Part shown: piece by piece, positions 1 to 64,000 of the stretch | How the letters are laid out: each line of letters begins with the position of its first letter | Position numbering within the stretch: the first letter of the stretch is position 1 | Assembly (NCBI GenBank): GCA_964396715.1 | Contig: CAYNFQ010000001.1 | Span: 117,873-181,872, forward strand | DNA from: an uncultured Gammaproteobacteria bacterium | GTDB lineage: Bacteria; Patescibacteriota; Microgenomatia; Daviesbacterales; UBA10151 | Length of the DNA: 64,000 nt | Direction: 5' to 3' | The notes under the pieces: generated by a model | Told to the model about the DNA's origin: nothing | The model's input: the letters and a program-made list of their open reading frames with translations, nothing else | Databases searched by the model: none | Translations under genes and position numbers: made by a program

Positions 1-868
1 TTGGGAATATAATTAGTATGCTTAAAGTAAAGAATAGACCAACGGCAACTAAACTATGAATGAATAAAATGAATCCGTCAATTGTAGCGGGTGCTCCAAA
101 ATGATCAAACCCCCAAGCAGTTTTAGGTAATTGTCCTAGCCAATGAACTACCCCCTCTGAAATATTTGGAAAAGTTATATTAATCGGCCAAGCTAGAATA
201 AAACCTCCAAGAGAGATAAATCCTATCAAAGGGATAACAATAGATGAAATTAAGATATAGATTTTATTTTCTTTAAAGAGAAATATGTTGGAGATTATTT
301 GGCCTATTGAAAAAAGGACTAGAAACGACAAAATTGCATATAAGAAATTATTATATCCGCCTGTAAGAACTCTGGAGGCTCCCAAAAATTCTGCCACACC
401 GATGTGGTAATAAGCAAGGTAATCAGGTTGCCAGGGTGTATGCATAGGGTAATCACCTCTTATGAAAGATGAGGAAAGTGAATAATGCATGGTTGAATCA
501 GCGCTAATTGAACCACCGCTTGTAGCAGTAATAATAATCAAAAAAATAGACCAAAAAGAAATTGAAATAAGCCATAAAAATAGAGAAGAATTTTTTGGAA
601 AATTAATTTTTTCTACTGGAAAATTATACTTAATTAACCAGGCAATGATGATTTCCGCAATCAGGCTGATATAAAATCCTGGAGGGCCTTTAATCAGGTG
701 TACTACAGCATTAATTAGGAAAATATAAAAAGCGATTCCCAATATAATCCCCGAAGGGATAACTATTTGCGCTCTAGTTTCGTTGACAACTCTTTTAAGA
801 ATGGTAATTCCACAGATAATCAGTACGGAAAAAAACAAAATGGTTTTAAAATATACTAAAAATTCCAT
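1..868 (-). CDS. Partial (N-terminal ~289 aa) polytopic membrane protein, family-A paralog of 870..3143 and 5314..7656; start ATG at 868-866, runs off the window start
   Basis: Manual reverse-strand translation gives MEFLVYFKTILFFSVLIICGITILKRVVNETRAQIVIPSG...HTPWQPDYLAYYHIGVAEFLG, collinear with N-termini of the two downstream paralogs (shared ITxTS, RGDxPxHTPWQPDY motifs); not in ORF track because no stop inside window. Confidence 0.6.
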   Translation of the reverse strand, partial: MEFLVYFKTILFFSVLIICGITILKRVVNETRAQIVIPSGIILGIAFYIFLINAVVHLIKGPPGFYISLIAEIIIAWLIKYNFPVEKINFPKNSSLFLWLISISFWSIFLIIITATSGGSISADSTMHYSLSSSFIRGDYPMHTPWQPDYLAYYHIGVAEFLGASRVLTGGYNNFLYAILSFLVLFSIGQIISNIFLFKENKIYILISSIVIPLIGFISLGGFILAWPINITFPNISEGVVHWLGQLPKTAWGFDHFGAPATIDGFILFIHSLVAVGLFFTLSILIIFP

Positions 869-869
869 T

Positions 870-3143
870 TTAATTTGTGCTCCATAATTTTAAACCATTG
901 CCAAAGCCTTCCCATATTACCTCGGGGTCACAATTACAAATACTCTTAGGGTCCTTCCCCTGTCTCAAAATCAGATAGTCATAGTGATCTAAATTACCAA
1001 GTATTGGTATTTTTCCCTCAATTCTACTCCAATAGTTGTGGGCACCATAAATATCTCTTTCTCTTAACGTCATCACCATGGCTCGATAAAATTCAATTGA
1101 GTCTTGGTCAATGTAAATTGATCCATCTGATGGAGCTATTCTTGCTAGTTCCTCTAAAGTGCCGCTTAGGGTTTGAGAATTTTCTATATAAGAGGGTAGT
1201 ACCTTTAGGATTGTTTCCGTTGGATCGGAGTAAACTTTTTGAAAATAATCCGGATTTAACAGATCCTGTTTTCTTAAATTAGGCAGGCTGGAGTAATAAA
1301 AGTTATTGATCATTAAATATTCTACCTTGAGGTTTTTTAGTATTCCAGGATTTAAAGTGTAGTATAAATCCACATATGATGGACCTGCATCAAAATTTTC
1401 ATATGCTCTTAAATCAGGGCCAAAAACAGGGGTAAAAACTCCAATCTGTGTTGCCAAATCCATATTGGTTGAGGGAATAGTATTCCCATCAGTTAAGGCA
1501 ACAATTCTTTTCTCCACAGGTAAATTATTTTTTATCCACTCAAAGCTGGGTCTTTTGATTTCTTGAACAATTTTAAACCAAGATAAATCCGATCTTCTGG
1601 GAAAAAGCCTGGCAAATGGTGGAACCAAAGAAAATATTAATATCCAAAGGATCAAAATTTTTAAAACTATGTATTTTTTGCCTTGATGGCTTAACCACCA
1701 ATTTATGATAAAAAATCCAATGCCTATTCCTGATAATTGATATGAAATTGCCAGGAATCTCCATCCATTTGTATGGAACAGTTTTGGCACCAACCCATGG
1801 TAGGCAATCAATGCTGAAAGGGAAGAAATGAGTATTAATGCTAAAATAGTATTAAATTCATAATCTTTTTTTTTAGTTAAGTAAAATACAACAATAATAA
1901 GAAGGGCAAGGAGTTGCCAAATAATACCTATCTGCAACCATCTAAAAGGTTGGAACCTAGGAAGATCTTCAAATAAAGTGGATGCTTGTGAATGCAATCT
2001 AAGACTTCTGAAATTCTCATAAGGATTATTTGGATTATCAGCGGGGAATATTAATATTCCTGAGCCCGTGTGGTATCTATTCAATATAGCTTCTTTGATT
2101 ATTCCGCCCTGAAAAGAAATGATAAACAAAATAGCTAGAGTAGTTAATATCCATAATTTAATTTTTCTTTCAAAGCAAAAAAAGGATACCAAAAATATGG
2201 CAGGTAATATAGAAATTAAAACTGATTCATCAAGCAAAGCAATCGATGCGATCGAAATTATAAGAACAAGGCTAGTTAATAGATTTTTCCTATTGGGATA
2301 CAAAAGGAGAGGAATTAAGCTTAAAAAAATTGAAGTAGAGACTAACCTATGCAATATATAAATTAAGGGATCTAGAAATCCCGCCGAAGCATTAGAAATC
2401 TCAATACTTGGTAGCTTATTTAGCCAGTTTAAAATTCCATTATCAAGATTAGGAAGTGCAAGTTTGCTTGGCCAGACTATCATAAACGCTCCCAAGGAAA
2501 TAAAGCCTATAAAACCCGACAGTGAAAACAATAAAATATTAGAAGATTTTTTAGAAAATAAAATCCAGGTTATGATTTGGATAGAGCAAAATAAAGAGAT
2601 AAGTGCTAAAACAGCATGTATAAAATGATATGAACCTCCAGTTAGAAACCTAACCGCTGCCAGAAGTTGAGAAATGCCTAAATGGGAATAGCTCACATAA
2701 TCAGGTTGCCAGGGAGTATGTATTGGAAAATCTCCTCTTAAAAAAACAGAAGCCTGAGTAAAATAAAAAGTATTATCAGATCCATTAAAGGGGGATGTAT
2801 TGGTAATAATAAGAAAAAATGCACCCCAAAAAAATAAGGTAACAAACCAAGCAATCCTTTGTTTTCCTTGAGGAAATTCTAGTGGATTGGTTTTAATAAG
2901 CTTTACTATGATAAAGGTCAGAAGTAGTTGGATTATTACAGCCGAATAAAATAGTGGCCAGCCTTTTATAAAATGCGCTGAAAAATTTATTAAAAATAAA
3001 AATAGCGATATTCCAAACAAACAACCGGCTGGTAATATGATTTCTGCTCTTCGGGTAGATAACACTCTTTTTGTGATTGTAATTCCACAGTATAGTAGGA
3101 TGGAAAACAAAATTAGTGTTTTAAAGTAAATATACAAAGTCAT
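870..3143 (-). CDS. Polytopic membrane protein (family A), ~12 N-terminal TM helices plus C-terminal soluble domain; possible GT-C-type glycosyltransferase
   Basis: 757-aa ORF; hydrophobic N-terminal two thirds; motifs ITNTSPFNG, HTPWQPDY, HTNGWRFL, RLFPRRSDLSW, LTDGNTIPSTNMDLATQIG shared with 5314..7656. Confidence 0.7.
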   Translation of the reverse strand: MTLYIYFKTLILFSILLYCGITITKRVLSTRRAEIILPAGCLFGISLFLFLINFSAHFIKGWPLFYSAVIIQLLLTFIIVKLIKTNPLEFPQGKQRIAWFVTLFFWGAFFLIITNTSPFNGSDNTFYFTQASVFLRGDFPIHTPWQPDYVSYSHLGISQLLAAVRFLTGGSYHFIHAVLALISLFCSIQIITWILFSKKSSNILLFSLSGFIGFISLGAFMIVWPSKLALPNLDNGILNWLNKLPSIEISNASAGFLDPLIYILHRLVSTSIFLSLIPLLLYPNRKNLLTSLVLIISIASIALLDESVLISILPAIFLVSFFCFERKIKLWILTTLAILFIISFQGGIIKEAILNRYHTGSGILIFPADNPNNPYENFRSLRLHSQASTLFEDLPRFQPFRWLQIGIIWQLLALLIIVVFYLTKKKDYEFNTILALILISSLSALIAYHGLVPKLFHTNGWRFLAISYQLSGIGIGFFIINWWLSHQGKKYIVLKILILWILIFSLVPPFARLFPRRSDLSWFKIVQEIKRPSFEWIKNNLPVEKRIVALTDGNTIPSTNMDLATQIGVFTPVFGPDLRAYENFDAGPSYVDLYYTLNPGILKNLKVEYLMINNFYYSSLPNLRKQDLLNPDYFQKVYSDPTETILKVLPSYIENSQTLSGTLEELARIAPSDGSIYIDQDSIEFYRAMVMTLRERDIYGAHNYWSRIEGKIPILGNLDHYDYLILRQGKDPKSICNCDPEVIWEGFGNGLKLWSTN

Positions 3144-3203
3144 AACTAGTTTAAATTAACAATAAAAAGATAATCCATACATTATTTAGCTTTGAGCGAT
3201 TCT

Positions 3204-3953
3204 TTATTTTTTGATTACTGCCAATAACGATATGCCAAAAGGATAATTTATAAATTTACTAAATGCTATTTCTGTTTTAAATATTGTGAGCAATATTTTA
3301 TTGATTATTCTGATTTTAGCTAAGTTAAAATTTAACTGGGAATCATGCTCTCCTAATCCCTTGAATAGACTAATCTTGGATAAAAATCTTATTATTACTA
3401 TGGGAAAAGAAAGTAGAAAATTAAAAAAGACCATATTTAGTATTTTTAGGTTAGCATTTTCTGCCAAAGATTCAATTTCATCTCTCCTGTACCTTCTATG
3501 GTGATTTTGCATGCTATCATGTTGAGACCAAATTATAGGGAGCGCAGGGACGGTTATTATTATAAGACCATTTTTTTTTAGTACACGTTTAGCTTCCTTA
3601 ATTGCTAACTCGTCATTTTCAATATGTTCTAAAACATCTAAGAAAACAACTACATCAAACATGCGGTTCCTATAAGGTAATTTACATGCATTTGCCAATT
3701 TTACCTTCTTTGCCCCCTTTTTTTTACAGTAGTCAATTGCTAGTTTCATATTGTCTATTCCGTGAACATTGCCGAAATTGGATAAAAATTTAATATTGCT
3801 ACCTGTACCACAACCTATATCTAAAATAACTACATCTTCTAGTTTTTTTTGTAGAAATTTCTTAAAAATTTTGCTAAGAATTTGTCTTCTTCCCTCAAAC
3901 CACCAATGAAAATCTTCAATCTCGGTAAATTTATCAATTAAATAAGCGTTCAT
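3204..3953 (-). CDS. Class I SAM-dependent methyltransferase
   Basis: Motif I VILDIGCGTGSN, acidic loop, LDVLEHI motif; 249 aa. Confidence 0.8.
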   Translation of the reverse strand: MNAYLIDKFTEIEDFHWWFEGRRQILSKIFKKFLQKKLEDVVILDIGCGTGSNIKFLSNFGNVHGIDNMKLAIDYCKKKGAKKVKLANACKLPYRNRMFDVVVFLDVLEHIENDELAIKEAKRVLKKNGLIIITVPALPIIWSQHDSMQNHHRRYRRDEIESLAENANLKILNMVFFNFLLSFPIVIIRFLSKISLFKGLGEHDSQLNFNLAKIRIINKILLTIFKTEIAFSKFINYPFGISLLAVIKK

Positions 3954-4030
3954 AGGTATTTTAATATCATAAAAAGGTCAAATAAAATTTTAACATAGCT
4001 TTTTTAGATACAAAGCCATCTTAGTAAATT

Positions 4031-5359
4031 CTAGACGATTATTTCTCTAGAGATAATTTCTGCTATGGCCCCCCCCATTTCTATTGCATAGTTTGTTCCT
4101 CTGTCCCAGGGATAAACCATATCCAAATTAGCCAGATAAACATTTTTTAAAGGAGTTTTAAATGTAGGGATTAAATCTTTGTAGTTTGTGGTGACAATGG
4201 GTTGGGCAAAGGGGCCGACAAATTTGTGATAAGTGATAAGTGATAAGTGATAAGTTGGGTTGATTTTTTTAAGATATGGATCAAATTTTTTCAAAATTGA
4301 CTTGGCGGTCATTTTTAAAAACGGATGATCAGATGGTAAGTAATTACCAATATAAATAATGTGCTTCCCCCCATAATGTTTGGGATCCATGAAGTTGGTG
4401 TGTTCTGCAATTATCAAAAATGGGAAGCTGCTGTCAGTGATATTTAACCAGTAAGTTTTTTCCATAAACGGTTTTTTGAGAACCAGAATTAAAACTAAAG
4501 CATGAAGATGGGGGATGGAGCATATTTTTTTAACATATGTTTTTGGAAGATTTGTTGTTATTTTAGCAAAAATGGGGGATGGCAGTGTAATTATTGCTTT
4601 ATCAAAAATGAGTTTTTTAGCACCAGTTTTTATCCTAACATTTTTTCCCGCGGATAACGAGGTAACTGATGTGCCAGTCAAAATTTCTCCTCCCATTTTT
4701 TTAATTTCCTCCCCAAGTCTGTCGGCAAAAGCTTTAAACCCTCCTTCCGGATAAGCAAGCCTTGGAGTTCTTTTTTTAATTCTTGCCCAAAACCAGGATA
4801 ATGCAATATTATCTTTGTAAGAGCCGAACTTTCCGGAAAATAACGGCTCCCACAGCATTTTAGCAGCCCTCTCCCCCATAAAACGCTTAATCCAGGATAA
4901 AGCAAATTTATTTTCAAATTTATCGTAACGGTTGATTAATTTTAGGTACAAAAGGGAAATTCCAACACGCAAACGGTCAATAATTGGGAGCGGAATAAAT
5001 GTTAAAAGAGATTTAGGGCTATCAAAAGGGAATCGCTTACCGTTTACTAAAACATCTGTAGACGGTCTTTTAATTATAACTTTATGTCTCAATTCCCTTG
5101 TTAGATTAAAAGCTGCCTGATCATTAGTAAACCAGTGATGATAGGCTTTCTCCAGTGTCCACCGCCATTTGGGATTTGAAAATCCAATAGCCAGACCGCC
5201 AAGTTCGGATTCTTTTTCAAAAATAGTCACCTTGTAGCCTTTTTTTAGCAAGGTGTATGCGGCTGATAAACCTGTGAAGCCTGCCCCAAGAATTGCAACT
5301 TTATCGGCCCTTTTCATTTTGTTTTCCATAAATTTACTCTTCCGTCCAATCCTGACCAC
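4031..5359 (-). CDS. FAD/NAD(P)-binding oxidoreductase (amine-oxidase/protoporphyrinogen-oxidase/UGM-like superfamily)
   Basis: N-terminal Rossmann dinucleotide motif VAILGAGFTGLSAAYTL...EKESELGGL; 442 aa. Confidence 0.65.
   Translation of the reverse strand: MVRIGRKSKFMENKMKRADKVAILGAGFTGLSAAYTLLKKGYKVTIFEKESELGGLAIGFSNPKWRWTLEKAYHHWFTNDQAAFNLTRELRHKVIIKRPSTDVLVNGKRFPFDSPKSLLTFIPLPIIDRLRVGISLLYLKLINRYDKFENKFALSWIKRFMGERAAKMLWEPLFSGKFGSYKDNIALSWFWARIKKRTPRLAYPEGGFKAFADRLGEEIKKMGGEILTGTSVTSLSAGKNVRIKTGAKKLIFDKAIITLPSPIFAKITTNLPKTYVKKICSIPHLHALVLILVLKKPFMEKTYWLNITDSSFPFLIIAEHTNFMDPKHYGGKHIIYIGNYLPSDHPFLKMTAKSILKKFDPYLKKINPTYHLSLITYHKFVGPFAQPIVTTNYKDLIPTFKTPLKNVYLANLDMVYPWDRGTNYAIEMGGAIAEIISREIIV
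4226..4253. repeat. Perfect heptanucleotide tandem repeat (GTGATAA)x4 inside the oxidoreductase CDS (encodes TYHLSLITYH on minus strand)
   Basis: Read directly: gtgataagtgataagtgataagtgataag. Confidence 0.9.
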
Positions 5360-7656
5360 AGTAATTCAGCCTGGCAATGGCAGATTGATTGAATGTCTAA
5401 ATTATGACCGCCTACAATATAATCATAATGATCTGAACTGATGCCGTAAAAAGGGATATTAATGCTCAATCTGCTATTCCAATAATCTGTTACCCCATAA
5501 AATTTCCTGTCACGTAATATTAAAAGAAGAGGTCTGTACAGGTCGAAAAATTCCTGAGCTGATTTATGATCTATAAAAAAACTTCCCTTTTTCGGTAGTA
5601 TTTTTTCGAGTTCCTCTAAAGTACCCTTCAGATTCTTGCCCTCTTCTAAATATTTAGGCAGTATCTTTACTATTACTTCTCCCGACGGGTCATTTAAGAC
5701 TGGTTGAAAAAACTCACTATTAAATATGTCAGACTTTCTTACTTGGGATAATTGAGATAGATAAAGGTTATCTATTATCAAATAAGAAGGTTTAAGTTTC
5801 TTAAGTGAATTTGGATTTAAAGTATAGTAAAGATCGATATAAGTGGGGCTTATATCAAATCCGTCGTAATTACGGATATCATCGGGCCAAATAGGGGTAT
5901 AAGCTCCAATTTGTTTGACGAGATTCATATTGGAAGAAGGAGTAGGGTTGTCATCGGTTAATGCCAATATTCTTTCGGAAATTGGGATGTTTTGTTTTAC
6001 CCATTCGTAAATTTGTTTTTTCGGTTCAGGTCGTACTGTGATCCATGAGAGATCGGGACGTCTTGGGAAAAGACGCAAGAAGGAGGGAACAAAGGAAAAA
6101 ATCAAAATCCACACAATAAGAAATTTCAAAAAGAAAAATTTTCTTGGAATTTTGCCCCAAAAAAATATTAAAGAGAAACCCACACCAATACCCGCCAGTT
6201 TATATGATAAAAATAAAAACCGCCAGCCATTAGTATGAAAAGGGTTTGGAACTATAATATGGAAAGCAAGAAAGGCGCCTAAAGAGGAAAAAAACATTAT
6301 CAAAATCATAAGTTTTAGTCTTTTTTCTTCCTCATTGTTTTCTTTTTTGGTAAATAATGTAACGTAGGAAGACATAAACAGCAGAAAACCCAGTAGCCAG
6401 ATAATTCCCACTCTAAACCACCTGAATGGTTGCAATGTTGCTAAATCATCATATAGATATGAAGATTGATATGCCAGTCTCCAGCTTCTAAATTTCTCAA
6501 AAGGATTTTCCCTATCCCCAGGCAAAATTAATGTTCCGGAACCCATTTTGTAGCGGTCTAATAGAACCTCTGTGACAGTGCCGCCTTGAATTGCTATTGT
6601 AGCAATTGATAAAAGTACGAAAATGGTTAAGGGGAGCAATCTTCTAAATGTAAATATTGCTATAAAAAAGACCGCTGGCATTGCGGGGATTAATACTGAT
6701 TCATCGGTTAATGCGATTGTTGCAAGAAAGATAACTAAGGTACCTATTGAGATAAGATATTTTTTATTTTCTGATGGAGATAAAAGAACCGGAAGTAAGC
6801 CAATAAAAAAAGACATGGCAGTGACTCTTTGCAGGAAAAGAATGACTGCATCTATTGAAATATAGTCAAGATAGCCAAGGTAAGGAAATTGCGGAGGATT
6901 TGGCATTTCCAAAGCAGGCAGTGATGTTAACCAGTTAACCAAACTGCCATTTATATCAGGTAAAGCTATTTTGGCAGGCCAGGCAAGCATGAAACTGCCT
7001 ACGGAGATAATACCTGCAAAAGGAGGAATAGATAAAATAAGGAAGGACCGGAAACTTTTTGTTTTTTTAAAATCTAAAAGCCAAGTTAGGATTTGACTGC
7101 AAGAAAACAAAGCAAGAAACGCTATGAATGCTTGAATAAAATAATAATTAGCGCCTGTTAAAATCTTAAAAGACCCCAAAAGTTGTGAGGCACCCAAATG
7201 AAGAAAGGCAATATAGTTTGGCTGCCATGGGGCGTGTAGCGGTAAACCCTCTCTAGTAAAGAGGGCTGCAAAGGATTGATATTCAGTATCATGTCCTCCG
7301 TTAAAAGGTGAGGTATTTGTGATAATAAAGAGCAGGACTCCCCAGAAAACAGCTGAAATTATCCAAAATAGCCTTAATGTTTTAGTTGGAAACTCCAGCG
7401 GTTGCACCTTTTGTTTTATATGAATAATTAAAGCTAGGATTATTTCTACTGCTAAACTTATATAAAAAAGGGGTGATCCTTTTATAAAATAGGCAAAGGC
7501 ATTAGTCAAAAAAAGATATAGTGAGAGGCCAAAAATAAGCGCGGTAGGTGCAAGTATTTGTAAACGGTTATCTTTAGTTGCTCTTCTGATAATGGCCATT
7601 CCGCTTAAGAAAATAATTAATGTAAAAATTAAAGTTTTAAGGTATATAAAAAGCAT
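5314..7656 (-). CDS. Polytopic membrane protein (family A paralog); start trimmed to Met98 of the 877-aa ORF by alignment with the 870..3143 paralog
   Basis: MLFIYLKTLIFTLIIF aligns with MTLYIYFKTLILFSIL; trimming also removes the head-to-head overlap with the divergent GT2 gene; motifs ITNTSPFNG, HAPWQPNY, HTNGWRFL, RLFPRRPDLSW, LTDDNPTPSSNMNL. Confidence 0.7.
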   Translation of the reverse strand: MLFIYLKTLIFTLIIFLSGMAIIRRATKDNRLQILAPTALIFGLSLYLFLTNAFAYFIKGSPLFYISLAVEIILALIIHIKQKVQPLEFPTKTLRLFWIISAVFWGVLLFIITNTSPFNGGHDTEYQSFAALFTREGLPLHAPWQPNYIAFLHLGASQLLGSFKILTGANYYFIQAFIAFLALFSCSQILTWLLDFKKTKSFRSFLILSIPPFAGIISVGSFMLAWPAKIALPDINGSLVNWLTSLPALEMPNPPQFPYLGYLDYISIDAVILFLQRVTAMSFFIGLLPVLLSPSENKKYLISIGTLVIFLATIALTDESVLIPAMPAVFFIAIFTFRRLLPLTIFVLLSIATIAIQGGTVTEVLLDRYKMGSGTLILPGDRENPFEKFRSWRLAYQSSYLYDDLATLQPFRWFRVGIIWLLGFLLFMSSYVTLFTKKENNEEEKRLKLMILIMFFSSLGAFLAFHIIVPNPFHTNGWRFLFLSYKLAGIGVGFSLIFFWGKIPRKFFFLKFLIVWILIFSFVPSFLRLFPRRPDLSWITVRPEPKKQIYEWVKQNIPISERILALTDDNPTPSSNMNLVKQIGAYTPIWPDDIRNYDGFDISPTYIDLYYTLNPNSLKKLKPSYLIIDNLYLSQLSQVRKSDIFNSEFFQPVLNDPSGEVIVKILPKYLEEGKNLKGTLEELEKILPKKGSFFIDHKSAQEFFDLYRPLLLILRDRKFYGVTDYWNSRLSINIPFYGISSDHYDYIVGGHNLDIQSICHCQAELLWSGLDGRVNLWKTK

Positions 7657-7738
7657 ACCCTGATACATTATCAAAAAGGTTATGCTTAGTAAAGCTATTG
7701 TTGTAAGCAATTTCACAACTTCAGTTATAATTAGTAAT
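7657..7738. promoter_or_regulatory. Divergent intergenic region between family-A membrane protein gene and GT2 gene; probable bidirectional promoter
   Basis: Only non-coding gap between divergently oriented genes; AT-rich. No consensus elements confirmed. Confidence 0.25.
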
Positions 7739-8455
7739 ATGAAAAATGATTTGAAACAAATGGCTGGGGTGTCTTTAATTATTCCCGTTTTAGATGAAGA
7801 AAAAACTTTAACCGATATAATTTCCAAATGCTCAAAAGAGACAGTAGTGAAACAGCTCGTTATTGTAAATGATGGTTCAACAGATAAGACTAAAAATATC
7901 CTGGATAGATTAAGCAGTGAGAATAAGAATAGTAGGCCTCTTATCACGGTTACTCATCATTCAAAGAATTTAGGGAAAGGTGCAGCTATTAAAACTGGGT
8001 TAACTAGAGTTTTAGGAAAATATGTCATGGTTCAGGATGCGGATTTGGAATATTCTCCTGATGAAATTAAATACCTGTTTAATGAGGCGAAAAAAGAAAA
8101 CAGAATTGTTTTTGGCACAAGATCTCATCATAAAAAAAAGGGTTATCTTCTTGCCCAACTTGGTAACTGGTATTTAAATGTAATGTTTAATTTATTATTT
8201 GGTTACAGTTTAACAGACAGCTATACTTGTTATAAATTGATCCCCCAGACTATTTGGAAAAAAATGAATCTTGTATCAAATGGGTTTGAAATTGATGCCG
8301 AATTAATTTCTAAACTGGGTGTAAATGGTTATAAAATTAAAGAAATTCCTATATCATATTTTCCCAGAAAATATTCAGAGGGTAAAAAAATTAAGTGGTT
8401 GGATCTTTTTAAAGCAACTGCAGTAGCACTAAGGATTCGTTTTAGTCATTTGTAA
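7739..8455 (+). CDS. GT2 glycosyltransferase, polyprenyl-phosphate sugar synthase type (DPM1/ArnC-like)
   Basis: SLIIPVLDEE...VIVNDGSTDKT, DxD motif QDADLEY, C-terminal amphipathic tail; start could be 7682, 7739 or 7760; paralog of 51785..52525. Confidence 0.75.
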   Translation: MKNDLKQMAGVSLIIPVLDEEKTLTDIISKCSKETVVKQLVIVNDGSTDKTKNILDRLSSENKNSRPLITVTHHSKNLGKGAAIKTGLTRVLGKYVMVQDADLEYSPDEIKYLFNEAKKENRIVFGTRSHHKKKGYLLAQLGNWYLNVMFNLLFGYSLTDSYTCYKLIPQTIWKKMNLVSNGFEIDAELISKLGVNGYKIKEIPISYFPRKYSEGKKIKWLDLFKATAVALRIRFSHL

Positions 8456-9393
8456 TGTTTTAAAGCTACCGCTTGGCCATTATTTTCTACAGATTGTTCT
8501 ATTGCAGAGAGCACTTTTACTACTTTAACCCCAAAATTTATATCCGATGTAATTTTTTTGAAACCCTGAATTGCTTTTACAAACTCCGATAATTCTTCGG
8601 TTAATGCTGAATCAGGCTTATATTTTGGATACTCTGGAGGCGTATCCATTTTATGTAATAAGATTTTTTGATCTGTAGTATTTGTAAAATCTAACTCTAA
8701 TTTTTCGCTTCCCCCCTTAACTATTAGTCTTCTAACCTTGTGAGATCCAAACCAACTAATACGAATTGTTGATTTGATACCGTTGATAAAATAGATTAAA
8801 GCTTCAACGCTATCGTATAGGGTGTTTCCGGCTTTTTTTGAACCGGTTGCACTTACTTTTAATATTGGATATTTGACTAAATCAAGTAGTAAAGAAACCG
8901 GATGAGGTCCCCAGTCCCAAATAACGGAAACATCTTTTCTGACAGGGCTGCTCGTACCCTCAAAAAATATTGACTTGACTTTTTTAATCCGTTTAAACTT
9001 TTTTCTAAATACCTGATATGCAGGGTTATATAAATATAGGTGCCCTATTAAAACCTTCGGTTTTTTCATTTGCCAGATTTTTTTAAGCTGTAAAGCCTGA
9101 TCGTAACTTATTGCCAGCGGTTTTTCTATCAATAAATTGCACCCTAAAGATAAAAGTTGATTGGCTATAGCAAAATGTGTACTTGCAGGGCTTGCAATGA
9201 TAAAACCGTCTACCCCTCTTTTTTTAAGCAAATTTTTAACAGATAGTATTTGAATGTATGTATCAGGCAAAAGATCTAATGTTTTCTTACTTCGCGCGCA
9301 AATATATTTGATTTTAACATTGGCTAAAGTGGTAGCGGTATTCAGATAATTTTTACCCCATTTACCTACACCAATAAGCGCTAGAGTAATCAT
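8446..9393 (-). CDS. Gfo/Idh/MocA-family NAD(P)-dependent sugar oxidoreductase
   Basis: N-terminal ALIGVGKWGKNY Rossmann, EKPLA motif; 1-nt TAATG overlap with upstream gene. Confidence 0.75.
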   Translation of the reverse strand: MITLALIGVGKWGKNYLNTATTLANVKIKYICARSKKTLDLLPDTYIQILSVKNLLKKRGVDGFIIASPASTHFAIANQLLSLGCNLLIEKPLAISYDQALQLKKIWQMKKPKVLIGHLYLYNPAYQVFRKKFKRIKKVKSIFFEGTSSPVRKDVSVIWDWGPHPVSLLLDLVKYPILKVSATGSKKAGNTLYDSVEALIYFINGIKSTIRISWFGSHKVRRLIVKGGSEKLELDFTNTTDQKILLHKMDTPPEYPKYKPDSALTEELSEFVKAIQGFKKITSDINFGVKVVKVLSAIEQSVENNGQAVALKHYK

Positions 9394-10451
9394 TACAGTT
9401 GATATGTTTGTTTAAACCAATTGATAGTTTGTTTAAGGCCTGTTCTAAGATCTACTTTTGGTTGGTAATTTAAGTGATTTTTAATCTTTGTTAAATCCGG
9501 GCAGCGTCTTTGCGGTTCTCCGGCAGGATAATTTTCGGGATAATTTTTTCTTCTGGGTTTTACTCCGCTCCCTATCATATCTGCTATTGTTTGGGCCAGT
9601 TCAAACATACCGATTTCCGGATTGTCATTTCCAATATTATAAACCTCACCTTTTTTTCCCGAGATTAATACTTTAAAAATTGCCACAATTGCATCTGTAA
9701 CATAGCAAAAAGTTCGTGTTTGAATTCCTTTGTCATGTACTGGTAAATCTCTCCCGCTTAAGCCACTATAAATAAATGTAGGTATAACTCGGTAGTCAAC
9801 ATGTTTCATACCAGGCCCATAAATATTAAAGGGTCTGACAATTTTAATTGGTATATCATAAAGCTGATGATAAGTAATACATAAAGTTTCGGTGAGCCTT
9901 TTGGATTCATCATAGCAGGCTCTTGGTCCTATGCTGGAAACATGTCCGGCATAAGTTTCCGGAGTTGGGACAAATTTTGGATCCGGATCACCATAAATCT
10001 CGCTTGAGGAAAAAAACAAAAAACTTGCAGGCCTTGAAACCTTTGCCAGTTCCAAAAGATTTTTTGCGCCCAATATTGCACTTTCAATTGTTTCCAATGG
10101 ATATTTTTTATAATAGTATGGAGAAGCAAGCCCTGCGGCGTGGATTATATAATCCACTTTTTCATTAAGGGCAATAGGCTGTCTTATATCTGCATTGAGA
10201 AGTTTAAAATTTTTATCTTTTAAATTTACTAAAAAATTCTCCTTTGATCCTGTTATATAATTATCAATGGAAATAACCCTACATTTATTTTTCAGCACTT
10301 TTTTGTTAAGAAGATACAAAACCGCATTAATATAACTTCCTATAAACCCCGATCCTCCTGAAATAAGTACAATCTTGCCCTCTAAGGCTTTCGCTTCCTT
10401 CTCTATGCTTTTAATGATAGTTTTTAAATCTTTGTCGTTAATTTTTGACAT
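9393..10451 (-). CDS. Extended SDR, UDP-glucuronate decarboxylase (UXS/ArnA-C-terminal)-like NDP-sugar epimerase/dehydratase
   Basis: GGSGFIGS; SEIYGDP...GHVSSIGPRACYDESKRLTETLC closely matches UXS signature SEVYGDP...GPRACYDEGKRVAETMC. Confidence 0.8.
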   Translation of the reverse strand: MSKINDKDLKTIIKSIEKEAKALEGKIVLISGGSGFIGSYINAVLYLLNKKVLKNKCRVISIDNYITGSKENFLVNLKDKNFKLLNADIRQPIALNEKVDYIIHAAGLASPYYYKKYPLETIESAILGAKNLLELAKVSRPASFLFFSSSEIYGDPDPKFVPTPETYAGHVSSIGPRACYDESKRLTETLCITYHQLYDIPIKIVRPFNIYGPGMKHVDYRVIPTFIYSGLSGRDLPVHDKGIQTRTFCYVTDAIVAIFKVLISGKKGEVYNIGNDNPEIGMFELAQTIADMIGSGVKPRRKNYPENYPAGEPQRRCPDLTKIKNHLNYQPKVDLRTGLKQTINWFKQTYQL

Positions 10452-10454
10452 TTA

Positions 10455-11708
10455 TTAAATTATTGTAGGATCTGGAACGGGTATTATAAAGCTACCCCCG
10501 CGCCTTTTATAATCTTTTAATCTTTCCATTATTGAATCTGCAAAATTCCAGGCCAAAATTAATATGTAATCAGGGTTTGTTTCATCTATTTTGTCAGAGG
10601 GGACAACTAAAATATGGGTGCCCGGTGTATATAAGCCTTGTTTATATTTACTGTCATCCACTATATAATCTAAAATTTTTGGTTCTATTTTAAAATAATT
10701 TAAAAGTGTATTTCCTTTGGCAGGAGCGCCGTATCCTACGATAGTTTTATTTTTTGATTTAAGCTTTTTTAAAATATGCATTAACTTCTTTTTATTTTTC
10801 TCAATTTTTTTAGCAAACCTTAAATAAATTCCTGTTTTATTGAGCCCAAGTCTTTTTTCGTTATTAATATAATCAGCGACAGATTTTTGTATTTTGTATT
10901 TTGCTCCAAGTTTTTTAACATAAACTCTTAAAGATCCTCCGTGTGAATTTACCTTTTTGACATCAAAAATTTCCATGCCAAGCCTTTTAAAAATAGCAGA
11001 TAGAGGTCGGATTGAAAGATAAGATAAATGTTCATGATAAATTGTATCGAATAAGTTTTTTTCTATGAAATCAACTAAATATGGGAATTCAATTACAAAA
11101 ACGCCATTCTCGCCTGTTAAAATTTTTACCGATTCTATTATTTCGTCTAAGTTATGAATATGGGCAAATGCGTTGTTTGCAGTTACTACTTTTGCATGCC
11201 CGAATTTTTTAACAATATCCTTAGCAAGCTTTATGTTTAGAAAATTTGGTAAAGTTTTAATACCAGAGAGCGTTGCCTTTTTTGCTATGGCAACAGCCGG
11301 ATCTACACCCAACACTTTCACCAGAGCCTTTTTAAGAGGCTTAAGCAGGATGCCGTCATTTGAGCCAATATCAATTACCATAGATTTCTTATCCAATTCA
11401 AACCTCTTAATTAAATCCCGAGCATACTCTTCAAAGTGTGCTATAAACACAGGCGAAGTAGATGAAACGTAAACGTAGTTTCTAAAAAGCAAGTCGGGGG
11501 AAACAACGTGGGTAAGTTGTAGCTGATTGCAGTCTAAACAGAAATTAACCTCAAGAGGGAAAAAATGCTCTTTTTTTCTTAAATCAGTTTTCTTTAAAAA
11601 AGCATTGGCAGGAGGGGTCGCAGACAAGGAGATCACGCTTTTTAAATTCTTGCCTTTACACATTCTGCAAAAGTTTAGTTTAAATACCAGGAGATTATTC
11701 TTTTTCAT
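10455..11708 (-). CDS. NDP-hexose C-methyltransferase-like (Zn-ribbon N-terminus + class I MTase + C-methyltransferase C-terminal domain; TylCIII-like)
   Basis: N-terminal CRMC...CLDC zinc-binding pattern typical of sugar C3-methyltransferases; MTase core VIDIGSNDG. Confidence 0.65.
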   Translation of the reverse strand: MKKNNLLVFKLNFCRMCKGKNLKSVISLSATPPANAFLKKTDLRKKEHFFPLEVNFCLDCNQLQLTHVVSPDLLFRNYVYVSSTSPVFIAHFEEYARDLIKRFELDKKSMVIDIGSNDGILLKPLKKALVKVLGVDPAVAIAKKATLSGIKTLPNFLNIKLAKDIVKKFGHAKVVTANNAFAHIHNLDEIIESVKILTGENGVFVIEFPYLVDFIEKNLFDTIYHEHLSYLSIRPLSAIFKRLGMEIFDVKKVNSHGGSLRVYVKKLGAKYKIQKSVADYINNEKRLGLNKTGIYLRFAKKIEKNKKKLMHILKKLKSKNKTIVGYGAPAKGNTLLNYFKIEPKILDYIVDDSKYKQGLYTPGTHILVVPSDKIDETNPDYILILAWNFADSIMERLKDYKRRGGSFIIPVPDPTII

Positions 11709-12144
11709 CTGAAGTAATTTTAACTCTTACCGTATCCCCTTCATATTTACTTTGTTCTCTGGGTTCGGTTGTAACAGCCAAAAAAACACTATCCTCCAAA
11801 AACTCCATAGAATGTGCGATCATTGGTTTAGAAAGTACAAGGTCCCCCGGATTTAAAATTACCGATTCTATTTTAGAATTTGGGTCAGCCATATTTTTTT
11901 CCGAATACTTAAACTTTCCGCTTACGCAATATACAAAATGATAGTCTTTTTTATGATAATGATTGCCTCTTTCGGTTCCTGCTTTGCTTGTTATATATAG
12001 AACAGCCATAAATTGCGTTTTACCACCGTCAATCAATCGGGTTATATAACCTCTCTCATCTTCAAACTCGGGTTTTGTATGGGTAACTTTTATCGCCATA
12101 TTTAATTTAGGCTTAAGTGTATAGAGGATTTTATTCCTTGTCAA
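11695..12144 (-). CDS. Cupin-fold sugar isomerase/epimerase (WxcM/FdtA-like dTDP-4-keto-6-deoxyhexose isomerase family)
   Basis: GNHYHKKDYHFVYCVSGKF cupin metal/His motif; 149 aa; paralog of 28160..28552. Confidence 0.6.
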   Translation of the reverse strand: MTRNKILYTLKPKLNMAIKVTHTKPEFEDERGYITRLIDGGKTQFMAVLYITSKAGTERGNHYHKKDYHFVYCVSGKFKYSEKNMADPNSKIESVILNPGDLVLSKPMIAHSMEFLEDSVFLAVTTEPREQSKYEGDTVRVKITSDEKE

Positions 12145-12185
12145 ATATTTCTTTAATTGAAGATAAGCTAATTGGATATTATGAT

Positions 12186-13037
12186 ATGATTTGTTTTATG
12201 TTATTGGTCTCCATTATTATAACCACCAAAAACGAGCAGAAGAATATTGGCAGACTGCTTGATTCAATAAACGCCCAGAGCTATAAAAATATTGAAACTA
12301 TTTTGGTTGATAATAACTCTTCTGATCAGACTAAAGATGTTGCGAAAAAACTGGGAGCTAAAGTTTACAATTTTGGTCCGGAAAGATCTGCCCAGAGAAA
12401 TTTTGGCGCTAAAGTAGCCAGGGGAAAATACTTATTATTTGTTGATGCGGATATGGAACTTTCAAAAGATGTAGTTTTACAATGTGTCAAATTAATGGAG
12501 AAAAATGAGGAAACAGTAGCTTTAGCCATACCGGAAAATCCAATCGCCAGCACTTTTTGGGATAAAGTGAAAGCACATGAAAGATTAATCTATAACAGGG
12601 AAGGCGATCCGGTAACCGATGCCGCAAGATTTTTTAGAAAAGAAATTTTTATGAGGGTCGGCGGATATGATGAAACAATAACCGGTCCTGAAGATTGGGA
12701 TTTACCGGAAACAATAAAAGAGGCGGGTTTTAAAATAGGCAGGATTTCAGGGTATATCAATCATAGGGAGAGGGTACTTTCCCCTCTAACTCTGGCAAGG
12801 AAGAAATTCTACTACGGCTTGGGCGCTCACAGATATTTGGAAAAGCACAAAATTCCTATAGTTGGCCCTAAAACCGTCTATTTTTTAAGGCCGATATTCT
12901 ATAAAAACTGGCTTAAGCTTATCAAAAATCCTTTTTTAACTTTGGCTATGATATTCATGATGACGGCAGAGCTTTTAGGCGGAGGATTGGGCTATTTAAT
13001 TGGGCTATATAATAGTAGAAGGATTAAAAGATTATGA
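12186..13037 (+). CDS. GT2 glycosyltransferase
   Basis: VSIIITTKNEQKNI...VDNNSSDQT, DAD motif; start moved to Met24 to avoid overlap with convergent cupin gene. Confidence 0.75.
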   Translation: MICFMLLVSIIITTKNEQKNIGRLLDSINAQSYKNIETILVDNNSSDQTKDVAKKLGAKVYNFGPERSAQRNFGAKVARGKYLLFVDADMELSKDVVLQCVKLMEKNEETVALAIPENPIASTFWDKVKAHERLIYNREGDPVTDAARFFRKEIFMRVGGYDETITGPEDWDLPETIKEAGFKIGRISGYINHRERVLSPLTLARKKFYYGLGAHRYLEKHKIPIVGPKTVYFLRPIFYKNWLKLIKNPFLTLAMIFMMTAELLGGGLGYLIGLYNSRRIKRL

Positions 13038-14158
13038 AGGTGTTACAAATTTCAACCCATTTCCTGCCAAATCTGGGGGGTATCGAGACCCATCTTGGGG
13101 ATTTAACAAAGGCTTTGGTAAAAAGACATTGGCAGGTTTTTGTATTGGCATACAGGCCGCTTACCACAAAAACCGACTGGAAAATATATGAGATGGAGGG
13201 AAATTTAAAAGTTTTAAGAATTCCCTGGATACCGGGTTTTTTCTATAAACTTGTTCAAAGTCCTGTTTTGGAATTTTTATACCTTGTTCCGGGTCTTTTC
13301 CTTGCCACCCCAATACTGCTGCTGCTATACAATCCCGAAGTGATAAACGGACACGGATTGGTCGCCGGATTTGTTTCAGTTTTTTGGGGAAGGCTGTTTG
13401 GTAAAAAAGTTGTTGTTTCCACCCACAGTATTTACCATTTTCCAAAAAGAGGTTTATACAAACAATTTGTCCGTTGGATTTTCTCTAAATCAGATTTTGT
13501 TTTGGGACTTTCCAAGCAGGCTGTTTCGGAGATTAAATCATTGAATCCTGAGAATTCCAGGGTTGACAACTTTACTTATTGGGTAGATTTAAATAAGTTT
13601 AAAGTGCAAAGTGCAAAGTTCAAAGTGAAAAAACAGTTGGGGTGGGATGATAAATTTGTGATTTTGTTTGTGGGAAGACTGGTTTTAGAAAAAGGCATAA
13701 AGGAGCTTTTGCAGGCAGCAGGTATTTGGAATAAAAATATCCGGCTGGCAATTATCGGAAGCGGGCCTCTTGAAGGATACCTAAGGAGTCGATTTTCTCG
13801 CGCAAACATTCACTTTGCAGGAAAAATTGAGCAGGATAAATTGCCTGACTTTTATAACGCGGCGGATTTGTTAGTCGTACCTTCAATTCATGAAGAAGGA
13901 TTTGGCAGAGTGATTTTGGAATCGCTGTCTTGCGGATTGCCGGTTGTAGGAGCAAACCGCGGCGCTATTCCCGAAGCCATGGATGAAACCGTAGGAAAAC
14001 TTATTGACATTACTGTGCAAAACATTAAAAATGCCGTAGAGTATTTTTATTTGCATCAAGATGAATTAAGGAAATTAGCCAAAAACTGCCGCAACTTTGC
14101 AGAAAGGAGATATTCGGAAAAAAATGTTGAAAAAATCATCAAAGCCTACCTTGGATAA
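13034..14158 (+). CDS. GT4 (GT-B) glycosyltransferase
   Basis: C-terminal EEGFGRVILESLSCGLPVV signature; ATGA overlap with upstream gene. Confidence 0.8.
   Translation: MKVLQISTHFLPNLGGIETHLGDLTKALVKRHWQVFVLAYRPLTTKTDWKIYEMEGNLKVLRIPWIPGFFYKLVQSPVLEFLYLVPGLFLATPILLLLYNPEVINGHGLVAGFVSVFWGRLFGKKVVVSTHSIYHFPKRGLYKQFVRWIFSKSDFVLGLSKQAVSEIKSLNPENSRVDNFTYWVDLNKFKVQSAKFKVKKQLGWDDKFVILFVGRLVLEKGIKELLQAAGIWNKNIRLAIIGSGPLEGYLRSRFSRANIHFAGKIEQDKLPDFYNAADLLVVPSIHEEGFGRVILESLSCGLPVVGANRGAIPEAMDETVGKLIDITVQNIKNAVEYFYLHQDELRKLAKNCRNFAERRYSEKNVEKIIKAYLG
13593..13627. repeat. Imperfect heptanucleotide tandem repeat (CAAAGTK)x5 inside GT4 CDS, encoding NKFKVQSAKFKVK
   Basis: Read directly: taagttt aaagtg caaagtg caaagtt caaagtg; same unit as the tract at 48356-48390. 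Confidence 0.85.
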
Positions 14159-14189
14159 GCTGAAGAATCTTTTGGCAAATGTTGGGGAT

Positions 14190-14966
14190 ATGGCTCTTAA
14201 AGCAAGGGCTGTAAATATTGTTTTGGGCTTGGGTCTAGAAGATCAAGACAAAATATTAGATATAGGCTGCGGAAATGGTTATTATTTATATCTTTTAAAT
14301 AATTTAGAGGTTAAAGTTGCATTAACAGGTGTAGATAGTGATGATAATGCCTTGAAATCAGCACGAGAGATTGTAGATAACAAAAATATAAAACTGCTTA
14401 AAGCAGATGCTACAAAGCTACCATTTAAAGACTTAAGTTTTGATAAAGTTTTAATGTCCGAGGTGATTGAGCATATAGATGCGGAGGAAAAGGCTTTGTC
14501 TGAGATCAAAAGAGTACTTAAGCCTGGTGGGTTGCTTGTTTTGACTACCTGCAATATTGACTATCCTTTTTTTTGGGATCCAATAAATTGGATACTCCAG
14601 GGTTTGTTTAATACTCACATAAGGTCTGGTTTTTGGGCAGGAATTTGGAACCACCATATAAGATTATACAAGATGGACAGGTTAAAAAAATTAATAGTAA
14701 AAGAAGGATTTATGGTGGAGGAAATTAAACCGTTGACATTCTGGTGTATTCCATTTAACCACTATCTTGTTAATTTTATGGCCAGGTTATTTTATTCAGA
14801 TAAGCTGCCAAAGAATATTTCCCGGGGCATAAATAAATTTGATACAGGCAGACAAATTCCTATGGTAAAGTTTATATTCTGGTTAGTCAATAAAATAGAT
14901 TATTTGAATGAATTATTTCCACAAAAGAGCGGTGTGTCAATTTTTGTTAAAGCTGTTAGAAAATGA
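14190..14966 (+). CDS. Class I SAM-dependent methyltransferase
   Basis: ILDIGCGNGYY motif I, SEVIEHI; ORF opens at 14097 but Met at 14190 avoids overlap with GT4 gene. Confidence 0.7.
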   Translation: MALKARAVNIVLGLGLEDQDKILDIGCGNGYYLYLLNNLEVKVALTGVDSDDNALKSAREIVDNKNIKLLKADATKLPFKDLSFDKVLMSEVIEHIDAEEKALSEIKRVLKPGGLLVLTTCNIDYPFFWDPINWILQGLFNTHIRSGFWAGIWNHHIRLYKMDRLKKLIVKEGFMVEEIKPLTFWCIPFNHYLVNFMARLFYSDKLPKNISRGINKFDTGRQIPMVKFIFWLVNKIDYLNELFPQKSGVSIFVKAVRK

Positions 14967-15007
14967 TTTATGTTGACGATTAGTAAACTTTAGGCTAAAC
15001 TCAGCTC

Positions 15008-16018
15008 ATGTTAAATTGCGCATTGATAGGATATGGATACTGGGGACCCAATATTGCCAGATCTTTAGCAAGGATTAAAAATGTTAATCTTTCAATAATT
15101 TGTGATAAAGATAAAGAAAAACTTGAAAGTGCAAAACTTTTATATCCTCAGGTTTTGATTACGGATGATTTAGATAAAGTTTTAGAAAATTCCAAAGTTG
15201 ACGCAGTGATCATTGCAACCCCTGCCAGCAGCCATTTTACTTTGGCCTCAAAAGCGCTCAAAAAGGATAAGCACATCTTGATTGAGAAGCCAATTACCAT
15301 AAATACCATTGAGGCTCAAATTTTAATAGAGCTTAATAAAAAGCTAAAAAAGATCGTCATGGCCGGGCATACTTTTGAATATAATCCCACAGTTTTAAAA
15401 ATGAAGGAAATAATAGAGAATGATAGTTTTGGAAAAGTTTACTATATTTATTCAACGAGGGTAAATTTGGGACAAATCAGGGGAGATGTGAATGCCCTTT
15501 GGAATCTGGCACCGCACGATGTCTCGATTTTAAATTTCCTTCTAGGAATTTATCCTGATGAAGTTATGGCATCCGGCGCCAGCTTTTTACAAAAGGGGAT
15601 AGATGATGTAGTTTTTGTAATCCTCCGGTATTCAAACAATGTGTTGGCTAAGATTCATGTCAGTTGGCTTGATCCTGCCAAGGAAAGAAAAATGATAGTG
15701 GTGGGTTCAAAAAAAATGCTTGTTTTTGATGATTTAGACAACGAGATGCCCCTAAAAATTTATGATAAAAGAGCGGATACCGGTGAGATTGCCAAGGGTT
15801 TGTCTACGGAATATAAAATTAAGCTTCACTCCGGGGATATTTATGCTCCTCAAATTGAGAATAAAGAACCACTTCTTGAAGAATTAAAACATTTTTTTGA
15901 TTGCATTGAAAAAAATAAACAGCCTGCCACAGGTTTGAATAACGGTTTAAATGTGGTACGTGTTCTGCAAGCTGCACAGGAATCTTTAAGAGATAATAGT
16001 AAATGGATAAAAATTTAA
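15008..16018 (+). CDS. Gfo/Idh/MocA oxidoreductase, UDP-GlcNAc(A) 3-dehydrogenase (WbpB/WlbA)-like
   Basis: ALIGYGYWGPN Rossmann, EKPI motif; operon context with LbH acetyltransferase and DegT aminotransferase. Confidence 0.7.
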   Translation: MLNCALIGYGYWGPNIARSLARIKNVNLSIICDKDKEKLESAKLLYPQVLITDDLDKVLENSKVDAVIIATPASSHFTLASKALKKDKHILIEKPITINTIEAQILIELNKKLKKIVMAGHTFEYNPTVLKMKEIIENDSFGKVYYIYSTRVNLGQIRGDVNALWNLAPHDVSILNFLLGIYPDEVMASGASFLQKGIDDVVFVILRYSNNVLAKIHVSWLDPAKERKMIVVGSKKMLVFDDLDNEMPLKIYDKRADTGEIAKGLSTEYKIKLHSGDIYAPQIENKEPLLEELKHFFDCIEKNKQPATGLNNGLNVVRVLQAAQESLRDNSKWIKI

Positions 16019-16587
16019 GCCCGGTTTCTATTGATTCAATAATTGGTGCCGATTCCCAAATAGAAGAGTTTGTGGTTATCAAAGGAAATACAACAATCGG
16101 AAAAAACAGTTTAATCCGCTCACATACGGTAATTTATCCGGGGAATAAAATCGGGGATAACTTTAAAACAGGCCATGGAGTTTTAATCAGGGAGAACAAC
16201 ATTATTGGTAAAAACGTAAGTATTGGAAGCCACACAGTTTTAGAACATGACGTGATAATTGGCAGCAGTTGCAGAATTCATTCGGGAGCCTTTATTCCGG
16301 AGTTCACAGCTATAGAAGAAGGAGCGTGGATTGGTCCTGCTGTTGTGATTACAAATGCGAAATATCCAAACTCCCCTACGGCCAAGAATAAATTAAAAGG
16401 GGTCACAATTAAAAAGAATGCAAAGATCGGGGCGGGAGCGGTGATCTTACCAGGTGTTATAATAGGCCAAAATGCTTTGGTTGGGGCGGGAGCTGTTGTG
16501 ATTAAAGATGTTTTGGATGGAGAAGTGGTTGTCGGCAATCCCGCAAGAGTTATCAAAAGAATTTCGGAGATTAAAGATTATGAGTAA
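16003..16587 (+). CDS. Left-handed beta-helix (hexapeptide) N-acetyltransferase, WbpD/WlbB-like
   Basis: Repeated [LIV]G-x4 hexapeptides throughout (IGKNVSIGSHTVLEHDVIIGSSCRI...). Confidence 0.8.
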   Translation: MDKNLSPVSIDSIIGADSQIEEFVVIKGNTTIGKNSLIRSHTVIYPGNKIGDNFKTGHGVLIRENNIIGKNVSIGSHTVLEHDVIIGSSCRIHSGAFIPEFTAIEEGAWIGPAVVITNAKYPNSPTAKNKLKGVTIKKNAKIGAGAVILPGVIIGQNALVGAGAVVIKDVLDGEVVVGNPARVIKRISEIKDYE

Positions 16588-17695
16588 TATAAAAAACGTT
16601 TCACTGATGGATTTACCGGGACAATACCGGCTGGTTGAAAAACAGGTTTTACCCAAGATAAAAGAAGTCTTAAAATCCGGCCGTTATATCATGGGGCCGG
16701 AAGTTACCAAATTTGAGGAAAATTTCGCCAAATATTGTCATGTAAAGCATTGTATTGGTACGAGTTCAGGAACGGAATCATTATATCTTTCGCTGCTCGC
16801 GCTTGGTATAGGAGCAGGGGATGAGGTTATCACGGTCCCTAATACCTTTACAGCTACGGCAGAGGTGATAGTTTTGGTGGGTGCAACTCCTGTTTTTGTT
16901 GATGTTGACCCAAAGACTATGAATTTGGATCCCAAGGCGCTAAAATCTAAAATCACCGGTAAAACCAAAGCGGTAATTCCCGTTCATTTGCACGGTAACC
17001 CGGTTGATCTGGATGAAATTTATAAAATTACCTTTCCCAAAAAGATTGCGGTGATTGAAGATGCGGCCCAGGCCCATGGCGCAAAATATAAAGGCAAAAT
17101 TATCGGATCATCAAAATCTGAATTTATCTGTTTTAGTTTTCATCCTGTCAAAAATTTGGGAGCATTTGGTGATGCGGGAGCAATTGTGACAAACGATTCC
17201 AAATTGGCTGAAATTGTCAGAAAACTTTCCAACCACGGAAGGGAAGATCACTATTTTCATAGCTTGATTGGTACAACCGGCAGGTTGGATGCGCTACAAG
17301 GGGCGATTTTGGATATTAAGCTCAAAAAACTTAACAAATGGACAAGGGCAAAAACAAAATGGGCAGGTTATTATAAAAAGAAGTTGTCTGGTATCTGTAA
17401 ATTTATTGAAACAACAACAGGGGGAGAGAGTGCGCACCATGTAGTAGCGTTATTAACTGACCGCAGAGATGAGTTGTCGACATACCTTAAAAGTTTCGGT
17501 ATTGAAACAGGGGTACATTATCCGACGCCGTTGCATATTCAGCCGGCATACAAATTTTTAGGTCATAAAAAGGGTGATTTCCCGGTTGCCGAAAAATACG
17601 CAGAAGAAACTCTTTCCCTACCTCTTTATCCGCATATGAAAAAAGAGGAAATAGATTTTGTTATCCAAAAAATTCATCAATTTTATGACCAGTAA
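16580..17695 (+). CDS. DegT/DnrJ/EryC1/StrS-family PLP-dependent sugar aminotransferase (WbpE/ArnB-like)
   Basis: Start ATG 16580 preceded by ggaga, 8-nt overlap with upstream stop; family-typical GTESL, DAAQAHG, FSFHPVKNLGAFGDAGA motifs. Confidence 0.85.
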   Translation: MSNIKNVSLMDLPGQYRLVEKQVLPKIKEVLKSGRYIMGPEVTKFEENFAKYCHVKHCIGTSSGTESLYLSLLALGIGAGDEVITVPNTFTATAEVIVLVGATPVFVDVDPKTMNLDPKALKSKITGKTKAVIPVHLHGNPVDLDEIYKITFPKKIAVIEDAAQAHGAKYKGKIIGSSKSEFICFSFHPVKNLGAFGDAGAIVTNDSKLAEIVRKLSNHGREDHYFHSLIGTTGRLDALQGAILDIKLKKLNKWTRAKTKWAGYYKKKLSGICKFIETTTGGESAHHVVALLTDRRDELSTYLKSFGIETGVHYPTPLHIQPAYKFLGHKKGDFPVAEKYAEETLSLPLYPHMKKEEIDFVIQKIHQFYDQ

Positions 17696-18659
17696 AAAAA
17701 TATTAATCACCGGAGGCGGAGGTTTTATCGGCAGTTTTCTGACGGAAAAATTTTACAAAGATAATCAAGTTACTTTATTTGATAATGGCCGCAGAAATTC
17801 TTTCCATTTTCTTGACCAAACAATCCGTAAGCAGGTTAATTTTGTAAGCGGCGATATCAGGGACGACGAGAAAGTTTCAAAGATTGTTAAGGGTCAGGAT
17901 ATCGTTATTCATATGGCGGCAATTGCAGGAGCATCTTTTTATGAAACCGATCCGCTTTTGACTTTGGACGTAAATCTCTTTGGGACTGCCAATCTGCTCA
18001 AAGCTCTTATAAAATCAAAAGCGGAAAAAATAATTACTTTTTCCACCTCGGAAGTTTACGGATCTTTGGCAGCTGATGTTTCAGAAGATGATCCAACCTG
18101 CATTGGTCCCGTATCGGAAGGACGGTGGTCGTATGCTGTTTCTAAAATAGCTTCCGATCATCTGGCCAGGGCGTATTTTAAAAAATATAGCCTGCCGGTT
18201 AATATGATAAGACCTTTTAATATTTACGGGCCAAGGCAGGTAGGGGAAGGGGCTGTCAGTAATATGTTAACTCAAGCAATAAAGACGGGAAAGATTTATG
18301 TTTCAGGAGACGGCGCACAAAAAAGGGCATGGTGTTATATATCAGATATGGTTGAAGCTGTAAAGTTGGCTTTGGAAGAAGATGTCTTGGGAGAGTGTTT
18401 TAATGTGGGTAATTCTGATGCTTATGTTACTATTCTGGAGCTTGCAAAAAAAATCCAAAGTCTTGTTAAAGGCTCGGAGATAATTTTTACCGAAGAGAGA
18501 AAGGTGGAAGTTTTGGATAGAAAACCAAATGTAGACAAGGCCAAAAGAGTGCTCGGCTACTCACCTAAAGTTACACTTGAGCAGGGACTTGGATTGACTT
18601 ATAGATGGTGGACTGACAATATTTTAAATTTTAAAAACTTGGGTAGTTGCGGTTTCTAA
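17685..18659 (+). CDS. NAD-dependent NDP-sugar epimerase/dehydratase (extended SDR)
   Basis: ITGGGGFIGS, YAVSK catalytic YxxxK; start at Met10 overlapping upstream stop. Confidence 0.8.
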   Translation: MTSKKILITGGGGFIGSFLTEKFYKDNQVTLFDNGRRNSFHFLDQTIRKQVNFVSGDIRDDEKVSKIVKGQDIVIHMAAIAGASFYETDPLLTLDVNLFGTANLLKALIKSKAEKIITFSTSEVYGSLAADVSEDDPTCIGPVSEGRWSYAVSKIASDHLARAYFKKYSLPVNMIRPFNIYGPRQVGEGAVSNMLTQAIKTGKIYVSGDGAQKRAWCYISDMVEAVKLALEEDVLGECFNVGNSDAYVTILELAKKIQSLVKGSEIIFTEERKVEVLDRKPNVDKAKRVLGYSPKVTLEQGLGLTYRWWTDNILNFKNLGSCGF

Positions 18660-20138
18660 AAGCAAAGATTTGGAGTTTAAATTTAGCTCCTTGCTATTTG
18701 CATAATCTTTTTTAAGGACCAAAATATTTAAATTATATTTTTTAGCAAGTTCACGGATTGGCTTTTTTATTATTGGAAATATATCATTGATTCTCCCCAG
18801 GTGTCCTGCCTGAATTTCCACCATTACCTTGGCACGGGTATTATATAAGACCATAGTAGTTATTTGATGGGGAATGCAAAGGATCCTGGGTTGGGGTTTT
18901 AATTTATTTAATAATTTAAAAACCTGATTCATATCTTTAGTCATAGTCCTGTTTTTATCGGCAATAATTCCCTTTATTTGTAAAAATATTGTTAAAGCAA
19001 TATTTGTGATAAATATTACAATATAGCCGGGAATAGCAATATTTTTATAAGGGCTCCCACTCAGGGCAAAAAAGGCGATTGCAGAAATTATGGCTGTTGG
19101 GGCAATTGACATTTCCATATATCTTTGCCCCTCCCCTATCGGGGTAAGCGGTTTAATAGTTAGAACTAAAATTGAAAAGAGATAGAAGAAGATTACCCAG
19201 ACACTCATTTTTATCATCAATGGGTCATTTAGTGAATAAAGACTGGTTGAGGCAATAGGAATATGGAAATAATTGGCAATAAGAAGGGCAATTGGGATTA
19301 TTATCCAAAGATTGGTTCCGATTAATGTGACAGGACTAAAAGTGCCCAGCAGTTTGTAAATTTTACCTACCAGATCTATTTTTTTAGGGGGAACCAGTCC
19401 CCTAACCTGATGGGCAAATCGGTAGTGATAATTTTTTACCCAGAAGAGAATATTATCAATGTGACCCCTCAAGATTCTCAGATAGTATCCTTTGGAGATT
19501 GCTATAGCAAGCCCCATTCCGGTAAAAAATAAAAGTAAGTAAAAAGGATTTTTCTCGATGATGGAGAAAAAAATGCTTATAAAAAAAAGCGATTGGAGCG
19601 CAAATTTGTGAGTAAAAAAAAGGATTATCAAAAAAATTAAGCCAATGGTTAAATATAGAAGATTTGGGGCCAGCGTATATAAAATTATCGGATAGAAAGC
19701 CAAAGTAAAGTTTAAATAGCCCATCGACCTTGGGGTTAGGTAGCTATTTTCCAAAATCGTTAGGGGAATTGATGCATATATAGCTTGTGAAAGCAGAGCT
19801 GCTTCCAACCTGTTTGTTAACTGCAGAGTTATTAGAAAGACCAGGTAGTTTTGGATGATATCAAAAAGAGGGGCAATAAACCCCTGTATCTTAAAAACTA
19901 CACCTTTAGGAATAAAGGAGAGCATCCAGGGAAGAGCCGGAGGGTAATTTAAATATCCATCAAGAATGAAACCGCCGGAAATTTTTTCCAAAGGGAGCTT
20001 GTGATTATTTTTCCTGAAGTATTCAGCCTCAATCATCCGGGTCCAAACATCCACCCCAAAATATTTATTAAAAAGCCGAGGGTATGTTTGTAATAAGTAG
20101 CTAAGCAAAGGTATAATCAGTCCCAAGAGAAAAAACAT
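18624..20138 (-). CDS. Polytopic integral membrane protein, possible polysaccharide polymerase or GT-C-like transferase
   Basis: 504 aa, ~12 hydrophobic segments; no recognisable soluble enzyme motif. Confidence 0.5.
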   Translation of the reverse strand: MFFLLGLIIPLLSYLLQTYPRLFNKYFGVDVWTRMIEAEYFRKNNHKLPLEKISGGFILDGYLNYPPALPWMLSFIPKGVVFKIQGFIAPLFDIIQNYLVFLITLQLTNRLEAALLSQAIYASIPLTILENSYLTPRSMGYLNFTLAFYPIILYTLAPNLLYLTIGLIFLIILFFTHKFALQSLFFISIFFSIIEKNPFYLLLFFTGMGLAIAISKGYYLRILRGHIDNILFWVKNYHYRFAHQVRGLVPPKKIDLVGKIYKLLGTFSPVTLIGTNLWIIIPIALLIANYFHIPIASTSLYSLNDPLMIKMSVWVIFFYLFSILVLTIKPLTPIGEGQRYMEMSIAPTAIISAIAFFALSGSPYKNIAIPGYIVIFITNIALTIFLQIKGIIADKNRTMTKDMNQVFKLLNKLKPQPRILCIPHQITTMVLYNTRAKVMVEIQAGHLGRINDIFPIIKKPIRELAKKYNLNILVLKKDYANSKELNLNSKSLLLETATTQVFKI

Positions 20139-20188
20139 AAGTTTTGATTATATTATATAATCAAAAGGATTTTAAGTAATTTTTAAAT
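20139..20188. promoter_or_regulatory. Divergent promoter region between minus-strand block and the long plus-strand gene array
   Basis: 50-nt AT-rich gap between divergent genes containing tattatataat (-10-like). Confidence 0.3.
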
Positions 20189-21106
20189 ATGACAAAAATA
20201 CTTTTTATAGGCGGTCGGGAAAAAGGCTTAAAAACACTTGAAGAATTAATAAAACAAGGAGGGAAGGTCTCATACTCATATATCCTTGAAGAAGATGAAC
20301 ATGAAGTAGAAAAATTTTCAGCCGAGATAGCGGATTTTTGTAAAAAAAGAAATATTGGTTTTACTATAACCAAAAGCATTAAAGGCAAAGAGGAAGAGAT
20401 TAAGAAATTAAATCCGGATTTGATTGTGGTTTCCGGCTGGAGAACCCTGATTCCCCCGTCGGTTATCTATATTCCTAAATTAGGAACTGTTGCCCTGCAT
20501 GAATCTTTGCTTCCAAAATACAGAGGATTTGCCCCAATTAATTGGGCGCTAATAAATGGTGAGAAATATACAGGAGTAAGCCTGTTTTATATAACTGAGG
20601 GTATAGATGATGGGGATATAATTGCCCAGGAGAAAATTGAGATTGGCCCAAACGAAACTGCTTTCGAGATTTATAAAAAATCCATTAATACTTGTGTTGT
20701 TCTGATAAGAAAATACTATCCGCTGATAATTTCCAAAAGGGCTTCCCGGACAAAACAAAATGAAAAGGAAGCGACCTATCTTTGCGTAAGGACTCCGGAT
20801 GATGGAAGAATAAACTGGATGAATTCAGCTGTCAATATACATAACTTGATCCGGGGGCTTTCACATCCTTATCCGGGGGCTTTTTGCTTTCATAAAGGAA
20901 TAAAGATTACTATACAGAAATCGGAAATCCCAAAACAATTAAACTGGGTTGGTAGAATTCCCGGCAGGATTGTTTCTATAAAGAGAGATTTTGGGATGGA
21001 GGTTTTAACCGGAGATGGATCTATTCTAATAACCTCCATAGAGGTCGACAAAAAAATATATAATCCAGCGGATTATTTTAAATCGATCAAAGATATTTTA
21101 GTATGA
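20189..21106 (+). CDS. Formyltransferase (Fmt/ArnA-N-terminal-like), probable sugar N-formyltransferase with C-terminal Fmt-like subdomain
   Basis: Catalytic signature HESLLPKYRGFAPINWALING; 305 aa; polysaccharide context. Confidence 0.8.
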   Translation: MTKILFIGGREKGLKTLEELIKQGGKVSYSYILEEDEHEVEKFSAEIADFCKKRNIGFTITKSIKGKEEEIKKLNPDLIVVSGWRTLIPPSVIYIPKLGTVALHESLLPKYRGFAPINWALINGEKYTGVSLFYITEGIDDGDIIAQEKIEIGPNETAFEIYKKSINTCVVLIRKYYPLIISKRASRTKQNEKEATYLCVRTPDDGRINWMNSAVNIHNLIRGLSHPYPGAFCFHKGIKITIQKSEIPKQLNWVGRIPGRIVSIKRDFGMEVLTGDGSILITSIEVDKKIYNPADYFKSIKDILV

Positions 21107-21654
21107 AGCAAAATATTAAAAAAATAATTTCGGAGATTGACTTAATTTTATCAACTATTTCGGATAAAGAAGTCGAAAGGCTGGTAGATGAAATTATTAA
21201 GGCAAGAAAAATTATCACAATTGGGGCTGGAAGGGTTGGCATGATGGCAAGAGCCTTTGCCATGAGACTGGGGCATTTAGGGCTTCAGTCTTTTACCACA
21301 GCTGATGCGACAATTCCTGCCATAGGGAAAGAGGATTTATTGATAGTCTGTTCGGGTTCAGGTGAAACACAGGCAATATATGATTTAGTTTTAATCGGGA
21401 AAACACACGGTGTTAAAGTTTGCGCAATAACGGCAAGAGTAAATTCTAAAATTGGCAAAGCAGCAGACTTTATTGTCAGTTTGAAAGCTCCGACCAAAGT
21501 GGATAAAGATCCAAAAATAAAATCTATTCAGCCAATGACAACCTTAAATGAACAATGCCTGATGATTTTTTTCGATGCTGTTGTGTTAGAATTAATGCGT
21601 GAACTGAATGAGACAGAGGACAGTATGTGGAGCAGGCATTCCAATTTAGAATGA
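21103..21654 (+). CDS. hxlB: SIS-domain 6-phospho-3-hexuloisomerase (HxlB/PHI)-like sugar-phosphate isomerase
   Basis: GAGRVGMMARAFAMRLGHLG, CSGSGET, C-terminal IQPMTTLNEQ...HSNLE closely match PHI signatures. Confidence 0.75.
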   Translation: MKQNIKKIISEIDLILSTISDKEVERLVDEIIKARKIITIGAGRVGMMARAFAMRLGHLGLQSFTTADATIPAIGKEDLLIVCSGSGETQAIYDLVLIGKTHGVKVCAITARVNSKIGKAADFIVSLKAPTKVDKDPKIKSIQPMTTLNEQCLMIFFDAVVLELMRELNETEDSMWSRHSNLE

Positions 21655-22313
21655 AATATCAACTGGCAGCATCTATCATTTGCGCAAAATTAATCGCTTT
21701 GAAAACACAGTTAAAGCTTCTGGAAAAAGGTAGAATTGACCGCATTCATTTTGACGTAATGGACGGAGTATTTGTGCCAAGATACGGCTTGCCTCCTGAA
21801 ATATTAAAAGAAGTACACCAAGTTACCAATATCCCAGTTACAGTTCATCTGATGGTTTCTGACCCCGAGCCATATATTGAAGTTTTTGCCAAAGCAGGGG
21901 CAGATGCTTTTGTTTTTCATATTGAGCCGGTATTTCATGTAAACAGAGTAATAAAAAAAATTAAAGAGGTCGGTATGAAAGCAGGGGTTGCCTTAAATCC
22001 GGCTACTCCCCTTTCCGTTTTGGATTATGTTTTGCAGGATTTGGATGTAGTAATGCTGATGGTAATAAACCCTGGAATTTTAGGCCATAAATTGATTCCC
22101 GAAATGCTTTTTAAAATTGCCGATTTAAAAAATAAATTAAAAAATTATCCCGATATCAAAATAGAAATTGACGGTGGAGTAACGTCTGAAAGCGCTCCCA
22201 AAATGATTGCAAACGGCGCTGATATCCTGGTCTGCGGAAATTCCAGCATTTTCAAAAACGACTCATCCGTTGATAAGACAATAAAAGAATTTAGAAGGGT
22301 AATAGAAAAATGA
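21651..22313 (+). CDS. rpe: Ribulose-phosphate 3-epimerase family (RPE/allulose-6-P epimerase-like)
   Basis: HFDVMDGVFVP, VHLMV, LNPATPL, DGGV motifs collinear with RPE; ATGA overlap with upstream. Confidence 0.8.
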   Translation: MKYQLAASIICAKLIALKTQLKLLEKGRIDRIHFDVMDGVFVPRYGLPPEILKEVHQVTNIPVTVHLMVSDPEPYIEVFAKAGADAFVFHIEPVFHVNRVIKKIKEVGMKAGVALNPATPLSVLDYVLQDLDVVMLMVINPGILGHKLIPEMLFKIADLKNKLKNYPDIKIEIDGGVTSESAPKMIANGADILVCGNSSIFKNDSSVDKTIKEFRRVIEK

Positions 22314-23902
22314 AAAGCAATTATAAAGTTTTAATTACCACTTCCGGGTTAGGACAAAGGTTGGGGGAGCTGACTAAATATACCAATAAATCTTTAATCA
22401 GGATTGGCAAAAAACCGGCAATCTCCTATATTATAGAAGCTTACCCAAAGGAAACCGAGTTTGTAATCACCGTCGGCCATTTTGGCAACCAGATAAAGGA
22501 TTTTATAAAAATTGCCTACCCAAATTTAAAAGTGACTTTTGCGGAGGTTGATAAATACCAGGGTTCGGGTTCAAGTTTGGGATATTCCATGCTGGCGGCA
22601 AAAAAATATTTGCAGTGTCCTTTCATCTTTCATGCATCAGATACTATAGTAACTGAACCGATTCCGACTCCTGATAAAAATTGGAACGGAGGGTTTAAAG
22701 GAGTTAGTTCTGCCAACTATTCTACTTTTACTGTTTCAAAAAATATGGTGGGTAGCATAAATGATAAAGGAGCCCTGGAGTATGATTTTATCCATATTGG
22801 ACTGGTGGGAATTAAAGATTTTAAGTCTTTTTGGTATAACCTTGAATCGCTATATTTGGGATCTATTTATAAAGATCCCAATGATACTTCATTAAATGAC
22901 TGCAAAGTTTTAAACGTGATGCTTAATGAGGGTAAAATATTCGAGGCAGTAGAGTTTAAAAGCTGGCATGACATAGGTAATGTTGACGTCTTAAATCAGA
23001 TCAGAAAAGAAATAGTGGAGAAGTTTGAAAACCTTGATAAGCCGGGGGAGGCAATTTTTATCTTTCCTAAATTCGTCATTAAATTTTATTTTGATAAAGA
23101 ACTTGTCGAAAAAAAGATTAAAAGGGCAGAAACCCTAAAAGGGCTCGTTCCTGATATTGAGAGATCAATTGGTAATTTTTTCAGATATAAATATGAAGAG
23201 GGGGATCTTTATTCAGAAAGTATTACGGTTTCTGATTTTGAAAGATTTCTGAATTGGTGTAAAGAAAATCTTTGGATTAAGAAAAATATTCTGGTTGATA
23301 AAAAATTCAAAGATCTGTGCGGCAATTTTTATATAGATAAAACAAAACAAAGAGTCCACGATTTTTTGGAGATAACTAAAATAGGAGATACAGAGGAAAT
23401 TATTAACGGAGATAGGGTACCTTCTGTCTCAGAACTTTTGAAACAGATTGATTTTGCTTGGCTATCAGATGGTATCCAGGCTCTTATGCACGGCGATTTA
23501 ATACTGGAGAATATTATCAAGACGAAAGAGGGATATAAGCTTTTGGACTGGAGGCAGGATTTTGGGGGGAATATGGAGATTGGGGATATGTATTATGATC
23601 TTGCCAATTTAAATAAGAACTTTACCTTAAATCATGAATTAGTGAATAAAGGACATTTTTTTATTGAAAAAAAAGGTAAGAATATGAGATGCGACATTCT
23701 GGAAAGCCATAATCTGGTTGAGTGCCAGTTGACTTTGTGGGATTTTATTCAGAAAGAAGGACTTGATCTTAAAAAAGTAAAAGTTTTAACATCTCTTAAA
23801 TGGCTTTCTATGTCCCCCCTGCACCCAACTCCTGTAAACTTTAATTTGTTTTTATATTATTTTGGCAGATTAAATTTGTACAGGTCATTGAAAGGCATAT
23901 AA
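22310..23902 (+). CDS. Bifunctional fusion: N-terminal sugar-phosphate nucleotidyltransferase (LicC/MobA-like) + C-terminal APH/choline-kinase-like phosphotransferase
   Basis: N-terminal LITTSGLGQRLG nucleotidyltransferase motif; C-terminal HGDLILENII...LLDWRQDFG kinase catalytic/Mg-binding motifs. Confidence 0.7.
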   Translation: MKSNYKVLITTSGLGQRLGELTKYTNKSLIRIGKKPAISYIIEAYPKETEFVITVGHFGNQIKDFIKIAYPNLKVTFAEVDKYQGSGSSLGYSMLAAKKYLQCPFIFHASDTIVTEPIPTPDKNWNGGFKGVSSANYSTFTVSKNMVGSINDKGALEYDFIHIGLVGIKDFKSFWYNLESLYLGSIYKDPNDTSLNDCKVLNVMLNEGKIFEAVEFKSWHDIGNVDVLNQIRKEIVEKFENLDKPGEAIFIFPKFVIKFYFDKELVEKKIKRAETLKGLVPDIERSIGNFFRYKYEEGDLYSESITVSDFERFLNWCKENLWIKKNILVDKKFKDLCGNFYIDKTKQRVHDFLEITKIGDTEEIINGDRVPSVSELLKQIDFAWLSDGIQALMHGDLILENIIKTKEGYKLLDWRQDFGGNMEIGDMYYDLANLNKNFTLNHELVNKGHFFIEKKGKNMRCDILESHNLVECQLTLWDFIQKEGLDLKKVKVLTSLKWLSMSPLHPTPVNFNLFLYYFGRLNLYRSLKGI

Positions 23903-24409
23903 ATGAAAAATTTTATTATTGATGTGGATGGTTGTTTAACAACCGGACAGTTTCTATATTCTATCAAGGGTAAGGTGATGAAAGTGTTTGGGCCTGATGA
24001 TGCGGATGCCCTGTCAATACTAAAAAATAAAATCAATATCAGAATGATCTCAGGAGACAAGAGAGGATTTGCTATTACAAAAAAAAGAATAGATGATATG
24101 GGATTTCCTCTTGATCCGGTAAGCACTTTTGAGAGGATTAAGTGGTTTGAGGAAAAATTTCACCTGAATGAGACAATCTATATGGGGGATGGAATATATG
24201 ATAGCCTGGTTTTTGAAAAAGTTGCCTACAGTATTGCTCCGGCAAATGCTTTTTATCTAACCAAAAAGAAAGCTAAATTTGTGACACAAAGCAAAGGTGG
24301 TGAAGGAGCTGTTGCTGAAGCTTGTATACACATAATGGAAAAGTTTTTTGAGCCATTTGATCTTGCATCGCTTGATTTTTCATCAGGATCGGGCACATGG
24401 CAAAAATGA
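23903..24409 (+). CDS. HAD-superfamily phosphatase, KdsC (Kdo-8-P phosphatase)/GmhB-like
   Basis: IIDVDGCLTTG (DxDG), GDGIYD motif IV, ~168 aa typical of KdsC family. Confidence 0.7.
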   Translation: MKNFIIDVDGCLTTGQFLYSIKGKVMKVFGPDDADALSILKNKINIRMISGDKRGFAITKKRIDDMGFPLDPVSTFERIKWFEEKFHLNETIYMGDGIYDSLVFEKVAYSIAPANAFYLTKKKAKFVTQSKGGEGAVAEACIHIMEKFFEPFDLASLDFSSGSGTWQK

Positions 24410-25458
24410 ATTTTCCCCTGGTTTCCGTACTAATACTGACATATAACCGTGCTGATTTACTAAAGACGGCCTTGTCTTCGGCCTTAAAATCAGACTATCC
24501 CAATCTTGAATTTATTGTTGTTGATAATGAATCATCAGAGGACATTTCCGGATTTGTTAAGAAAACATTTCCAAAAGACAAAGTAAAAGTCGTCAGATTA
24601 AAAAAGAATAAAGGTTTAACAGGAGGCTTTAATTTTGGTTTTAAATACTGTCAAGGTAAATATACCATGTTGCTTTGTAATGATACTAAAATAGATAAAA
24701 AAGCCGTAACTTTAATGGTGAAGATAATGGAAAAAGATTCTCAGCTTGGGATGGTAGTGCCAAAAGTTATCCAAATGAGAAAGCCGACGGAGCTTCATAG
24801 CGCGGGAGGTTTTGTGACAATCTATGGCATGCTTTACCACTACGGAGTTTACCAGAATAAGCACGATAAGAAATATCAAAAAATTTATTATGTATTTACG
24901 GGAACAGGAGCCGGTTATTTAATCAAAACATTTGTGGGTAAAACAGTTGGTTTATATGATGATGATTTCTATATAGCATATGACGATATTGACCTTTGCC
25001 ATAAAATATGGCTTTCCGGTTATAAAATAGTTTATTGCCCAAAGGCAGAATTATTGCATTATTGGAGTGCCACCCTGAATGCTTCGGCACCCAAACTTTG
25101 GTACTGGGCGCACAGAAACGGCATTTCATCATATATTCAAAACCTTTCCCTGCCGTATCTTTTTATAATCTTACCTATGCTCTTTCTCTGTTACGGAGTG
25201 CTTTTTGCCGAAAGAATTATCAAAAGAAAGTTTGGTGTGGCATTATCGATCCCAAGCGCTTATATTTGGCACATTTTCAACATAAGAAAGACTCTCAAAA
25301 AAAGAAATATAATACAGCGGGAAATTCGTAAGGTTTCTGATGGGGAAATTTTTAAATATACAATGGTTAACCCCGGTTGGAGGTATTACTTGATTTCTTG
25401 GAATAGGCGCTTTGATGATGTGGAGCTACCGGAGAGAGTTTTGTACTTTGATAAATAA
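24397..25458 (+). CDS. GT2 glycosyltransferase
   Basis: VSVLILTYNRADLL...FIVVDNESSED, DD motif. Confidence 0.75.
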   Translation: MAKMNFPLVSVLILTYNRADLLKTALSSALKSDYPNLEFIVVDNESSEDISGFVKKTFPKDKVKVVRLKKNKGLTGGFNFGFKYCQGKYTMLLCNDTKIDKKAVTLMVKIMEKDSQLGMVVPKVIQMRKPTELHSAGGFVTIYGMLYHYGVYQNKHDKKYQKIYYVFTGTGAGYLIKTFVGKTVGLYDDDFYIAYDDIDLCHKIWLSGYKIVYCPKAELLHYWSATLNASAPKLWYWAHRNGISSYIQNLSLPYLFIILPMLFLCYGVLFAERIIKRKFGVALSIPSAYIWHIFNIRKTLKKRNIIQREIRKVSDGEIFKYTMVNPGWRYYLISWNRRFDDVELPERVLYFDK

Positions 25459-26158
25459 TATTTGTGTCATTCGCGTAGACTTTTTTATAACCCACTTTTG
25501 ATAAAAATCGCCTAATTTCCATCCGTTCTTTACTTTTAGAACGATCTCTTTTAAATGTAAATGATTCCACACATACAAGCTTAGGATTAAAATTTTCCCA
25601 GTTATTGGATTTTAGGACTTCCATCTCAAATCCTTCCGTATCTATTGACAGAAAATCAATTTTTTTAATTCGGAATTTGTGAAGAATTTTATCCAACCTT
25701 TCAACTTTTACCTTAGATTTGTCAATAATTTCAAATCCAATTTTTTGATATTTTATGGCATCAATTTTTGAAAATGTTGAAAGAGTATCAGGAAATAAAT
25801 TATAAAAATCAAGATTTGCCCTTTTTGCGCAGATGCCGATATTAAGATTATAGTCTCTAGGGCGGGCTGTAACAAATTTTTTGTAATTGTGCACATTAGG
25901 TTCAATATTTATTCCCTTCCATCCTCTTTTATAAAATCTGTAGGTATTGCTGAAGCGATAAGGGTCATAGGATCCAATGTCTACATAAAAGCCCGTTTTC
26001 TTATAATTTAGCAGTTTATCGATAATTAAATCTTCACCGTTTTGGCTGAAGGAACCATTAATAATTTGCGTATAAAAAATACTTTTCAGCTCTGAATAGG
26101 CAAAGGAGATAAATTGCCGGAGTCCATATAATTTAATTTTTTTGAAGGCATTAATCAT
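25367..26158 (-). CDS. FkbM-family methyltransferase
   Basis: YVDIGSYDP and IDTEGFEMEVL motifs characteristic of FkbM domain; convergent 92-nt overlap with GT2 3' end. Confidence 0.55.
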   Translation of the reverse strand: MINAFKKIKLYGLRQFISFAYSELKSIFYTQIINGSFSQNGEDLIIDKLLNYKKTGFYVDIGSYDPYRFSNTYRFYKRGWKGINIEPNVHNYKKFVTARPRDYNLNIGICAKRANLDFYNLFPDTLSTFSKIDAIKYQKIGFEIIDKSKVKVERLDKILHKFRIKKIDFLSIDTEGFEMEVLKSNNWENFNPKLVCVESFTFKRDRSKSKERMEIRRFLSKVGYKKVYANDTNIIYQSTKLSPVAPHHQSAYSKKSSNTSNRG

Positions 26159-26172
26159 TCCGATATTATATA

Positions 26173-27354
26173 ATGAATGGCGTGATGTTTAGAGACTATA
26201 CTTTTATTATAGCCTTTCATGAAGCCATTCCCATTGGACCCTCCTTTGATTTGAAAAAGTTTCTCTTTATTACTCCCCCAAAAAAGCTTTTTTTTATATC
26301 ACACCCGCTTCTTTATAACAAATTAGCATACAAAAACAGTTCGTGGTATGAATATCATGAGAATGGCAGATTGATTTTCAAAAGAAAAGCCTTTCACTGG
26401 ATTTTACCCGAACCGGTCCACTATATCAAAGATGTTTTGTATACATTCTTTTGGTGCAGTCGGATAAGTGGCAAATTTGATGTTTTTGTAGGTTTAAACC
26501 CCCTTAATGCGCTGGTGGGGATATTATTAAAAAGATTTGGTAAAGTTAAAAAAGTTGTTTATTATTCAATCGATTATTTTCCTCAAAGATTTGAAAATTC
26601 TCTGATGAATAATATTTATCACTCTACAGACAAACTGGCCGTAAAATTTTCAGATGAAACCTGGAATGTTTCTCCCAACATGGCTATTTCAAGGAATGAG
26701 TATCATCATGATCCAAATTTGTTTAAAAAGCAGTTTACAGTTCCGATAGTAGCCTGGGTAAGGGGTACTAAAAGAGTAAAATTTAACGAGATTGATAAAA
26801 AAAAATTAGTTTTTATAGGACTGCTAGATAAATCTTCGGGGTTGGAGCTTATTATTAAAGCGCTTCCTAAAATAATAAACAAAATTAAAAATGTTAAATT
26901 AGAAGTTATTGGGGGAGGACCGAATTTAGACTATTTGAAACAGCTGGCAAAAAAATTTAAAGTGGATTCTAATATTATTTTTCATGACTGGATAATAAAC
27001 AGAGAGAAAGTTGAAGAAATAATTTCACACTCGGCTGTGGGGTTAGTTTTATTTAATACAAGAGAATTCGGTACAGAAATAAAAAATGCCGACCCGATGA
27101 AGATAAAAGATTATATGTCATTAGGTCTCACTATAATTTCAACGGATGCCATTTTGACTGCAGATGAAATAATAAAAGCAAAATCAGGGATTATCATACA
27201 CTTTGATGTGAATGAATTGGCAGATGCGGTAATTAAATTACTGGGGGATGAGAAGTTACTCAAAGCTTATAGAAAAAATGCGCTAGATTATATTAAGAAA
27301 TTTGATGCGGAGAAGGTATTTGGAGATAATCTGACAAGATTATTATCAGTATGA
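26173..27354 (+). CDS. GT4 (GT-B) glycosyltransferase
   Basis: 393 aa, two Rossmann-like halves, KxxE-rich C-domain. Confidence 0.7.
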   Translation: MNGVMFRDYTFIIAFHEAIPIGPSFDLKKFLFITPPKKLFFISHPLLYNKLAYKNSSWYEYHENGRLIFKRKAFHWILPEPVHYIKDVLYTFFWCSRISGKFDVFVGLNPLNALVGILLKRFGKVKKVVYYSIDYFPQRFENSLMNNIYHSTDKLAVKFSDETWNVSPNMAISRNEYHHDPNLFKKQFTVPIVAWVRGTKRVKFNEIDKKKLVFIGLLDKSSGLELIIKALPKIINKIKNVKLEVIGGGPNLDYLKQLAKKFKVDSNIIFHDWIINREKVEEIISHSAVGLVLFNTREFGTEIKNADPMKIKDYMSLGLTIISTDAILTADEIIKAKSGIIIHFDVNELADAVIKLLGDEKLLKAYRKNALDYIKKFDAEKVFGDNLTRLLSV

Positions 27355-28163
27355 ATAGAGTGATAATTACTGGCGCAACAGGTTTTATTGGTAAAAATTT
27401 AGTTGAAAACCTTAATTCTAAAAACTTTATAGTTTCAATTTTTGATCGAAAGAAACATGACTTATTCCAAATCAATTCACTTAAGGATTTATTAAAAGGG
27501 CAAGATGTAATAGTTCATCTGGCGGGTGTTAATAAAGACGGTTCACTAAAAGATATCTTAAGGGTAAACATTTTGGGAACTAAAAAATTACTAGATGCTG
27601 CTTTAAAATATTGCCCGAACGCAAAATTTATTTTCGCCTCATCCTCTCAAGTTTACGATGAAGATGATGTTTCCGGGCTTTCAAAATTAATAGCAGAGGA
27701 GTTGATAAAAGATTATGTAAAAAACAAACTCTTAAAAGGTGCAATAATTCTTAGATTTTCCAATATCTTTGGAAAAGGCTCAAAACCATTTACAAATTCT
27801 GCTCTGTCAACTTTTGCCTATTTAATAAAGGAGGGTAGAGAAATTACCATTAACGGAATAGGGGAACAAACCAGAGATTTTCTCTATATTGACGATGCCA
27901 TAAACGCTATAATAAGGGCAATTGACTTTGATCCTAAAGGGATAGAAACCTTTGATATATGTACAGGTAAATTGACTTCAATAAATCAACTTATACAAAA
28001 ATTGATGCAAATCTTAAAAATTAAGGTTCCAATAAGGTATAATAGGGGGAACCAATCAATAAAAAAGGTGCTGAAAAATTATCAAAAAGCAAAAAAAATA
28101 TTGGGTTGGCAGCCAGTAATACTATTGGAAGAAGGATTAAGACAATTTATAGAAAAAATATGA
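27351..28163 (+). CDS. Short-chain dehydrogenase/reductase, CapF/WbjC N-terminal (4-reductase) domain-like
   Basis: ITGATGFIGKNLV Rossmann; 270 aa; directly followed by cupin ORF and CapE/CapG homologs. Confidence 0.6.
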   Translation: MNRVIITGATGFIGKNLVENLNSKNFIVSIFDRKKHDLFQINSLKDLLKGQDVIVHLAGVNKDGSLKDILRVNILGTKKLLDAALKYCPNAKFIFASSSQVYDEDDVSGLSKLIAEELIKDYVKNKLLKGAIILRFSNIFGKGSKPFTNSALSTFAYLIKEGREITINGIGEQTRDFLYIDDAINAIIRAIDFDPKGIETFDICTGKLTSINQLIQKLMQILKIKVPIRYNRGNQSIKKVLKNYQKAKKILGWQPVILLEEGLRQFIEKI

Positions 28164-28552
28164 AAATTGACATAAGGAAGCTTGATGTAAAAAAAGACGA
28201 AAGAGGTTGGCTGACAGAAGCCATAAAACCTGGTGATGTCGTGGAAGCTTCCTTTGGGTTGATTCACATAACCTGTGCAAAGCCGGGATACGAAAGAGGT
28301 GGCCACTATCATAAAAGAAAAACAGAATGGTTTTGCGTGATAAAAGGAGAGGGAAAATTTTTTCTAAAAGATCTCAAGTCAGGCGATAAAAAAACTTTAA
28401 AAGTAGGAAGGGAAAACATGTCACTTATAAAAATTCCGCCTTACATTTTTCATTCAATTAAAAACACAGGAAAAGATGATATGTATATTTTAGCTTACGT
28501 TAATGAGGGATTTGATCCCAAAGATACGGATACTTACAGGGAGCTTAGTTAA
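28160..28552 (+). CDS. Cupin domain protein, CapF/WbjC C-terminal (3-epimerase) domain-like
   Basis: GGHYHKRKTEWFCVIKGEGKF; ATGA overlap with SDR gene; CapF is known as an SDR+cupin fusion. Confidence 0.6.
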   Translation: MKIDIRKLDVKKDERGWLTEAIKPGDVVEASFGLIHITCAKPGYERGGHYHKRKTEWFCVIKGEGKFFLKDLKSGDKKTLKVGRENMSLIKIPPYIFHSIKNTGKDDMYILAYVNEGFDPKDTDTYRELS

Positions 28553-28554
28553 TT

Positions 28555-29628
28555 ATGGATAAGGATTTTTCCAAAAAAATTAAAGATAAGCAAAGTTTGT
28601 TACTTCATAATAAAGTGATTTTAATAACCGGGGGGACGGGTTCATTTGGTACAGCAGTTGTTGCTAAGTTGCTAAGCTTCACTCCCAAAAGAATAATTAT
28701 ATTCTCAAGAGACGAAAAAAAACAGTTTGACATGCGAAATTTCTATGACAGCCCGCTTTTAAAATTTGTCATAGGTGATGTTCGTGATAAAGAAAGTCTA
28801 GATAAAGTTATGAGTGGAGTGGATTATGTTTTCCATGCGGCAGCTTTAAAACAAGTACCATCCTGCGAGTTTTTTCCGATTGAAGCTGTTAAAACTAATG
28901 TACTGGGCGCAAATAATGTTATAGAACTTGCCGAACATCACAATGTGGAACGTCTGGTTATTTTATCAACAGATAAAGCTGTTTATCCGATTAATGCCAT
29001 GGGTATGACCAAGGCCTTGATGGAAAAAGTGATGATAGCGGCTGCCAGAAAAATCAGCGAGGCAAATAACAAAAGTACAACCTTATGTGGTGTGAGGTAT
29101 GGAAATGTGATGTATTCCAGGGGATCTGTAATTCCTTATTTTGTAGATTTAATAAAACAGGGAAAACCTTTGGCGGTTACAGATCTCAATATGACGAGAT
29201 TTCTATTGCCTTTGCCGGATTCTGTTGATTTGGTTCTTTTTGCTTTGACTTTTGGTGAGAATGGGAATATGTACGTCAGGAAATCTTCTGCGTCAACAAT
29301 TGAGATTTTAGCCAAAGCTTTGTGTAAGATATTTGACCACAAGACTGGCATTCAAGAGGTAGGGGTGAGGGCAGGAGAAAAAATACATGAAACATTAGTA
29401 TCTGAAGAGGAATTTTTAAGAGCAAAGGATTTGGGTGATTATTACAAAATTCCGTCTGAAACTCAAGGGTTGGATTATAATAAATATTTTATCAGAGGCA
29501 GAGAAATTGAAGATGGTCGTCTAGAGCCGTTTACTTCCGAAAATACCAGACGACTGAGTTTAAAAGAAACAATAGAGTTACTTATGACTCTTCCCGAAAT
29601 TCAACAGGAATTGAAAAATTTATCATGA
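28555..29628 (+). CDS. UDP-GlcNAc 4,6-dehydratase/5-epimerase, CapE/WbjB/FnlA-like (CapD family)
   Basis: KVILITGGTGSFGTAVVAKLL; catalytic region MGMTKALMEK with Met replacing Tyr, as in CapE. Confidence 0.85.
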   Translation: MDKDFSKKIKDKQSLLLHNKVILITGGTGSFGTAVVAKLLSFTPKRIIIFSRDEKKQFDMRNFYDSPLLKFVIGDVRDKESLDKVMSGVDYVFHAAALKQVPSCEFFPIEAVKTNVLGANNVIELAEHHNVERLVILSTDKAVYPINAMGMTKALMEKVMIAAARKISEANNKSTTLCGVRYGNVMYSRGSVIPYFVDLIKQGKPLAVTDLNMTRFLLPLPDSVDLVLFALTFGENGNMYVRKSSASTIEILAKALCKIFDHKTGIQEVGVRAGEKIHETLVSEEEFLRAKDLGDYYKIPSETQGLDYNKYFIRGREIEDGRLEPFTSENTRRLSLKETIELLMTLPEIQQELKNLS

Positions 29629-30761
29629 CTCAAAAACTTAAAATCTTAACTATACTGGGAACGAGACCGGAAATCATCAGGCTTTCCCGCATATTACCCA
29701 AAATGGATGAATATTTCAATCATGTAATTGTTCATACCCGACAAAGTTACGACTTCGAGTTAAGTAAAATCTTTTTTGAAGAACTTGAGCTTAGGAAGCC
29801 TGATTATTTGCTCGAAGTAAAATCAGATACACTGGGCGGACAAATAGGAAATATTTTAAAACAGACTGAAGAGGTTATGAAAAAAGAAAAACCGGATGCA
29901 ATTTTGATTCTTGGTGATACGAACAGTTCTTTGTCGGCAATTATGGCAAAACGGCTGGGTATTTTGATATTTCATATGGAGGCCGGCAGCAGGTGTTTTG
30001 ATTTTGAGGTGGCAGAGGAAACAAACAGGGCTTTGGTTGATGTGATCAGTGATTATAATGTACCATACACACAAAGAAGTAAAGAATACTTAATTCATAG
30101 CGGAATACATCCGAGGACCATTTTAGTGACCGGTTCTCCACTGGCTGAAGTATACGATTTCTTTAAAGAAAAGATCGACTCTTCTTCGATCATTGAGGAT
30201 TTAGATCTCAAGCCAAACCAGTATTTCGTAGTCAGTGCTCACAGGGAAGAAAATGTAGATAATCCAGCTAATCTTAAAGAATTATTTGAATCTTTAAATT
30301 TTTTAACGGATTTATATAAATTACCAATTATTATCACGCTGCATCCAAGAACCAAAAAAAGGCTAAGTGACAATAAGATTAAAATTAATCCAAAGATATT
30401 GTTGCATAAACCGTTTGGGATTTTGGAATATATCAAATTGGAACAGAATTCACTTTGTACAATTTCCGACAGCGGTACTATCCAGGAAGAATCCTCCATA
30501 TTAGGTTTTAATGCCATTCAAATAAGGGCCAATTTGGAAAGGCCGGAGGCTTTTGACAAAGGAGCAATAATCCTAGCAGGTTTGAATAAAAACACTATTG
30601 TTAATGCAATAGAGATGACTATAAAAGAAAAAGAATTAGGACAAAAAATAGTAACACCAGATGATTATAAGGACATTAATGTTTCTTCCAAAGTAGTGAG
30701 GTTAATAATGGGGCTTTCAGCTGCTAAAAAATATCACAATAAAGCACCTCACGGATTTTGA
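29625..30761 (+). CDS. UDP-N-acetylglucosamine 2-epimerase, non-hydrolysing (WecB/CapG/WbjD-like)
   Basis: ILTILGTRPEIIRL, VSAHREENVDN, signature collinear with WecB. Confidence 0.85.
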   Translation: MTQKLKILTILGTRPEIIRLSRILPKMDEYFNHVIVHTRQSYDFELSKIFFEELELRKPDYLLEVKSDTLGGQIGNILKQTEEVMKKEKPDAILILGDTNSSLSAIMAKRLGILIFHMEAGSRCFDFEVAEETNRALVDVISDYNVPYTQRSKEYLIHSGIHPRTILVTGSPLAEVYDFFKEKIDSSSIIEDLDLKPNQYFVVSAHREENVDNPANLKELFESLNFLTDLYKLPIIITLHPRTKKRLSDNKIKINPKILLHKPFGILEYIKLEQNSLCTISDSGTIQEESSILGFNAIQIRANLERPEAFDKGAIILAGLNKNTIVNAIEMTIKEKELGQKIVTPDDYKDINVSSKVVRLIMGLSAAKKYHNKAPHGF

Positions 30762-31491
30762 TCTTTTTCAATGTGGGCATCAGTAAAAAAGATTTTTTTA
30801 CCATCTTTACAAACTATATACGCATTAGGATAGGGATTAGCAAGGCTTCTTATAAAATTATAAAGCTCATCAGATGTTTTTGTTTGAAAATCCTTAACAG
30901 TTAATTCACTCTGTTCAGGTTTTCTTCTTTTGAATGTAGTAACTATTGAAGGATCTTGCGGTACAGGTTGAAGAGTTCCATTGCTAATCCCTCTCAGAAT
31001 TCTAAGGGTTGTTGAAGTTCCTTCATTAATTATTCGTTTGAATATTTGATCTAGAGATCCCTTAAGAGAAAACGGAGATTGGCCATAGATTGGTCCGGAA
31101 TCCAGTCCAGCATCTGCTTTAAAAATGGTCACAGCAGACGTTTTTTCCCCTGCTATAATCTGATGTTGTAAGGGAGATCCACCTCGATATTTAGGCAGGG
31201 GAGAGATATGCAGTGTTAAAGTCAGATATTTTTCAAAAATTTCTTTTGGTATAAACCATAACCATCCAAAAATGAGTAAAATATCTGCCTTTTGTTTCTT
31301 TATTATTTCAACCAGGCCTTTTTTATCAAGAGGATCAAGTTTATAACAAGGAACAGATAAATTTTCAAACTTGCCTCTGGATTTGGTGTTGTAACTGTCG
31401 CACGAATTTTCCAATTAGTGTTTTTTTGTTGTAAGAGTTTTCTTAAAATCTGATAAGCCCATTTTCTATACCCGAAGTAGATAACGTTCAT
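30749..31491 (-). pseudogene. Frameshifted formyltransferase (PurN/Fmt-like); N-terminal 62-aa ORF (31303..31491) and 221-aa catalytic ORF (30749..31414) in different frames
   Basis: MNVIYFGYRKWAYQILRKLL... matches Fmt N-terminal Rossmann; second frame carries HISPLPKYRGGSPLQHQII; frames must join near 31381-31395. Confidence 0.55.
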
Positions 31492-32166
31492 AATGATGCT
31501 TTAAGGAGATTATAGCCTTCCGCATATTTCACGCCTATTTCAGTCCCCCTTATTCCTGCCATCCTTTCTAAATTTTGAGGGCTTCTGGGAAAAGGGTCTT
31601 CCCGTAGCTGAGTTTCGTGGCATTTTAAAAGTTCTATTTTTTCTTTAAAAATTTCAGAAATATCAAAATAAAAATTAGGTTTGAATCCATCCCGGTTAGT
31701 CCAGCTATATGGCTCTTCAGCTTCCAGTATGATTTTTGGCTGATGGCGCAAATTTTTAGGAATTGGTCTAAGAGCCGTGATAGATGCGGAAAAAAGCGCT
31801 CTATGGTCCTGATCAAAGCTGTCCCTAAATGGTATGCAAATTATATCAGGTTCAAACGCTTCAATTTTATCTTCTATATTTTCAATAAGTCTCTTTTGCG
31901 GCACACTGTCAAGTTTCATAAATTCCTCACCTTGAAACATTATTGAGTATTCAAAACCACCATACTTTGAAGCTTTTTTTGCCTCATCAAGACGACTTGC
32001 AGAATTTGTTTTTCCGGTAACCAACTGCCTTGATGAGCCAATAGATCCATACATCACGAATACTCTTGCACCAGTTTTTTTTTGCAAGCATGATCAACCC
32101 ACCACAGCAAATGGCTTCATCATCGGGATGAGGTGCAATAATCAAAATTTTTTTACCCTTAAGCAT
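31488..32166 (-). CDS. PIG-L/LmbE-family N-acetylglucosaminyl deacetylase, interrupted by a frameshift in an A9 homopolymer (plus-strand T9 at 32075-32083)
   Basis: Upstream frame encodes MLKGKKILIIAPHPDDEAICCGGLIMLAKK (PIG-L motif), downstream frame continues TGARVFVMYGS...; removing one A restores one ORF. Confidence 0.6.
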
Positions 32167-32226
32167 ATAAGTTCCAAAATTGCATTATGTAAGCAGAACA
32201 ACTGTATTATACAATATATAGATCTT

Positions 32227-34377
32227 ATGATGGATATTAAAAAAAATTTGAGTCCACTAATTATTTTAATAGTTTGTTTGATCCTTATTTTTGTATGGTT
32301 TAACAAGGGTTTGCTTTTTGCAGGTGGAGAGGGGGGAATCCCTTTTTATAACCTTTCAAAAACTGCAGAGCGCATTTCTTATCTTTGGATAGATGAAGAG
32401 GCTGGTTATCCGGGTGTAGGCAATCTAACAGAAGTCCCTTACTATGCATTGCTTAAGATCCCTTTGCAGTTTGGTGTGCCTTCAAATCTGGTTCAGGCTT
32501 TTCATTTTTTCTTGGTTATGTTTACCGGCGTGGTTTCTGTATATTTTCTGATAAAAATAACCATAGAGGAAGAACTTAAAAAAAATCTTAATTTTTGGGG
32601 CGCAAAATATATATCTTTGATTGGCGCTATCTTCTATTTATTAAATCCTTTTTCCATGTCGCAGGTTTTTGGCAGGAGTTTAAATATTCAATATCTTTCT
32701 TTTGTATTGCTGCCTTTATTTCTCCTGCTGTATATCAGGGGACTTAAAACAAGAAATCTAATATATGGCTTTTTAAGCTTGATACCTTCTTTTATCTTCT
32801 CAGGAGCGTATGGCAGTTTTGGATATATACCAGCACTTTGGTTTCTGGTATTTCTTTATACTGTATTTTACCTTTGGAAAAATAGAAGTAAAAGAGAAAT
32901 TATTTTTGGTATTTTTTTCTTATCTTTTGTTTTTCTCAGCTGGATCATGGTAAATCTTTTTTGGATTATTCCGGTTTTTAAATTAGGGGGACAACAACTG
33001 GCAGCTTCCCTTAATGCGACAGAGGAAAATCTTGGGTCTTTAAGAGGGGTGAGTAAGCATTTTTCTCTGCCTATTCTTATCAGGCTTCTTCATACAGGAT
33101 ATTTCTATGAGGATTTATACGGGATTGTTTATTCAAGTTTATTCTTTGTGATTATAAGTTGGATAATTCCTGTAGTGTCATTTTTTTCATTAACCCTTTT
33201 TAAGAAAGTAACCAGTTTTAAATTCTACCTGACTTTATTTGTAATTTCCCTTTTTATATCTTTAGGTTCTAATTTCCCAACAGGCTGGTTATTTGAATTC
33301 ATATTTGAAGCTGTACCTGCATTTCAAATGTACAGGAATCCTTATGAAAAATTTGGGCTGATTTTTCTTTTAGCCTATACCCCATTTTTTGCATTGGGGA
33401 CTCTGGTTTTGTCAGAAAAATTAGCTGCCTTTTTTAAACATCAACGTTTAAAGTATTTTTGGGTGGTGCTCATTCTTTTTCTGGTGAGTGGCATTTTTGT
33501 TTGGCCAATGTGGAAGGGAATTTTTGCAGGAGGTTACAGGATCAATACCTGGATAAACGTACCTGATTATTATAAAAATGCTAACGATTGGTTAAATCAG
33601 CAGGATGGAGATTTTAGATTGTTGCATCTTCCTTTAATTCCAGGAGATGGCATAAGGTATAAGTGGGATCATCCATATCAAGGCATTGAACCGTCTGAAT
33701 TTTTATTTGATAGAGCATCAATAGCTCAAAATATTCCTTTTAACAAACAATATTACAATGTTTTACTTCAGCGCATTGGGATTTTCCAGCCAAATATTTT
33801 TGGTTCTGATCCTGATTTGACAAATTCGGAATTTAAATCCGAAAAATTAGGGGAAGAGTTAGCGAAATTAAATATTCGATATATAGTTTTACATAATGAT
33901 ATTGATGTTAGTTTCGGTGGTTTCAAAACACCACAAGAAACTGCAGTCTATTTGGCCAAAGATAAAAAAATAATCAAAGTTAAAAGTTTCGGTCAGCTGG
34001 ATATATATGAGGTGGAAATTCCCCAAAATATTCAAATTATTTATTCTCCATCAACTACTTTAATCTATGAAAAAATTAACCCCGCTTTTTATAAAGTAAA
34101 AGTTACTGATGAAGTTAAACCTTTTAATTTGAATTTTCTTATGTCTTACAATTCAAATTGGCACGCTGTTATTGATGGTGAAGTAATACAGGATCATGTA
34201 AAATTATTTTCGTATGGAAATTCCTGGGAAGTTAACAAAACCGGCAGTTTTGAAATAGATTTAGTTTATAAACCGCAGGAACTGGTTAAACAGGGACAAA
34301 TAATTTCAACGTTTTCGTTTATAGTAATATCTCTGCTGATGGTCTGTTACCAAATTATATGGAAAAAAAGAATTTAA
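32227..34377 (+). CDS. Large polytopic membrane protein, family B (N-terminal multi-TM GT-C-like domain + C-terminal extracytoplasmic beta-rich domain)
   Basis: Shares WFxxGLxFxGGxxGxxFxN, RNPYEKFG, LLHLPLIPGDGIRYKWDHPYQGIEPSEF, IRYIVLHND motifs with the giants at 38636, 42468 and 46347. Confidence 0.65.
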   Translation: MMDIKKNLSPLIILIVCLILIFVWFNKGLLFAGGEGGIPFYNLSKTAERISYLWIDEEAGYPGVGNLTEVPYYALLKIPLQFGVPSNLVQAFHFFLVMFTGVVSVYFLIKITIEEELKKNLNFWGAKYISLIGAIFYLLNPFSMSQVFGRSLNIQYLSFVLLPLFLLLYIRGLKTRNLIYGFLSLIPSFIFSGAYGSFGYIPALWFLVFLYTVFYLWKNRSKREIIFGIFFLSFVFLSWIMVNLFWIIPVFKLGGQQLAASLNATEENLGSLRGVSKHFSLPILIRLLHTGYFYEDLYGIVYSSLFFVIISWIIPVVSFFSLTLFKKVTSFKFYLTLFVISLFISLGSNFPTGWLFEFIFEAVPAFQMYRNPYEKFGLIFLLAYTPFFALGTLVLSEKLAAFFKHQRLKYFWVVLILFLVSGIFVWPMWKGIFAGGYRINTWINVPDYYKNANDWLNQQDGDFRLLHLPLIPGDGIRYKWDHPYQGIEPSEFLFDRASIAQNIPFNKQYYNVLLQRIGIFQPNIFGSDPDLTNSEFKSEKLGEELAKLNIRYIVLHNDIDVSFGGFKTPQETAVYLAKDKKIIKVKSFGQLDIYEVEIPQNIQIIYSPSTTLIYEKINPAFYKVKVTDEVKPFNLNFLMSYNSNWHAVIDGEVIQDHVKLFSYGNSWEVNKTGSFEIDLVYKPQELVKQGQIISTFSFIVISLLMVCYQIIWKKRI

Positions 34378-35528
34378 AAATTTATATTTTTGCCCTAGCT
34401 GCAACAGGTTCGGGAATTTCTGGTTCTGACAGGATTTTTATTGAATTTACTAGAAAGTGGAGTAAAGAAGTTCCAGTGATAGTCTATCTATGGAGGGAGG
34501 GTTATGAGATGTGCCAAAGGCAAAATCTGGGAATATCAAATATTGAATATCGAATATCGAATATGAAATCATGGAGACCTTTTAGATTTCTAATAAATTA
34601 CATAGTTAGAATTATAGAGGGGATAAAACTAGGGACTATCTTAAAATTAAAAAATACTCCCCAAATCATTATTTATTCAGCTTCGGAATTTTGGATGGAT
34701 TCATTGCTGGCATTTTTATTAAAATTGCGCTTTCCCAAGGTTAAATGGGCTGCAGCATGGTATCAAACTGCACCTAGTCCGCTAAAAGGATTTTCCGGGT
34801 CTTTAATTTATTGGTTAGTTCAACTTCCAATAAAACCTCTGATTGATAGATTTGCTAACTTTGTTTTAGTAAATAATGATATGGAGAAGAAGGTTTTCAA
34901 GAGACTGAACAGAAAAAATAAAGCAATAGTTGTTTTGGGAGCAATAGATCTAGAGGGAATAAAAAAGTGGCAAAAGATTATCGGTAAAAAGAAGAAAATT
35001 TATGACGGAGTATTTCAAGGCAGGTTTCATCCGCAAAAAGGAGTTTTGGAGCTTATTGGTATATGGAAGAAGGTGGTTGATAAGAAACCGGATGCAAAAT
35101 TGGTAATGATAGGGGATGGGCCACTGATGGAAAATGTCAAATTACAAATTACAAATTACAAATTAAACAAAAACATCATTCTCAAAGGGTATATGTTTGA
35201 TGGGGAAGAGAAATATAAGATATTTGCCCAAAGCAAAATTGTGGTGCATCCTGCCATCTTTGATTCCGGCGGTATGGCATCGGCCGAGGCAATGGCTTTT
35301 GGATTGCCTTGCGTGGGTTTTAATTTAAAATCATACATTTACTATTACCCTTCAGGAATGGAAAAGGTTGATGAAGGAAATACCGAAGCTTTTGCCAAAA
35401 AAATACTTGAGCTTCTAAGTAATAAAACTTTATATGAAAAAGTATCCAAAGAAACATTGTATCTAATTAATTATAAATGGTCATGGGAATATAGGGCTCG
35501 TCAAATACTACAAGCAGTGTTAGAATAA
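34359..35528 (+). CDS. GT4 (GT-B) glycosyltransferase
   Basis: C-terminal GGMASAEAMAFGLPCVGF GT4 signature. Confidence 0.75.
   Translation: MEKKNLKIYIFALAATGSGISGSDRIFIEFTRKWSKEVPVIVYLWREGYEMCQRQNLGISNIEYRISNMKSWRPFRFLINYIVRIIEGIKLGTILKLKNTPQIIIYSASEFWMDSLLAFLLKLRFPKVKWAAAWYQTAPSPLKGFSGSLIYWLVQLPIKPLIDRFANFVLVNNDMEKKVFKRLNRKNKAIVVLGAIDLEGIKKWQKIIGKKKKIYDGVFQGRFHPQKGVLELIGIWKKVVDKKPDAKLVMIGDGPLMENVKLQITNYKLNKNIILKGYMFDGEEKYKIFAQSKIVVHPAIFDSGGMASAEAMAFGLPCVGFNLKSYIYYYPSGMEKVDEGNTEAFAKKILELLSNKTLYEKVSKETLYLINYKWSWEYRARQILQAVLE
34531..34572. repeat. Imperfect heptanucleotide tandem repeat (GAATATC)x6 within GT4 CDS (encodes GISNIEYRISNMKS)
   Basis: gaatatc aaatatt gaatatc gaatatc gaatatg aaatcat. 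Confidence 0.85.
35138..35165. repeat. Perfect heptanucleotide tandem repeat (CAAATTA)x4 within the same GT4 CDS (encodes KLQITNYKL)
   Basis: caaattacaaattacaaattacaaatta. Confidence 0.9.
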
Positions 35529-35535
35529 TTTCTTA

Positions 35536-36447
35536 ATGAAAAATTATCCCGGCGTTTCGGCAGTAATCCCGAGTTTTAATGATAAGAAAAAAGTTTTCCG
35601 GCTTTTGGATTCTTTAAAAAAATCAAAATATAAAAAATTGGAAATTATTGTTGTTATAAACGGGTTGATAGATACCCTTTTGGAGGGAAAGATTAAATAC
35701 AAATGGGTCCGCTGGATTGATGCGGGAAGGGAAAATATTGGCCAGACCGGATGCTACAATTTAGGTTTTGCGCATGCTAATAGAAAAAATCACATACTTT
35801 ATGTTGATTCCGATGTGGTTGTAGATAAGGAGATGGTTTCTAAATTGGTAGAAAGAGCCCAGTCAGATAAAAAAATTGGTATAGTTACCCCCATGATTTT
35901 ATATTTATCCGATAAAGATTGGGTTAATCAGGCAGGGGCAAGTGTGAATTTGATAACAGGAAAAGTAACAGTGGGCTGGGGTCCAAAAAAGGATTTTTTA
36001 ATAGCAAAAGAAGTGCAAAATTCTGGTACCCTGATGCTTTTTAAAAGACAGGTGGTTGATAAAATCGGAGGAGTTGATGATTGGTTCCTTTGTTATTTTG
36101 ACCCGGACTATTGTCTGAGAGCCAAAAAGGCAGGGTTTATAACCTGGTATGAGCCGAAAGCAATCTGTTACCATGATCAGTCTAAAAACCCAAATGTCTG
36201 GAGACCAAGAGTATTAACAAGGGCATATCTTTTGGGAAGAAACAGGGTTTTATTTATGAGAAGGCATGGAAATATAGTTACTTTCTCCTTTTTTTTGCCC
36301 TTAATTTTAGGTTTTTATCTTTTTGAATGCATTAAATTTGGACAAATTATTAAATTCTTTAAACTTTTGTGGGGGAGTATTGTAGGGTATTTTTATCCAT
36401 TAAGATCAGGTAATTTTATCCCGCTGCCAAAAGTAAACCGCACATGA
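35536..36447 (+). CDS. GT2 glycosyltransferase
   Basis: VSAVIPSFNDKKKV...EIIVVING, DSD motif. Confidence 0.7.
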   Translation: MKNYPGVSAVIPSFNDKKKVFRLLDSLKKSKYKKLEIIVVINGLIDTLLEGKIKYKWVRWIDAGRENIGQTGCYNLGFAHANRKNHILYVDSDVVVDKEMVSKLVERAQSDKKIGIVTPMILYLSDKDWVNQAGASVNLITGKVTVGWGPKKDFLIAKEVQNSGTLMLFKRQVVDKIGGVDDWFLCYFDPDYCLRAKKAGFITWYEPKAICYHDQSKNPNVWRPRVLTRAYLLGRNRVLFMRRHGNIVTFSFFLPLILGFYLFECIKFGQIIKFFKLLWGSIVGYFYPLRSGNFIPLPKVNRT

Positions 36448-38000
36448 AAAACAAATTAGCTTCGGTTGTAATAGTCACACATAATAGGAAGAAAGACTTG
36501 CTGGAATGTATAGATTCTTATTTTAAGTCAAGTTATCACCCGATTGAAGTAATTGTTGTAGATAATGCCTCAAATCCTGCCGTAAAAACATATCTTCCAA
36601 AAAAATATCCTAAGGTAAGAGTAATAACCAATAATAGAAACCTGGGGGCAGCGGAAGGAAGAAATATAGGTTTGGATACCTCAGTGGGGGAGTATATCCT
36701 GTTTTCGGATGATGATGCTTTTTGCGATAAAGATATGGTTAAGTATTTGGTTGAGGCATTCAAAAAAAAGCGTAAGGCAGGGATAATCCAGCCTTTGGTT
36801 TATGACAAACAAAAGAAAAATTATTTACAGGGGGCAGGTCATGATATTGATCTAACAACTGGAAGAATTAAGGCCTGGGGAGTCAGAGAAGAAGATAAGG
36901 GCCAATATGAAGGTTTAAGAAAAGTGCCAATGGTAGGATGTGTCTGGATGGTTAGAAAAGAAGTGTTTGAACAGGTGGGTAAATTTGATGCGGAATACTT
37001 TATTCCCTATGAAGACAGCGATTTTTGTTTGAGAGCATCAAATGCCGGTTTTGAAATTTATTGTTACTCAATGGCTAAATCTTGGCATTTGGGTCTTAAA
37101 ACAACTCATGTACATCCCCTGGTAGAGTGGTTAGGAATAACAACTCCGGAAAGATCGTATAGAGTTGCCAGAAACAAAATAATTTTTATGGCAAAAAACT
37201 CAAAATTTCCCAACAATTTGTTATTTTTCGGGCTATTTATGCCTGCATATTTGATTTTGCACTCATTAGTAATAATGTTGAGCGGTAGGTGGGATTTGTT
37301 AACAAGATACTGGCAGGGTGTTATCTCCGGGATATGGTATGGAATAAGGAGATTATTTAATAAAGCGACCATCATTATACTTTCCTTCACTGATCCGCTC
37401 CCATGGGTTTTGGATAAAAAGACAACAAGCATTTTAGACGTAGGGTGTGGAGAGGGTTTACCTATGAAGTTAATTAAAATAAGACTTAAGATAGAAAATT
37501 CAACCGGAGTAGATTTATTCAAGCCCTATATAGAAAAGGGAAGACAGTTTCAAATACATGATAATTACAAAATTCAGGATATAAGAAAGATAAATTTTAA
37601 AAATAGGTCTTATGATACGGTTATAGCGTCTCATGTTTTGGAACATCTTCCCAAAGATGATGCATTGAACCTTTTGCAAAAAATAGAGAAAATTGCCTCA
37701 AGACAAATAATTATAGCTTGCCCGATTGGACAGATGTATCACCCTGAAACAGACGGAAATAAACTGCAATTACACCTTTCGGCTTTTGAACCGGAAGAAT
37801 TTGAAAAAAGGGGTTATAAAATTATTAGGTATGGGTTCAGATGGTTGTTGGGAGAAGGAGGGATAATGGAATCATTTTCTAATATTTTCATCACGGAGAT
37901 TTGTTTTACTATTCACTTGCTATTTACGCCTATTTTTTATATATTTCCCAATATTGGAAGCTACACATTTGTGGCCTACAAAAAATGTAATGAAGCATAA
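36444..38000 (+). CDS. Fusion protein: N-terminal GT2 glycosyltransferase + hydrophobic linker + C-terminal class I SAM methyltransferase
   Basis: ASVVIVTHNRKKDLL...VIVVDNAS, DDD; then ILDVGCGEGLP...SHVLEHLPK MTase motifs; 518 aa. Confidence 0.7.
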   Translation: MKNKLASVVIVTHNRKKDLLECIDSYFKSSYHPIEVIVVDNASNPAVKTYLPKKYPKVRVITNNRNLGAAEGRNIGLDTSVGEYILFSDDDAFCDKDMVKYLVEAFKKKRKAGIIQPLVYDKQKKNYLQGAGHDIDLTTGRIKAWGVREEDKGQYEGLRKVPMVGCVWMVRKEVFEQVGKFDAEYFIPYEDSDFCLRASNAGFEIYCYSMAKSWHLGLKTTHVHPLVEWLGITTPERSYRVARNKIIFMAKNSKFPNNLLFFGLFMPAYLILHSLVIMLSGRWDLLTRYWQGVISGIWYGIRRLFNKATIIILSFTDPLPWVLDKKTTSILDVGCGEGLPMKLIKIRLKIENSTGVDLFKPYIEKGRQFQIHDNYKIQDIRKINFKNRSYDTVIASHVLEHLPKDDALNLLQKIEKIASRQIIIACPIGQMYHPETDGNKLQLHLSAFEPEEFEKRGYKIIRYGFRWLLGEGGIMESFSNIFITEICFTIHLLFTPIFYIFPNIGSYTFVAYKKCNEA

Positions 38001-38682
38001 TCACCGGCATGAATTTGAAAAAGATTCACAGAGCAAGTTTAAATTATTTTTAATGGCTATATCCGATCCATTGTCTTGGGTTGTTGATAAATCGGTAAGG
38101 TCAATATTGGATTTGGGGTGCGGTCAGGGCAAGCCAATGGCTATGATCAAACTTTGGCACAAAATAGATACTGCGGTGGGAGTTGAGCTATATAAGCCGT
38201 ATATTAAACTTGCAAGAAAGCAGAAGTTACACGATAAATATATTATTGGAGATGTAAGAGAGGTTAATTTTAAACCAAAATCTTACGATTTAGTTTTAGC
38301 CTCCCATGTTCTAGAGCATCTTCCTAAAAAGGATGCATGGAAACTTTTGAGCAAGATGGAAAAAATTGCCAAGATGCAAATTATTGTGGCAACGCCGATC
38401 GGAGCAATTTATCAACCTGCTTTTGATGATAATAAACTCCAGCAACACAAATCACATTTTCTGCCGGAAGAATTTGAAAAAAGAGGTTACAAGGTGATCA
38501 AATACGGTTTAAGATTTCTTTTGGATGAACATTCCGGGGGATTAGTTTACAAATTTAGCAATCCTACTGTTAAAAAAATTATCTATATTGTTAATTTTTT
38601 AATGACTCCTCTTTACTATCTATTCCCTCAAATTTGTGATTATTCGTTTGTGGCCTACAGGAGTATTAATAGTGAAAATTAA
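37990..38682 (+). CDS. Class I SAM methyltransferase, tandem paralog of the C-terminal domain of 36444..38000
   Basis: ILDLGCGQGKP...ASHVLEHLPKKDAWKLL...FLPEEFEKRGYKVIKYGLRFLL collinear with fused domain; start at Met13 of ORF. Confidence 0.7.
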   Translation: MKHNHRHEFEKDSQSKFKLFLMAISDPLSWVVDKSVRSILDLGCGQGKPMAMIKLWHKIDTAVGVELYKPYIKLARKQKLHDKYIIGDVREVNFKPKSYDLVLASHVLEHLPKKDAWKLLSKMEKIAKMQIIVATPIGAIYQPAFDDNKLQQHKSHFLPEEFEKRGYKVIKYGLRFLLDEHSGGLVYKFSNPTVKKIIYIVNFLMTPLYYLFPQICDYSFVAYRSINSEN

Positions 38683-41600
38683 AGATTACCTCTCAGTTGC
38701 CTTTTTATTTATTTTGTCAACTATACTTATTTTGATTTGGTTTAAGCAAGGACTGGCATTTGGCGGAGGAGACGTAGGTTTGCCCACTTTTAACCCCCAA
38801 AGGATTTTTCAATTTATCAGTCATATCTGGTGGGAAGCATCAGCCCCGGGTTTTCCAAGACCCCAGGGAATAACGGGTACCCCCTTTTATTTTTTGTTGT
38901 CCTTATTACAAAAAATAATTCCCTCATATGTATTAATGCAGGCTTTAATCTTCTGGTTGGTACTTTTTTTTATGGGGCTGGGTATGTACCTGGTTTCAAA
39001 AAGCGTTTTCGGAAAAGAAAAAGTGCTAATACCTCTTGTCTCCAGCATACTGTATCTCGTTAATCCTTATATGCAAATTTCAGTTTGGCATAGGTTTGTG
39101 CACACCACTTTTTTTCTGGCATCGACACTGCCTTTTTTGTTTATTTTTTGGCGCAGGTGGATTACATCAGGAAAACGATTAGATCTTCTTATTTTTTCTT
39201 TAATTAATGTTTTAGGTGCAATAATTTTCAGCACTTTGGGGTTTGTGATCAGTTTGTGGGTTTTTTTATTTTTTACCTCTTTTTTTATTATTTTTATACC
39301 GCGAAAAAGTTTATTCGAGGCAAAAACAATTATAGTAAGATCTACTGCGGGATTTATTGTTTGGGTATTTATATCTTTGTGGTGGATTTTGCCCCTTTTT
39401 GCTACTTCGCAGGCGATTTTTTCCAGACAGCACTCTTCAGCTGAGAGTGTAACAAACTTAATTGTTTTAAGCAACCAAACGGCAATTCCCAATACCTTGC
39501 AGGGAATTAACCCTTTTTATTTGTTTGAAGAAAAAGAATGGGGGGAAATTTACAATCAGTGGTATTTTCTACTGATGCCATTCATCCTAGTTACCCTGGC
39601 AGTTTTGGGGTTTGTAAGGGGTTTGGGTGATCGCAAATTTATTTTTTGGAGCCTGCTTTTTTTAGTAAGCATAATTTTTGCCAAAGGGGCGGCAGCCCCT
39701 TTTGGAGGCGGTTTTGTATATTTGTTTAGTAAATTTTTTGTATTGGGAGTTTTGAGAAATCCGTTTGAGAAAATAGGTATTTTTATACCCTTTACTTACG
39801 CCATCCTTATCCCGATAGGCTTGATCACTTTTTTTAAATTTGCCAAAAAAGCGAAACTTCAATATATAGTTATGCCATTTGTATCTATATTGCTGATTTT
39901 GATTTTAGTCATTTGGCATTGGCCATTTTGGCAGGGAAAATTATTCGGAAGCCAATATAGTCCGCCCGAAGTTCAGGTACCGGATTATTATTTAAAGGCA
40001 GATAATTGGATAAAGGAACAAGGAAAGGATGGAAGAATTCTTCACCTGCCGCTGGTTGTCGGTGAAGCAACTGCGTATAAGTGGGAGTATGGCTACAGAG
40101 GTGTTGAGCCGAGCCAGGTTTTTTTCACTTCAAATCCTTCTCTGTCCCAGGGGTTTAATTTAAGCTTTTTGGATGATGCGCTAGCAACGCTGCAGATATT
40201 TTTAAACAGGAGTGATTTTGTTGATGAAGATCAAATCAGGCAACTTCTTAAAATTTTTGGGATCCGATACATTGTTTTACATCTTGATATGGATCCAACA
40301 TATATGGACGTATACAACCCAATAAGGCTTAAAAAACAATTGGGTCAGCTTAAGTTTCTAAAAAAACAGAATGAATTCGGCAAACTTATTATATATGAGG
40401 TTCTGGAAGAAAACCCTATCATTTTTACAGCTTCATCTTTTGATTATTTACTAATGGGAGAGAAAAATCAATTTTGGCCCTGGTTAATTAAGAATAAAAA
40501 CAATCAACTTATCTCAGGGATAGACTTGGATGAAGATTCGATTCATACGGATCATTCGATAGTAGTTGCTTCTTTCTCATTTGATACACCGCCCTCAAAT
40601 CCCGTGGAAGAAAAAATAGAATTGGATCAGCTTCCATCTGTCCGGATACTACCAGGATCCCCCTTTTATTTTTTAATAAGGCTGAAAGAGTACTTTGAAA
40701 CATATTCTGTTTTTGGGAAAGAACGTATTTCAAAACAAATCCTCTTTGCCAGTAAAAGGCTTGTGGAAGCGGTTAAGATAAAGGAACTTGATAAAAACAA
40801 CCAAATCTCGGCAATTTTAACAGATTATTCAGACCTTTTGGACAAGCTGAAACTATCATTAAAAGGGGCATTTCCCTATGAAAAATCTGCAGTTGATGCA
40901 ATATTTGCAAGACATAGTGTTATTTTAGATTCACTTACAGATTCCGCTGTTACAGGTAGTGAGAAGGAAATTGTAGTAAAAGCTAAAGAAAAATTGGCCG
41001 AAGATTTGAGTTTATGGGGTTTGCGGCCTCTTATCGCTTTTAATAAAGAAACATCATTGTATAACAGAAGAGTATTTACATTTCAGGTTTCGAAAACAGG
41101 GGATTATGAGGTTTTATTCGGCCTGGATAAAGGAAATAGCTTTGATGAAATTTTTGATATAGCTTTGGATGGAAAACCGATCTTAAAAAATAATCCGACT
41201 GATCTGGAACAACCGGTCAAAATAATAAGTTTCGGCAAAATATATTTAGAGCCAGGTTATCATGAATTAAGTTACCGTTCCAAAAAAATTCCCGTAAATA
41301 TTTTATCGCTTGATAAGTGGTTTAAGTCGGAAAAAGGCGAGTTTAGCGGAAACTCAGATGAGATGAGTATAAGCAGTGAGATAAATGAAACAGCGAGCAT
41401 GCAATTGCCTATGAAAGATTTTATTGCCGGGAATACTTATATACTTCGATTTGAATACTGGGTTCAAAAAGGCAAGGGGCCGATAGTGCAAGTACTTTCG
41501 GATAACGACCCAATAATAAAAGGTAAAAGAGAGATGAAAGCAGATAAGCAGTTTGCCGCCGAAACCTATAACCGTTATTGGCAAAATGCGTTTGTGAGTT

Positions 41601-42139
41601 TTGAACCCCGTTTGTCAGCCGATGATACTTTAATTGAGATATCGGTTGAACCCTGGAATGATTGTGAGATAATCAGCCCGATTCGTTCGACTTGCAAGAT
41701 TAAGAAATTTAGAAAACAATTTGACAGAAAAAGCACATTGATTGTCAAAAATGTTGTCCTTGAAAGAATTTCCAGGTCTGAGATTTTTCTTAAAACCTCA
41801 AATAGCAAAATTAAAGAGTCTACAAATTCAGGCAGGGTTGAATATGCTAGGGAAAACCCTTCTTTTGTCAGGGGGAAATTAAAAATCGATAAACCCCAAG
41901 TTTTGGTATTCGCTGAAACTTTCGATAAGGGTTGGAAGTTAGATTTATTTAAAGAGGGTAGAAAAATTAATCCTCAGGAGCATTTATTGGTAAACGGTTA
42001 TGCTAATGGTTGGTTGGTAAAGGAAGCTGGAGAATATGAATTCTCTATCAATTTTGACGCCCAGAAACTAGTCAACATAGGCGGTATAATATCTATGATA
42101 ACTTTGGGGGGATTACTATTATGGCTTATCAGAAAATAA
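38636..42139 (+). CDS. Giant (1167 aa) polytopic membrane protein, family B; N-terminal ~570-aa multi-TM GT-C-like module and ~600-aa C-terminal extracytoplasmic domain
   Basis: WFKQGLAFGGGDVGLPTFNPQRI...WWEASAPGFPRPQG, VLRNPFEKIG, ILHLPLVVGEATAYKWEYGYRGVEPS, IRYIVLHLDMD, C-terminal NGYANGW; alternative GTG start at 38672. Confidence 0.7.
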   Translation: MIIRLWPTGVLIVKIKDYLSVAFLFILSTILILIWFKQGLAFGGGDVGLPTFNPQRIFQFISHIWWEASAPGFPRPQGITGTPFYFLLSLLQKIIPSYVLMQALIFWLVLFFMGLGMYLVSKSVFGKEKVLIPLVSSILYLVNPYMQISVWHRFVHTTFFLASTLPFLFIFWRRWITSGKRLDLLIFSLINVLGAIIFSTLGFVISLWVFLFFTSFFIIFIPRKSLFEAKTIIVRSTAGFIVWVFISLWWILPLFATSQAIFSRQHSSAESVTNLIVLSNQTAIPNTLQGINPFYLFEEKEWGEIYNQWYFLLMPFILVTLAVLGFVRGLGDRKFIFWSLLFLVSIIFAKGAAAPFGGGFVYLFSKFFVLGVLRNPFEKIGIFIPFTYAILIPIGLITFFKFAKKAKLQYIVMPFVSILLILILVIWHWPFWQGKLFGSQYSPPEVQVPDYYLKADNWIKEQGKDGRILHLPLVVGEATAYKWEYGYRGVEPSQVFFTSNPSLSQGFNLSFLDDALATLQIFLNRSDFVDEDQIRQLLKIFGIRYIVLHLDMDPTYMDVYNPIRLKKQLGQLKFLKKQNEFGKLIIYEVLEENPIIFTASSFDYLLMGEKNQFWPWLIKNKNNQLISGIDLDEDSIHTDHSIVVASFSFDTPPSNPVEEKIELDQLPSVRILPGSPFYFLIRLKEYFETYSVFGKERISKQILFASKRLVEAVKIKELDKNNQISAILTDYSDLLDKLKLSLKGAFPYEKSAVDAIFARHSVILDSLTDSAVTGSEKEIVVKAKEKLAEDLSLWGLRPLIAFNKETSLYNRRVFTFQVSKTGDYEVLFGLDKGNSFDEIFDIALDGKPILKNNPTDLEQPVKIISFGKIYLEPGYHELSYRSKKIPVNILSLDKWFKSEKGEFSGNSDEMSISSEINETASMQLPMKDFIAGNTYILRFEYWVQKGKGPIVQVLSDNDPIIKGKREMKADKQFAAETYNRYWQNAFVSFEPRLSADDTLIEISVEPWNDCEIISPIRSTCKIKKFRKQFDRKSTLIVKNVVLERISRSEIFLKTSNSKIKESTNSGRVEYARENPSFVRGKLKIDKPQVLVFAETFDKGWKLDLFKEGRKINPQEHLLVNGYANGWLVKEAGEYEFSINFDAQKLVNIGGIISMITLGGLLLWLIRK

Positions 42140-42483
42140 AATCAGTATCCATAAGGTTGTTTATTTTGTTTCTTTCAATAGTATTGATTTATTATACTAA
42201 TGGTAATGCCGGCAGTGAATCTTTTGGAAATATTCAATCTGCAATTTTGTCAGCAGGTTTGATTGTTGCAGTGTATTTACCTGCTAAGAGGCCTTTCATA
42301 CTTCTCTTTGCCATTTTAATGTGGTCTGTTATGATAGGATTTTACCTGGTAGAAGCTCGGGATTATGCTTACTTTTTCGGCAGTATAGGTTTTGGGATAA
42401 TATTTCTGGTAATCTTAACTTATGTTCCGGAACTTTTAAAAACAGGTTATATAGCCGATTTTCAAAAATGGTTCAAAGATTAA
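42121..42483 (+). CDS. Small (120 aa) 3-4 TM membrane protein following giant B1
   Basis: Hydrophobic; C-terminal GSIGFGIIFLVILTYVPELLKTGY resembles GSLGIGILAILIFSYFGDFVKRGF of 45935..46264. Confidence 0.5.
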   Translation: MAYQKIKSVSIRLFILFLSIVLIYYTNGNAGSESFGNIQSAILSAGLIVAVYLPAKRPFILLFAILMWSVMIGFYLVEARDYAYFFGSIGFGIIFLVILTYVPELLKTGYIADFQKWFKD

Positions 42484-45400
42484 CAAAATTTTTTTTCAAT
42501 AATAATTTGAACAGTCATTTTTTTGCGTTATTTACGTTTTTTTTACTCAGTGTATTTCTTGTTTTCAGCTGGTTTAGACAAGGCTTAATTTACGGGGGAG
42601 GAGATGTTGGTTTGCAGACCTTTAATCCCCAAAGGATACTGGAAATCTCCCAATTTATCTGGTGGGAAGCAACCGCCCCCGGTATTCCGGTTCCCCAGGG
42701 TTTAACCGCCATACCATTCAATTTTGCCTTTTCTATTTTACAATCCATAGGTTTTAGCCCGTTTTTACTTCAGGCAAGCTTGTTTTTTCTTATACTTTTC
42801 TTCTGTGGTCTGGGAATGTATTTTCTTATTTTATTTTTGTTTGGGGACAGGTATAAAATTTATGCAATTTTGGCGGGATTATTCTATATGGTTAATCCAT
42901 ACATGATGATTTCGGTTTGGCACAGGTTTGTCCACTCAACGTTCTTCTTTATTTCGGCTCTGCCTTTTTTAACTATTTTCTGGCTGAAGTGGATCAGGAA
43001 CAAAAATCCGATATCACTCCTGATTTTTTTATTAATTAACCTTATTTCCTTGTATGCTTTCGGGACGATTGCCTATATTCTTACCCTCTGGCTTTTCCTT
43101 TTTCTAATCACTATTCCTGAAATAATTTTTTCCTGGCAAGGCCTAAAAAATTTTAAGAAAATATTGACGGTTTTTTTAGTAGGTTTCTTTTTTTGGGTTT
43201 TGACAAATGCCTGGTGGTTGGTGCCTATATTTAAAATCTCTCCGACTGCTTTGTCGGAGCAACACAGTAATGAAGAAACTTTATCTACACTAATAAATAT
43301 AAGCAGACAAACTATACTTCCCTACTCATTACAAATGATCAATCCTTTCTATTTATTTTACCAGCTGGATTTGGGGAAAAGTTACCAGAATGTTTTTATC
43401 CGTGTCCTCCCTTGGATTTTTGTTTCAGTTATTTTTATCGGATTAATAAGGGCTTTGTTCAATAAAGACATGGCAAGATGGACTCTGGTTTATCTTGCCG
43501 TAATATTTTTTGCCAAAGGCGCGGCTTCCCCCTGGGGTTTTATATATATCTTTGCCTTAAAATATTTTTTCCCCCTCGGGGTGCTGCGGAACCCGTTTGA
43601 AAAAATTGGTATTCTGTTACCTCTGGTAAGCACAATTTTATTTATCATTGGATTAAAATTTGTTTATGAAAGCCTAAGACATAAATTCAGCGTGAGGGTT
43701 GCAGCAGTTAGCCTGGTAGTTGTTTTTGGATCTGTTTTTATTTTTTGTTTGCCCTTATTCGGAGGGAGAATATTTGGTAGGTTTGATAAACCGGAATTTG
43801 TAAGTGTACCGCAATCTTATAAGGATGCGGATAATTGGATTAAATCCGACTATGAAAAGAATAAAAATCAAAATCCAGGCAAGATTTTACATTTGCCCCT
43901 GACAAGAGGTGAAAGCATTAATTATAATTGGGAATATGGCTACAGCGGACTGGAATCCAGTGCATTATTCTTTACAGCCGCCCCTTCTATTTCTCACGGG
44001 TTCAATCTCAGGAGAACTGATGATTCTTTGACAACGCTTTATTATTCGCTTCGAAATAGTCATTTATTTGATCAGAATATTACAAAAAGACTCTTGAGTG
44101 ATTTTAATATTGCCTACATTGTGTTGCATAAAGATGTGAAATGGCAGGGTTCTGATTTGTACAATCCCGCAGAGACAGAGGAGGTTTTAAATAAATTAAA
44201 TTTTATTAAACTTGAAAAAACCTTTGGAGATTTAATGATTTATAAAGTATTGGAAGAGAATTTTAATCCGAAGATTTTCATAAGCGGAAACTATCACATA
44301 ATTTATCCTCCCAATACTTTTAGCGTACAGCCCTGGATAGAAGCGTCAGGTAGTTCCATCATAACTTCCGTAGATATTGAAGATAATCGAAAATTGGAGG
44401 AATTTTCCCGAAGCACTACAATTTTTTCTAAAAGCTCCTTTGTTTATACAGAGGCATCATCTTCTTCAATTGTGTCAACTATAAATGCATTGGTTTCCAA
44501 TCCGGCAAGTAAAGACTTATGGTTAGATTCATTAATTAAAATCAGGCCGATTTTGAAACAAAATGGTGAGATCCAGGCAGAAGAATTTAGCAGTCAAATA
44601 ATTTATGCCAGTGAAAAAATTTTAAAAATAATGAGAGGATTTGCTTTAGAGAAAAATGATCCTTCCCCAAAAGAGGTAGACGATTATGGTCAAATAGTTA
44701 AAAACCTCTTTTCTGCCAATACCTACAGTCCCAGACTACAACTTTACGCTAACAGTACACAGCTCAGTCAGATATTCCAGATTCATTTATACATTCTCAA
44801 AATAATTTCTGAAATAACCCAATCAGAAACCAGAAACAATTTGATAAGGGTTTTAGATCTGTTAAAAGAAAATTTATCCAGAAATAATCTTATTCCCGAT
44901 TCTTCGGAGATGCAGGCTATCTCATCAAGAAGAGATGTTTATAAATTTGAAGTGCCTTATGATTCGGATTACAAAATTATCCTTGCATTTTCCAAGGACA
45001 AATCTATTTATCAAAATAAATTAGATAAGCTATTTTTTATCCTTGACGGTAAACCACTTAATTTTAAGGGAGAGGTAGAAAATGACCTAATTTCATTTGG
45101 TCCTGTATCCATTGCAAAGGGGTCACACATGATTAGTTTTCCGGTCCTTTTATCGGATAATTTATCAGTTATCGCTAATTTTATTAAGGGGGGGGAGGTT
45201 AATTTATCAGATGATGGTAATTTTTATCTTAAGGGGGCTGACACTAATTTAAGCTTTCTAGAAAGTAGAATAAACAATACTTTTGGACAAGACATATTTA
45301 AAGTAAACTTCGATGTAAAAGTAGAAAAAGGAAACGGTTTTAATTTTCAACTTTTGCAGGATACGGACACCATTGATCAAACCGGCCAGCCGAATTTGGC

Positions 45401-45938
45401 AATAAATCAGAAGATTTTCCAACCGGAGGGAACAGATTGGCTAGAGTATGATTTTTTTCTGCCGCCTCTCAGGTTTAATACGGATACTGTTGCCATAAGA
45501 TTTGTAGCTAATTCTCCCATAAAAGTAAGAAATTTAAAAATTGAGAGAGTATTTAACGGAGACGTTTTTTTAAGGGATATTAAATCTTTTAATAAGATAA
45601 ATGATAAAGGAGCGGGTAAGGTAGATTTCTATCAAAAAAACCCTGCCCTTTACAGAGGTAAGATTTATTTGGATAAACCATCCTTTATAATATTTTCAGA
45701 ATCTTTTCATCCCGGTTGGAAATTAGTTTTATCTAAACAGGGCAAAGATTATATTCCTACCATTCATACAATGGCAAACCTTTATGCAAATGCCTGGTAT
45801 ATTGATAAAGACGGCGAATATGATTTTAAGCTGGAATTTGAACCTGAAAGAATAGTGAAAATTGGCTCTCTATTGGCATTAGCAGGTTATTTGAGTCTTA
45901 TAATCTATATTATCTTAAAAAATAGAAAAAATAGATGA
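42468..45938 (+). CDS. Giant (~1156 aa) polytopic membrane protein, family B paralog
   Basis: WFRQGLIYGGGDVGLQTFNPQRI...WWEATAPGIPVPQG, VLRNPFEKIG, ILHLPLTRGESINYNWEYGYSGLESS, IAYIVLHKDVKW, LYANAW; start at Met50 of ORF (overlaps 3' end of small protein gene). Confidence 0.7.
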   Translation: MVQRLTKFFFNNNLNSHFFALFTFFLLSVFLVFSWFRQGLIYGGGDVGLQTFNPQRILEISQFIWWEATAPGIPVPQGLTAIPFNFAFSILQSIGFSPFLLQASLFFLILFFCGLGMYFLILFLFGDRYKIYAILAGLFYMVNPYMMISVWHRFVHSTFFFISALPFLTIFWLKWIRNKNPISLLIFLLINLISLYAFGTIAYILTLWLFLFLITIPEIIFSWQGLKNFKKILTVFLVGFFFWVLTNAWWLVPIFKISPTALSEQHSNEETLSTLINISRQTILPYSLQMINPFYLFYQLDLGKSYQNVFIRVLPWIFVSVIFIGLIRALFNKDMARWTLVYLAVIFFAKGAASPWGFIYIFALKYFFPLGVLRNPFEKIGILLPLVSTILFIIGLKFVYESLRHKFSVRVAAVSLVVVFGSVFIFCLPLFGGRIFGRFDKPEFVSVPQSYKDADNWIKSDYEKNKNQNPGKILHLPLTRGESINYNWEYGYSGLESSALFFTAAPSISHGFNLRRTDDSLTTLYYSLRNSHLFDQNITKRLLSDFNIAYIVLHKDVKWQGSDLYNPAETEEVLNKLNFIKLEKTFGDLMIYKVLEENFNPKIFISGNYHIIYPPNTFSVQPWIEASGSSIITSVDIEDNRKLEEFSRSTTIFSKSSFVYTEASSSSIVSTINALVSNPASKDLWLDSLIKIRPILKQNGEIQAEEFSSQIIYASEKILKIMRGFALEKNDPSPKEVDDYGQIVKNLFSANTYSPRLQLYANSTQLSQIFQIHLYILKIISEITQSETRNNLIRVLDLLKENLSRNNLIPDSSEMQAISSRRDVYKFEVPYDSDYKIILAFSKDKSIYQNKLDKLFFILDGKPLNFKGEVENDLISFGPVSIAKGSHMISFPVLLSDNLSVIANFIKGGEVNLSDDGNFYLKGADTNLSFLESRINNTFGQDIFKVNFDVKVEKGNGFNFQLLQDTDTIDQTGQPNLAINQKIFQPEGTDWLEYDFFLPPLRFNTDTVAIRFVANSPIKVRNLKIERVFNGDVFLRDIKSFNKINDKGAGKVDFYQKNPALYRGKIYLDKPSFIIFSESFHPGWKLVLSKQGKDYIPTIHTMANLYANAWYIDKDGEYDFKLEFEPERIVKIGSLLALAGYLSLIIYIILKNRKNR

Positions 45939-46264
45939 AAAAAATGTTGCTTAAAACTTTTTTTGTAATAATGTCTTTTTTTATCTTTTGGTGGCTGGAA
46001 TCCGGCTTGAAAATAGAAGAAATTAGCGCAATTATTAAGCCTTTAATATTTGCCCTCTCAGTTTCAATGACTTTTTCAATTAAACTTCGAAGGTATTTAT
46101 TATACATAAGTTTCTTGTTTTATTGTCTGATGATTTTTCTATATTTAATTTGGCAAATAAGCTTAGCAAACCTTGCAGGAAGTTTAGGAATTGGGATACT
46201 GGCTATCTTGATATTTAGCTATTTTGGTGATTTTGTAAAAAGGGGTTTTGTTGAGAAGCTATGA
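45935..46264 (+). CDS. Small (109 aa) membrane protein following giant B2
   Basis: ATGA overlap with giant stop; 3 hydrophobic segments; C-terminal motif shared with 42121..42483. Confidence 0.5.
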   Translation: MKKMLLKTFFVIMSFFIFWWLESGLKIEEISAIIKPLIFALSVSMTFSIKLRRYLLYISFLFYCLMIFLYLIWQISLANLAGSLGIGILAILIFSYFGDFVKRGFVEKL

Positions 46265-46350
46265 AATACCTATTCTCACTTATTTTATTTTTTCTGATAG
46301 TAGCATCGGTATTTTTTTATATTTTGGGGGTTAGATTTAAGAAAAAATGA
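46261..46350 (+). CDS. Micro-ORF, 29-aa single-TM peptide MKYLFSLILFFLIVASVFFYILGVRFKKK
   Basis: ATG overlaps upstream TGA (46261-46264), its TGA overlaps ATG of giant B3 (46347-46350); below ORF-track length cutoff. Confidence 0.35.
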   Translation: MKYLFSLILFFLIVASVFFYILGVRFKKK

Positions 46351-49031
46351 AGAAAAGAATTGCCTTAATGTTTTTTCTGATCTTACCCTTTTTTTGGATT
46401 TTTTGGTTACCTGGCCCTAGGGTGGCAACAGATTATCACCTGACCACAAAGGAAACCCAGCTGGATAACCTGTTTCCCTGGATCTGGAGAGAAACCAGTG
46501 TGGCAGATGGTTTGGGGGAATATACTGCTATTACTCTTTGGTCACAGCCGCTTCATTCATTTTTCGCCAGTCTATATCAGATTAATTTACCTTTTTCATT
46601 TTTGACAAAGCTGCTTGTCGGATTAATTATCCTGCTTAGTATTATTTCCATGCTCAAGCTTTTAGATTATTTGAAAATTAAAAGTCCGTATCAAGAAGTT
46701 GGTGTAATTTTTTACATATTAAATACATTTTTTTTACTTCTCCTTGACGGTGGACAGTTGGCCTTGACACTTGCTTACGCAGTTTTTCCTCTCTCGGTTT
46801 ATTGTTTTCTGCTACTCATGCAAACAGCAAATTTGAAAAGAAGACTTTTATTTGCTTTCAGCGTCCTGGCAATTTCCATATTTGATATCAGGATTGTTTA
46901 TTTGCTGTTTATGGTCTGTGCCATTTTTGTCCTGTTTAAATTTTTTTTATCACCTTCAAAAAAAGAAGTTGTTTTAGTTTTTAAAGAGGTTTTACTATCA
47001 GCAATATTTACCATACTGATAATTTTTCCCTTTCATGCTTACTGGATACTACCTGCTTTAGTTGTTAAGACACCACAGTTGCCGCAGACTTATGAGAGAG
47101 TTTCCCAGATAGATTTTTTAAGCTTTTCCACACTGCTTCATTCCCTAATTTTGAATCAGCCCCACTGGTATAAAAATATCTTTGGTAAAATATCAGAGGT
47201 AAGTTTTGAGTTTTTGCTGATTCCCGCAACAGCTTTTATCTCTTTAGCCCTAGTTAGGAGAAATACCCAGGTTGCTTTCTGGTCACTTATTGCAATCTTG
47301 GGAATTTTTCTCTCCAAGGGTTCAAATCCACCCCTGCCTCAAATTTATTCTTATCTTTTTGCCAGCATTCCCGGATTTTCAATTTTCCGTGATCCTGCCA
47401 AATTTTATTTTCTAATTTGTATCGCGTACACAATATTAATAGGATTTTCTCTTCAGGCGATGGGTAAGTTAGCAAAAATTATCCCATTTGTTTTTCTTTT
47501 GTATATAGTCTGGCTTGCCAGGCCGGTATATCTTGGACAAATGAGCGGACTATTTTCCTTCCCATCTTTTGAAAAAGAATTTAATTTACTATCAGAGGTA
47601 ATAAAAGAAGACAAACAATTCTCCCGGGTTTTCTGGATTCCCAATTCAGCACCTTTAGGTTATGTTGGTCCCAATCACCCGCAAGTTGAAGCTTCCAGGT
47701 TATCTAAAAAAAGGCCTTTTGCCGCAGCAACAGTAGGAACTTATGAGACATTTAATTTCTTAAGAGAGGCACCTTTCATGGGAGAAATTTTTGATGTGTC
47801 GGGGATTGGATATATTGCATATCCCTATATAGACAAACAAAGGGAGGAGGCGGATTTTGATAAAGAAAAATATTACTACACATTTTTAAATCAACTGTCC
47901 AAACTTCCCTGGGTTTCCAAAGTTGAATATTCGGGTATGCCGCTGCTTAAAGTCAAAAATCACCAGGATAAATTTTTTGTTACGGGAAATACCTGGTGGA
48001 TAATAGGGGATGATAGTTTATATAAAGAGTCAACCAAAAGTGCTACGCTTAAATTATCCAAAAACAGTTTGATTTTTACCGAAGAGCATGCGGGTTTGGG
48101 GAAAAGACTGGATGAGGTTTCGGATGCCAAAATTATACTGAATAAAAAAAGCAACATAGACCTTGCAGCAAGTTTTATTGATGCCTCAAAACTTTTTTTT
48201 CCGGCAAAAAGCCTTAATTTCAGTCCCGATGAATCAGGTTGGTGGAAAAGGGAGGCGGTGGATTTGGTTTGGTGGAGAGATTTTTTACAAAACAAATACG
48301 GGATAGATAATAAGGATTTTGATTTAGGAGGAGGATGGGCGGTGGGGGAAGGGTATTCAAAGTTCAAAGTTCAAAGTTCAAAGTTCAAAAAGGACAATAT
48401 TTTGCTGGCAAGAGTAATGGAAAGTTCCAGAAGTGGGAATTTGAAATTTTATCAAGACAATCAACTAATCGGGGAAGTGGGAACTAAAATTAACGGAGAT
48501 GCCAATGTTAGATGGTTTGAAGTAGGGGAGTTAAGTGGAAATGGTAGCGGGATTGCTATAGAGTCCACAGGAGATATTAATGTGGTTAATACATTGGCAG
48601 TTTTGGACAAAAACGACTGGGATAGTTTAAAGGATAAAGCCGATAAGCTGCAGGGGAGAGTGGTAAGTTTTGATGACAAGAGTATACAAAATGTAACCGG
48701 CTCCATGGTTTCTTACCGGAGGATAAACCCCACTAAATATATTGTAAATATAGACGGTTTAACAAAGCCGTCATTGTTAGTATTTTCCCAAAATTATGAT
48801 AGTTTATGGAAGATGAGTGGTCAGACTCCCCTGCCACGTTCAGCTAACATGAACGTGGCTCTGCCGGTGTATAGTTTGCTGAATGGATTTAGAGTGGAAC
48901 AGGACGGAGAGTATATTGTTGAATTTGAGGCGCAAAAGTATGTTTATTTAGGGTTAGCAATCTCCATAATGACTTTGCTTACAATAACTTTTCTACTCAT
49001 CTTAGGCACCAGGAGATCATCTAGGCTATAA
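46347..49031 (+). CDS. Giant (894 aa) polytopic membrane protein, divergent family B paralog
   Basis: N-terminal multi-TM, FRDPAKFYFL (aligns to RNPFEKIG), C-terminal LLNGF...DGEYIVEFEAQKYV like DGEYEFSINFDAQK of B1. Confidence 0.65.
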   Translation: MKKRIALMFFLILPFFWIFWLPGPRVATDYHLTTKETQLDNLFPWIWRETSVADGLGEYTAITLWSQPLHSFFASLYQINLPFSFLTKLLVGLIILLSIISMLKLLDYLKIKSPYQEVGVIFYILNTFFLLLLDGGQLALTLAYAVFPLSVYCFLLLMQTANLKRRLLFAFSVLAISIFDIRIVYLLFMVCAIFVLFKFFLSPSKKEVVLVFKEVLLSAIFTILIIFPFHAYWILPALVVKTPQLPQTYERVSQIDFLSFSTLLHSLILNQPHWYKNIFGKISEVSFEFLLIPATAFISLALVRRNTQVAFWSLIAILGIFLSKGSNPPLPQIYSYLFASIPGFSIFRDPAKFYFLICIAYTILIGFSLQAMGKLAKIIPFVFLLYIVWLARPVYLGQMSGLFSFPSFEKEFNLLSEVIKEDKQFSRVFWIPNSAPLGYVGPNHPQVEASRLSKKRPFAAATVGTYETFNFLREAPFMGEIFDVSGIGYIAYPYIDKQREEADFDKEKYYYTFLNQLSKLPWVSKVEYSGMPLLKVKNHQDKFFVTGNTWWIIGDDSLYKESTKSATLKLSKNSLIFTEEHAGLGKRLDEVSDAKIILNKKSNIDLAASFIDASKLFFPAKSLNFSPDESGWWKREAVDLVWWRDFLQNKYGIDNKDFDLGGGWAVGEGYSKFKVQSSKFKKDNILLARVMESSRSGNLKFYQDNQLIGEVGTKINGDANVRWFEVGELSGNGSGIAIESTGDINVVNTLAVLDKNDWDSLKDKADKLQGRVVSFDDKSIQNVTGSMVSYRRINPTKYIVNIDGLTKPSLLVFSQNYDSLWKMSGQTPLPRSANMNVALPVYSLLNGFRVEQDGEYIVEFEAQKYVYLGLAISIMTLLTITFLLILGTRRSSRL
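48356..48390. repeat. Heptanucleotide tandem repeat (TTCAAAG)x4 + 1 imperfect inside giant B3 CDS (encodes SKFKVQSSKFKK)
   Basis: ttcaaagttcaaagttcaaagttcaaagttcaaaa; same CAAAGTT unit as 13593-13627. Confidence 0.9.
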
Positions 49032-49040
49032 TAAGTTAAT

Positions 49041-50303
49041 ATGCTCAGGACGATCTTAAAAACAGCTACTTTGAGACAATCGAGTATTACTTTTGTAGGG
49101 ACAGTTTTAAATGGGTTTTTGGGAGCACTGTTCTACATAGTTATCGCCAGAATTTTGGGGCCCGCGGAATTTGGCTTACTCACTATCTCCATTACCACCT
49201 TAACACTGATTGCCGACATTTCTGATATAGGTACCAATACCGGCTTAATCAGATTTGTTTCTGCCAATTTAGTATCCAGTAAAGATAAGGCATTAAGGTT
49301 TTTAAGACTCAGTTTAGAGGTAAAATTTTTAGTTTGGGCAGCAGTCTCGGTAATAATTTATTTTGCCTCACCATTTTTAGCAGAAATGGTATTTCATAAA
49401 GAAGAACTGGTTACTCCTCTTCGTCTAGCGGTCATCGGTGTAGGGGGAGCCCTTCTTTTTACATTTGCTACCTCTTCACTTCAGGCTTATCAAAGATATT
49501 TTCTGTGGAGTACAATTAATATTTTGACCAATGCCTTAAGACTTATTTTAATAATTATCTTAGGTACTTTTATACATCTTAATATTGAAAATAGTTTGCT
49601 TATTTATATTACTTTACCTTTTTTTGGTTTTTTTGTTGCCCTATTTTTTCTACCAGCTAGAGAAATTTTAAGAAGTAAAAATGAATTCAGTTTAGCAAAG
49701 GAGCTTTTTCAATATAATATCCCGGTGGCGATTTTTACAGTGATCGCAGCTTTCTCAGCCAGATTAGATATCTACTTAAACGCTGCTCTACTGAGCGCCC
49801 ATAAGGTAGGTATTTATGGAGCAGCCACTCAACTGGTTCAGGTGATGCCGCAACTGGTATCGGCTATTGGATTGGTTGCTGCGCCCAAATTTGCCAGCTT
49901 TCAAAACGATGAACAGATGTTAGTGTATTTAAAAAAACTACAGCTTTTAGTGACAGGGTTATGCTTAGCAGGAATTCTATTCATCCCTTTTGTTATTTAC
50001 CTGATACCGCTGCTTTTCGGAACCCAATATCAGGAGGCAATATTACCCTTTATATTTTTATTTTTTGCTATGTTAGTATTTCTTTTCTCAGTACCCGTTC
50101 ATAACAGTGTGATTTTTTATTTTGGCAGACCGGATGTTTTCATCTGGGTTTCCATAGGACATTTATTAATAATCGGGGGGTTAGGGTATTTGATGATTTC
50201 CAACTTGGGAATGGTGGGAGCATCGATTACAGTACTGATAGGAACAACTTTTAACTTTTTATATCCATTAGCGTGGATGCTTTTGAAGTTAAGGAAAAAA
50301 TAA
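49041..50303 (+). CDS. Wzx-like oligosaccharide flippase (MOP/polysaccharide biosynthesis protein family)
   Basis: 420 aa, ~12 TM segments, N-terminal pattern typical of PF01943-type flippases. Confidence 0.7.
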   Translation: MLRTILKTATLRQSSITFVGTVLNGFLGALFYIVIARILGPAEFGLLTISITTLTLIADISDIGTNTGLIRFVSANLVSSKDKALRFLRLSLEVKFLVWAAVSVIIYFASPFLAEMVFHKEELVTPLRLAVIGVGGALLFTFATSSLQAYQRYFLWSTINILTNALRLILIIILGTFIHLNIENSLLIYITLPFFGFFVALFFLPAREILRSKNEFSLAKELFQYNIPVAIFTVIAAFSARLDIYLNAALLSAHKVGIYGAATQLVQVMPQLVSAIGLVAAPKFASFQNDEQMLVYLKKLQLLVTGLCLAGILFIPFVIYLIPLLFGTQYQEAILPFIFLFFAMLVFLFSVPVHNSVIFYFGRPDVFIWVSIGHLLIIGGLGYLMISNLGMVGASITVLIGTTFNFLYPLAWMLLKLRKK

Positions 50304-50304
50304 A

Positions 50305-51096
50305 ATGAAAATATTTGCCAACACCATAGTTAATAATGAGGAAAATTTTATCTGGTTTGCAATCATGAGTGTAGTGGACTTTGTTGATAAAGTTCTGGTT
50401 TGGGATACTGGCTCAACAGATAAAACTGTGGAGATTATCCAGGAAATAAGAAAGCTTAAAGGGGATAAGGTAGATTTTAGGGAAGTGGGTTCGGTAGATA
50501 AATACCAGTTTACAAAGATGAGACAAGCCATGCTTGATGAGTCCAATTGCGACTGGCTGCTGATTTTAGACGGTGATGAAATCTGGTGGGAAGATTCAAT
50601 AAGGAAAGTAGTGAATGAGATTAAGGAAAATGGTTTAAGGATAGAGGGAATAGTTGTGCCGTTTGTAGTCCCGATTGGTGATATTTATCATTTTCAAAAA
50701 GAGTCGGCCGGGCAATATCAGCTGTTGGGACGCAAGGGGCACCTAAGTTTGCGGGCAATTAACAAAAAAATCCCAGGATTGCATGTAGATTGGCCTTATG
50801 GAAAGGAAAGTTATCTGGATATGAATAATAAACCTATCCAGCAGAGAAAAGGAATGATCTTCCTGGATGCTCAATACTTACATGTGACTCATTTAAAAAG
50901 GTCAAGTTCAAAAAGATTTCCTGACAAATTCAAATTTGAATTAGGAAGCAGTAAAAAAGATTTTAAATACCCGGAGGTTTTTTATAATGATACCCCCCTT
51001 TTTGTATCTTCACCCTGGATAAAGATATCCGGACAGGATCTTATTAAATCTCAGATATTGACACCTTTAAGGAAGATAAAAAGAAAATTTATATGA
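50305..51096 (+). CDS. GT-A fold glycosyltransferase (GT2-like)
   Basis: VWDTGSTDKT and LILDGDE (DxD) motifs. Confidence 0.65.
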   Translation: MKIFANTIVNNEENFIWFAIMSVVDFVDKVLVWDTGSTDKTVEIIQEIRKLKGDKVDFREVGSVDKYQFTKMRQAMLDESNCDWLLILDGDEIWWEDSIRKVVNEIKENGLRIEGIVVPFVVPIGDIYHFQKESAGQYQLLGRKGHLSLRAINKKIPGLHVDWPYGKESYLDMNNKPIQQRKGMIFLDAQYLHVTHLKRSSSKRFPDKFKFELGSSKKDFKYPEVFYNDTPLFVSSPWIKISGQDLIKSQILTPLRKIKRKFI

Positions 51097-51788
51097 GTGA
51101 TCCTTCTTCTTTTCAAACATTGGAATCAATGAGTCAGGCTGTCTGGTATAACCAGTGGACTTTAAAACTCTTTGCCAAATATTTAAAAGGAGATATCCTG
51201 GAGGTTGGTTGCGGAATAGGAAATTTTACCAAATCTTTACTAAAATACGGTAAAGTTTGGGCCGTAGATATTAATAGAATATATATAAGCAATATTAAAA
51301 AAGAACAGGGGGATAAAGTGCGGGTTGGGTTTGGTGATATTGCAAAAGGAAAATATTTTTTTGGTAAGCGGAATTTTGATAGCATCGTTTGCCTAAATGT
51401 TCTGGAACATATTGAGAAAGACGATACGGCATTAAAAAATTTATTTGATCTTTTACAAAACAACGGAACTTTAATTCTACTAGTGCCGGCCCACCCTTTT
51501 CTTTATGGCGAAATTGACAGATCAATAGGTCACTTCAGAAGGTATTCTAAAAAAGAATTATTAAACATAATGGAAAGTATAGGCTTTAATATTATTGAAT
51601 CCTGGAGAATAAACTTTTTGGGGGCAATAGGTTGGTTTATTGCGGGAAGGATTTTGAACGAAAATAAAGTTGAAAATGAAAAAATAAAAATATTTAATTT
51701 ATTGGCACCCTTTTTTTTGGCGATTGAAAATATCATTGAACCGCCAATCGGGACTTCTATACTGGTAGTTGCGCAGAAAAAAATATGA
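51093..51788 (+). CDS. Class I SAM-dependent methyltransferase
   Basis: ILEVGCGIGNFTKSL motif I, LNVLEHIEKDD. Confidence 0.75.
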   Translation: MSDPSSFQTLESMSQAVWYNQWTLKLFAKYLKGDILEVGCGIGNFTKSLLKYGKVWAVDINRIYISNIKKEQGDKVRVGFGDIAKGKYFFGKRNFDSIVCLNVLEHIEKDDTALKNLFDLLQNNGTLILLVPAHPFLYGEIDRSIGHFRRYSKKELLNIMESIGFNIIESWRINFLGAIGWFIAGRILNENKVENEKIKIFNLLAPFFLAIENIIEPPIGTSILVVAQKKI

Positions 51789-52525
51789 AAACGCTTTCCA
51801 TTATTATTCCTGTATATAACGAGGAAAAAACTGTTGGAGTATTATTAGGAAAGGTAGTAGATGCGAAATTACCCGCAGGTTTCAAAAAAGAAATAATTAT
51901 TATTGATGATGGATCAACCGATAAAACTGAATCAGTTTTATCGAAATGTCAAATGTCAAACCTGTCTGCCGTCAGGCAAGATGTCAAATGTCAAATTTTT
52001 AGACATAATACAAATCAGGGTAAAGGTGCTGCCATAAGAACAGGTTTAAAGCATGTGACAGGAGACTATATTATTATCCAGGATGCGGACTTGGAATATA
52101 ATCCTGCTGATTATAAAGAGTTGCTTAAGCCGATTTTGGAAAAAAAGGCTAAGGTAGTATACGGCACCAGGTTAAAAAACTATCCATTAAGGTTGTGGGG
52201 GGAAAATAAGACAATACTGCCCTTGCATTTAATAGCAAATAAGTTTTTAACTTTTATGACAAATATGCTTTATGGAAGTAAACTCTCTGATATGGAAACC
52301 TGTTATAAATTATTGACAAAAAATGTCCTAACTGGTTTTGATTTGCAATCAAACAGATTTGAAATTGAACCGGAGATAACCGCCAAAATATTAAAAAGAG
52401 GATTTTCAATTTTAGAAATCCCGATCAAAGTTACTCCCAGAACACACAAAGAAGGTAAAAAAATCAGCTGGAAAGATGGATTTAGGGCTGTATTTAGCTT
52501 AGTTAAATATCGATTTTATGACTAG
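51785..52525 (+). CDS. GT2 polyprenyl-phosphate sugar synthase (DPM1/ArnC-like), paralog of 7739..8455, carrying an in-frame repeat insertion
   Basis: LSIIIPVYNEEKTV...IIIDDGSTDKT, QDADLEYNP; insertion CQMSNLSAVRQDVKCQI absent from paralog. Confidence 0.75.
   Translation: MKTLSIIIPVYNEEKTVGVLLGKVVDAKLPAGFKKEIIIIDDGSTDKTESVLSKCQMSNLSAVRQDVKCQIFRHNTNQGKGAAIRTGLKHVTGDYIIIQDADLEYNPADYKELLKPILEKKAKVVYGTRLKNYPLRLWGENKTILPLHLIANKFLTFMTNMLYGSKLSDMETCYKLLTKNVLTGFDLQSNRFEIEPEITAKILKRGFSILEIPIKVTPRTHKEGKKISWKDGFRAVFSLVKYRFYD
51944..51994. repeat. Composite element inside GT2 CDS: (AAATGTC)x2 - 20-nt core cctgtctgccgtcaggcaag - (ATGTCAA)x2; the core is the reverse complement (1 mismatch) of the 28-nt repeat unit at 61240-61312
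   Basis: Read directly; reverse complement of cttgcctgtcggcagacagg (61255-61274) is cctgtctgccgacaggcaag. Confidence 0.8.
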
Positions 52526-53984
52526 AAAAATTATATTTTTTTTAGGGTTAATAGTATTATTATCAGCTTTCTTAAGATTTTATCATCTGGGAAACAATTA
52601 TATTTTTGGGTTTGATGAAGAGTATCAGGCCACATATGCTATGACTTTGGTTAAGGATATTCATCCTATTTGGATTGGTGTAAGCGCCTCATTTTTGGAT
52701 TATTATTTAGGCCCTTACTTTACTTATTTTAGTGCTTTCTGGCTGATGCTTTCCCAGGGCGATCCTCTGATGACAGCCTATGTTGCCGCTACTGCGGGTG
52801 TTATTACGACAATCGTGATATTTTTTGTGGGGTGGAAATTTTTCAATTTAACTGCCGGAGTGGTCAGCTCGCTTCTCTACGGTGGATTGTCATTGATTGT
52901 TTTTTATGACCAAAAATATTGGAATCCGATGTTTGTCCCCCTCATTGTGCTTTTGATGTTTACTTCCCTTTTGCTGATAAAAAGATCGCCCTGGTGGTGG
53001 TTGCTTTACTCTGCAACGGTAGGGGCAATCTTTGAAACCGACCTTGCTCCCCTGCCGCTGGTGTTAATTGGAGTTTGGTATTTTATAAAAGGAAAATATT
53101 TTCTCAACAAGAGGCTTACTTTAGGCTGTCTTGCGGTATTCCTTTTGTTTTATTGGCCGCTTTTAGTTTTTGACTATCACCATAACTTTAGCAATCTGAC
53201 GGTTTTAGCAAGATACAGTCAGCAGGCAAAACAATCCGGAGCTAAATTTGACCCCAAGAGTAAATTAATGTCAGTTGCAGATACCATGGGCAGGTTTTGG
53301 TATTTAAAACCGGGAGCTCCTAATGCTGATGAATTAAATATTTTTTGCAACTCTCAAAGAACATATCCCTCTCCCTGGGTTTCCGGCATATCTGCTATCT
53401 TACTTTTATATTTTATTAGTACAAGTATTAAAACAGGGAAGAGAGCACATAAGATGCTGGTATATTTTTTGGTAGTATCACTGGGATTTTATTTAATTTA
53501 TACAGGCGGTTCTTTTGAATATTATCTTCATGGTTTCATCACTTTGTTTACTTTAACTGTGGGGATTTTAGTCAGCCAACTTAATAAAAAACTTCAGCCG
53601 GCAGCTTTAATTTTAGTAGCAGTGATTTTAGTATTAGGATTTAACACGGTTTTAAATTCATCAGACAAATATAGCTTGGCACCAAAGAAAAAATTAATAG
53701 CTGAAGTAATGTCGGTGGTTGGCCCCAACAGTTTTTCCATAGATCAGATGGGTACTTGCCACATTTATGAAGGGTGGAGGTATTTATTTAAAATTTACGG
53801 AAAAACACCCTCCATGAGTTTTACAGATCAAAACTTTGCCTGGTTATATCCCCAAGAGGTTAATGATGGCTCCCTCAACTATCATGTAATTTTATCGGAA
53901 TATGGAGTAACTCCGGATCGAGATTTAAGCGGATACGTTAATATTAATGAAGGAGGTTTTTCCGCCTATATTAAAAAAAATTGA
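52518..53984 (+). CDS. GT-C fold membrane glycosyltransferase, ArnT/PMT-like (GT39/GT83)
   Basis: N-terminal LRFYHLGNNYIFGFDEEYQATYAMTL (DE motif in first loop), 488 aa, ~11 TM; follows a polyprenyl-P-sugar synthase GT2. Confidence 0.7.
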   Translation: MTRKIIFFLGLIVLLSAFLRFYHLGNNYIFGFDEEYQATYAMTLVKDIHPIWIGVSASFLDYYLGPYFTYFSAFWLMLSQGDPLMTAYVAATAGVITTIVIFFVGWKFFNLTAGVVSSLLYGGLSLIVFYDQKYWNPMFVPLIVLLMFTSLLLIKRSPWWWLLYSATVGAIFETDLAPLPLVLIGVWYFIKGKYFLNKRLTLGCLAVFLLFYWPLLVFDYHHNFSNLTVLARYSQQAKQSGAKFDPKSKLMSVADTMGRFWYLKPGAPNADELNIFCNSQRTYPSPWVSGISAILLLYFISTSIKTGKRAHKMLVYFLVVSLGFYLIYTGGSFEYYLHGFITLFTLTVGILVSQLNKKLQPAALILVAVILVLGFNTVLNSSDKYSLAPKKKLIAEVMSVVGPNSFSIDQMGTCHIYEGWRYLFKIYGKTPSMSFTDQNFAWLYPQEVNDGSLNYHVILSEYGVTPDRDLSGYVNINEGGFSAYIKKN

Positions 53985-53985
53985 T

Positions 53986-54927
53986 ATGAAAATTGCATTT
54001 TTAAGCAGGTATCAGGGTCAAATTCATCGGGGGGCAGAGAATTTTGTCAGTGAAATTATTCTCCGGTTATCTAAAAAATATGAGGTAGAAATACTGGCGG
54101 GTAAAGAGGCGGATGCTTTGACTAAAATATTAGCAGGACACTACGATATTGTAATTCCCGTCAATGGCAGGTTGCAAAGTCTGATGGCTTCATTGGGAAG
54201 ATTGACAGGGGGATATAAACTGCTGATCACTGGTCACAGCGGCATTGGCCGGGATGACATTTGGAATATCGCAGTTGCAAAGCCTGATGTATTTGTGGCA
54301 CTAACGGATTACATGGCAAACTGGGCCAAAAAATGGGCTTGGGGTACAAAGGTTGTAAAAATCCCAAACGGTATAGACATAAACAAATTTACCCCCAATG
54401 GAGAAAAAATCATAATTGACTTACCCAGACCGATCATTTTATCTGTCGGAGCTTTGGTTTGGTACAAACATCATGAAAGGGTAATCAGGGCAATTAGGGA
54501 TATTGGATATGGGTCGGTTTTAATTGTCGGCGGGGGGCCGGAAAAAGAAAACTTGGAAAAATTAGGCAGAAATCTTTTGGGTAAAAGATTTAAGTTGGCA
54601 AGTTTTAAATATGAGGATATGCCGAAAGTATACAGGTCTTGTAACCTGTTTAGTCTGCCTTCCTGGGATCGGGAAGCCTTTGGTTTGGTTTATCTTGAGG
54701 CGCTCTCTTCTGGTTTAGGAATTGTTGCGCTTGATGATTTATCCAGACGTGAGATAATAGGGGAGGTGGGGATATTAACCGATGTGTCTGATGTCAAAAA
54801 ATATGCCCAGGCTATAAAAGCAGCTTTGGCGGTTAATTGGGAAAGCAGGGCAGTTGAGCAGGCCAAAAAATTTTCCTGGGATAAAGTGGCTAAAAAATAT
54901 GAGGAGGTAATTGAGGAAATTTTATGA
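53986..54927 (+). CDS. GT4 (GT-B) glycosyltransferase
   Basis: REAFGLVYLEALSSGLGIVALDD signature; start at Met14 of ORF, just after upstream stop. Confidence 0.7.
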   Translation: MKIAFLSRYQGQIHRGAENFVSEIILRLSKKYEVEILAGKEADALTKILAGHYDIVIPVNGRLQSLMASLGRLTGGYKLLITGHSGIGRDDIWNIAVAKPDVFVALTDYMANWAKKWAWGTKVVKIPNGIDINKFTPNGEKIIIDLPRPIILSVGALVWYKHHERVIRAIRDIGYGSVLIVGGGPEKENLEKLGRNLLGKRFKLASFKYEDMPKVYRSCNLFSLPSWDREAFGLVYLEALSSGLGIVALDDLSRREIIGEVGILTDVSDVKKYAQAIKAALAVNWESRAVEQAKKFSWDKVAKKYEEVIEEIL

Positions 54928-55682
54928 TTTCAACAGTGGTAGTGACTTTCAATGAAGCGGGACTTTTGAAAGATTGTTTGGCATCTGTCGTTCAAGAGAG
55001 TGATGAAATTGTTATCCTAGATTTAGGATCAGAGGATGACACTTTAAAAATTGCCAAAAGCTTGCAAGCTAAAATTTTTACCCATGCAAGGGTTGAGTAT
55101 GTAGAAGGGGTCCGTGATTTTGCTGTTGCAAAAGCAAAAGGGGATTGGATACTGGTTTTGGATCCCGATGAGAGAATGACTCCTAATTTATGGAAGAAAC
55201 TGAAGGAGATAATCTCAGATGATAAATATGTGGCGGTAAAGATCCCCAGAAAAAATATTTTCTTTGGTCATTGGATTGCCCATACTAATTGGTGGCCTGA
55301 TCAGCATGTCAGGTTTTTCAAAAAAGGAAAAGTCAGTTGGTTACCTAAAATCCACCTTTATCCTAAGGTAGATGGTCAAGTTTTAGAATTGAGTGCCACA
55401 GAAGATTTAGCCATGGTGCATTATGGTTATCAAAGTGTAAACCAGTTTATTAACAGACAAAGCAGGTACGCCACAATCAAGGCACAAAATTTATATGATG
55501 AGGGTATGAGATTTTCCTGGGTTTCCTTTTTTGGGAACCCGGTCAGGGAATTTCTGGTCAGATACATCAGGCATTTAGGCTTTTTGGACCACTTTTATGG
55601 TTTTGCCCTGACATATCTGATGATGGTTTATCAGATTGAGGTGCAGATTAAACTGTGGGAGCTTAAGAAAAACCAAACATGA
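54924..55682 (+). CDS. GT2 glycosyltransferase
   Basis: ISTVVVTFNEAGLLKDCLASV, LDLGSEDDT, DPDE motif. Confidence 0.7.
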   Translation: MISTVVVTFNEAGLLKDCLASVVQESDEIVILDLGSEDDTLKIAKSLQAKIFTHARVEYVEGVRDFAVAKAKGDWILVLDPDERMTPNLWKKLKEIISDDKYVAVKIPRKNIFFGHWIAHTNWWPDQHVRFFKKGKVSWLPKIHLYPKVDGQVLELSATEDLAMVHYGYQSVNQFINRQSRYATIKAQNLYDEGMRFSWVSFFGNPVREFLVRYIRHLGFLDHFYGFALTYLMMVYQIEVQIKLWELKKNQT

Positions 55683-57082
55683 TATGGGCAATTCTTTTAT
55701 TGGGGTTAATATTAAGGCTGATCAGCTTAGATCAAAGCCTTTGGCTGGATGAGGCAATTAATGTTTTGGCAACCCAAAAGTATTCTTTTGCAGGCATGAT
55801 AACAGAATATGCCAAGGCTGATTTTCACCCACCCGGCTTTTTTATCATCTTGTGGTTTTGGACCAAACTTTTCGGATACTCTGAAATTGCTGTCAGGATT
55901 CCTTCGGTGATTTTTGGGGTGGTAACAATTGGGAGCATCTATTTAATCGGCAAAAAGCTGCATTCCCGAAAAGCAGGACTTATTGCCGCTTTGCTTTTAA
56001 GTATTAACCCCTTGCACATTTATTACAGCCAGGAAGCCAGGATGTATGCACTGGCTACTTTGGCAGTCTCGATAAATATGTTTTTAGTGATAAAATTTGT
56101 CAGAGAAGAAAAATTCAACTTAATTTTTTTGGCTATCAGTAATTTGGCAGTTTTGGCATCTGATTATGTTGCCTACTTTATTTTTCCCGCCCAAGCTTTT
56201 TTTCTGCTGATGATTGGGAAAAAGGAGATAATCAGGAAATGGACTATAGCGTTAGTTAGCGCCTTGGCTTTAGGTTTATGGTGGCTGCCGGTATTTTTGA
56301 ACCAGCTAAATGTCGGATCTATTGCATCTGCCAATTTACCGACCTGGAAATTTGTGGCGGGAGCTTTTGATTTTAAAACTTTGCCTCTCACCTTTGTAAA
56401 ATTTATCATCGGCAGAATAAATCTTTCTGATAAGCTTACTTATGCAGCAGTTTTATTGCCACTTTGCACTCTTTGGGGGTATCTCTTATTAAGAGGCGTT
56501 AAATCATGGAGTAATTCCTTGAGGAAATTACTTATTGTCTGGATTGTTATTCCCCTTGCATTAGCAACTCTTATTTCATTTGTAGTGCCTGTATACAATT
56601 ATTTTAGAGTTTTATATGTTTTACCTGCATTTATTATTTTGCTATCTTTGGGGATTTTGTCTTTTGAAAGCAAAAAAAAGTATATTTTTTTGAGCGCGGT
56701 GGTGTTAATAGAACTATTTTGCGCGCTGGTTTATTTATTAAATCCCGCATATCAGAGGGAAGACTGGAAGGGACTAGTTAATTATTTTGAAAACTTGGAT
56801 TCAATTATTTTATTTGAAAGTTCCGGGACGCTGCCCCCTTTTGATTATTATGCAAAGGGTAGATTGAAAGCAAAAGGAGCCTTAAAAGATTTTCCTATCA
56901 GAGATGAGAGGGGTGTTGTTGATTTGGAAGATGGTGAAAAAGATGTTTATCTTGTTGATTATTTGGTGCAAATAAGCGACCCCGACAGGTTGGTTGCCAA
57001 AAAACTCACAGGTTTAGGATACAATGTTTCTGATACAAAAGATTTCAGGGGAGTGGGATTTGTTTATCATTATACCAAGTAA
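55679..57082 (+). CDS. GT-C fold membrane glycosyltransferase, GT39 (ArnT/PMT-like, polyprenyl-phosphate-sugar dependent)
   Basis: LISLDQSLWLDEAI, DFHPPGFF, RIPSVIFG, YYSQEARMYA - canonical GT39/83 N-terminal motifs. Confidence 0.8.
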   Translation: MIWAILLLGLILRLISLDQSLWLDEAINVLATQKYSFAGMITEYAKADFHPPGFFIILWFWTKLFGYSEIAVRIPSVIFGVVTIGSIYLIGKKLHSRKAGLIAALLLSINPLHIYYSQEARMYALATLAVSINMFLVIKFVREEKFNLIFLAISNLAVLASDYVAYFIFPAQAFFLLMIGKKEIIRKWTIALVSALALGLWWLPVFLNQLNVGSIASANLPTWKFVAGAFDFKTLPLTFVKFIIGRINLSDKLTYAAVLLPLCTLWGYLLLRGVKSWSNSLRKLLIVWIVIPLALATLISFVVPVYNYFRVLYVLPAFIILLSLGILSFESKKKYIFLSAVVLIELFCALVYLLNPAYQREDWKGLVNYFENLDSIILFESSGTLPPFDYYAKGRLKAKGALKDFPIRDERGVVDLEDGEKDVYLVDYLVQISDPDRLVAKKLTGLGYNVSDTKDFRGVGFVYHYTK

Positions 57083-57085
57083 TCT

Positions 57086-58423
57086 ATGAGCAAATTAATG
57101 CTTATTTTGATAATCGCGGCACACTTGTCTGTTTTGTCCAAACTGATTTTTTTTCCTTACCCGGAATTTTTTGTTTATCCCTATTTAACCAATGCAGGCT
57201 TAAAACCATACAGCCAGATACTGGATCAACATTTTCCGGGGCTGATGTTTTTGCCCTTCAATTTTGATAATTTGGGGATGAATGATGAGATTGTTGCCAG
57301 AATGTGGTTGATGGCCCTTGTTATTATAACCCAGCTGTTAATTTTTTTTGTAAGCAGGGAAATATTCAAAAGCGAAAAAAAGGCTCTAGTTGTTAATTTG
57401 CTTTATTTAATTTGGCAGCCTTTTTTTGAAGGTTGGGTTCTTTGGATCGATACTTTTTTGCCATTAATTTTATTGCCAGCTTTTTATGCTTTGTATAAAG
57501 ATAAGATTTTTTTAACAGGACTTTTACTGGGAATGGGTATAGTTTTTAAACAGGTACTGATCCCGCTCTCGGGGTTGGTTTTAATTTATTTGATCTGGGA
57601 GATCAGGAAGATGAGGGTGATTGGGAGATATCTATTTGGCTTAAGTTTGCCTGTTATTTTAATGGTTACCTACTTTTTTTCAATAGGGGTCATAAAAGAT
57701 TTTTGGTATTGGACAATTGTTTTTAATCTGACAACTTTTGCACAGTATGGCAGAAAAGGGCCATTTTTTACAGGAGTTGCCAGAGTAGGTTTTGCCATTG
57801 CCGCCTCATGTGGGGTCTTTTTCTCAAAAGATAAAAGGATGGTTAAAACTCTGATTATTTTTGTTCTTGGATCACTGGCGGCGCTTTATGCCCGTTTTGA
57901 TTTTGTTCATTTTCAACCGGCATTGCCTTTTGTGTTGATTGCCACAGTTTTAGGATTTAGTGCAATATGGAAACAAAAATGGGCCCGATTGATACTAACA
58001 GGTTATCTTGTGGTGATTGTTTGGTGGTTATCAGTTTTTTACAGCGGGCATTTATCAAACAAGGTCATGTTTTTTGATGAGCACACCAAAGCAATTGCTC
58101 AAAAGATCAGACAATATACAAAAGAGGGAGATAAAATTTTTATTTTTGGGGCAGTGCCGCATCTTTACCAGATGACAAAAACAAAACCTGCTGGAGATGT
58201 ATTTGTTTTTCAATTCCCCTGGTTTGTCATGGTAACAGAGGAAAGACTACTTGAGGGTTTAAAAAAAGATCATCCGGAAATTGTGGTTTCGGACAGGACT
58301 GTTGCAATAGAAGGGCAAAAGATCACTGAATTTGGGAAAGGATTGGATGAATATATTCAGCAAAATTACCAAGCGGTTGACCAAGTAGGATCTACCCAAA
58401 TTTTGCGTAAATTTACCCACTAA
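57086..58423 (+). CDS. Polytopic membrane protein with C-terminal soluble domain; possible GT-C (GT87/DUF2029-like) transferase
   Basis: 445 aa, ~9-10 hydrophobic segments then hydrophilic ~110-aa tail; no firm motif. Confidence 0.45.
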   Translation: MSKLMLILIIAAHLSVLSKLIFFPYPEFFVYPYLTNAGLKPYSQILDQHFPGLMFLPFNFDNLGMNDEIVARMWLMALVIITQLLIFFVSREIFKSEKKALVVNLLYLIWQPFFEGWVLWIDTFLPLILLPAFYALYKDKIFLTGLLLGMGIVFKQVLIPLSGLVLIYLIWEIRKMRVIGRYLFGLSLPVILMVTYFFSIGVIKDFWYWTIVFNLTTFAQYGRKGPFFTGVARVGFAIAASCGVFFSKDKRMVKTLIIFVLGSLAALYARFDFVHFQPALPFVLIATVLGFSAIWKQKWARLILTGYLVVIVWWLSVFYSGHLSNKVMFFDEHTKAIAQKIRQYTKEGDKIFIFGAVPHLYQMTKTKPAGDVFVFQFPWFVMVTEERLLEGLKKDHPEIVVSDRTVAIEGQKITEFGKGLDEYIQQNYQAVDQVGSTQILRKFTH

Positions 58424-58441
58424 TCTGCTAGAATGTAGATT

Positions 58442-59464
58442 ATGAGAAAAATTAGAGTGGGAATGGATATCTCCCAGCTTGCCCACAAAGGCGGAGTGGC
58501 AATATATACGCAAAATTTAGCTTCAGAACTTGCTAAGATGAAAGATTTGGAAATGGTTTATTTCTATTCATCATTAAGGAAACCCTATAGGGGTAAGCTT
58601 AAAAATGTTAAGTCATACAGGCTTCCCCCGACCCTTTTTGAGATGTTGTTTAATAGGTGGAGAAATGTTTCCATTGAGAAATTTTTGGGACCTTTGGATG
58701 TATTGCACTCATCCGATTGGACCCAACCACCATCCAAGGCAAAAAAGGTGACAACTTATCATGATGTAATACCCATAAAATATCCCCAGTGGTCACATCC
58801 CAAGATAGTTTCGGTACACAAAAGAAGATTAAAAATTGTGGAGACTGAGATAGATTGTGTGATTGCAGTATCCGAGGCCACAAAAAAAGATTTGTTGACA
58901 GTTTCCAAAATACCGGAGGAAAAAATAATGGTGATTTATGAAGGCCCGACTGCAGATTTTAAACCGCAGTCTGAAGAAAAGACCGCACTGTTTAAAAAGA
59001 AATATCATCTGCCCCAAAATTTTGTCCTGGCAATTGGAGGGATAGGAGAGAGGAGAAATTTGGGAAGGATTAAACAGGCTGCTAAAGATTATCACCTGGT
59101 TATTGCAGGTCAAACTGTTCCCTGGCTTGATCTTGAAGAGCTGGAACTTTTGTATGCATCTGCGGATGTCTTACTTTATGTTTCTTTATATGAGGGATTC
59201 GGATTGCCAATCTTAGATTCATTTTCAGTTGGTGTGCCGGTTATCACCTCCAATGTTTCATCAATGCCGGAGGTTGGAGGAGCAGGGGCTTTATATGTTG
59301 ATCCCACTGATATTGAGGATATCAAAAAGACATTAAAAAATGTTTTAGAAGATCGTGCGTTGCGTGAGGATATGATTAAAAAAGGCTTTGAACAAATGAA
59401 AAAATTTTCCCGGGAAAAAGCTGCCAAGGAAACTGCCGGAGTTTATCGGAGGCTGATAGAGTGA
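58442..59464 (+). CDS. GT4 (GT-B) glycosyltransferase
   Basis: YEGFGLPILDSFSVGVPVITSNVSSMPEVGG. Confidence 0.8.
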   Translation: MRKIRVGMDISQLAHKGGVAIYTQNLASELAKMKDLEMVYFYSSLRKPYRGKLKNVKSYRLPPTLFEMLFNRWRNVSIEKFLGPLDVLHSSDWTQPPSKAKKVTTYHDVIPIKYPQWSHPKIVSVHKRRLKIVETEIDCVIAVSEATKKDLLTVSKIPEEKIMVIYEGPTADFKPQSEEKTALFKKKYHLPQNFVLAIGGIGERRNLGRIKQAAKDYHLVIAGQTVPWLDLEELELLYASADVLLYVSLYEGFGLPILDSFSVGVPVITSNVSSMPEVGGAGALYVDPTDIEDIKKTLKNVLEDRALREDMIKKGFEQMKKFSREKAAKETAGVYRRLIE

Positions 59465-60579
59465 AAATTTGGATAGATGGATATGAGGCAAATGTTTTAC
59501 AAAGATTGGGTTCTTCCCAGGTGGCTTTTGAACTATTGAAACAATTTGAGGATTTGGATCACGAAAATGACTATACAATTTTATTGCCCAGTCCCCCGCT
59601 GGGCGACCTGCCAAAAGAAAGAGTTGGGTGGAAATATAAAATACTTCGGCCCAAAAAGCTTTGGACCAGAATTGCTCTGCCACTAGCTCTTTATTTATCC
59701 AAAAACAAACCGGACGTGTTTTTCTCACCTACACATTATATTCCGCGGTTTTCTCCGGTGAAACGAGTTTGTACTATTTTTGATCTGTCATTTCTTCATT
59801 TTCCGGAAACTTTTACCAAAAAAGATCTCTGGCAGCTAAAAAACTGGACTCAATTTTCAGTCGAGAACGTGGAACATATTATTACCATATCTGACTCCTC
59901 AAAAAAGGATATAGTAGCGACCTATGGAGTGGATAACAATAAAGTGACTGTTGCCTACCCCGGGTTTAATGAAGAAATATTTCACTTAGTAGATGATCAG
60001 GCAAAGACTGACAAAGTCTTTAAAAAATATAAAATGAAGGATCCCTACATTATATATATAGGAACTGTCCAACCAAGGAAGAATATTGTTAGGTTAGTAG
60101 AAACAGTCTCAAGAGTTGAGGATTTAAAATTGGTAATTGTAGGTAAGATGGAGGGTGAGGGTAGAGGGGGGTGGATGTATACAGAGAGCTTGAATGCTCC
60201 TAAAAAATTTGAGATAGAGGGTAGAGTAAAGTTTTTGGGATTTGTCCCGACAGAGGATTTACCCTTTCTTTTATCTGGTGCAAAAGCTTTTATCCTGCCT
60301 TCTCTTTGGGAAGGCTTTGGGATCCCGGTTTTAGAGGCCATGGCTTGCGGAGTACCGGTTCTGGTTTCCAATGTTTCATCTTTGCCCGAAGTAGTTGGTG
60401 AGGTGGGATTAACTTTTGATCCATATTCAATTGATCAGATAGAACAGGCAATCAGGATAGTTTTGACAGACAGAAAGTTAAGACAAAAATTATCCAAAGC
60501 TGGACTGATACAAGCCCAAAAATTTTCCTGGGATAAAATGGCAAAAACCGTCTTAAAAGTTTTTGAAAACTTTGCTTGA
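59461..60579 (+). CDS. GT4 (GT-B) glycosyltransferase
   Basis: WEGFGIPVLEAMACGVPVLVSNVSSLPEVVG. Confidence 0.8.
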   Translation: MKIWIDGYEANVLQRLGSSQVAFELLKQFEDLDHENDYTILLPSPPLGDLPKERVGWKYKILRPKKLWTRIALPLALYLSKNKPDVFFSPTHYIPRFSPVKRVCTIFDLSFLHFPETFTKKDLWQLKNWTQFSVENVEHIITISDSSKKDIVATYGVDNNKVTVAYPGFNEEIFHLVDDQAKTDKVFKKYKMKDPYIIYIGTVQPRKNIVRLVETVSRVEDLKLVIVGKMEGEGRGGWMYTESLNAPKKFEIEGRVKFLGFVPTEDLPFLLSGAKAFILPSLWEGFGIPVLEAMACGVPVLVSNVSSLPEVVGEVGLTFDPYSIDQIEQAIRIVLTDRKLRQKLSKAGLIQAQKFSWDKMAKTVLKVFENFA

Positions 60580-60591
60580 AAGATTGAGCTC

Positions 60592-61209
60592 ATGTATAAT
60601 CTTTACATGAGTATTTTTACAGACAGGATGGGAAGGGGTTTAACGGCCGCGCAGGCTTTGGGGAAAATCCTGGGAAGGATTTATAATTGGGTTTTGGATA
60701 TTGAACTGCTTGTGGTGACCTGGGCAGGTTTGGTTCCCCTGCATTCATTTCGCCTTTTTATTTACTTTTTGGCTGGTATGAAGATAGGCAAAGATTCAAG
60801 GATTCATATTGGCGCCCGCTTTTTTTATCCGGCAAATATTACGATTGGAAATGGGACTATTATTGGAGATAACGCATTTTTGGATGGGAGGGATAAACTT
60901 ACTATTGGTGATCATGTGGATATTGCCTCGCAAGTTTTGATCTATAACAGTGAGCATGATATCAATTCAGATGACTTTCACGCGGTAAATGGGATTGTGG
61001 AGATTGGCGATTATGTTTTTATCGGTCCCAGGGTAATCATACTGCCGGGAGTAAAGATAGGCAGGGGAGCAGTTGTTGCGGCAGGAGCTGTGGTGACAAA
61101 AGATGTAGAAAATTTCGCCATAGTCGGAGGAGTGCCGGCAGAAGTGATAGGCGAACGAAAGATTCACAACTTACATTATCAGCTTGGGAGGGCACGCTTA
61201 TTCCAATGA
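60592..61209 (+). CDS. Hexapeptide-repeat (LbH) O-acetyltransferase, WcaF/WbbJ-like
   Basis: [59 protein letters not shown] hexapeptide repeats. Confidence 0.8.
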
Positions 61210-61847
61210 AGAAATTTCCAATCTCTCGACTTCGCTCGAGACAGGTTTTCAATCTTGCCTGTCGGCAGACAGGTTTTCAATCTTGCCTGTCGGCAGACAG
61301 GTTTTCAATTTTTTTACTGTTCTCTTTTTTACTGTTTATTTATATGGTTTGGCCTTCACCTTCTGCCATAGCGGATTTTAAGTCTCTGCCAAATTCTCAA
61401 AAATCGCGCCTGGAGGGTGACACAATACAAATCCCCAATGTTGCCGCTTATTTTTCCAATCACTACCGTGAATTTGTGGTGCCTTTTTATGCAAAAAATT
61501 ACCGGTTAAAGGTGAATTTGCCAATTCCCCCGCTCAGATTAAATCACCCGCCCGAATTTTCCTGGATTACAATAAAAAAACATACGGATTCCACCTATCT
61601 TGAGGAGTTGGTTTATCCTTTAAGAGATTCGTTGTTTGTAAACGGATATGAGCCATTTTATCCTGATGGGTCACCTAAATTTTGGGGGTCAACAAAATTT
61701 GAGGTTGACGGAAATCTTTGGGAGACCAAAACTACCTTGAGGTTTTACCACTCGAGTATTTGGATCAGACTGCTTGTTTGGTTTGGAATAACTTTATCCA
61801 TTTTTCTGCTATATAAAATGACTAAAAAAATTATATTTAATAAATGA
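61206..61847 (+). CDS. Hypothetical bitopic membrane protein (N- and C-terminal TM segments, central extracytoplasmic domain); 5' coding region contains the 28-nt tandem repeat
   Basis: ATGA overlap with acetyltransferase stop; residues 12-36 encoded by the repeats in shifting frames; no family recognised. Confidence 0.45.
61240..61312. repeat. Tandem direct repeat, 28-nt unit gacaggttttcaatcttgcctgtcggca x2.6; adjacent units form hairpin CCTGTC-ggca-GACAGG
   Basis: Read directly; two perfect copies (61240-61267, 61268-61295) plus 17-nt partial third. Confidence 0.9.
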
Positions 61848-63256
61848 AAATATTTTTTTTTGAAAAACTACTTTTTTATTCGGTTGTATTTCTTTTTGTC
61901 TTTATCCCCTTATATCCGAAATTTCCGCTGTTTAATATTGCCGCTACATTTGTTGCTGTCAGGATAGAAGATTTAATTATTGCCGGCTTTTTATCCTTGT
62001 GGGTTATTTATATTGTCTTATCCGGTCGGATAAAAGAAGTATTATTAACCAAGCTGACTCTTGTCATGCTTCTATTTTTTGCAATTGGAGCACTATCTAC
62101 TTTTTCTGCAATTTTTTTAACACAAACTGTTATTTGGCATTTGTCTATACTGCATTTTTTAAGAAGGGTGGAGTTTATGTTACTGATGGTTGTTGTTGCC
62201 ACAATTGTTAAAAATAGCAAACAACTGGTTACAATTTTAATTAGTTTGGCATTTGTGTTACTTTTGGTTAATCTATATGCTTTGGGCCAGCAATTTTTGG
62301 ACTGGCCAGTTATTTCCACAACCAACTCCGAATTTTCCAAAGGCTTAATTTTGAGGCTTACTCCAGGTGCAAGAGTAAATTCAACCTTTGCCGGACATTA
62401 TGATCTGGCTGTATTTTTGGCCATGGCAATCACCATACTTACTACAATGTTTTTTGCCGTCAGAAAAACTTTGAAGATTGGGGTTTTCGGACTGGGAGCT
62501 TTATCAGGACTGGTTTTAATAATGACTGCCGCCAGGCTTTCTTTTGTCGCCGCATTTGTGGGAATAATTACTGCATTGCTTTTAACACGTCAGAAAAAGT
62601 ATATACTTTTTATCATTATTGCCGTCGGGCTAATTTTAATATACCCGTCGCAACTGAGAGATAGACTTTTCTCCACCATTACGGTTAATCTATTCCAGCA
62701 GGGGCAAAGATACGAGGGGAGAAGTGAAGATCAGCAGATCAGAAGCAAATTAAACATCCCCACTTTGGCAATAAAAACATCCTCTCAATCAGCAGAAACT
62801 TCCACATTTGCAAGCGACTCAGCTGCATTTGCAACAGATATTGCCCCCGGAGAGCCGGTTGATACCACTCAGCTGGGGGTTTACAGATCTTTTCAAATTA
62901 GGCTGCAGATCGAATGGCCCAGGGCAGTCAATGCTTTTTTGAAAAACCCCTTTTTGGGAACCGGTTATTCCTCGCAAGGATTGGCAACGGATAATGATTT
63001 TTTAAGGTCTCTGGCTGAGGTTGGACTTTTGGGTACGATTGCGTTTGGGTTAATTTTAGTGGAAGTTGGAAAAAGGATCTATTGTTGTTTTAGCAATGTA
63101 AGTAAAATAATACGCTATTTTTCTGCCGGGGTTTTTGCCATGATTATCACCTTTTTGGTCAACGGCTTATTTATTGATGTTTTTGAGGCTTCCAAGGTGG
63201 CGTCACTTTTTTGGATGACAGTAGGTTTAAGTTTGGCGGCATTGAAATTTAAATGA
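61844..63256 (+). CDS. O-antigen ligase/polymerase-like (Wzy_C-type) polytopic membrane protein
   Basis: 470 aa, ~12 TM with large Ser/Thr/Ala-rich extracytoplasmic loop (residues ~290-350), conserved His in loop before TM9. Confidence 0.5.
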   Translation: MKIFFFEKLLFYSVVFLFVFIPLYPKFPLFNIAATFVAVRIEDLIIAGFLSLWVIYIVLSGRIKEVLLTKLTLVMLLFFAIGALSTFSAIFLTQTVIWHLSILHFLRRVEFMLLMVVVATIVKNSKQLVTILISLAFVLLLVNLYALGQQFLDWPVISTTNSEFSKGLILRLTPGARVNSTFAGHYDLAVFLAMAITILTTMFFAVRKTLKIGVFGLGALSGLVLIMTAARLSFVAAFVGIITALLLTRQKKYILFIIIAVGLILIYPSQLRDRLFSTITVNLFQQGQRYEGRSEDQQIRSKLNIPTLAIKTSSQSAETSTFASDSAAFATDIAPGEPVDTTQLGVYRSFQIRLQIEWPRAVNAFLKNPFLGTGYSSQGLATDNDFLRSLAEVGLLGTIAFGLILVEVGKRIYCCFSNVSKIIRYFSAGVFAMIITFLVNGLFIDVFEASKVASLFWMTVGLSLAALKFK

Positions 63257-64000
63257 AATTTTTTAAAATTTTTAAAAACCCATATGTATATTTGGTTCTG
63301 ATTATACTGGCAGGATTTTTTGTCAGGCTTTATAGAATTGATGCGCCGATTGCTGACTGGCATTCCTGGAGGCAGGCTGATACAGCTGCTGTCACCAGAA
63401 ATTTTATTAAAGAGGGGTTTAACCCATTATTACCCAGATATGATGATATGTCGGCTAATGCTGAAACGCCTATTTCCAATCCAAACAGGTTTAGATTTGT
63501 GGAGTTTCCGTTTTACAATATTTTTGTTTATCCCTTTTATTTAATATTCGGAATTAGCGAGATGTACCATAGGTTGGTTTCCATTATTTTTTCTCTGGGG
63601 AGTGTTTTATTTCTTTATTTGATTGTGAAAAAGTATGCAGATCAGATAACAGCCTTAGTGTCTGCCTTTTTCTTTGCCTTACTTCCTTTTAATGTATTTT
63701 TCTCCAGAACTACTCTGCCCGAGCCGACATTTGTTTTCTTTGCCTTGGGGATGATCTATTTTGTGGACAGGTGGATTTGGGAAGGTAGGGGTATTTTGAG
63801 ACTTTGGGGATTTGTATTTGCTGCAACTTCATTTTTGATTAAGCCCTGGGCAATATTTTTTTATTTGCCGCTTTTTTACTCAGTTTTAAAAAAGAGCATC
63901 ACCCGTAAATTATTTCTACAATTTATGCTTTTTTCTGTCATTGTTTTGCTCCCTTTTATGTTATGGAGACTTTGGATTTTGCAGCAGCCGGAAGGGATAC
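63253..64000 (+). CDS. Partial (N-terminal ~249 aa) GT-C fold GT39 family glycosyltransferase, runs off window end
   Basis: Manual translation from ATG 63253 (ATGA overlap): RLYRIDAPIADWHSWRQADTAAVTRNF - hallmark of GT39 phospholipid-carrier-dependent glycosyltransferases; no stop before 64000. Confidence 0.7.
   Translation, partial: MKFFKIFKNPYVYLVLIILAGFFVRLYRIDAPIADWHSWRQADTAAVTRNFIKEGFNPLLPRYDDMSANAETPISNPNRFRFVEFPFYNIFVYPFYLIFGISEMYHRLVSIIFSLGSVLFLYLIVKKYADQITALVSAFFFALLPFNVFFSRTTLPEPTFVFFALGMIYFVDRWIWEGRGILRLWGFVFAATSFLIKPWAIFFYLPLFYSVLKKSITRKLFLQFMLFSVIVLLPFMLWRLWILQQPEGI

Follow-up and report, generated by a model that had tools for sequence, protein, structure and literature searches.

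Three related membrane proteins encoded close together in a Daviesbacteria genome (Microgenomatia; Patescibacteriota) raise the question of which protein family they represent and what they do alongside the genes between them. We analyzed a stretch of 64,000 nt, termed the window, from assembly GCA_964396715.1 (contig CAYNFQ010000001.1, 117,873 to 181,872), in which they lie within a Wzx/Wzy-type glycan locus. All genes of the paralog operon are on the minus strand, which the earlier note had not given, in the order copy 3, FAD-dependent oxidoreductase, methyltransferase, copy 2 and copy 1, with copy 3 coming first. Copy 3 (5314..7656) comprises 780 residues, with an alternative start at 7668 (gene calls in L001/L002); its longest open reading frame, extending to 7947, runs into a plus-strand GT2 gene, and the homologs fit a start at 7656 or 7668. 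The start of the FAD enzyme (4031..5329; 428–432 residues) overlaps the copy 3 stop codon (ATGA at 5317..5314), and the next gene encodes a class I SAM-dependent methyltransferase of 249 residues with a hydrophobic carboxy-terminal part (3204..3953). Copy 2 (870..3143) comprises 757 residues. Copy 1 (1..868) leaves the window at its edge and is represented by its amino-terminal 289 residues; its full length in the source contig is 788 residues (L002:12276-14642). The GT2 gene, of the polyprenyl-phosphate glycosyltransferase type (7682..8455, plus strand; Glycos_transf_2, 6e-27), is divergent from copy 3.

The three copies are paralogs, as had been proposed before: copy 2 aligned over its full length with copy 3 at 46% identity (E = 0) and with the 289 residues of copy 1 at 39% identity (E = 1e-69), and the A2 profile matched copy 1 at 1.9e-101. 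A profile search of all ORFs of the window yielded no further member, and the family and the window's remaining membrane families are distinct at the HMM level. Unannotated membrane proteins of 580–710 residues in L002, L012 and L014 were also considered and showed no HMM-level membership. The four motifs previously described as invariant (RGDxPxHTPWQPDY, HTNGWRFL, RLFPRRxDLSW and LTDxNxxPSxNMxL) turned out not to be so, several of them holding among close paralogs only; copy 3 reads REGLPLHAPWQPNY. Family-wide, HTNGWRF shrinks to N459, G460 and R462.

The earlier note had also described a tandem array with an inserted methyltransferase/oxidoreductase pair. The tandem arrangement holds for copies 2 and 1, which are separated by 1 nt, and not for copy 3, which is set off from both by two genes. 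The two enzymes between copies 2 and 3 were correctly identified (Methyltransf_11, 2.2e-21; Amino_oxidase, 1.3e-28), the latter having an amine-oxidase/CrtI/HpnE-type fold and scoring 399 bits against NCBIfam PRK07233 (cutoff 252). The pair is, however, not an insertion into such an array; the whole module, including a methyltransferase ortholog and the GT2 gene in its divergent position, recurs in a second genome (L018) in a different gene order. Its three paralogs are 1:1 orthologs of those in the window, with identities of 72, 62 and 71% versus 38–46% between paralogs. The three copies are thus old lineages that have been maintained separately, so that they probably vary in the acceptor, the linkage or the donor, or else form a hetero-oligomer.

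We then asked to which superfamily the paralogs belong. Scans against Pfam and NCBIfam gave no match for any of the three copies, and searches of PDB sequences with phmmer and a profile hmmsearch returned chance matches only (isocitrate lyase, ERF2 and mannosyl-3-phosphoglycerate synthase at E>0.1), in line with the description of the family as uncharacterised. Foldseek likewise found nothing in the PDB at E<=1e-3, which places the family far from every solved structure. Among the Foldseek matches, a probability of 1.0 was reached for AftA and PglB only; AftA was the best match overall. Transporters and polymerases with no relation to glycosylation received no confident match.

Remote homology was established through more distant relatives, against which the family profile aligned with an hhalign probability of 100% (E 7.6e-62). 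Of these relatives, 7 out of 33 match Pfam DUF2298 and 3 out of 33 match TIGR03662, the two shown individually scoring 24.6 and 25.0 bits, under the 27.8-bit cutoff. The relatives in turn aligned with CPR PMT_2 proteins (97.9%, E 6.4e-13 over 350 columns), with the family Asp falling on the 'PDE' motif of PMT_2. A PMT_2 profile made for this analysis matches only other ORFs of the window; for the three copies, all that was seen is remote profile–profile homology. The cluster labels of the distant relatives named Chloroflexota and Woesebacteria only.

The homology to DUF2298/TIGR03662, a group of membrane proteins from Chloroflexi, Archaea and CPR, is thus transitive and full-length, and the HMMs of the group do not match the three window proteins even at E 0.1. 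Both groups share a first loop of the D...GNFP...P...YHYG type, a conserved Glu, a QGG motif and an Arg, and genes for the same FAD enzyme and for PMT_2 proteins accompany members of both. The YYYxG sequence, which we take to be the motif of TIGR03662 (Chlor_Arch_YYY) from its TIGRFAM description, is reduced to xYxHxG in the window family: at this position the distant relatives have YHYG, and the window copies SYSHLG, AFLHLG and AYYHIG, keeping the His and Gly only. As DUF2298 itself has no known function, this link tells what the family is related to, not what it does. Our literature search returned passing mentions only of DUF2298, no biochemical data for it or for the window family, and nothing relevant for Chlor_Arch_YYY or for GT-C enzymes in Patescibacteria.

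GT-C glycosyltransferases act outside the cell, where they transfer sugars from lipid carriers to surface molecules. Their core helix arrangement within a multi-pass transmembrane domain is present in the window family. Each protein is predicted to have 14 transmembrane helices, made up of three extra amino-terminal helices and an 11-helix GT-C core, with a soluble α/β domain outside the membrane (about 240 residues in copy 2). PMT_2/ArnT-type enzymes (GT39/GT83-like) differ in having 11–13 helices and a smaller carboxy-terminal domain, and the window proteins showed neither a direct Pfam PMT or PMT_2 match (E<=0.1) nor MIR domains. AftA (GT85, PDB 8IF8), a mycobacterial arabinofuranosyltransferase, has two extra helices instead of three and is 9–10% identical to the window family, with no HMM-level similarity. 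An arabinofuranose donor as used by AftA finds no support in the window family, and inspection of the operon showed neither DprE1/E2 nor phosphoribosyltransferase genes.

The topology prediction supports the earlier view of motifs lying outside the cytoplasm. Lys and Arg make up 13 of the 39 inner-loop residues, compared with 6 of the 111 outer-loop residues, which puts all conserved motifs and the carboxy-terminal domain on the predicted outer face. Across 128 sequences, the conserved residues are D123, G137, P140, P147, H154, E306, R462 and G568, with conservation reaching 100% for P140, 99% for H154, 97% for both E306 and R462, and 89% for D123 (92% for Asp or Glu). D123 follows TM4 and opens the first long loop, predicted to lie outside and to contain two helices (122–135 and 155–168); a conserved Asp or Glu in such a two-helix first extracytoplasmic loop is a GT-C feature. 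D123, H154, E306 and R462 are candidate active-site residues of copy 2, and from predicted secondary-structure position and hhalign D123 and R462 would correspond to D128 and R415 of AftA. A further outer loop (346–406) with low pLDDT (52–61) and short helices may correspond to the donor gate of GT-C enzymes, a long flexible outer loop between two distal transmembrane helices.

The near-universal presence of outer-face Asp, His, Glu and Arg in 128 diverse sequences also bears on whether the proteins could be non-catalytic scaffolds or transporters that merely share a GT-C-like helix bundle, comparable to PIG-U/GAB1 in the GPI transamidase. The position of the family Asp on the PMT_2 catalytic motif and the linkage of the genes to a GT2 lipid-sugar synthase speak against such a role too, as do the Foldseek matches to transporters, all of which had probabilities <0.12 and were regarded as noise. 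We consider this explanation very improbable indeed. Instead, we regard it as likely that the three paralogs are integral-membrane glycosyltransferases of the GT-C fold, that their still unnamed family forms a distant branch within the DUF2298/Chlor_Arch_YYY group, and that they work by the lipid-linked mechanism set out below.

The acceptor of such glycosyltransferases could be a protein rather than a polysaccharide, with the paralogs acting as oligosaccharyltransferase or DPY19/PMT-type enzymes on S-layer proteins, pilins or other CPR surface proteins. The α/β fold of the carboxy-terminal central core of GT66 (AglB/STT3/PglB) is indeed present in the window family; the same soluble core, however, is also carried by the polysaccharide-modifying AftA and AftD. 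The WWDYG motif of GT66 is missing from all copies. LTDxN, found at the equivalent strand-loop that follows a 'WI..N.P' helix (ALTDGN), was considered as its counterpart and rejected as a functional motif since it varies across the family, reading LTD, LME, LTH, LTQ, LTN, FME and others. DK/MI-type motifs, as known from GT66 and DPY19, are likewise lacking, and no STT3 HMM or PMT Pfam match was obtained. Together with the glycan-acting AftA as best overall match and the Wzx/Wzy-type nature of the locus, these data make transfer to proteins an unlikely alternative.

The adjacent GT2 gene points to the type of donor. Its best NCBIfam models were AglJ, ArnC and PpgS, all under cutoff, and its best relatives among PDB sequences were ArnC (5e-11), GtrB sll0501 and P. 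furiosus DPMS. In L008-L010 a GT2 gene directly follows family members. The GT2 protein probably makes a lipid-linked sugar donor, and a polyprenyl-monophosphate sugar would then be the donor of the GT-C paralogs, in contrast to the diphosphate-oligosaccharide donor of GT66. The same evidence weighs against Wzy-, WaaL- or SEDS-like polymerases or ligases, which would use polyprenyl-diphosphate-linked oligosaccharides instead of single monophosphate-linked sugars: scores to SEDS proteins were about half of those to monophosphate-donor GT-C enzymes, a dedicated Wzy_C protein exists in the same window (61844..63256), and both the first outer loop, with its conserved Asp, and the alignment to PMT_2 proteins agree with a PMT/ArnT-like class. 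A polymerase or ligase function thus appears quite improbable.

With the GT-C paralogs as putative monophosphate-dependent transferases, the module resembles the three-component extracytoplasmic glycosylation systems GtrA/GtrB/GtrC and ArnC/ArnEF/ArnT (reviewed in PMC11127046), which likewise place a GT2 polyprenyl-phosphate glycosyltransferase beside a GT-C enzyme, here inside a Wzx/Wzy glycan locus. These systems have one GT-C protein, whereas the window module has three paralogs, and its conserved flavoenzyme and methyltransferase are not part of the classical scheme. A flippase gene of the GtrA or ArnE/F type was not identified in the operon; ORFs with four predicted transmembrane helices lie far from the module (42121..42483 and 45935..46264) and have no Pfam match. 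In the proposed mechanism, the GT2 protein, working at the inner face, would charge polyprenyl phosphate with a sugar taken from a nucleotide sugar, the lipid-linked sugar would be flipped across the membrane, and at the outer face each GT-C paralog would hand it over to a glycan or protein acceptor on the surface. D123, with which the first long outer loop begins, would serve as the catalytic base, while R462 and H154 may hold the lipid phosphate.

Homologs of the FAD enzyme (5541 at E<=1e-20, mostly from Microgenomates) habitually adjoin GT-C genes in Microgenomates, lying beside UppS, PMT_2 and DUF2298 genes, a linkage found in four of six homolog contexts from other genomes. In eight other loci, each with a single-copy family member, the enzyme is missing from the neighborhood, so the family does not strictly require it. 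A methyltransferase homolog of 38% identity occurs near a family member in L009. The probable role of the FAD enzyme and the methyltransferase, both co-transcribed with the paralogs, is to modify the lipid carrier or else the sugar, either while it is lipid-linked or once it has been transferred. That the flavoenzyme tailors the carrier or lipid-linked sugar and the GT-C paralogs are specialised for the modified donor is a more tentative and rather doubtful extension. Two roles are conceivable for the flavoenzyme: that of a prokaryotic reductase or desaturase for polyprenyl(-phosphate), yielding a dolichol-like carrier, and that of a non-homologous functional DprE1 analogue, which would oxidise the sugar moiety of a polyprenyl-phosphate sugar prior to its transfer; a literature search on polyprenol reductases with phytoene desaturase returned nothing relevant. 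The heptamer repeat reported in the FAD gene is real (4226..4255; GTGATAA x4.3, 100% matches, TRF score 60), reads TTATCAC x4 on the coding strand and encodes TYHLSLITYH. It is identical in two other assemblies, and a role as a frameshift phase-variation site was rejected, as no length variation occurred among homologs or the three assemblies.

CPR/Patescibacteria genomes are tiny, and yet tens of kilobases of this one are given over to genes for surface glycans, many of which lack annotation. With the GT-C placement, three 'hypothetical proteins' and about 300 sequence clusters can be tested as extracytoplasmic glycosyltransferases with named candidate catalytic residues, and the DUF2298/Chlor_Arch_YYY group gains a functional context. 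The flavoenzyme gene recurs next to UppS and GT-C genes, which suggests a step in lipid-carrier or lipid-linked sugar chemistry that has yet to be described and that, if real, would bear on the modification of polyprenyl carriers in prokaryotes.

The genes of the module all lie on the minus strand and are transcribed leftward in the order copy 3 (5314..7656; 780 aa), FAD oxidoreductase (4031..5329), class I methyltransferase (3204..3953), copy 2 (870..3143; 757 aa) and copy 1 (868..1), where the start of the oxidoreductase gene overlaps the copy 3 stop (ATGA at 5317..5314) and copy 1 lies 1 nt past copy 2. The window covers only the first 289 codons of copy 1, which comprises 788 aa in JACPUL010000012.1, a contig of the Candidatus Daviesbacteria MAG GCA_016192255.1 identical to the window. 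Copy 2 aligned with copy 3 over the full length at 46% identity (E = 0) and with the copy 1 fragment at 39% (E = 1e-69), corroborating the paralogy proposed in an earlier note, and the methyltransferase/FAD oxidoreductase pair described there proved equally real. Its description of the shared motifs as invariant was overstated, as copy 3 reads REGLPLHAPWQPNY and LTDxN has many variants among homologs. Across 128 family members at least 600 aa long, conservation reached 89% or more at D123, G137, P140, P147, H154, G156, E306, R462 and G568 (copy 2 numbering). In copy 2, C736 and C738 form a CxC pair close to the C-terminal end of the outer domain; the pair is nearly invariant within the close family and might bind a metal or form a disulfide. 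The heptamer repeat reported within the FAD-enzyme gene was also present (4226..4255), consisting of four perfect TTATCAC units on the coding strand and encoding TYHLSLITYH; since the peptide has equal length in homologs and three assemblies are identical, nothing points to phase variation by slippage.

None of the three proteins matched Pfam or NCBIfam at E ≤ 0.1, and neither a single sequence nor a 26-sequence profile matched PDB chains. A word-indexed search yielded 25 full-length homologs (727–788 aa) without Pfam assignment, all named hypothetical proteins of Daviesbacteria, and searching 1.84 billion representatives with a profile gave 298 clusters at E ≤ 1e-3 (91 at E ≤ 1e-30). Scanning genomes revealed eight family loci, each in a Daviesbacteria or Patescibacteria MAG, three with a doubtful 'Gammaproteobacteria' title. 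The 'binchicken' MAG records containing L004, L008 and L011 are titled 'uncultured Gammaproteobacteria', a label that is probably a placeholder; these loci otherwise match Daviesbacteria/Patescibacteria genomes. Mid-distance relatives occur in Woesebacteria, and distant relatives of 922–1072 aa in Chloroflexota genomes of about 3.2–3.5 Mb. Among 33 distant matches, seven matched Pfam DUF2298 and three TIGR03662 (Chlor_Arch_YYY), the two shown individually being below the Pfam cutoff. The family profile aligned with the distant relatives over 711 columns (hhalign probability 100%, E 7.6e-62), and these in turn with PMT_2 proteins of CPR loci over 350 columns (97.9%, E 6.4e-13), starting with the family Asp on the PMT_2 'PDE' motif. 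For the close family, the C-terminal domain alone aligned with PMT_2 (87.7%).

The highest comparison scores were obtained for AftA (15.0), ALG12 (14.8), Pmt2 (14.1), AftB (13.6) and AglB (13.4), followed by PIG-M (13.4), STT3B (13.2), ArnT (13.1) and AftD (12.6). The isolated AglB-S2 C-terminal domain scored 9.0. The best matches of the C-terminal domain would favor the glycosylation of proteins by the three paralogs, a reading weakened by the absence of a WWDYG motif and by the presence of this domain also in AftA and AftD. A role as polymerase or ligase is unlikely, as SEDS proteins scored lower and the window contains a separate Wzy_C gene. Helix boundaries of the predicted model, combined with 13 Lys+Arg in 39 residues of inside-assigned short loops versus 6 in 111 outside-assigned ones, gave a predicted topology of 14 TM helices with the N-terminus and the C-terminal domain outside. 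The predicted outer face carries D123 with the RGDxPxHxPWQPDY loop, H154, D305-E306 in the TM8/TM9 turn, Q345-G346-G347, N459, G460, R462 and the PRR motif after TM14. This placement would fit an outer-leaflet active site of the GT-C type, and the conservation of Asp, His, Glu and Arg on this predicted face renders a non-catalytic role for the paralogs unlikely.

The same module is found in a second genome (SRR22388048; locus L018), where a GT2 on the opposite strand is followed by proteins of 785 aa, the FAD enzyme, 765 aa, the methyltransferase and 777 aa. The three window copies are matched there by one ortholog apiece (72%, 62% and 71% identity, versus 38–46% among paralogs), indicating that the triplication predates the split of the two genomes and that each copy was kept, which speaks for distinct roles or a hetero-oligomer. 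The eight other loci each carry a single family gene and no FAD enzyme, three of them with a GT2 immediately downstream.

The FAD enzyme itself is part of a very large family in Microgenomates (5541 matches at E ≤ 1e-20), whose members adjoin GT-C genes: a divergent UppS, then FAD enzyme, PMT_2 and DUF2298 or close variants (L013, L015, L017), FAD enzyme, PMT, PMT and a 709-aa protein (L014), or AftD-like giants (L012). In a recurrent synteny (L013:5204-11079; L015:5285-13266; L017:5079-12167; L014:6001-12742), UppS (cis-prenyltransferase) and the FAD enzyme precede one or two GT-C genes of the PMT/PMT_2 type and a ~700-aa DUF2298 protein, which hints at a carrier-lipid-related role of the flavoenzyme. 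A Chloroflexi locus has been listed with DUF2298, PMT2, an NAD-binding Rossmann protein and PMT2 (PMC8756737). Below PRK07233, HpnE was the closest of the characterised NCBIfam models, and the only two PDB relatives extending past the dinucleotide-binding motif are uncharacterised archaeal proteins. From these neighbors and relatives we infer that the flavoenzyme may be a conserved GT-C partner acting on the polyprenyl carrier or a lipid-linked sugar.

Divergent from copy 3, the GT2 (7682..8455) had ArnC, GtrB (sll0501) and the P. furiosus dolichol-phosphate mannose synthase as best PDB sequence relatives, and AglJ, ArnC and PpgS as best NCBIfam models, each below cutoff. Upstream of the module, a minus-strand operon (8446..12144) encodes a GFO/IDH/MocA oxidoreductase, an epimerase/dehydratase, a two-domain C-methyltransferase and an FdtA-like isomerase, which suggests a deoxy or amino sugar carrying a C-methyl group; in L018, too, this block precedes the module. 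A very large glycan locus occupies the remainder of the window, encoding GT2, GT4, DegT, formyltransferase, AftD-like and PMT_2 GT-C proteins as well as Wzx and Wzy_C. Encoded at 36444..38000 of the window and at L012:4362-5960 in another Daviesbacteria genome, a GT2-methyltransferase fusion immediately precedes an AftD-like giant GT-C; the two seem to be a second conserved pair. On the source contig, additional membrane proteins lacking annotation (582, 623 and 630 aa; L002:14789-21877) are encoded past copy 1, outside the left edge of the window; one has a weak GtrII (GT-C) match (E 0.009), and none is a member of the family.

In the proposed mechanism, the divergent GT2 would load a sugar, perhaps one made by the adjacent tailoring genes, onto polyprenyl phosphate, and the three GT-C paralogs would transfer this sugar outside the membrane, by analogy to three-component systems (reviewed in PMC11127046). 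Within the operon, the analysis identified no flippase. Two small ORFs adjoining the AftD-like giants (42121..42483 and 45935..46264; 120 and 109 aa), each with about four hydrophobic segments predicted by a hydropathy window count and no Pfam/family match, are candidate flippases for lipid-linked sugars. Fold, likely chemistry and the logic of combining a GT2 with GT-C enzymes are already known; the novelty lies in a sequence family that has neither a model nor literature so far, in its connection to DUF2298, and in the conserved module of three paralogs, flavoenzyme and methyltransferase.

Follow-up and report, generated by a model that had tools for sequence, protein, structure and literature searches.

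A heptanucleotide repeat inside a gene for an FAD-dependent oxidoreductase of the Microgenomates shows a conservation at the DNA level that goes far beyond the needs of the encoded protein. On balance, and with modest confidence, we favor the explanation that this array is a coding microsatellite maintained by slippage and, at the same time, a latent ON/OFF site, at which a four-copy ON allele predominates overwhelmingly and any switching is either rare or bound to sub-populations. The locus shows dense, period-7-specific, in-frame arrays in the envelope-glycosylation genes of the Microgenomates, with orthologous sites that are conserved and units that turn over. Switching arrays would amount to a bet-hedging mechanism by which ultra-small episymbionts vary their surface; arrays that do not switch would be a clean natural case of microsatellite concerted evolution under a triple-phase coding constraint. 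To our knowledge, nearly all known cases of phase variation by simple sequence repeats (SSRs) come from host-adapted pathogens.

The array, its host gene, and the surrounding glycosylation island

The DNA analyzed is a stretch of 64,000 nucleotides, referred to as the window, and its source is a tiny groundwater bacterium belonging to the Daviesbacteria. The array occupies positions 4226–4255 and consists of 4.3 copies of GTGATAA with 100% matches; a preliminary description of this DNA had reported a perfect four-copy heptamer at 4226–4253, which is borne out for the whole copies, the repeat itself extending to 4255. On the coding (minus) strand the array reads AC(TTATCAC)4 and encodes residues T355–H364, namely TYHLSLITYH, the same peptide as given in that description. 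Its placement in the 5′ third of the gene, instead, is true only of the plus-strand coordinates, as residues 355–364 of 428 lie 83% of the way along the minus-strand coding sequence. The repeat is made of uninterrupted head-to-tail 7-nt units beyond chance length, as in the definition of a heptanucleotide LSSR, and it is a genuine, non-random heptanucleotide microsatellite inside a coding sequence. Perfect heptamer arrays of at least four copies occur three times in the window (beginning at 4226, 35138, and 48356), compared with a mean of 0.00 per window in 100 third-order Markov simulations, in which perfect tandem arrays of any period from 2 to 15 had a mean of 0.02.

The host gene (4031–5317, minus strand, 428 aa) encodes a PRK07233-family FAD-dependent oxidoreductase of the amine-oxidase/CrtI/HpnE superfamily. 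This assignment, which agrees with the earlier one of an FAD oxidoreductase, is based on the matches to PF01593 (1.3e-28), indicating an amine-oxidase-fold FAD enzyme, to PF13450, and to NF005560/PRK07233 (399.6 bits, cut-off 252), and it is accompanied by an N-terminal GxGxxG dinucleotide-binding motif whose glycines G11, G13, and G16 are invariant in alignment A1. The open reading frame spans 4031–5359, and the gene callers start it at either 5317 (428 aa) or 5329 (432 aa). Positions 5329 and 5359 are alternative starts upstream.

In the AlphaFold2 model of the protein (pLDDT 85), residues 355–364 form a turn and the start of a core beta-strand (360–370), with a pLDDT of about 85. The segment keeps a conserved length, with no insertion, just ahead of an invariant AQP motif in alignment A1, and the length of the array fills a variable segment bounded by the conserved anchors NP and LF. 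If the array slips by one unit, positions 4031–4225 (minus strand) go out of frame; they encode residues 365–428, which hold the rest of strand 360–370, the AQP motif, the YPWDRGTNYA motif, and the C-terminal helix 410–427, and the motifs downstream of the array are invariant. The predicted products have 388 aa for the gain and 379 aa for the loss of one unit, and the native residues 365–428 are lost in both; the result is probably a null enzyme, and additional heptads are probably not tolerated in the core strand that holds the array.

The gene lies between two large paralogous membrane proteins, as previously noted, one of 757 aa with no family match (870–3143, minus strand) and the other directly upstream (5314–7947, minus strand; an 877-aa ORF, called as 780–800 aa), and the two are 46% identical over 783 aa. 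The methyltransferase that had been placed next to it is a SAM-dependent class I enzyme matching PF08241, located downstream at 3204–3953 (minus strand), and it was used as the anchor for gathering every assembly that reaches the array. This neighborhood is a glycosylation island with GT1, GT2, GT4, and GT-C enzymes, sugar epimerases, and methyltransferases, and the orthologs of the host gene adjoin PMT-type GT-C genes and UppS, neighbors that hint at a polyprenyl-phosphate-linked glycan carrier as a candidate substrate. Arrays are unevenly distributed around the host gene, with 20 downstream versus 4 upstream (P=0.0015); most of the upstream genes sampled serve core functions (Mur ligase, MurJ, and Rho), and the others are one GT2-methyltransferase and several ORFs that have no annotation.

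The array is one of a set of similar arrays located in surface-glycan genes. On the plus strand, a GT1 glycosyltransferase gene (34359–35528) carries (CAAATTA)x4 in frame at 35138–35165, encoding KLQITNYKL, and a degenerate array of GAATATC-like units at 34531–34564 (85% matches). The gene of an 894-aa membrane protein (46347–49031) contains (TTCAAAG)x4.9 at 48356–48389, again in frame (SKFKVQSSKFK), and a GT4 glycosyltransferase gene (13034–14158) contains a degenerate array of AAAGTGC x4.4 at 13601–13631 (87% matches), both on the plus strand.

Conservation of the repeat as DNA

The preliminary description proposed to look for the repeat in homologs, and heptamer arrays are indeed found at the same site: about 13–15 of ~49 CPR loci have at least three heptamer copies there, with at least eight different units and a copy number of about 4 across lineages. 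When the whole gene is scanned in 81 loci, near-perfect four-copy arrays have a period of 7 only, and 11 of 12 are at residues 350–369; in-frame periods of 6 and 9 are essentially absent, both from these loci and from 669 kb of Microgenomates DNA. At the protein level, an echo of seven residues is visible in 45 of 113 homologs and in none of those from Chloroflexota.

In three lineages, including that of the window, the proteins are only 65–71% identical, the 28–34 nt array is the same, and the synonymous sites of the flanks are saturated. All ten array codons of one homolog (L081) are identical to those of the window, while elsewhere 52.6% of the conserved residues share the codon (P=1.6e-3); in the other (L001), nine of the ten array codons match, the first being ATT rather than ACT, and the codon test gives 9/9 (P=2.6e-3). 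The flanks of the three sequences are 60–68% identical and the array is their longest identical run, so that a recent horizontal transfer or recombination was rejected as the origin of the common array. That a perfect repeat stays identical where synonymous divergence is saturated speaks for a maintenance that is specific to the repeat, i.e., for a repeat maintained as DNA. The preliminary description had regarded the same sequence, present in homologs as a conserved segment, as evidence against a switch; two divergent homologs do have the same sequence at a conserved length, and this expectation proves too simple.

The same pattern is repeated in a second gene, that of the GT1 enzyme. Its (CAAATTA)x4 array is identical in the window and in the ortholog L004 over 27 nt, with A instead of C as the leading base in L004, and the third positions of the conserved flanks differ. 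At the site of the degenerate array 34531–34564, the orthologs have GATTTAC x4.3 (L004) and GTATCAG x3.9 (L005), so that each of the three genes has a unit of its own at this homologous site. Maintenance is not universal, given that the oxidoreductase array has decayed in close relatives (P0003–P0005, 71–72% identical). In two near-identical alleles, the sole nucleotide difference over 2,785 nt falls within their array. Another pair of homologs (P0045 and P0125), in which 7 of 13 residues at the site differ, was considered as a possible outcome of slippage and rejected: at the DNA level the difference is a mosaic tract of ~100 nt, namely recombination, with 45 of 81 differences in nt 987–1088 and the tract ending at the array.

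A lineage-wide class of period-7 arrays

Perfect tandem arrays in the 669 kb of Microgenomates DNA are almost exclusively of period 7 (n=35), with 1, 2, and 1 arrays of periods 6, 8, and 14, respectively, and none of any other period; unrelated metagenome contigs give 70 arrays of period 7 versus at most 6 at other periods. Long ORFs contain 32 of the 35 arrays (about 91%), always in frame and never interrupting the ORF (0/32). The class comprises more than 20 different units, mostly in 3–5 copies (median about 3.9, maximum 6.6), with a coding strand that is free of stops and has only 7% G. The density within genes equals that expected from the coding fraction, and in accessory glycosylation genes the density is fivefold higher. 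The host genes are of the GT1, PMT/GT-C, DUF2298, YfhO-like, and TMEM260-like types. As a class, they are spread evenly along genes (KS P=0.11) with no 5′ excess, and the oxidoreductase array is located at 0.83.

Two readings of arrays in this class were examined and rejected. One array (L028:1134-1209) has 6.6 and 4.1 copies with no open frame and was considered as an OFF allele; it occupies the very last part of a gene, at the 3′ end, and continues into the spacer. The two AACTCAC arrays of L032 were considered as a copied segment, and their flanks are unrelated. Regarding the unit of the oxidoreductase, a scan of metagenome contigs for (TTATCAC)x3 returned at least 120 matches, and arrays of this unit are widespread (GC 0.21–0.71, up to 19 copies); the oxidoreductase gene is absent among the matches listed. 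In the literature searched, heptanucleotide repeats or contingency loci were not linked to CPR/Patescibacteria.

Cyanobacterial STRR heptamers are comparable genome-wide tandem heptamers. The TAACTGA direct repeats of Beggiatoaceae and cyanobacteria are also tandem heptamers found genome-wide, in 2–6 copies, with one favored unit that is mostly intergenic, just 5′ of start codons, and contains stops in the forward orientation (PMC4679880). The arrays of the Microgenomates differ from this intergenic one-unit type in their >20 units, in their location within ORFs, and in their stop-free coding strand. As summarized in PMC4679880, the survey of Mrazek, Guo & Shah 2007 reports that heptamers dominate long-unit SSRs, for which a polymerase contact of ~7 nt favoring slippage was proposed, and that units with a length multiple of three are favored inside genes. 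The bias toward period 7 reported in that summary is shared by the Microgenomates DNA (35 arrays versus at most 4 for all other periods), while the in-frame location of non-triplet heptamers inside genes, with conserved orthologous positions and frozen synonymous sites, sets it apart from what is summarized there.

The closest coding precedent is NeuO, the O-acetyltransferase of E. coli K1 encoded by the CUS-3 prophage, which undergoes phase variation through a coding (AAGACTC)n tract (PMC13001214). This tract lies at the 5′ end of the gene and varies between 3 and 53 copies; of 64 complete genomes, 65.6% have the OFF state, and a minority of cells with 20 and 22 copies can be measured in culture (PMC13001214). 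Both systems place a heptamer inside a coding sequence in a surface-glycan context, NeuO by being a glycan-modifying enzyme and the oxidoreductase presumably, by its neighborhood; in both, a 7-residue repeat arises from three phases, and a change in copy number that is not a multiple of 3 shifts the frame. Unlike NeuO, the oxidoreductase array, with its 4.3 copies, lies 83% of the way along the gene and within a core strand, and neither an OFF state nor a different copy number has been observed for it. In Haemophilus influenzae, (TGAAAGA)n tracts occur in the hmw1A/hmw2A promoters, and an (AATTTTG)14 tract occurs inside hmw1A of strain PittAA, with an observed frameshift; the hmw tracts have 13–38 copies, vary among strains, and are mostly in promoters (PMC2651432). 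Here too heptamers are tied to genes for surface structures, and one is intragenic, whereas the tracts of the Microgenomates are short, invariant, and intragenic.

Copy number, contig breaks, and competing explanations

The copy number is 4 in every assembly that spans the array, namely the NCBI MAG and two Logan runs, all of them 100% identical to the window but from one sampling project or population. A fixed copy number had been named in advance as evidence against switching: at the consensus level the number is fixed, and the contig breaks at array edges, described below, are ambiguous in this respect. A frame check by tblastn found no frameshifted allele at 81 loci, no truncated protein is present among the best 120 matches to the N-terminal profile, and a search for exact matches to the two predicted products (+1 and −1 unit) in a collection of 15 billion proteins gave no hit; this collection omits products truncated at contig edges, so the absence of fragments from such edges is uninformative. 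The members of the 90%-identity cluster have equal lengths with no OFF allele, and in-frame variants with three units more or less are absent among the aligned and 90%-cluster homologs.

The assemblies of Logan are built with k=31 and keep each 31-mer once per accession. Contigs from at least five runs stop exactly at an edge of the oxidoreductase array (with ends at 4255 and 4226), contig SRR12113425_4930 ends at 35165, the edge of the 28-nt sister array, at which the branching k-mer must be specific to the locus, and every Logan contig seen at the array 48356–48389 starts inside it, at 48361, 48362, or 48365. Of 29 contig ends in total, 9 fall on arrays, which cover 92 nt (P about 5e-19). 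The breaks at array edges are compatible with a sub-population having five copies, and at arrays of 30 nt or more periodic k-mers from other genomes could also cause them; the points within the third array fit neither of these simple models (a +1 allele or cross-genome k-mers) exactly. The frequency of breaks increases with array length (1/5 at 28 nt, 5/7 at 30 nt, all at 34 nt), and its rise as the length crosses k−1 = 30 suggests periodic 31-mers shared with other genomes. As the arrays systematically break k=31 assemblies, array-bearing genes are under-represented in protein sets derived from Logan.

In the explanation that we favor, the array is one member of a class of short heptanucleotide arrays (3–5 copies) that occur across the Microgenomates, where segments of accessory envelope-glycosylation genes that are permissive accommodate them in frame. 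The only property common to arrays with unrelated units is the possibility of out-of-register mispairing, from which we infer that transient misalignment during replication or repair keeps homogenizing the copies, as in concerted evolution and without a change in length. Across the array, every position of the unit falls in each of the three codon phases, so that changes spreading through the array would be non-synonymous and removed by selection, with a frozen unit as the outcome. As for the period of 7, it would reflect the general heptamer bias of long SSRs in prokaryotes. Gain or loss of one unit would shift the frame and remove the C-terminal 64 residues, making the locus a latent ON/OFF site. 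Selection for switchability would likewise be expected to enrich arrays in glycan genes that are dispensable and to preserve them at one site over divergence at the level of orders.

The preliminary description viewed the array as a potential slipped-strand switch, and this idea is upheld in part: a one-unit change does shift the frame and the repeat is kept up at the DNA level, but none of the alleles examined is OFF or of another length. In its full form it describes a true contingency locus, in which selection keeps the array perfect for the sake of reversible one-unit slips that turn the oxidoreductase ON and OFF, the neighboring glycosyltransferases are switched likewise by the sister arrays, minority OFF alleles are hidden by the consensus, and the population hedges its surface glycans, with phage defense or attachment to a host as examples of the benefit. 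We regard this as possible but doubtful. It would account for the truncation of the product by a single slip, for repeats that are kept perfect whatever their unit, for the gathering of arrays in accessory glycosylation genes, and for the share of contig ends that fall on arrays, with those at 4255 and 35165 being exactly where +1-unit alleles predict them, and it has coding precedents in NeuO and in the internal (AATTTTG)14 tract of hmw1A. Yet the array has only 4.3 copies and the same number in all spanning assemblies, OFF alleles are missing from the 81 loci, the best 120 N-terminal matches, and the exact look-ups, and variants of plus or minus three units were not found. Moreover, an N-terminal, or 5′, positional bias is a criterion for phase-variable SSRs (PMC3315296) and the arrays have none, while the increase in breaks past k−1 = 30 points to shared periodic 31-mers. 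If the breaks were real variants, OFF alleles would not be rare.

Two further explanations were considered. Selection on the peptide (the 7-residue echo TYH..LI TYH), chance, or codon bias could yield a DNA repeat with no significance of its own, in agreement with a family consensus that is weakly 7-periodic at the site (xYxLSLIxYxLF) and with the echo seen in 45 of the homologs. We consider this extremely improbable, and it is already largely refuted: a perfect array has a probability of 1.9e-5 given the peptide and codon usage of the window, a protein repeat of 21 nt does not entail a DNA period of 7 nt, synonymous sites are frozen within the arrays and saturated in the flanks, about zero arrays are expected by chance, and in-frame periods of 6 and 9 hardly occur. 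Alternatively, four units may be needed as a nucleic-acid signal, i.e., as a platform for a protein of the OB-fold/cold-shock type binding one heptamer each, as a translational pause or RNA element, or as a recombination hotspot. The copy number of about 4 at the site across lineages, the binding of CspB to heptamer direct repeats with weak sequence specificity (PMC4679880), and the mosaic tract of P0045/P0125 that ends at the array are consistent with such a role, which we nonetheless judge very improbable. The units differ completely between orthologs and between genes, so no sequence-specific reader is possible; the array has no match in Rfam (the sole match in 3900–5500 is rliG at 4568–4722, E=0.59) and its mRNA segment is unstructured (z=0.03); its length merely fills the variable segment between the NP and LF anchors; and arrays are found at arbitrary positions within genes.

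Extending the contingency-locus explanation from one locus to whole genomes, we put forward a “heptamer phasome” in the Microgenomates (CPR), which we hold to be tentative and rather unlikely as it stands: dozens of arrays with 4–5 copies per genome of ~1 Mb would be kept perfect by selection, at conserved positions of accessory genes for surface glycosylation, and rare slips would generate OFF sub-populations. If true, organisms that have hardly any transcriptional regulators would thereby gain a combinatorial and heritable variation of their surface glycans, to be used against phage or in host attachment, and this heterogeneity would have left its first trace in the contigs that break at array edges in many groundwater samples.

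The array at 4226–4255 and its host gene

The heptamer array at window positions 4226–4255 is real: a heptanucleotide microsatellite within coding sequence that evolution has maintained. It belongs to a Microgenomates-wide class concentrated in envelope-glycosylation genes. The preliminary description rightly located a perfect (GTGATAA) repeat inside an FAD oxidoreductase gene: there are 4.3 copies with 100% matches, and the coding (minus) strand reads AC(TTATCAC)4, giving the peptide TYHLSLITYH. The window holds three perfect heptamer arrays with at least four copies, the others being at 35138–35165, in the GT1 gene, and at 48356–48389, in the gene of an 894-aa membrane protein, while the chance expectation from 100 third-order Markov simulations of the window is a mean of 0.00. 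Two further heptamer arrays (13601 and 34531) are degenerate.

The host ORF (4031–5359, minus strand, with gene starts called at 5317, i.e., 428 aa, or 5329, i.e., 432 aa) encodes an amine-oxidase-fold flavoenzyme (PF01593 match) of the uncharacterized PRK07233 family (NF005560, 399.6 bits vs a cut-off of 252), whose solved relatives, namely PF1083, CrtI-type desaturases, and MAO, are all remote. The array had been assigned to the 5′ third of this gene and actually lies 83% along the minus-strand CDS, at residues 355–364 of 428; the description of the gene's neighbors, a methyltransferase and a pair of membrane proteins that are paralogs (46% identical), holds. No Rfam family or RNA structure overlapping the array was found. 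The window is Candidatus Daviesbacteria sequence (Microgenomates, CPR). It is 100% identical to contig JACPUL010000012.1 of the metagenome-assembled genome (MAG) GCA_016192255.1, and the Logan assemblies from the SRR121133xx and SRR121134xx runs match it equally.

The same site in homologous genes

The oxidoreductase family is large in Microgenomates, and in a 27-sequence alignment the array-encoded peptide occupies columns of conserved length, without insertion; P0002, a homolog 71% identical overall, carries the identical TYHLSLITYH. The DNA of this segment was taken from 80 species-representative genomes and from L081, the contig encoding P0002, making 81 loci. The preliminary description suggested looking for the repeat in homologs: the TTATCAC array recurs at the site in L081 (4.9 perfect copies) and in L001, where the protein is 65% identical (4.6 perfect copies), and other heptamers, in 3–5 copies, occupy exactly the same site in about ten further CPR lineages. 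These units are AACTCAC, AATTTCA and AATTTGA, AAAATTG, AATTCTC, ACGATTT/ACAATTT, GTTTACC, AAAATTT, AATTATA, and AAATTCC; the Chloroflexota homologs examined at the site (FxxxW[VI]RxxWLF) have no heptamer array. A whole-gene control scan of the 81 loci found near-perfect four-copy arrays at period 7 only, with none at periods 5, 6, and 8–11, and 11 of the 12 lie at residues 350–369. At the protein level, a 7-residue echo is present at the array site in 45 of 113 homologs. A second gene, GT1, likewise keeps its array site while the unit varies: its orthologs (66–70% identical) bear GAATATC-like, GATTTAC, or GTATCAG arrays in one homologous segment and, in another, an identical AAATTAC array in two lineages.

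Codon comparisons show that the repeat is conserved at the DNA level. When the window is set against L081, the same codon is used at only 52.6% of conserved residues outside the array but at 10/10 within it (P = 1.6e-3), and the array codons are likewise identical, 9/9, in L001 (P = 2.6e-3). The GT1 array, AAATTAC x3.9, is identical in the window and in locus L004, whereas in the fully conserved peptide flanking it nearly all codons differ in their third base. Since the probability of a perfect array given the peptide and the codon usage of the window is 1.9e-5, the periodicity is no by-product of the protein. A recent recombination tract is also excluded as the source of the shared TTATCAC array: at 33 nt the array is the longest stretch of identity in the oxidoreductase gene, and its flanks are only 60–68% identical. 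A near-identical pair of alleles has its sole difference over 2,785 nt inside its array (AACTACC to AACTACT), and the arrays of the equally close relatives P0003–P0005 have decayed, as expected from a microsatellite life cycle.

There are signs of recombination elsewhere in the family. The alleles L205 and L206, with proteins 94.8% identical, show 81 differences in 1,275 nt, 45 of them within a mosaic tract of roughly 100 nt (gene nt 987–1088) whose 3′ boundary is the heptamer site, with a second, smaller tract at nt 100–171; the array segment of this pair seems to have been shuffled by recombination. In one Gottesmanbacteria genome, locus L032 carries an identical array, (AACTCAC)x4.7–4.9, encoding NSQLTTHNSQL, at 6463–6495 and 10687–10720, 4 kb apart in unrelated genes (the oxidoreductase and a PMT-like GT-C) and with unrelated flanks. 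The second copy is immediately preceded by a degenerate GTTATGG-like heptamer array. The two identical arrays may have undergone ectopic conversion.

Heptamer arrays in CPR DNA and beyond

The window and the loci together make up 669 kb of CPR DNA. Among perfect tandem arrays with 3 or more copies and a length of at least 16 nt, they contain 35 of period 7, one of period 6, two of period 8, one of period 14, and no others. The two period-8 arrays are one unit (GTTTATTT x3.2) present twice in L032 (9096–9121 and 10868–10893). Period-7 arrays have 3.0–6.6 copies (median about 3.9) and are evenly placed along genes, with no 5′ bias; 32 of the 35 lie inside long open frames, matching the open-frame fraction of the DNA (95.5%), so coding DNA has no more and no fewer of them than its share. 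Their coding strand has a G content of only 7%, which would be a consequence of avoiding TAG and TGA in three phases. The genes that bear them encode GT1, PMT-type GT-C, DUF2298, YfhO-like, and TMEM260-like enzymes, and the density is fivefold higher downstream of the oxidoreductase, where glycosyltransferases lie, than upstream (20 vs 4, with about 270 kb on either side; P = 0.0015), where the sampled genes include those for Mur ligase, MurJ, and Rho and, in L081, MiaA and SecDF. The longest array among the CPR loci, L028:1134–1209, is (AAATCCT)x6.6 followed, after a single substitution, by x4.1; it begins at the very end of the coding sequence of a 6-phosphogluconate-dehydrogenase-like gene, in its final codons, and takes up the spacer to the next gene. 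Its unit contains TAA, and so it sets the stop codon of the gene.

The period-7 bias as such is already known: according to PMC4679880, which cites Mrazek et al. 2007, heptanucleotides are the commonest long-SSR class in the majority of prokaryotes, the proposed cause being that the polymerase contacts about 7 nt. In the literature searched no report of the phenomenon in CPR was found, which does not in itself prove novelty. Heptamer-specific tandem repetition is far broader than CPR, given that in unrelated metagenome contigs chosen solely for containing (TTATCAC)3, 70 other arrays have period 7 vs at most 6 at any other period, among the matches listed. (TTATCAC)n itself, in 3–19 copies, occurs in at least 120 such contigs (L083–L202, GC 0.21–0.71), where only about 40% of arrays, among the matches listed, are within long open frames.

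Slippage and switching

In the AlphaFold2 model of the host enzyme (pLDDT 85.3, pTM 0.86), residues 355–364 form a short turn/helix plus the beginning of core strand 360–370, which is followed by the invariant AQP motif. Gain of one unit (+1) is predicted to yield 364 native plus 24 out-of-frame residues and loss of one (−1) a product of 379 aa. Neither product would retain the YPWDRGTNYA motif or the C-terminal helix 410–427, so a one-unit slip would likely give a null enzyme. The "potential slipped-strand switch" of the preliminary description stands as a potential, as such a slip frameshifts the gene, and falls short of a contingency locus in several defining respects: copy-number polymorphism was not seen in the assemblies that span the array, OFF (frameshifted) genotypes were not found, the tract is short, and 5′ bias is absent. 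NeuO, the heptamer-switched O-acetyltransferase of E. coli K1, has a 5′ tract of 3–53 units, and 65.6% of genomes carry the gene in the OFF state, whereas here the tract sits at 83% with 4 copies and no OFF seen; likewise, organisms tuning phase variation show an N-terminal SSR bias (PMC3315296), which the present class lacks.

Repetitiveness is the sole property that orthologous arrays share, from which we infer that what is preserved must be the ability of the copies to mispair. Transient misalignment might mechanically homogenize the copies while a triple-phase coding constraint freezes the unit, or selection for mutability might keep the arrays. The best-supported reading, which we favor with modest confidence, is a slippage-homogenized array that is overwhelmingly ON (in frame). 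A real contingency switch acting at low frequency is a serious though less probable rival, supported in part by Logan (k = 31) contigs of the window's population, collected from at least 10 runs with neighboring genes as anchors and 100% identical to the window wherever they overlap. Five stop precisely on the final base of the flagged array, 4255 (SRR12113428, 383, 429, 385, and 433), the contig of the deepest run stops precisely on that of the second array, 35165, and every contig reaching the third array begins inside it. In all, 9/29 contig ends lie within the arrays, which total 92 nt (P about 5e-19); with each array counted once, the figure is 3/23 (P = 6e-6). In a k = 31 de Bruijn simulation a +1 or +2 allele makes contigs end precisely at 4255 and 35165, and a −1 allele at 4248 and 35158, neither of which was seen; the break points of the third array match neither simple model.

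This assembly-graph evidence is suggestive of switching, with the caveat that, for arrays of at least k − 1 = 30 nt, periodic 31-mers of any other same-unit genome in the metagenome would make the same branch, Logan discarding singleton k-mers and keeping each 31-mer once per accession. Same-unit arrays in other genomes are common, and break frequency climbs with array length past this threshold (28 nt, 1/5; 30 nt, 5/7; 34 nt, all). A locus-specific k-mer, GT(CAAATTA)4C, is required only by the single break at the 28-nt array; it means that a +1 allele truly exists or, alternatively, that position 35166 has a SNP. Against the rival, the consensus evidence says no switching. Frameshifted alleles number 0 in 81 loci, members of 90%-identity clusters are equal in length, and the 120 best matches of a profile limited to the protein upstream of the array are all full length (407–445 aa). 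A look-up in a 15-billion-protein collection, which omits partial products called at contig edges (fragments of 74, 221, 222, and 269 aa), found neither the +1 nor the −1 product as predicted. A fixed copy number, which the preliminary description had set against its own proposal, is what the spanning assemblies display, with 4 copies in the MAG and in both spanning Logan contigs and no variation seen.

Owing to the omission of edge-called products, genes split by k = 31 assemblies at heptamer arrays are systematically missing from the protein collection, and the 894-aa protein is recorded from the NCBI MAG alone. Among the remaining contig ends, that of SRR12113426_448057 is at 51985, inside a 2.3-copy heptamer mini-array (ATGTCAA, 51981–51996), and three lie at 35327–35330, at most 3 nt apart, with no obvious repeat there.

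Other repeats occur in the window. A perfect 28-nt tandem repeat x2.5 (AGACAGGTTTTCAATCTTGCCTGTCGGC, TRF score 142) at 61239–61309 starts 33 nt into ORF 61206–61847, and each unit contains an inverted repeat (GACAGG...CCTGTC); because 28 is not a multiple of 3, it is another potential frameshift site, or else a structured element. Giant GT-C_AftD-like membrane proteins at 38636–45938 are covered by three overlapping ORFs (38636–42139, 42121–42483, and 42321–45938), which may be two adjacent paralogs or one frameshifted gene, and an internal duplication, 68.7% identical, links 37506–37842 with 38179–38515.

What the first reader, a model, noticed from the sequence alone, without database searches (positions are those of the whole stretch)
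8446..12144. Candidate branched-chain (C-methylated) deoxy/pentose sugar module
Minus-strand run: cupin isomerase (FdtA/WxcM-like), Zn-ribbon C-methyltransferase (TylCIII-like), UXS-like UDP-glucuronate decarboxylase SDR, Gfo/Idh/MocA oxidoreductase. C-methylated sugars are rare outside actinomycete antibiotics. Pairing with a UXS-type decarboxylase hints at a C-methylated pentose or 4-keto-pentose derivative as a glycan building block.
Basis: partly seen in the sequence, partly recalled or inferred. Interest (0 to 1): 0.5.

Follow-up and report, generated by a model that had tools for sequence, protein, structure and literature searches.

The report
Conserved cassette for a C-methylated pentose
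Four co-transcribed genes in this candidate-phyla-radiation bacterium belong to a gene cassette, found from ultra-small bacteria and archaea to Prochlorococcus and magnetotactic bacteria but not described in the papers I could search, that most likely turns UDP-glucuronic acid into a methyl-branched five-carbon sugar for the cell surface.

Summary
Four minus-strand genes overlap or nearly abut:
- Cupin, 11695-12099. The 12144 end is an ORF artefact.
- TylC3/MtmC-type sugar C-methyltransferase (C-MT), 10455-11708. It has the zinc-binding domain PF08421 and the C-terminal domain PF08484 (2.7e-59).
- UDP-xylose-synthase (UXS)-type dehydrogenase (SDR), 9393-10451. Best solved relative is human UXS1 (1.7e-60), and all UXS signature residues are kept.
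- Gfo/Idh/MocA oxidoreductase, 8446-9393.

- In 53 of 81 loci, from more than 15 phylum-level groups including DPANN archaea, a UXS-like SDR is adjacent or fused to the C-MT.
- 32 loci carry all four genes in the same order.
- These C-MTs fall in one clade.
- Fusions occur in several orders: C-MT–UXS, UXS–C-MT, cupin–C-MT, C-MT–cupin and GT2–cupin–C-MT.
- UDP-glucose dehydrogenase lies inside related operons.
- An ArnC-like GT2 accompanies the cassette in 26 of 55 loci.
- In this window, three tandem GT-C-fold membrane glycosyltransferases lie next to it.

Best reading: UDP-GlcA → UDP-4-keto-pentose → C-methylation → keto tailoring and reduction → polyprenyl-phosphate carrier → surface glycan. 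This is an Arn-like route to a branched pentose. Not resolved: which carbon is methylated, whether the cupin is an isomerase or an epimerase, and the acceptor. I found no paper describing this. I rate it a new variant of a known kind, interest 0.6.

The parts
11695..12099 (-). Small cupin (134 aa), first gene of the operon. It is an enolising nucleotide-sugar cupin of the FdtA/QdtA, CapF-C or RmlC kind. Whether it is a ketoisomerase or an epimerase is unresolved.
   Evidence: - Pfam: FdtA 31.5 bits (cutoff 23) and PF14667 27.7 bits (cutoff 28.7).
- Profile against PDB: best QdtA 3.4e-6, FdtA 1.8e-4, with oxalate-decarboxylase cupins and RmlC close behind.
- His47-x-His49, Asp52, His54 and His96 are conserved in 48 cassette cupins.
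- Fused to the C-MT in P0060, P0080, P0336, P0342, P0371 and P0325.
10455..11708 (-). SAM-dependent nucleotide-sugar C-methyltransferase, TylC3/MtmC/TcaB9 family (417 aa).
   Evidence: - Pfam: PF08421 4.8e-21, PF13489 9.3e-16, PF08484 2.7e-59.
- PDB: MtmC 8.2e-90, TcaB9 3.5e-69, KijD1 3.8e-67.
- Zinc ligands Cys14, 17, 57 and 60 are present.
- TcaB9 Y76/H181/Y222/E224/H225 correspond to window Y78/H183/Y224/E226/H227, which are conserved.
- It belongs to a 60-leaf clade that holds all C-MTs scored as adjacent to a UXS-like SDR.
9393..10451 (-). UXS/ArnA-type extended SDR (352 aa). Predicted UDP-glucuronate 4-oxidase/decarboxylase that supplies UDP-4-keto-pentose.
   Evidence: - PDB: human UXS1 1.7e-60 (208 bits), against 3.8e-30 for the best dTDP-glucose 4,6-dehydratase.
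- hUXS1 T118/S119/E120/Y147/K151/R277 (PMC3438964) correspond to window S149/S150/E151/Y180/K184/R316.
- These positions are kept in 51-55 of 55 partner SDRs.
- JGI names close relatives 'UDP-glucuronate decarboxylase'.
- Fused to the C-MT in L005, L009, L010, P0267 and P0274.
8446..9393 (-). Gfo/Idh/MocA NAD(P)-dependent oxidoreductase (315 aa). Predicted ketoreductase that finishes the sugar.
   Evidence: - Pfam: PF01408 4.8e-15, PF22725 1.1e-7.
- Best NCBIfam: UDP-GlcNAc 3-dehydrogenase, 92 bits, far below its cutoff.
- EKP and WDWGPH motifs are conserved in 34 cassette copies.
- Best PDB hit is 3c1a at 3.1e-25. 3c1a is 76/59/66% identical to the cassette Gfo of L037/L045/L035, so it is an orthologue with no assigned function.
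12100..12197 (.). 98-bp divergent intergenic region between the cupin operon and the plus-strand glycan operon.
   Evidence: - Minus-strand promoter-like site TTGACA-17-TACACT at 12144->12116, 10 of 12 matches, the joint-highest score in the region (10 of 12).
- Plus-strand promoter-like site TTGAAG-17-TATGAT at 12157-12185.
- The total count of promoter-like sites in the region is not above shuffles (21 against 20), so only the position of these sites is suggestive.
7739..8455 (+). ArnC/DPM1/AglJ-like GT2 (238 aa). Predicted polyprenyl-phosphate sugar synthase that takes the UDP-sugar. Convergent with the Gfo gene.
   Evidence: - Pfam: PF00535 6.4e-27.
- NCBIfam best hits: AglJ, PgaC/IcaA, then ArnC and PpgS.
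- Best PDB hits: ArnC 9bhc/8vxh 4.5e-11, GtrB and DPMS.
- A homologue lies within 5 kb of the C-MT in 26 of 55 cassette loci, usually directly upstream of the cupin on the same strand.
- GT2–cupin–C-MT triple fusion in P0325.
5314..7716 (-). GT-C-fold membrane glycosyltransferase, paralogue 2 (about 800 aa).
   Evidence: 46% identical to the 870-3143 protein. No Pfam hit. The fold is inferred from the model of its paralogue.
870..3143 (-). GT-C-fold membrane glycosyltransferase, paralogue 1 (757 aa). Candidate user of the polyprenyl-phosphate-linked sugar.
   Evidence: - No Pfam or PDB sequence hit.
- Only 25 homologues found.
- AF2 model pLDDT 80.3, pTM 0.85.
- Foldseek top hits are PglB and AftA.
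2..868 (-). C-terminal part of a third GT-C paralogue, cut by the window edge.
   Evidence: 38-39% identical to the other two over 279-289 aa.

Best explanation
The four genes are one copy of a widely distributed cassette. I propose it builds a UDP-linked, C-methyl-branched pentose from UDP-glucuronic acid.

Proposed steps:
1. The UXS/ArnA-type SDR oxidises C-4 with NAD+ and decarboxylates C-6, giving UDP-4-keto-pentose. The family and its signature residues are shown; the activity is inferred.
2. The TylC3/MtmC-type C-methyltransferase transfers a methyl group from SAM to the carbon next to the ketone via an enolate. By precedent this is C-3. The family and catalytic residues are shown; the substrate and regiochemistry are inferred.
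3. The small cupin enolises the same keto-sugar. It either moves the ketone (3,4-ketoisomerase) or epimerises C-3. If it acts first as an isomerase, the methyl would land on C-4 or C-2. This step is unresolved.
4. The Gfo/Idh/MocA oxidoreductase reduces the remaining ketone and fixes its stereochemistry (inferred). In loci that lack Gfo, the SDR's own reductive half-reaction or an MtmC-like reductase activity could do this.
5. An ArnC-like GT2 loads the sugar onto a polyprenyl phosphate. GT-C enzymes then transfer it to an envelope acceptor outside the membrane. This parallels the Arn (L-Ara4N) pathway. It is inferred from association and fold.
For: - Family assignments.
- UXS signature residues are conserved in the window SDR and in 51-55 of 55 partner SDRs.
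- C-MT catalytic and zinc residues are conserved.
- Synteny: 53 of 81 loci have the UXS-like SDR adjacent or fused to the C-MT. 32 loci have cupin–C-MT–SDR–Gfo in the same order. They come from more than 15 phylum-level groups, including Woesearchaeota and Nanoarchaeia.
- All adjacency-positive C-MTs fall in one 60-leaf NJ clade. 24 other C-MTs, several of them next to NTP-transferase genes, fall outside it.
- Fusions occur in several orders: C-MT–UXS, UXS–C-MT, cupin–C-MT, C-MT–cupin and GT2–cupin–C-MT.
- UDP-glucose 6-dehydrogenase sits directly upstream of the cassette in L064 (Ugd–cupin–C-MT–SDR–GT2).
- L003 has a second, independently derived operon: NTP-transferase–UXS-like–Ugd–C-MT2–Gfo.
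- An ArnC-like GT2 is associated in 26 of 55 loci, and its best PDB hit is ArnC.
- The neighbouring membrane proteins have a GT-C fold.
- Precedent: UXS-type enzymes release UDP-4-keto-xylose for downstream branching or amination, as with EvdS6, ArnA and CalS9 (PMC10338323).
Against: - There is no biochemical evidence at all.
- No UDP-glucose dehydrogenase lies in the 64-kb window. The rest of the genome could not be inspected.
- The SDR keeps the Glu-Arg pair that in human UXS1 holds the 4-keto intermediate and NADH in the active site. It could therefore be a plain UDP-xylose synthase. ArnA keeps the same pair (my own knowledge), and the EvdS6 study found no structural determinant of release.
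- The cupin's role is unresolved.
- The cupin and Gfo are missing from some complete loci.
- Four C-MTs of the clade lack an adjacent SDR.
- The GT-C paralogues were not found next to the cassette in the two other Daviesbacteria loci held here.
- I found no report of a natural glycan containing a C-methyl-pentose of this origin.
Confidence: 0.6

Rival explanations
1. Same cassette logic, but a different uronic-acid substrate. The SDR decarboxylates UDP-GlcNAcA (as Bacillus UXNAcS does) or UDP-GalA. The product would then be a C-methylated 2-acetamido-pentose or another pentose epimer.
For: - The window's divergent operon encodes a WlbA/WlbB/WlbC-like set, which in known systems works on UDP-GlcNAc(A).
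- The partner SDRs are much closer to each other (300-626 bits) than to human UXS1 (208 bits), so they may have their own specificity.
Against: - The dehydrogenase found inside related operons scores best as UDP-glucose 6-dehydrogenase: TuaD 460 bits against 143-185 bits for UDP-ManNAc dehydrogenase.
- The Wlb-like genes recur in only 5 cassette loci.
Confidence: 0.15
2. The neighbours are functionally independent. The SDR is an ordinary UDP-xylose synthase that supplies xylose. The C-MT, cupin and Gfo act on a 4-keto-6-deoxyhexose made elsewhere, as in classical TylC3 pathways.
For: - All characterised relatives of the C-MT use dTDP-4-keto-(2)6-deoxyhexoses.
- The SDR keeps the full UXS signature, including the Arg gate.
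- The window holds other SDRs that could act as dehydratases.
Against: - C-MT–UXS and UXS–C-MT fusions exist.
- 53 of 81 loci show adjacency, and the C-MT clade is tied to the partner.
- C-MTs outside the clade, not those inside it, sit beside NTP-transferase genes typical of deoxyhexose routes.
- No 4,6-dehydratase-like SDR recurs in cassette loci.
Confidence: 0.08
3. The C-MT methylates C-5 of the 4-keto-pentose, as NovU-type members do (my own knowledge). This would give a UDP-4-keto-6-deoxyhexose, or a 5,5-dimethyl sugar after two rounds. The cupin and Gfo would then convert it to a 6-deoxyhexose. The product would not be 'branched' in the usual sense.
For: - C-5 is also next to the 4-ketone.
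- A ketoisomerase or epimerase followed by a ketoreductase is the normal tailoring set for 4-keto-6-deoxyhexoses.
- A C-3 epimerase acting before a C-3 methylation would be pointless, so a cupin that is an epimerase fits better with methylation at C-5.
Against: - The closest solved relatives are all 3-C-methyltransferases.
- A one-step 4,6-dehydratase route to the same product is ubiquitous, so such a detour has no obvious selective rationale (inference).
Confidence: 0.07

Closest known systems
TylC3 / EryBIII / MtmC / TcaB9 / KijD1 nucleotide-sugar 3-C-methyltransferase pathways (actinomycete deoxysugars)
   Same: Same three-domain architecture: zinc domain, class I SAM methyltransferase and PF08484. 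Same catalytic residues. Same requirement for a ketone next to the carbon being methylated. Same companions, an enolising cupin and a ketoreductase.
   Different: The keto-sugar supplier here is a UXS-type decarboxylase, not a 4,6-dehydratase. The expected substrate is a UDP-pentose rather than a dTDP-6-deoxyhexose. The context is envelope glycan genes in CPR, DPANN and many Gram-negative phyla, not antibiotic clusters. These C-MTs form their own clade.
Arn (L-Ara4N) lipid A modification pathway: ArnA C-terminal domain, ArnC, ArnT
   Different: The 4-ketone is proposed to be C-methylated and reduced, not transaminated and formylated. The cassette has no ArnB, ArnA formyltransferase domain or ArnD. 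The acceptor is unknown. The GT-C association is not universal.
EvdS6 / AviE2 and eurekanate branching in orthosomycins
   Same: A UXS-family enzyme releases UDP-4-keto-xylose, which becomes the substrate for carbon branching (PMC10338323).
   Different: Branching there is a two-carbon transfer proposed to use a TPP-dependent enzyme at C-4, in an actinomycete antibiotic cluster. Here it is a one-carbon SAM-dependent methylation in a pan-prokaryotic glycan cassette.
UDP-apiose/UDP-xylose synthase (plant and bacterial)
   Same: It makes a branched pentose from UDP-GlcA via a UXS-like SDR and a 4-keto intermediate (PMC5607165; 6h0p scores 1.2e-18 against the window SDR).
   Different: The apiose branch arises by ring contraction within one enzyme, with no added carbon. 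Here a separate methyltransferase adds a carbon. The window SDR is much closer to UXS than to apiose synthase.
FdtA/QdtA 3,4-ketoisomerases and the CapF C-terminal cupin (C-3 epimerase)
   Same: Small cupin with the His-x-His plus distal His cluster. It passes the Pfam FdtA cutoff and is just under the PF14667 cutoff.
   Different: The relationship is only remote: 3.4e-6 at best with a profile. Extra invariant residues Asp52 and His54 are present. The fold search does not rank ketoisomerases above epimerases.

Membership tests
Nucleotide-sugar C-methyltransferase (TylC3/TcaB9/MtmC; PF08421+PF13489+PF08484) | N-terminal four-Cys zinc-binding domain | tested here: met
   PF08421 4.8e-21. Cys14, 17, 57 and 60 are present. 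C17, C57 and C60 are invariant in A1, and C14 is at least 90% conserved over 81 sequences.
Nucleotide-sugar C-methyltransferase (TylC3/TcaB9/MtmC; PF08421+PF13489+PF08484) | C-terminal C-methyltransferase domain PF08484 | tested here: met
   2.7e-59, 200 bits, profile positions 2-160 of 160.
Nucleotide-sugar C-methyltransferase (TylC3/TcaB9/MtmC; PF08421+PF13489+PF08484) | Catalytic residues of TcaB9 (Y76, H181, Y222, E224, H225; the list of residues is from my own knowledge of the TcaB9 mutant structures) | tested here: met
   They align to window Y78, H183, Y224, E226 and H227. All are invariant in A1.
Nucleotide-sugar C-methyltransferase (TylC3/TcaB9/MtmC; PF08421+PF13489+PF08484) | Substrate is an NDP-4-keto-6-deoxyhexose, methylated at C-3 | not testable with these tools
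   Context points to a UDP-4-keto-pentose instead. The regiochemistry is unknown.
UDP-glucuronate decarboxylase (UXS/ArnA-type extended SDR) | Thr/Ser-Ser-Glu, Tyr-x3-Lys and the Arg that pairs with the Glu (hUXS1 T118, S119, E120, Y147, K151, R277) | tested here: met
   Window S149, S150, E151, Y180, K184 and R316. Kept in 51-55 of 55 partner SDRs. 4,6-dehydratases have Asp-Glu after the Thr (own knowledge), and the paper says epimerases have Ser and Thr at the Glu and Arg positions.
UDP-glucuronate decarboxylase (UXS/ArnA-type extended SDR) | Closer to UXS than to any other extended SDR | tested here: met
   hUXS1 at 208 bits, against the next-best family (dTDP-glucose 4,6-dehydratase) at 108 bits.
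UDP-glucuronate decarboxylase (UXS/ArnA-type extended SDR) | Decarboxylase activity on UDP-GlcA, and the product released (UDP-xylose or UDP-4-keto-pentose) | not testable with these tools
   The EvdS6 study found no sequence or structural determinant of release.
FdtA/QdtA 3,4-ketoisomerase | Match to PF05523 above the gathering score, and the catalytic His-x-His pair | tested here: met
   31.5 bits against a cutoff of 23. RGNHYHKK aligns to RGYHSHKK of QdtA. H47 is invariant and H49 is at least 90% conserved.
FdtA/QdtA 3,4-ketoisomerase | Closer to ketoisomerases than to other nucleotide-sugar cupins (RmlC-like or CapF-like epimerases) | tested here: inconclusive
   - Profile search: QdtA 3.4e-6, oxalate decarboxylase 4.4e-5, RmlC-like 6.6e-4.
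- PF14667 scores 27.7 bits against a cutoff of 28.7.
Gfo/Idh/MocA oxidoreductase | N-terminal Rossmann domain, EKP motif and Asp-x3-His in the C-terminal domain | tested here: met
   PF01408 and PF22725. LIEKPL and WDWGPH are conserved in 34 cassette copies.
Gfo/Idh/MocA oxidoreductase | Which sugar carbon it reduces or oxidises | not testable with these tools
   The best named model is UDP-GlcNAc 3-dehydrogenase at 92 bits against a cutoff of 450. The orthologous structure 3c1a has no assigned function.
Arn (L-Ara4N) pathway | ArnC-type GT2 and a GT-C transferase alongside a UXS-type decarboxylase | tested here: met
   [not shown]
Arn (L-Ara4N) pathway | ArnB aminotransferase, ArnA formyltransferase domain and ArnD deformylase acting on the pentose | tested here: not met
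   None is in the cassette. The DegT gene at 16508-17695 belongs to a Wlb-like set and recurs in only 5 loci. The formyltransferase at 20189-21106 has a two-domain (Formyl_trans_N + Formyl_trans_C) architecture, which I read as Fmt-like, and lies among housekeeping genes. The module therefore works like Arn but is not the Arn pathway.

The most novel reading that the evidence does not exclude
A previously unrecognised, horizontally spread, pan-prokaryotic pathway. It has a five-gene core: ArnC-like GT2, cupin, C-MT, UXS-like SDR and Gfo. It makes a UDP-C-methyl-pentose, a sugar not yet reported from any glycan, and delivers it through a polyprenyl-phosphate carrier to the cell envelope. Carriers include CPR bacteria, DPANN archaea, Prochlorococcus, magnetotactic Rhodospirillaceae, Elusimicrobia, Verrucomicrobia and others. 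It would be the first SAM-dependent C-methylation of a decarboxylase-derived 4-keto-pentose.
Probability: 0.45. Interest if true: 0.72.

Novelty: new variant of a known kind. Interest (0 to 1): 0.6.

Why it matters
All characterised members of this C-methyltransferase family sit downstream of 4,6-dehydratases and make 6-deoxyhexoses, mostly for antibiotics.

A conserved pairing with a UDP-glucuronate decarboxylase would define a second entry point into branched-sugar chemistry. It would also predict a new monosaccharide on the surfaces of many environmentally dominant but poorly studied microbes. These include episymbiotic CPR and DPANN cells, whose surface glycans are likely to mediate host contact.

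The prediction is directly testable. The cassette occurs in organisms named from cultured strains (Magnetospirillum sp. SS-4, Paramagnetospirillum marisnigri SP-1, Sorangium sp. So ce1078). One component already has an unannotated crystal structure (3c1a). The expected masses of the intermediates are unambiguous.

It would also give glyco-engineers a SAM-dependent route to C-methyl-pentose nucleotides.

Tried and rejected
- **Sinorhizobium meliloti pSymB.** It has a C-MT 41% identical to the window's, and I recalled that this species has a characterised UXS. The C-MT there is not next to a UXS-like SDR (only a 106-bit, 29%-identical SDR match, and no UXS-like one, about 8 kb away). The record also carries no annotation. 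Not a cassette member.
- **Phage collection.** Eight records matched, the best at 41% identity in an unannotated 642-kb metagenomic phage. Not followed.
- **Isomerase or epimerase for the cupin.** A family profile against the PDB and a structure model were both tried. Neither discriminates.
- **Sequence determinant of 4-keto release by the SDR.** The Glu/Arg gate is conserved, and the literature says release is kinetic rather than structural. Dropped.
- **Literature.** Six full-text searches on C-methyltransferase with UXS, 4-keto-pentose, ketoisomerase, C-methyl-xylose or CPR terms found no description of this pairing. One search was badly designed and uninformative. One further search call was rejected for a malformed term and returned nothing.
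- **Whether the genome encodes UDP-glucose dehydrogenase.** Only the 64-kb window could be checked, and it has none.

Full report
**Source and setting.** The window is part of contig JACPUL010000012.1 of assembly GCA_016192255.1. This is a low-GC metagenome-assembled genome (32-40% GC). Its close relatives are labelled Candidatus Daviesbacteria or Microgenomates, which belong to the candidate phyla radiation. Roughly the first 36 kb examined in detail, plus a further GT2 at 51785-52525, are dominated by glycan-synthesis genes.

**Observation.** The four minus-strand ORFs exist as described. They form one operon.
- The cupin (11695-12099) overlaps the C-methyltransferase (C-MT, 10455-11708) by 14 nt.
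- The C-MT stops 3 nt before the SDR (9393-10451).
- The SDR overlaps the Gfo/Idh/MocA gene (8446-9393) by 1 nt.
That TTG is the first base of the -35 hexamer of the joint-best-scoring (10 of 12) promoter-like site in the region (TTGACA-17-TACACT, 12144->12116).
- The public gene call starts at ATG 12099. The number of promoter-like sites in the region is no higher than in shuffles, so only the position of this site is suggestive.

**What each protein is.**

*C-MT.*
- It has the complete three-domain architecture: PF08421 4.8e-21, PF13489 9.3e-16 and PF08484 2.7e-59.
- It matches the solved 3-C-methyltransferases MtmC (8.2e-90), TcaB9 (3.5e-69) and KijD1 (3.8e-67) end to end.
- The four zinc cysteines are present and conserved, as are the residues that align with TcaB9 Y76, H181, Y222, E224 and H225.

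*SDR.*
- It matches human UDP-xylose synthase at 1.7e-60, against 3.8e-30 for the best dTDP-glucose 4,6-dehydratase.
- The hUXS1 paper names Thr118, Ser119, Glu120, Tyr147, Lys151 and Arg277 as the active site. It states that Glu120 and Arg277 are invariant in UXS enzymes and are replaced in the related epimerases (PMC3438964).
- In the window protein these positions are Ser149, Ser150, Glu151, Tyr180, Lys184 and Arg316.

*Cupin.*
- It passes the Pfam FdtA cutoff (31.5 against 23 bits).
- It keeps the His-x-His pair and the distal His that align with QdtA and FdtA.
- It scores almost as well on PF14667, the CapF C-terminal cupin family (27.7 against a cutoff of 28.7).
- A family profile finds QdtA at only 3.4e-6, with metal cupins and RmlC-like epimerases close behind.
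- So it is a nucleotide-sugar-type enolising cupin. 'Isomerase' is not established.

*Gfo/Idh/MocA protein.*
- It has the Rossmann domain and the EKP and Asp-x3-His motifs.
- Its best solved relative, 3c1a, is an unannotated Magnetospirillum structural-genomics entry. It is 76%, 59% and 66% identical to the Gfo genes that sit in the same cassette position in Phaeospirillum, Paramagnetospirillum and Magnetospirillum.

**Is the association real?** I scanned one genome per species for relatives of the C-MT.
- At least 593 genomes hold a relative, and the best 80 loci were fetched.
- I blasted the window's four proteins against all ORFs of those loci. With the window's own locus included, 53 of 81 loci have a UXS-like SDR adjacent to or fused with the C-MT. 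These SDRs score 200-626 bits (about 300-626 for full-length copies) and are 44-82% identical to the window SDR, which is far closer than human UXS1.
- 32 loci have cupin–C-MT–SDR–Gfo in that order on one strand.
- Carriers include Daviesbacteria, Harrison-, Sung- and Taylorbacteria, Woesearchaeota, Nanoarchaeia, Gamma- and Alphaproteobacteria (Magnetospirillum, Phaeospirillum, Rickettsiales), Sorangium, Prochlorococcus, Verrucomicrobia, Elusimicrobia, Omnitrophota, Marinamargulisbacteria, Nitrospinaceae, Chloroflexota and Tectomicrobia.
- In a neighbour-joining tree of 85 C-MTs (no bootstrap), one 60-leaf clade holds all 52 adjacency-positive sequences, three contig-truncated ones and five scored negative.
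  - One of the five is an ORF-calling artefact.
  - The other four lack an adjacent SDR within the DNA available downstream (about 1.1-3.4 kb).
- The other 24 C-MTs fall outside the clade, including second paralogues in four loci. Nine of the loci whose C-MT falls outside the clade carry an NTP-transferase gene within the stretch fetched, as expected for classical NDP-hexose routes.
- The UXS signature residues are kept in 51-55 of the 55 partner SDRs.

**Gene fusions.** These give independent evidence.
- Archaeal loci L005, L009 and L010 encode a single 768-aa C-MT–SDR protein.
- An exhaustive HMMER search of 1.84 billion cluster representatives found 17,283 family members at E<=1e-3 and 4,240 at E<=1e-30. 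Among the best 150, 25 are long proteins. They include:
  - C-MT–UXS-like (P0267, with SSEIYG and YDESKR motifs);
  - the reverse order, UXS-like–C-MT (P0274);
  - cupin–C-MT (P0060, P0080, P0336);
  - C-MT–cupin (P0342, P0371);
  - a GT2–cupin–C-MT triple fusion (P0325).
- Fusions in both orders imply repeated, independent selection for physical coupling.

**Where the substrate comes from and where the product goes.**
- The window has no UDP-glucose 6-dehydrogenase.
- In the Chloroflexota locus L064 the order is Ugd–cupin–C-MT–SDR–GT2.
- In the Daviesbacteria locus L003 a second operon lies just upstream of the cassette: NTP-transferase, UXS-like SDR, Ugd, a divergent C-MT paralogue, Gfo, DUF5672 and a PMT_2 GT-C. 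The C-MT/UXS/Gfo combination has therefore been assembled at least twice, once with the whole supply line from sugar-1-phosphate.
- The window's plus-strand GT2 at 7739-8455 resembles AglJ, ArnC, PpgS and DPM synthases. Its best solved hits are ArnC (4.5e-11), GtrB and DPMS.
- A homologue of this GT2 lies within 5 kb in 26 of 55 cassette loci, typically directly upstream of the cupin on the same strand.
- Next to it the window has three tandem paralogous polytopic proteins with no Pfam or PDB sequence match.
  - PMT_2-type or other large membrane proteins lie within 5 kb in five cassette loci, with a second family of large polytopic proteins (no Pfam match) near three.
  - The Daviesbacteria-specific paralogues themselves were not seen next to the cassette in L002 or L003.

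**Mechanism proposed.**
1. UDP-GlcA is oxidised at C-4 and decarboxylated by the SDR to UDP-4-keto-pentose.
2. The C-MT uses the acidity next to the ketone to add a methyl group from SAM.
3. The cupin and Gfo tailor and reduce the keto-sugar.
4. The ArnC-like GT2 makes the polyprenyl-phosphate-linked sugar.
5. GT-C enzymes transfer it outside the membrane.

What is shown: the family identities, the conserved catalytic residues, the synteny, the fusions and the folds. What is inferred: every activity, the nucleotide, the order of steps and the acceptor.

Two regiochemical schemes remain open.
- **Scheme (a).** Direct 3-C-methylation of the 4-keto-pentose, as in all solved relatives, followed by 4-ketoreduction.
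- **Scheme (b).** The cupin first moves the ketone to C-3. Methylation then falls on C-4 or C-2, and Gfo reduces C-3.

Evidence bearing on the schemes:
- Gfo occurs with the cupin in 32 loci and without it in only one testable locus (L024).
- The cupin occurs without Gfo in about nine complete loci.
- Five complete loci have only the C-MT and SDR.
- This pattern suits a core C-MT/SDR reaction, with the final reduction possibly done by the SDR itself. The cupin and Gfo would be an add-on that changes position or stereochemistry.
- EvdS6 shows that a UXS-type enzyme can release the 4-keto product first and reduce it later. The same study found no structural signature of release (PMC10338323). 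The conserved Glu-Arg gate therefore does not decide the matter.

**Comparison with known systems.** The module works like a TylC3-type branched-sugar pathway joined to an Arn-type delivery route.
- It is a member of the C-MT, UXS and Gfo families by every sequence criterion I could test.
- It is not the Arn pathway, because it has no ArnB, formyltransferase or ArnD.
- It is not a classical deoxyhexose pathway, because no 4,6-dehydratase partner recurs.
- The nearest precedent for carbon branching on a decarboxylase-derived 4-keto-pentose is eurekanate in everninomicin, proposed to use a TPP enzyme. The other route to branched pentoses from UDP-GlcA is apiose, made by ring contraction.
- Six full-text searches found nothing on a C-MT/UXS pairing. 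The library lacks most subscription-journal papers, so prior work cannot be excluded.

**Verdict.**
- The 'rare outside actinomycetes' premise is wrong at gene level.
- This is a new variant of a known kind of pathway. It is widespread and experimentally tractable, but uncharacterised.
- Interest 0.6. Confidence in the C-methyl-pentose reading about 0.6. Confidence in any particular regiochemistry is low.

Noticed in passing
[not shown]
   Followed up: yes
window 3204-3953 and 4031-5359 (minus): A class I methyltransferase and a flavin amine-oxidase-like protein (PF01593 1.3e-28) sit between two of the GT-C paralogues. Their role is unknown. L013 also has an FAD-type oxidoreductase beside a GT2 and a large membrane protein next to its cassette, but it is not detectably homologous.
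   Followed up: no
window 12198-18659 (plus): The divergent operon encodes a GT2, a GT4, a methyltransferase, a WlbA-like Gfo/Idh/MocA (UDP-GlcNAc 3-dehydrogenase model, 173 bits), a NeuD/PglB-type hexapeptide acetyltransferase, a DegT aminotransferase and an SDR. This resembles the set for a UDP-2,3-diacetamido-2,3-dideoxy sugar.
   Followed up: partly
window 27351-30761 (plus): A second cupin (28106-28552, PF14667 3.7e-29) lies between a short SDR (27351-28163) and an FnlA/CapE-like dehydratase (28555-29628, PF02719 2.1e-97). A UDP-GlcNAc 2-epimerase follows (29625-30761). This looks like a CapE/CapF/CapG (UDP-L-FucNAc-type) pathway with CapF split into separate SDR and cupin genes.
   Followed up: partly
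window 32128-34377 (plus) and 51785-52525 (plus): Another GT-C, with an AftD-like N-terminal domain (PF11847 1.8e-11), and a second ArnC-like GT2 that is 39% identical to the one beside the cassette. The window therefore holds at least two polyprenyl-phosphate-sugar systems.
   Followed up: no
L003 1472-9308 and L002 3792-9507: Other Daviesbacteria carry a second, divergent C-MT module immediately upstream of the cassette: NTP-transferase, UXS-like SDR, Ugd, C-MT2, Gfo, DUF5672 and a PMT_2 GT-C. The window itself has no second C-MT. The association with DUF5672 is unexplained.
   Followed up: partly
window 10455-11708; P0001 and many database entries: Many public gene calls for this C-MT are 402 aa and start at Met16. 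That start removes Cys14, the first zinc ligand. The 417-aa start at 11708 is the one consistent with the conserved CxxC.
   Followed up: partly
PDB 3c1a against L037, L045 and L035: An unannotated structural-genomics crystal structure (a Magnetospirillum 'putative oxidoreductase') is the orthologue of the cassette's Gfo/Idh/MocA enzyme. A structure of one pathway enzyme therefore already exists, without a function.
   Followed up: yes
phage record LR756502.1, 452403-453623: A 642-kb uncultured 'phage' genome encodes a C-MT 41% identical to the window's. Its context was not examined.
   Followed up: no
window 38636-49031 (plus): Three very large ORFs (1167, 1205 and 894 aa) lie downstream of the glycan genes. 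They were not examined.
   Followed up: no
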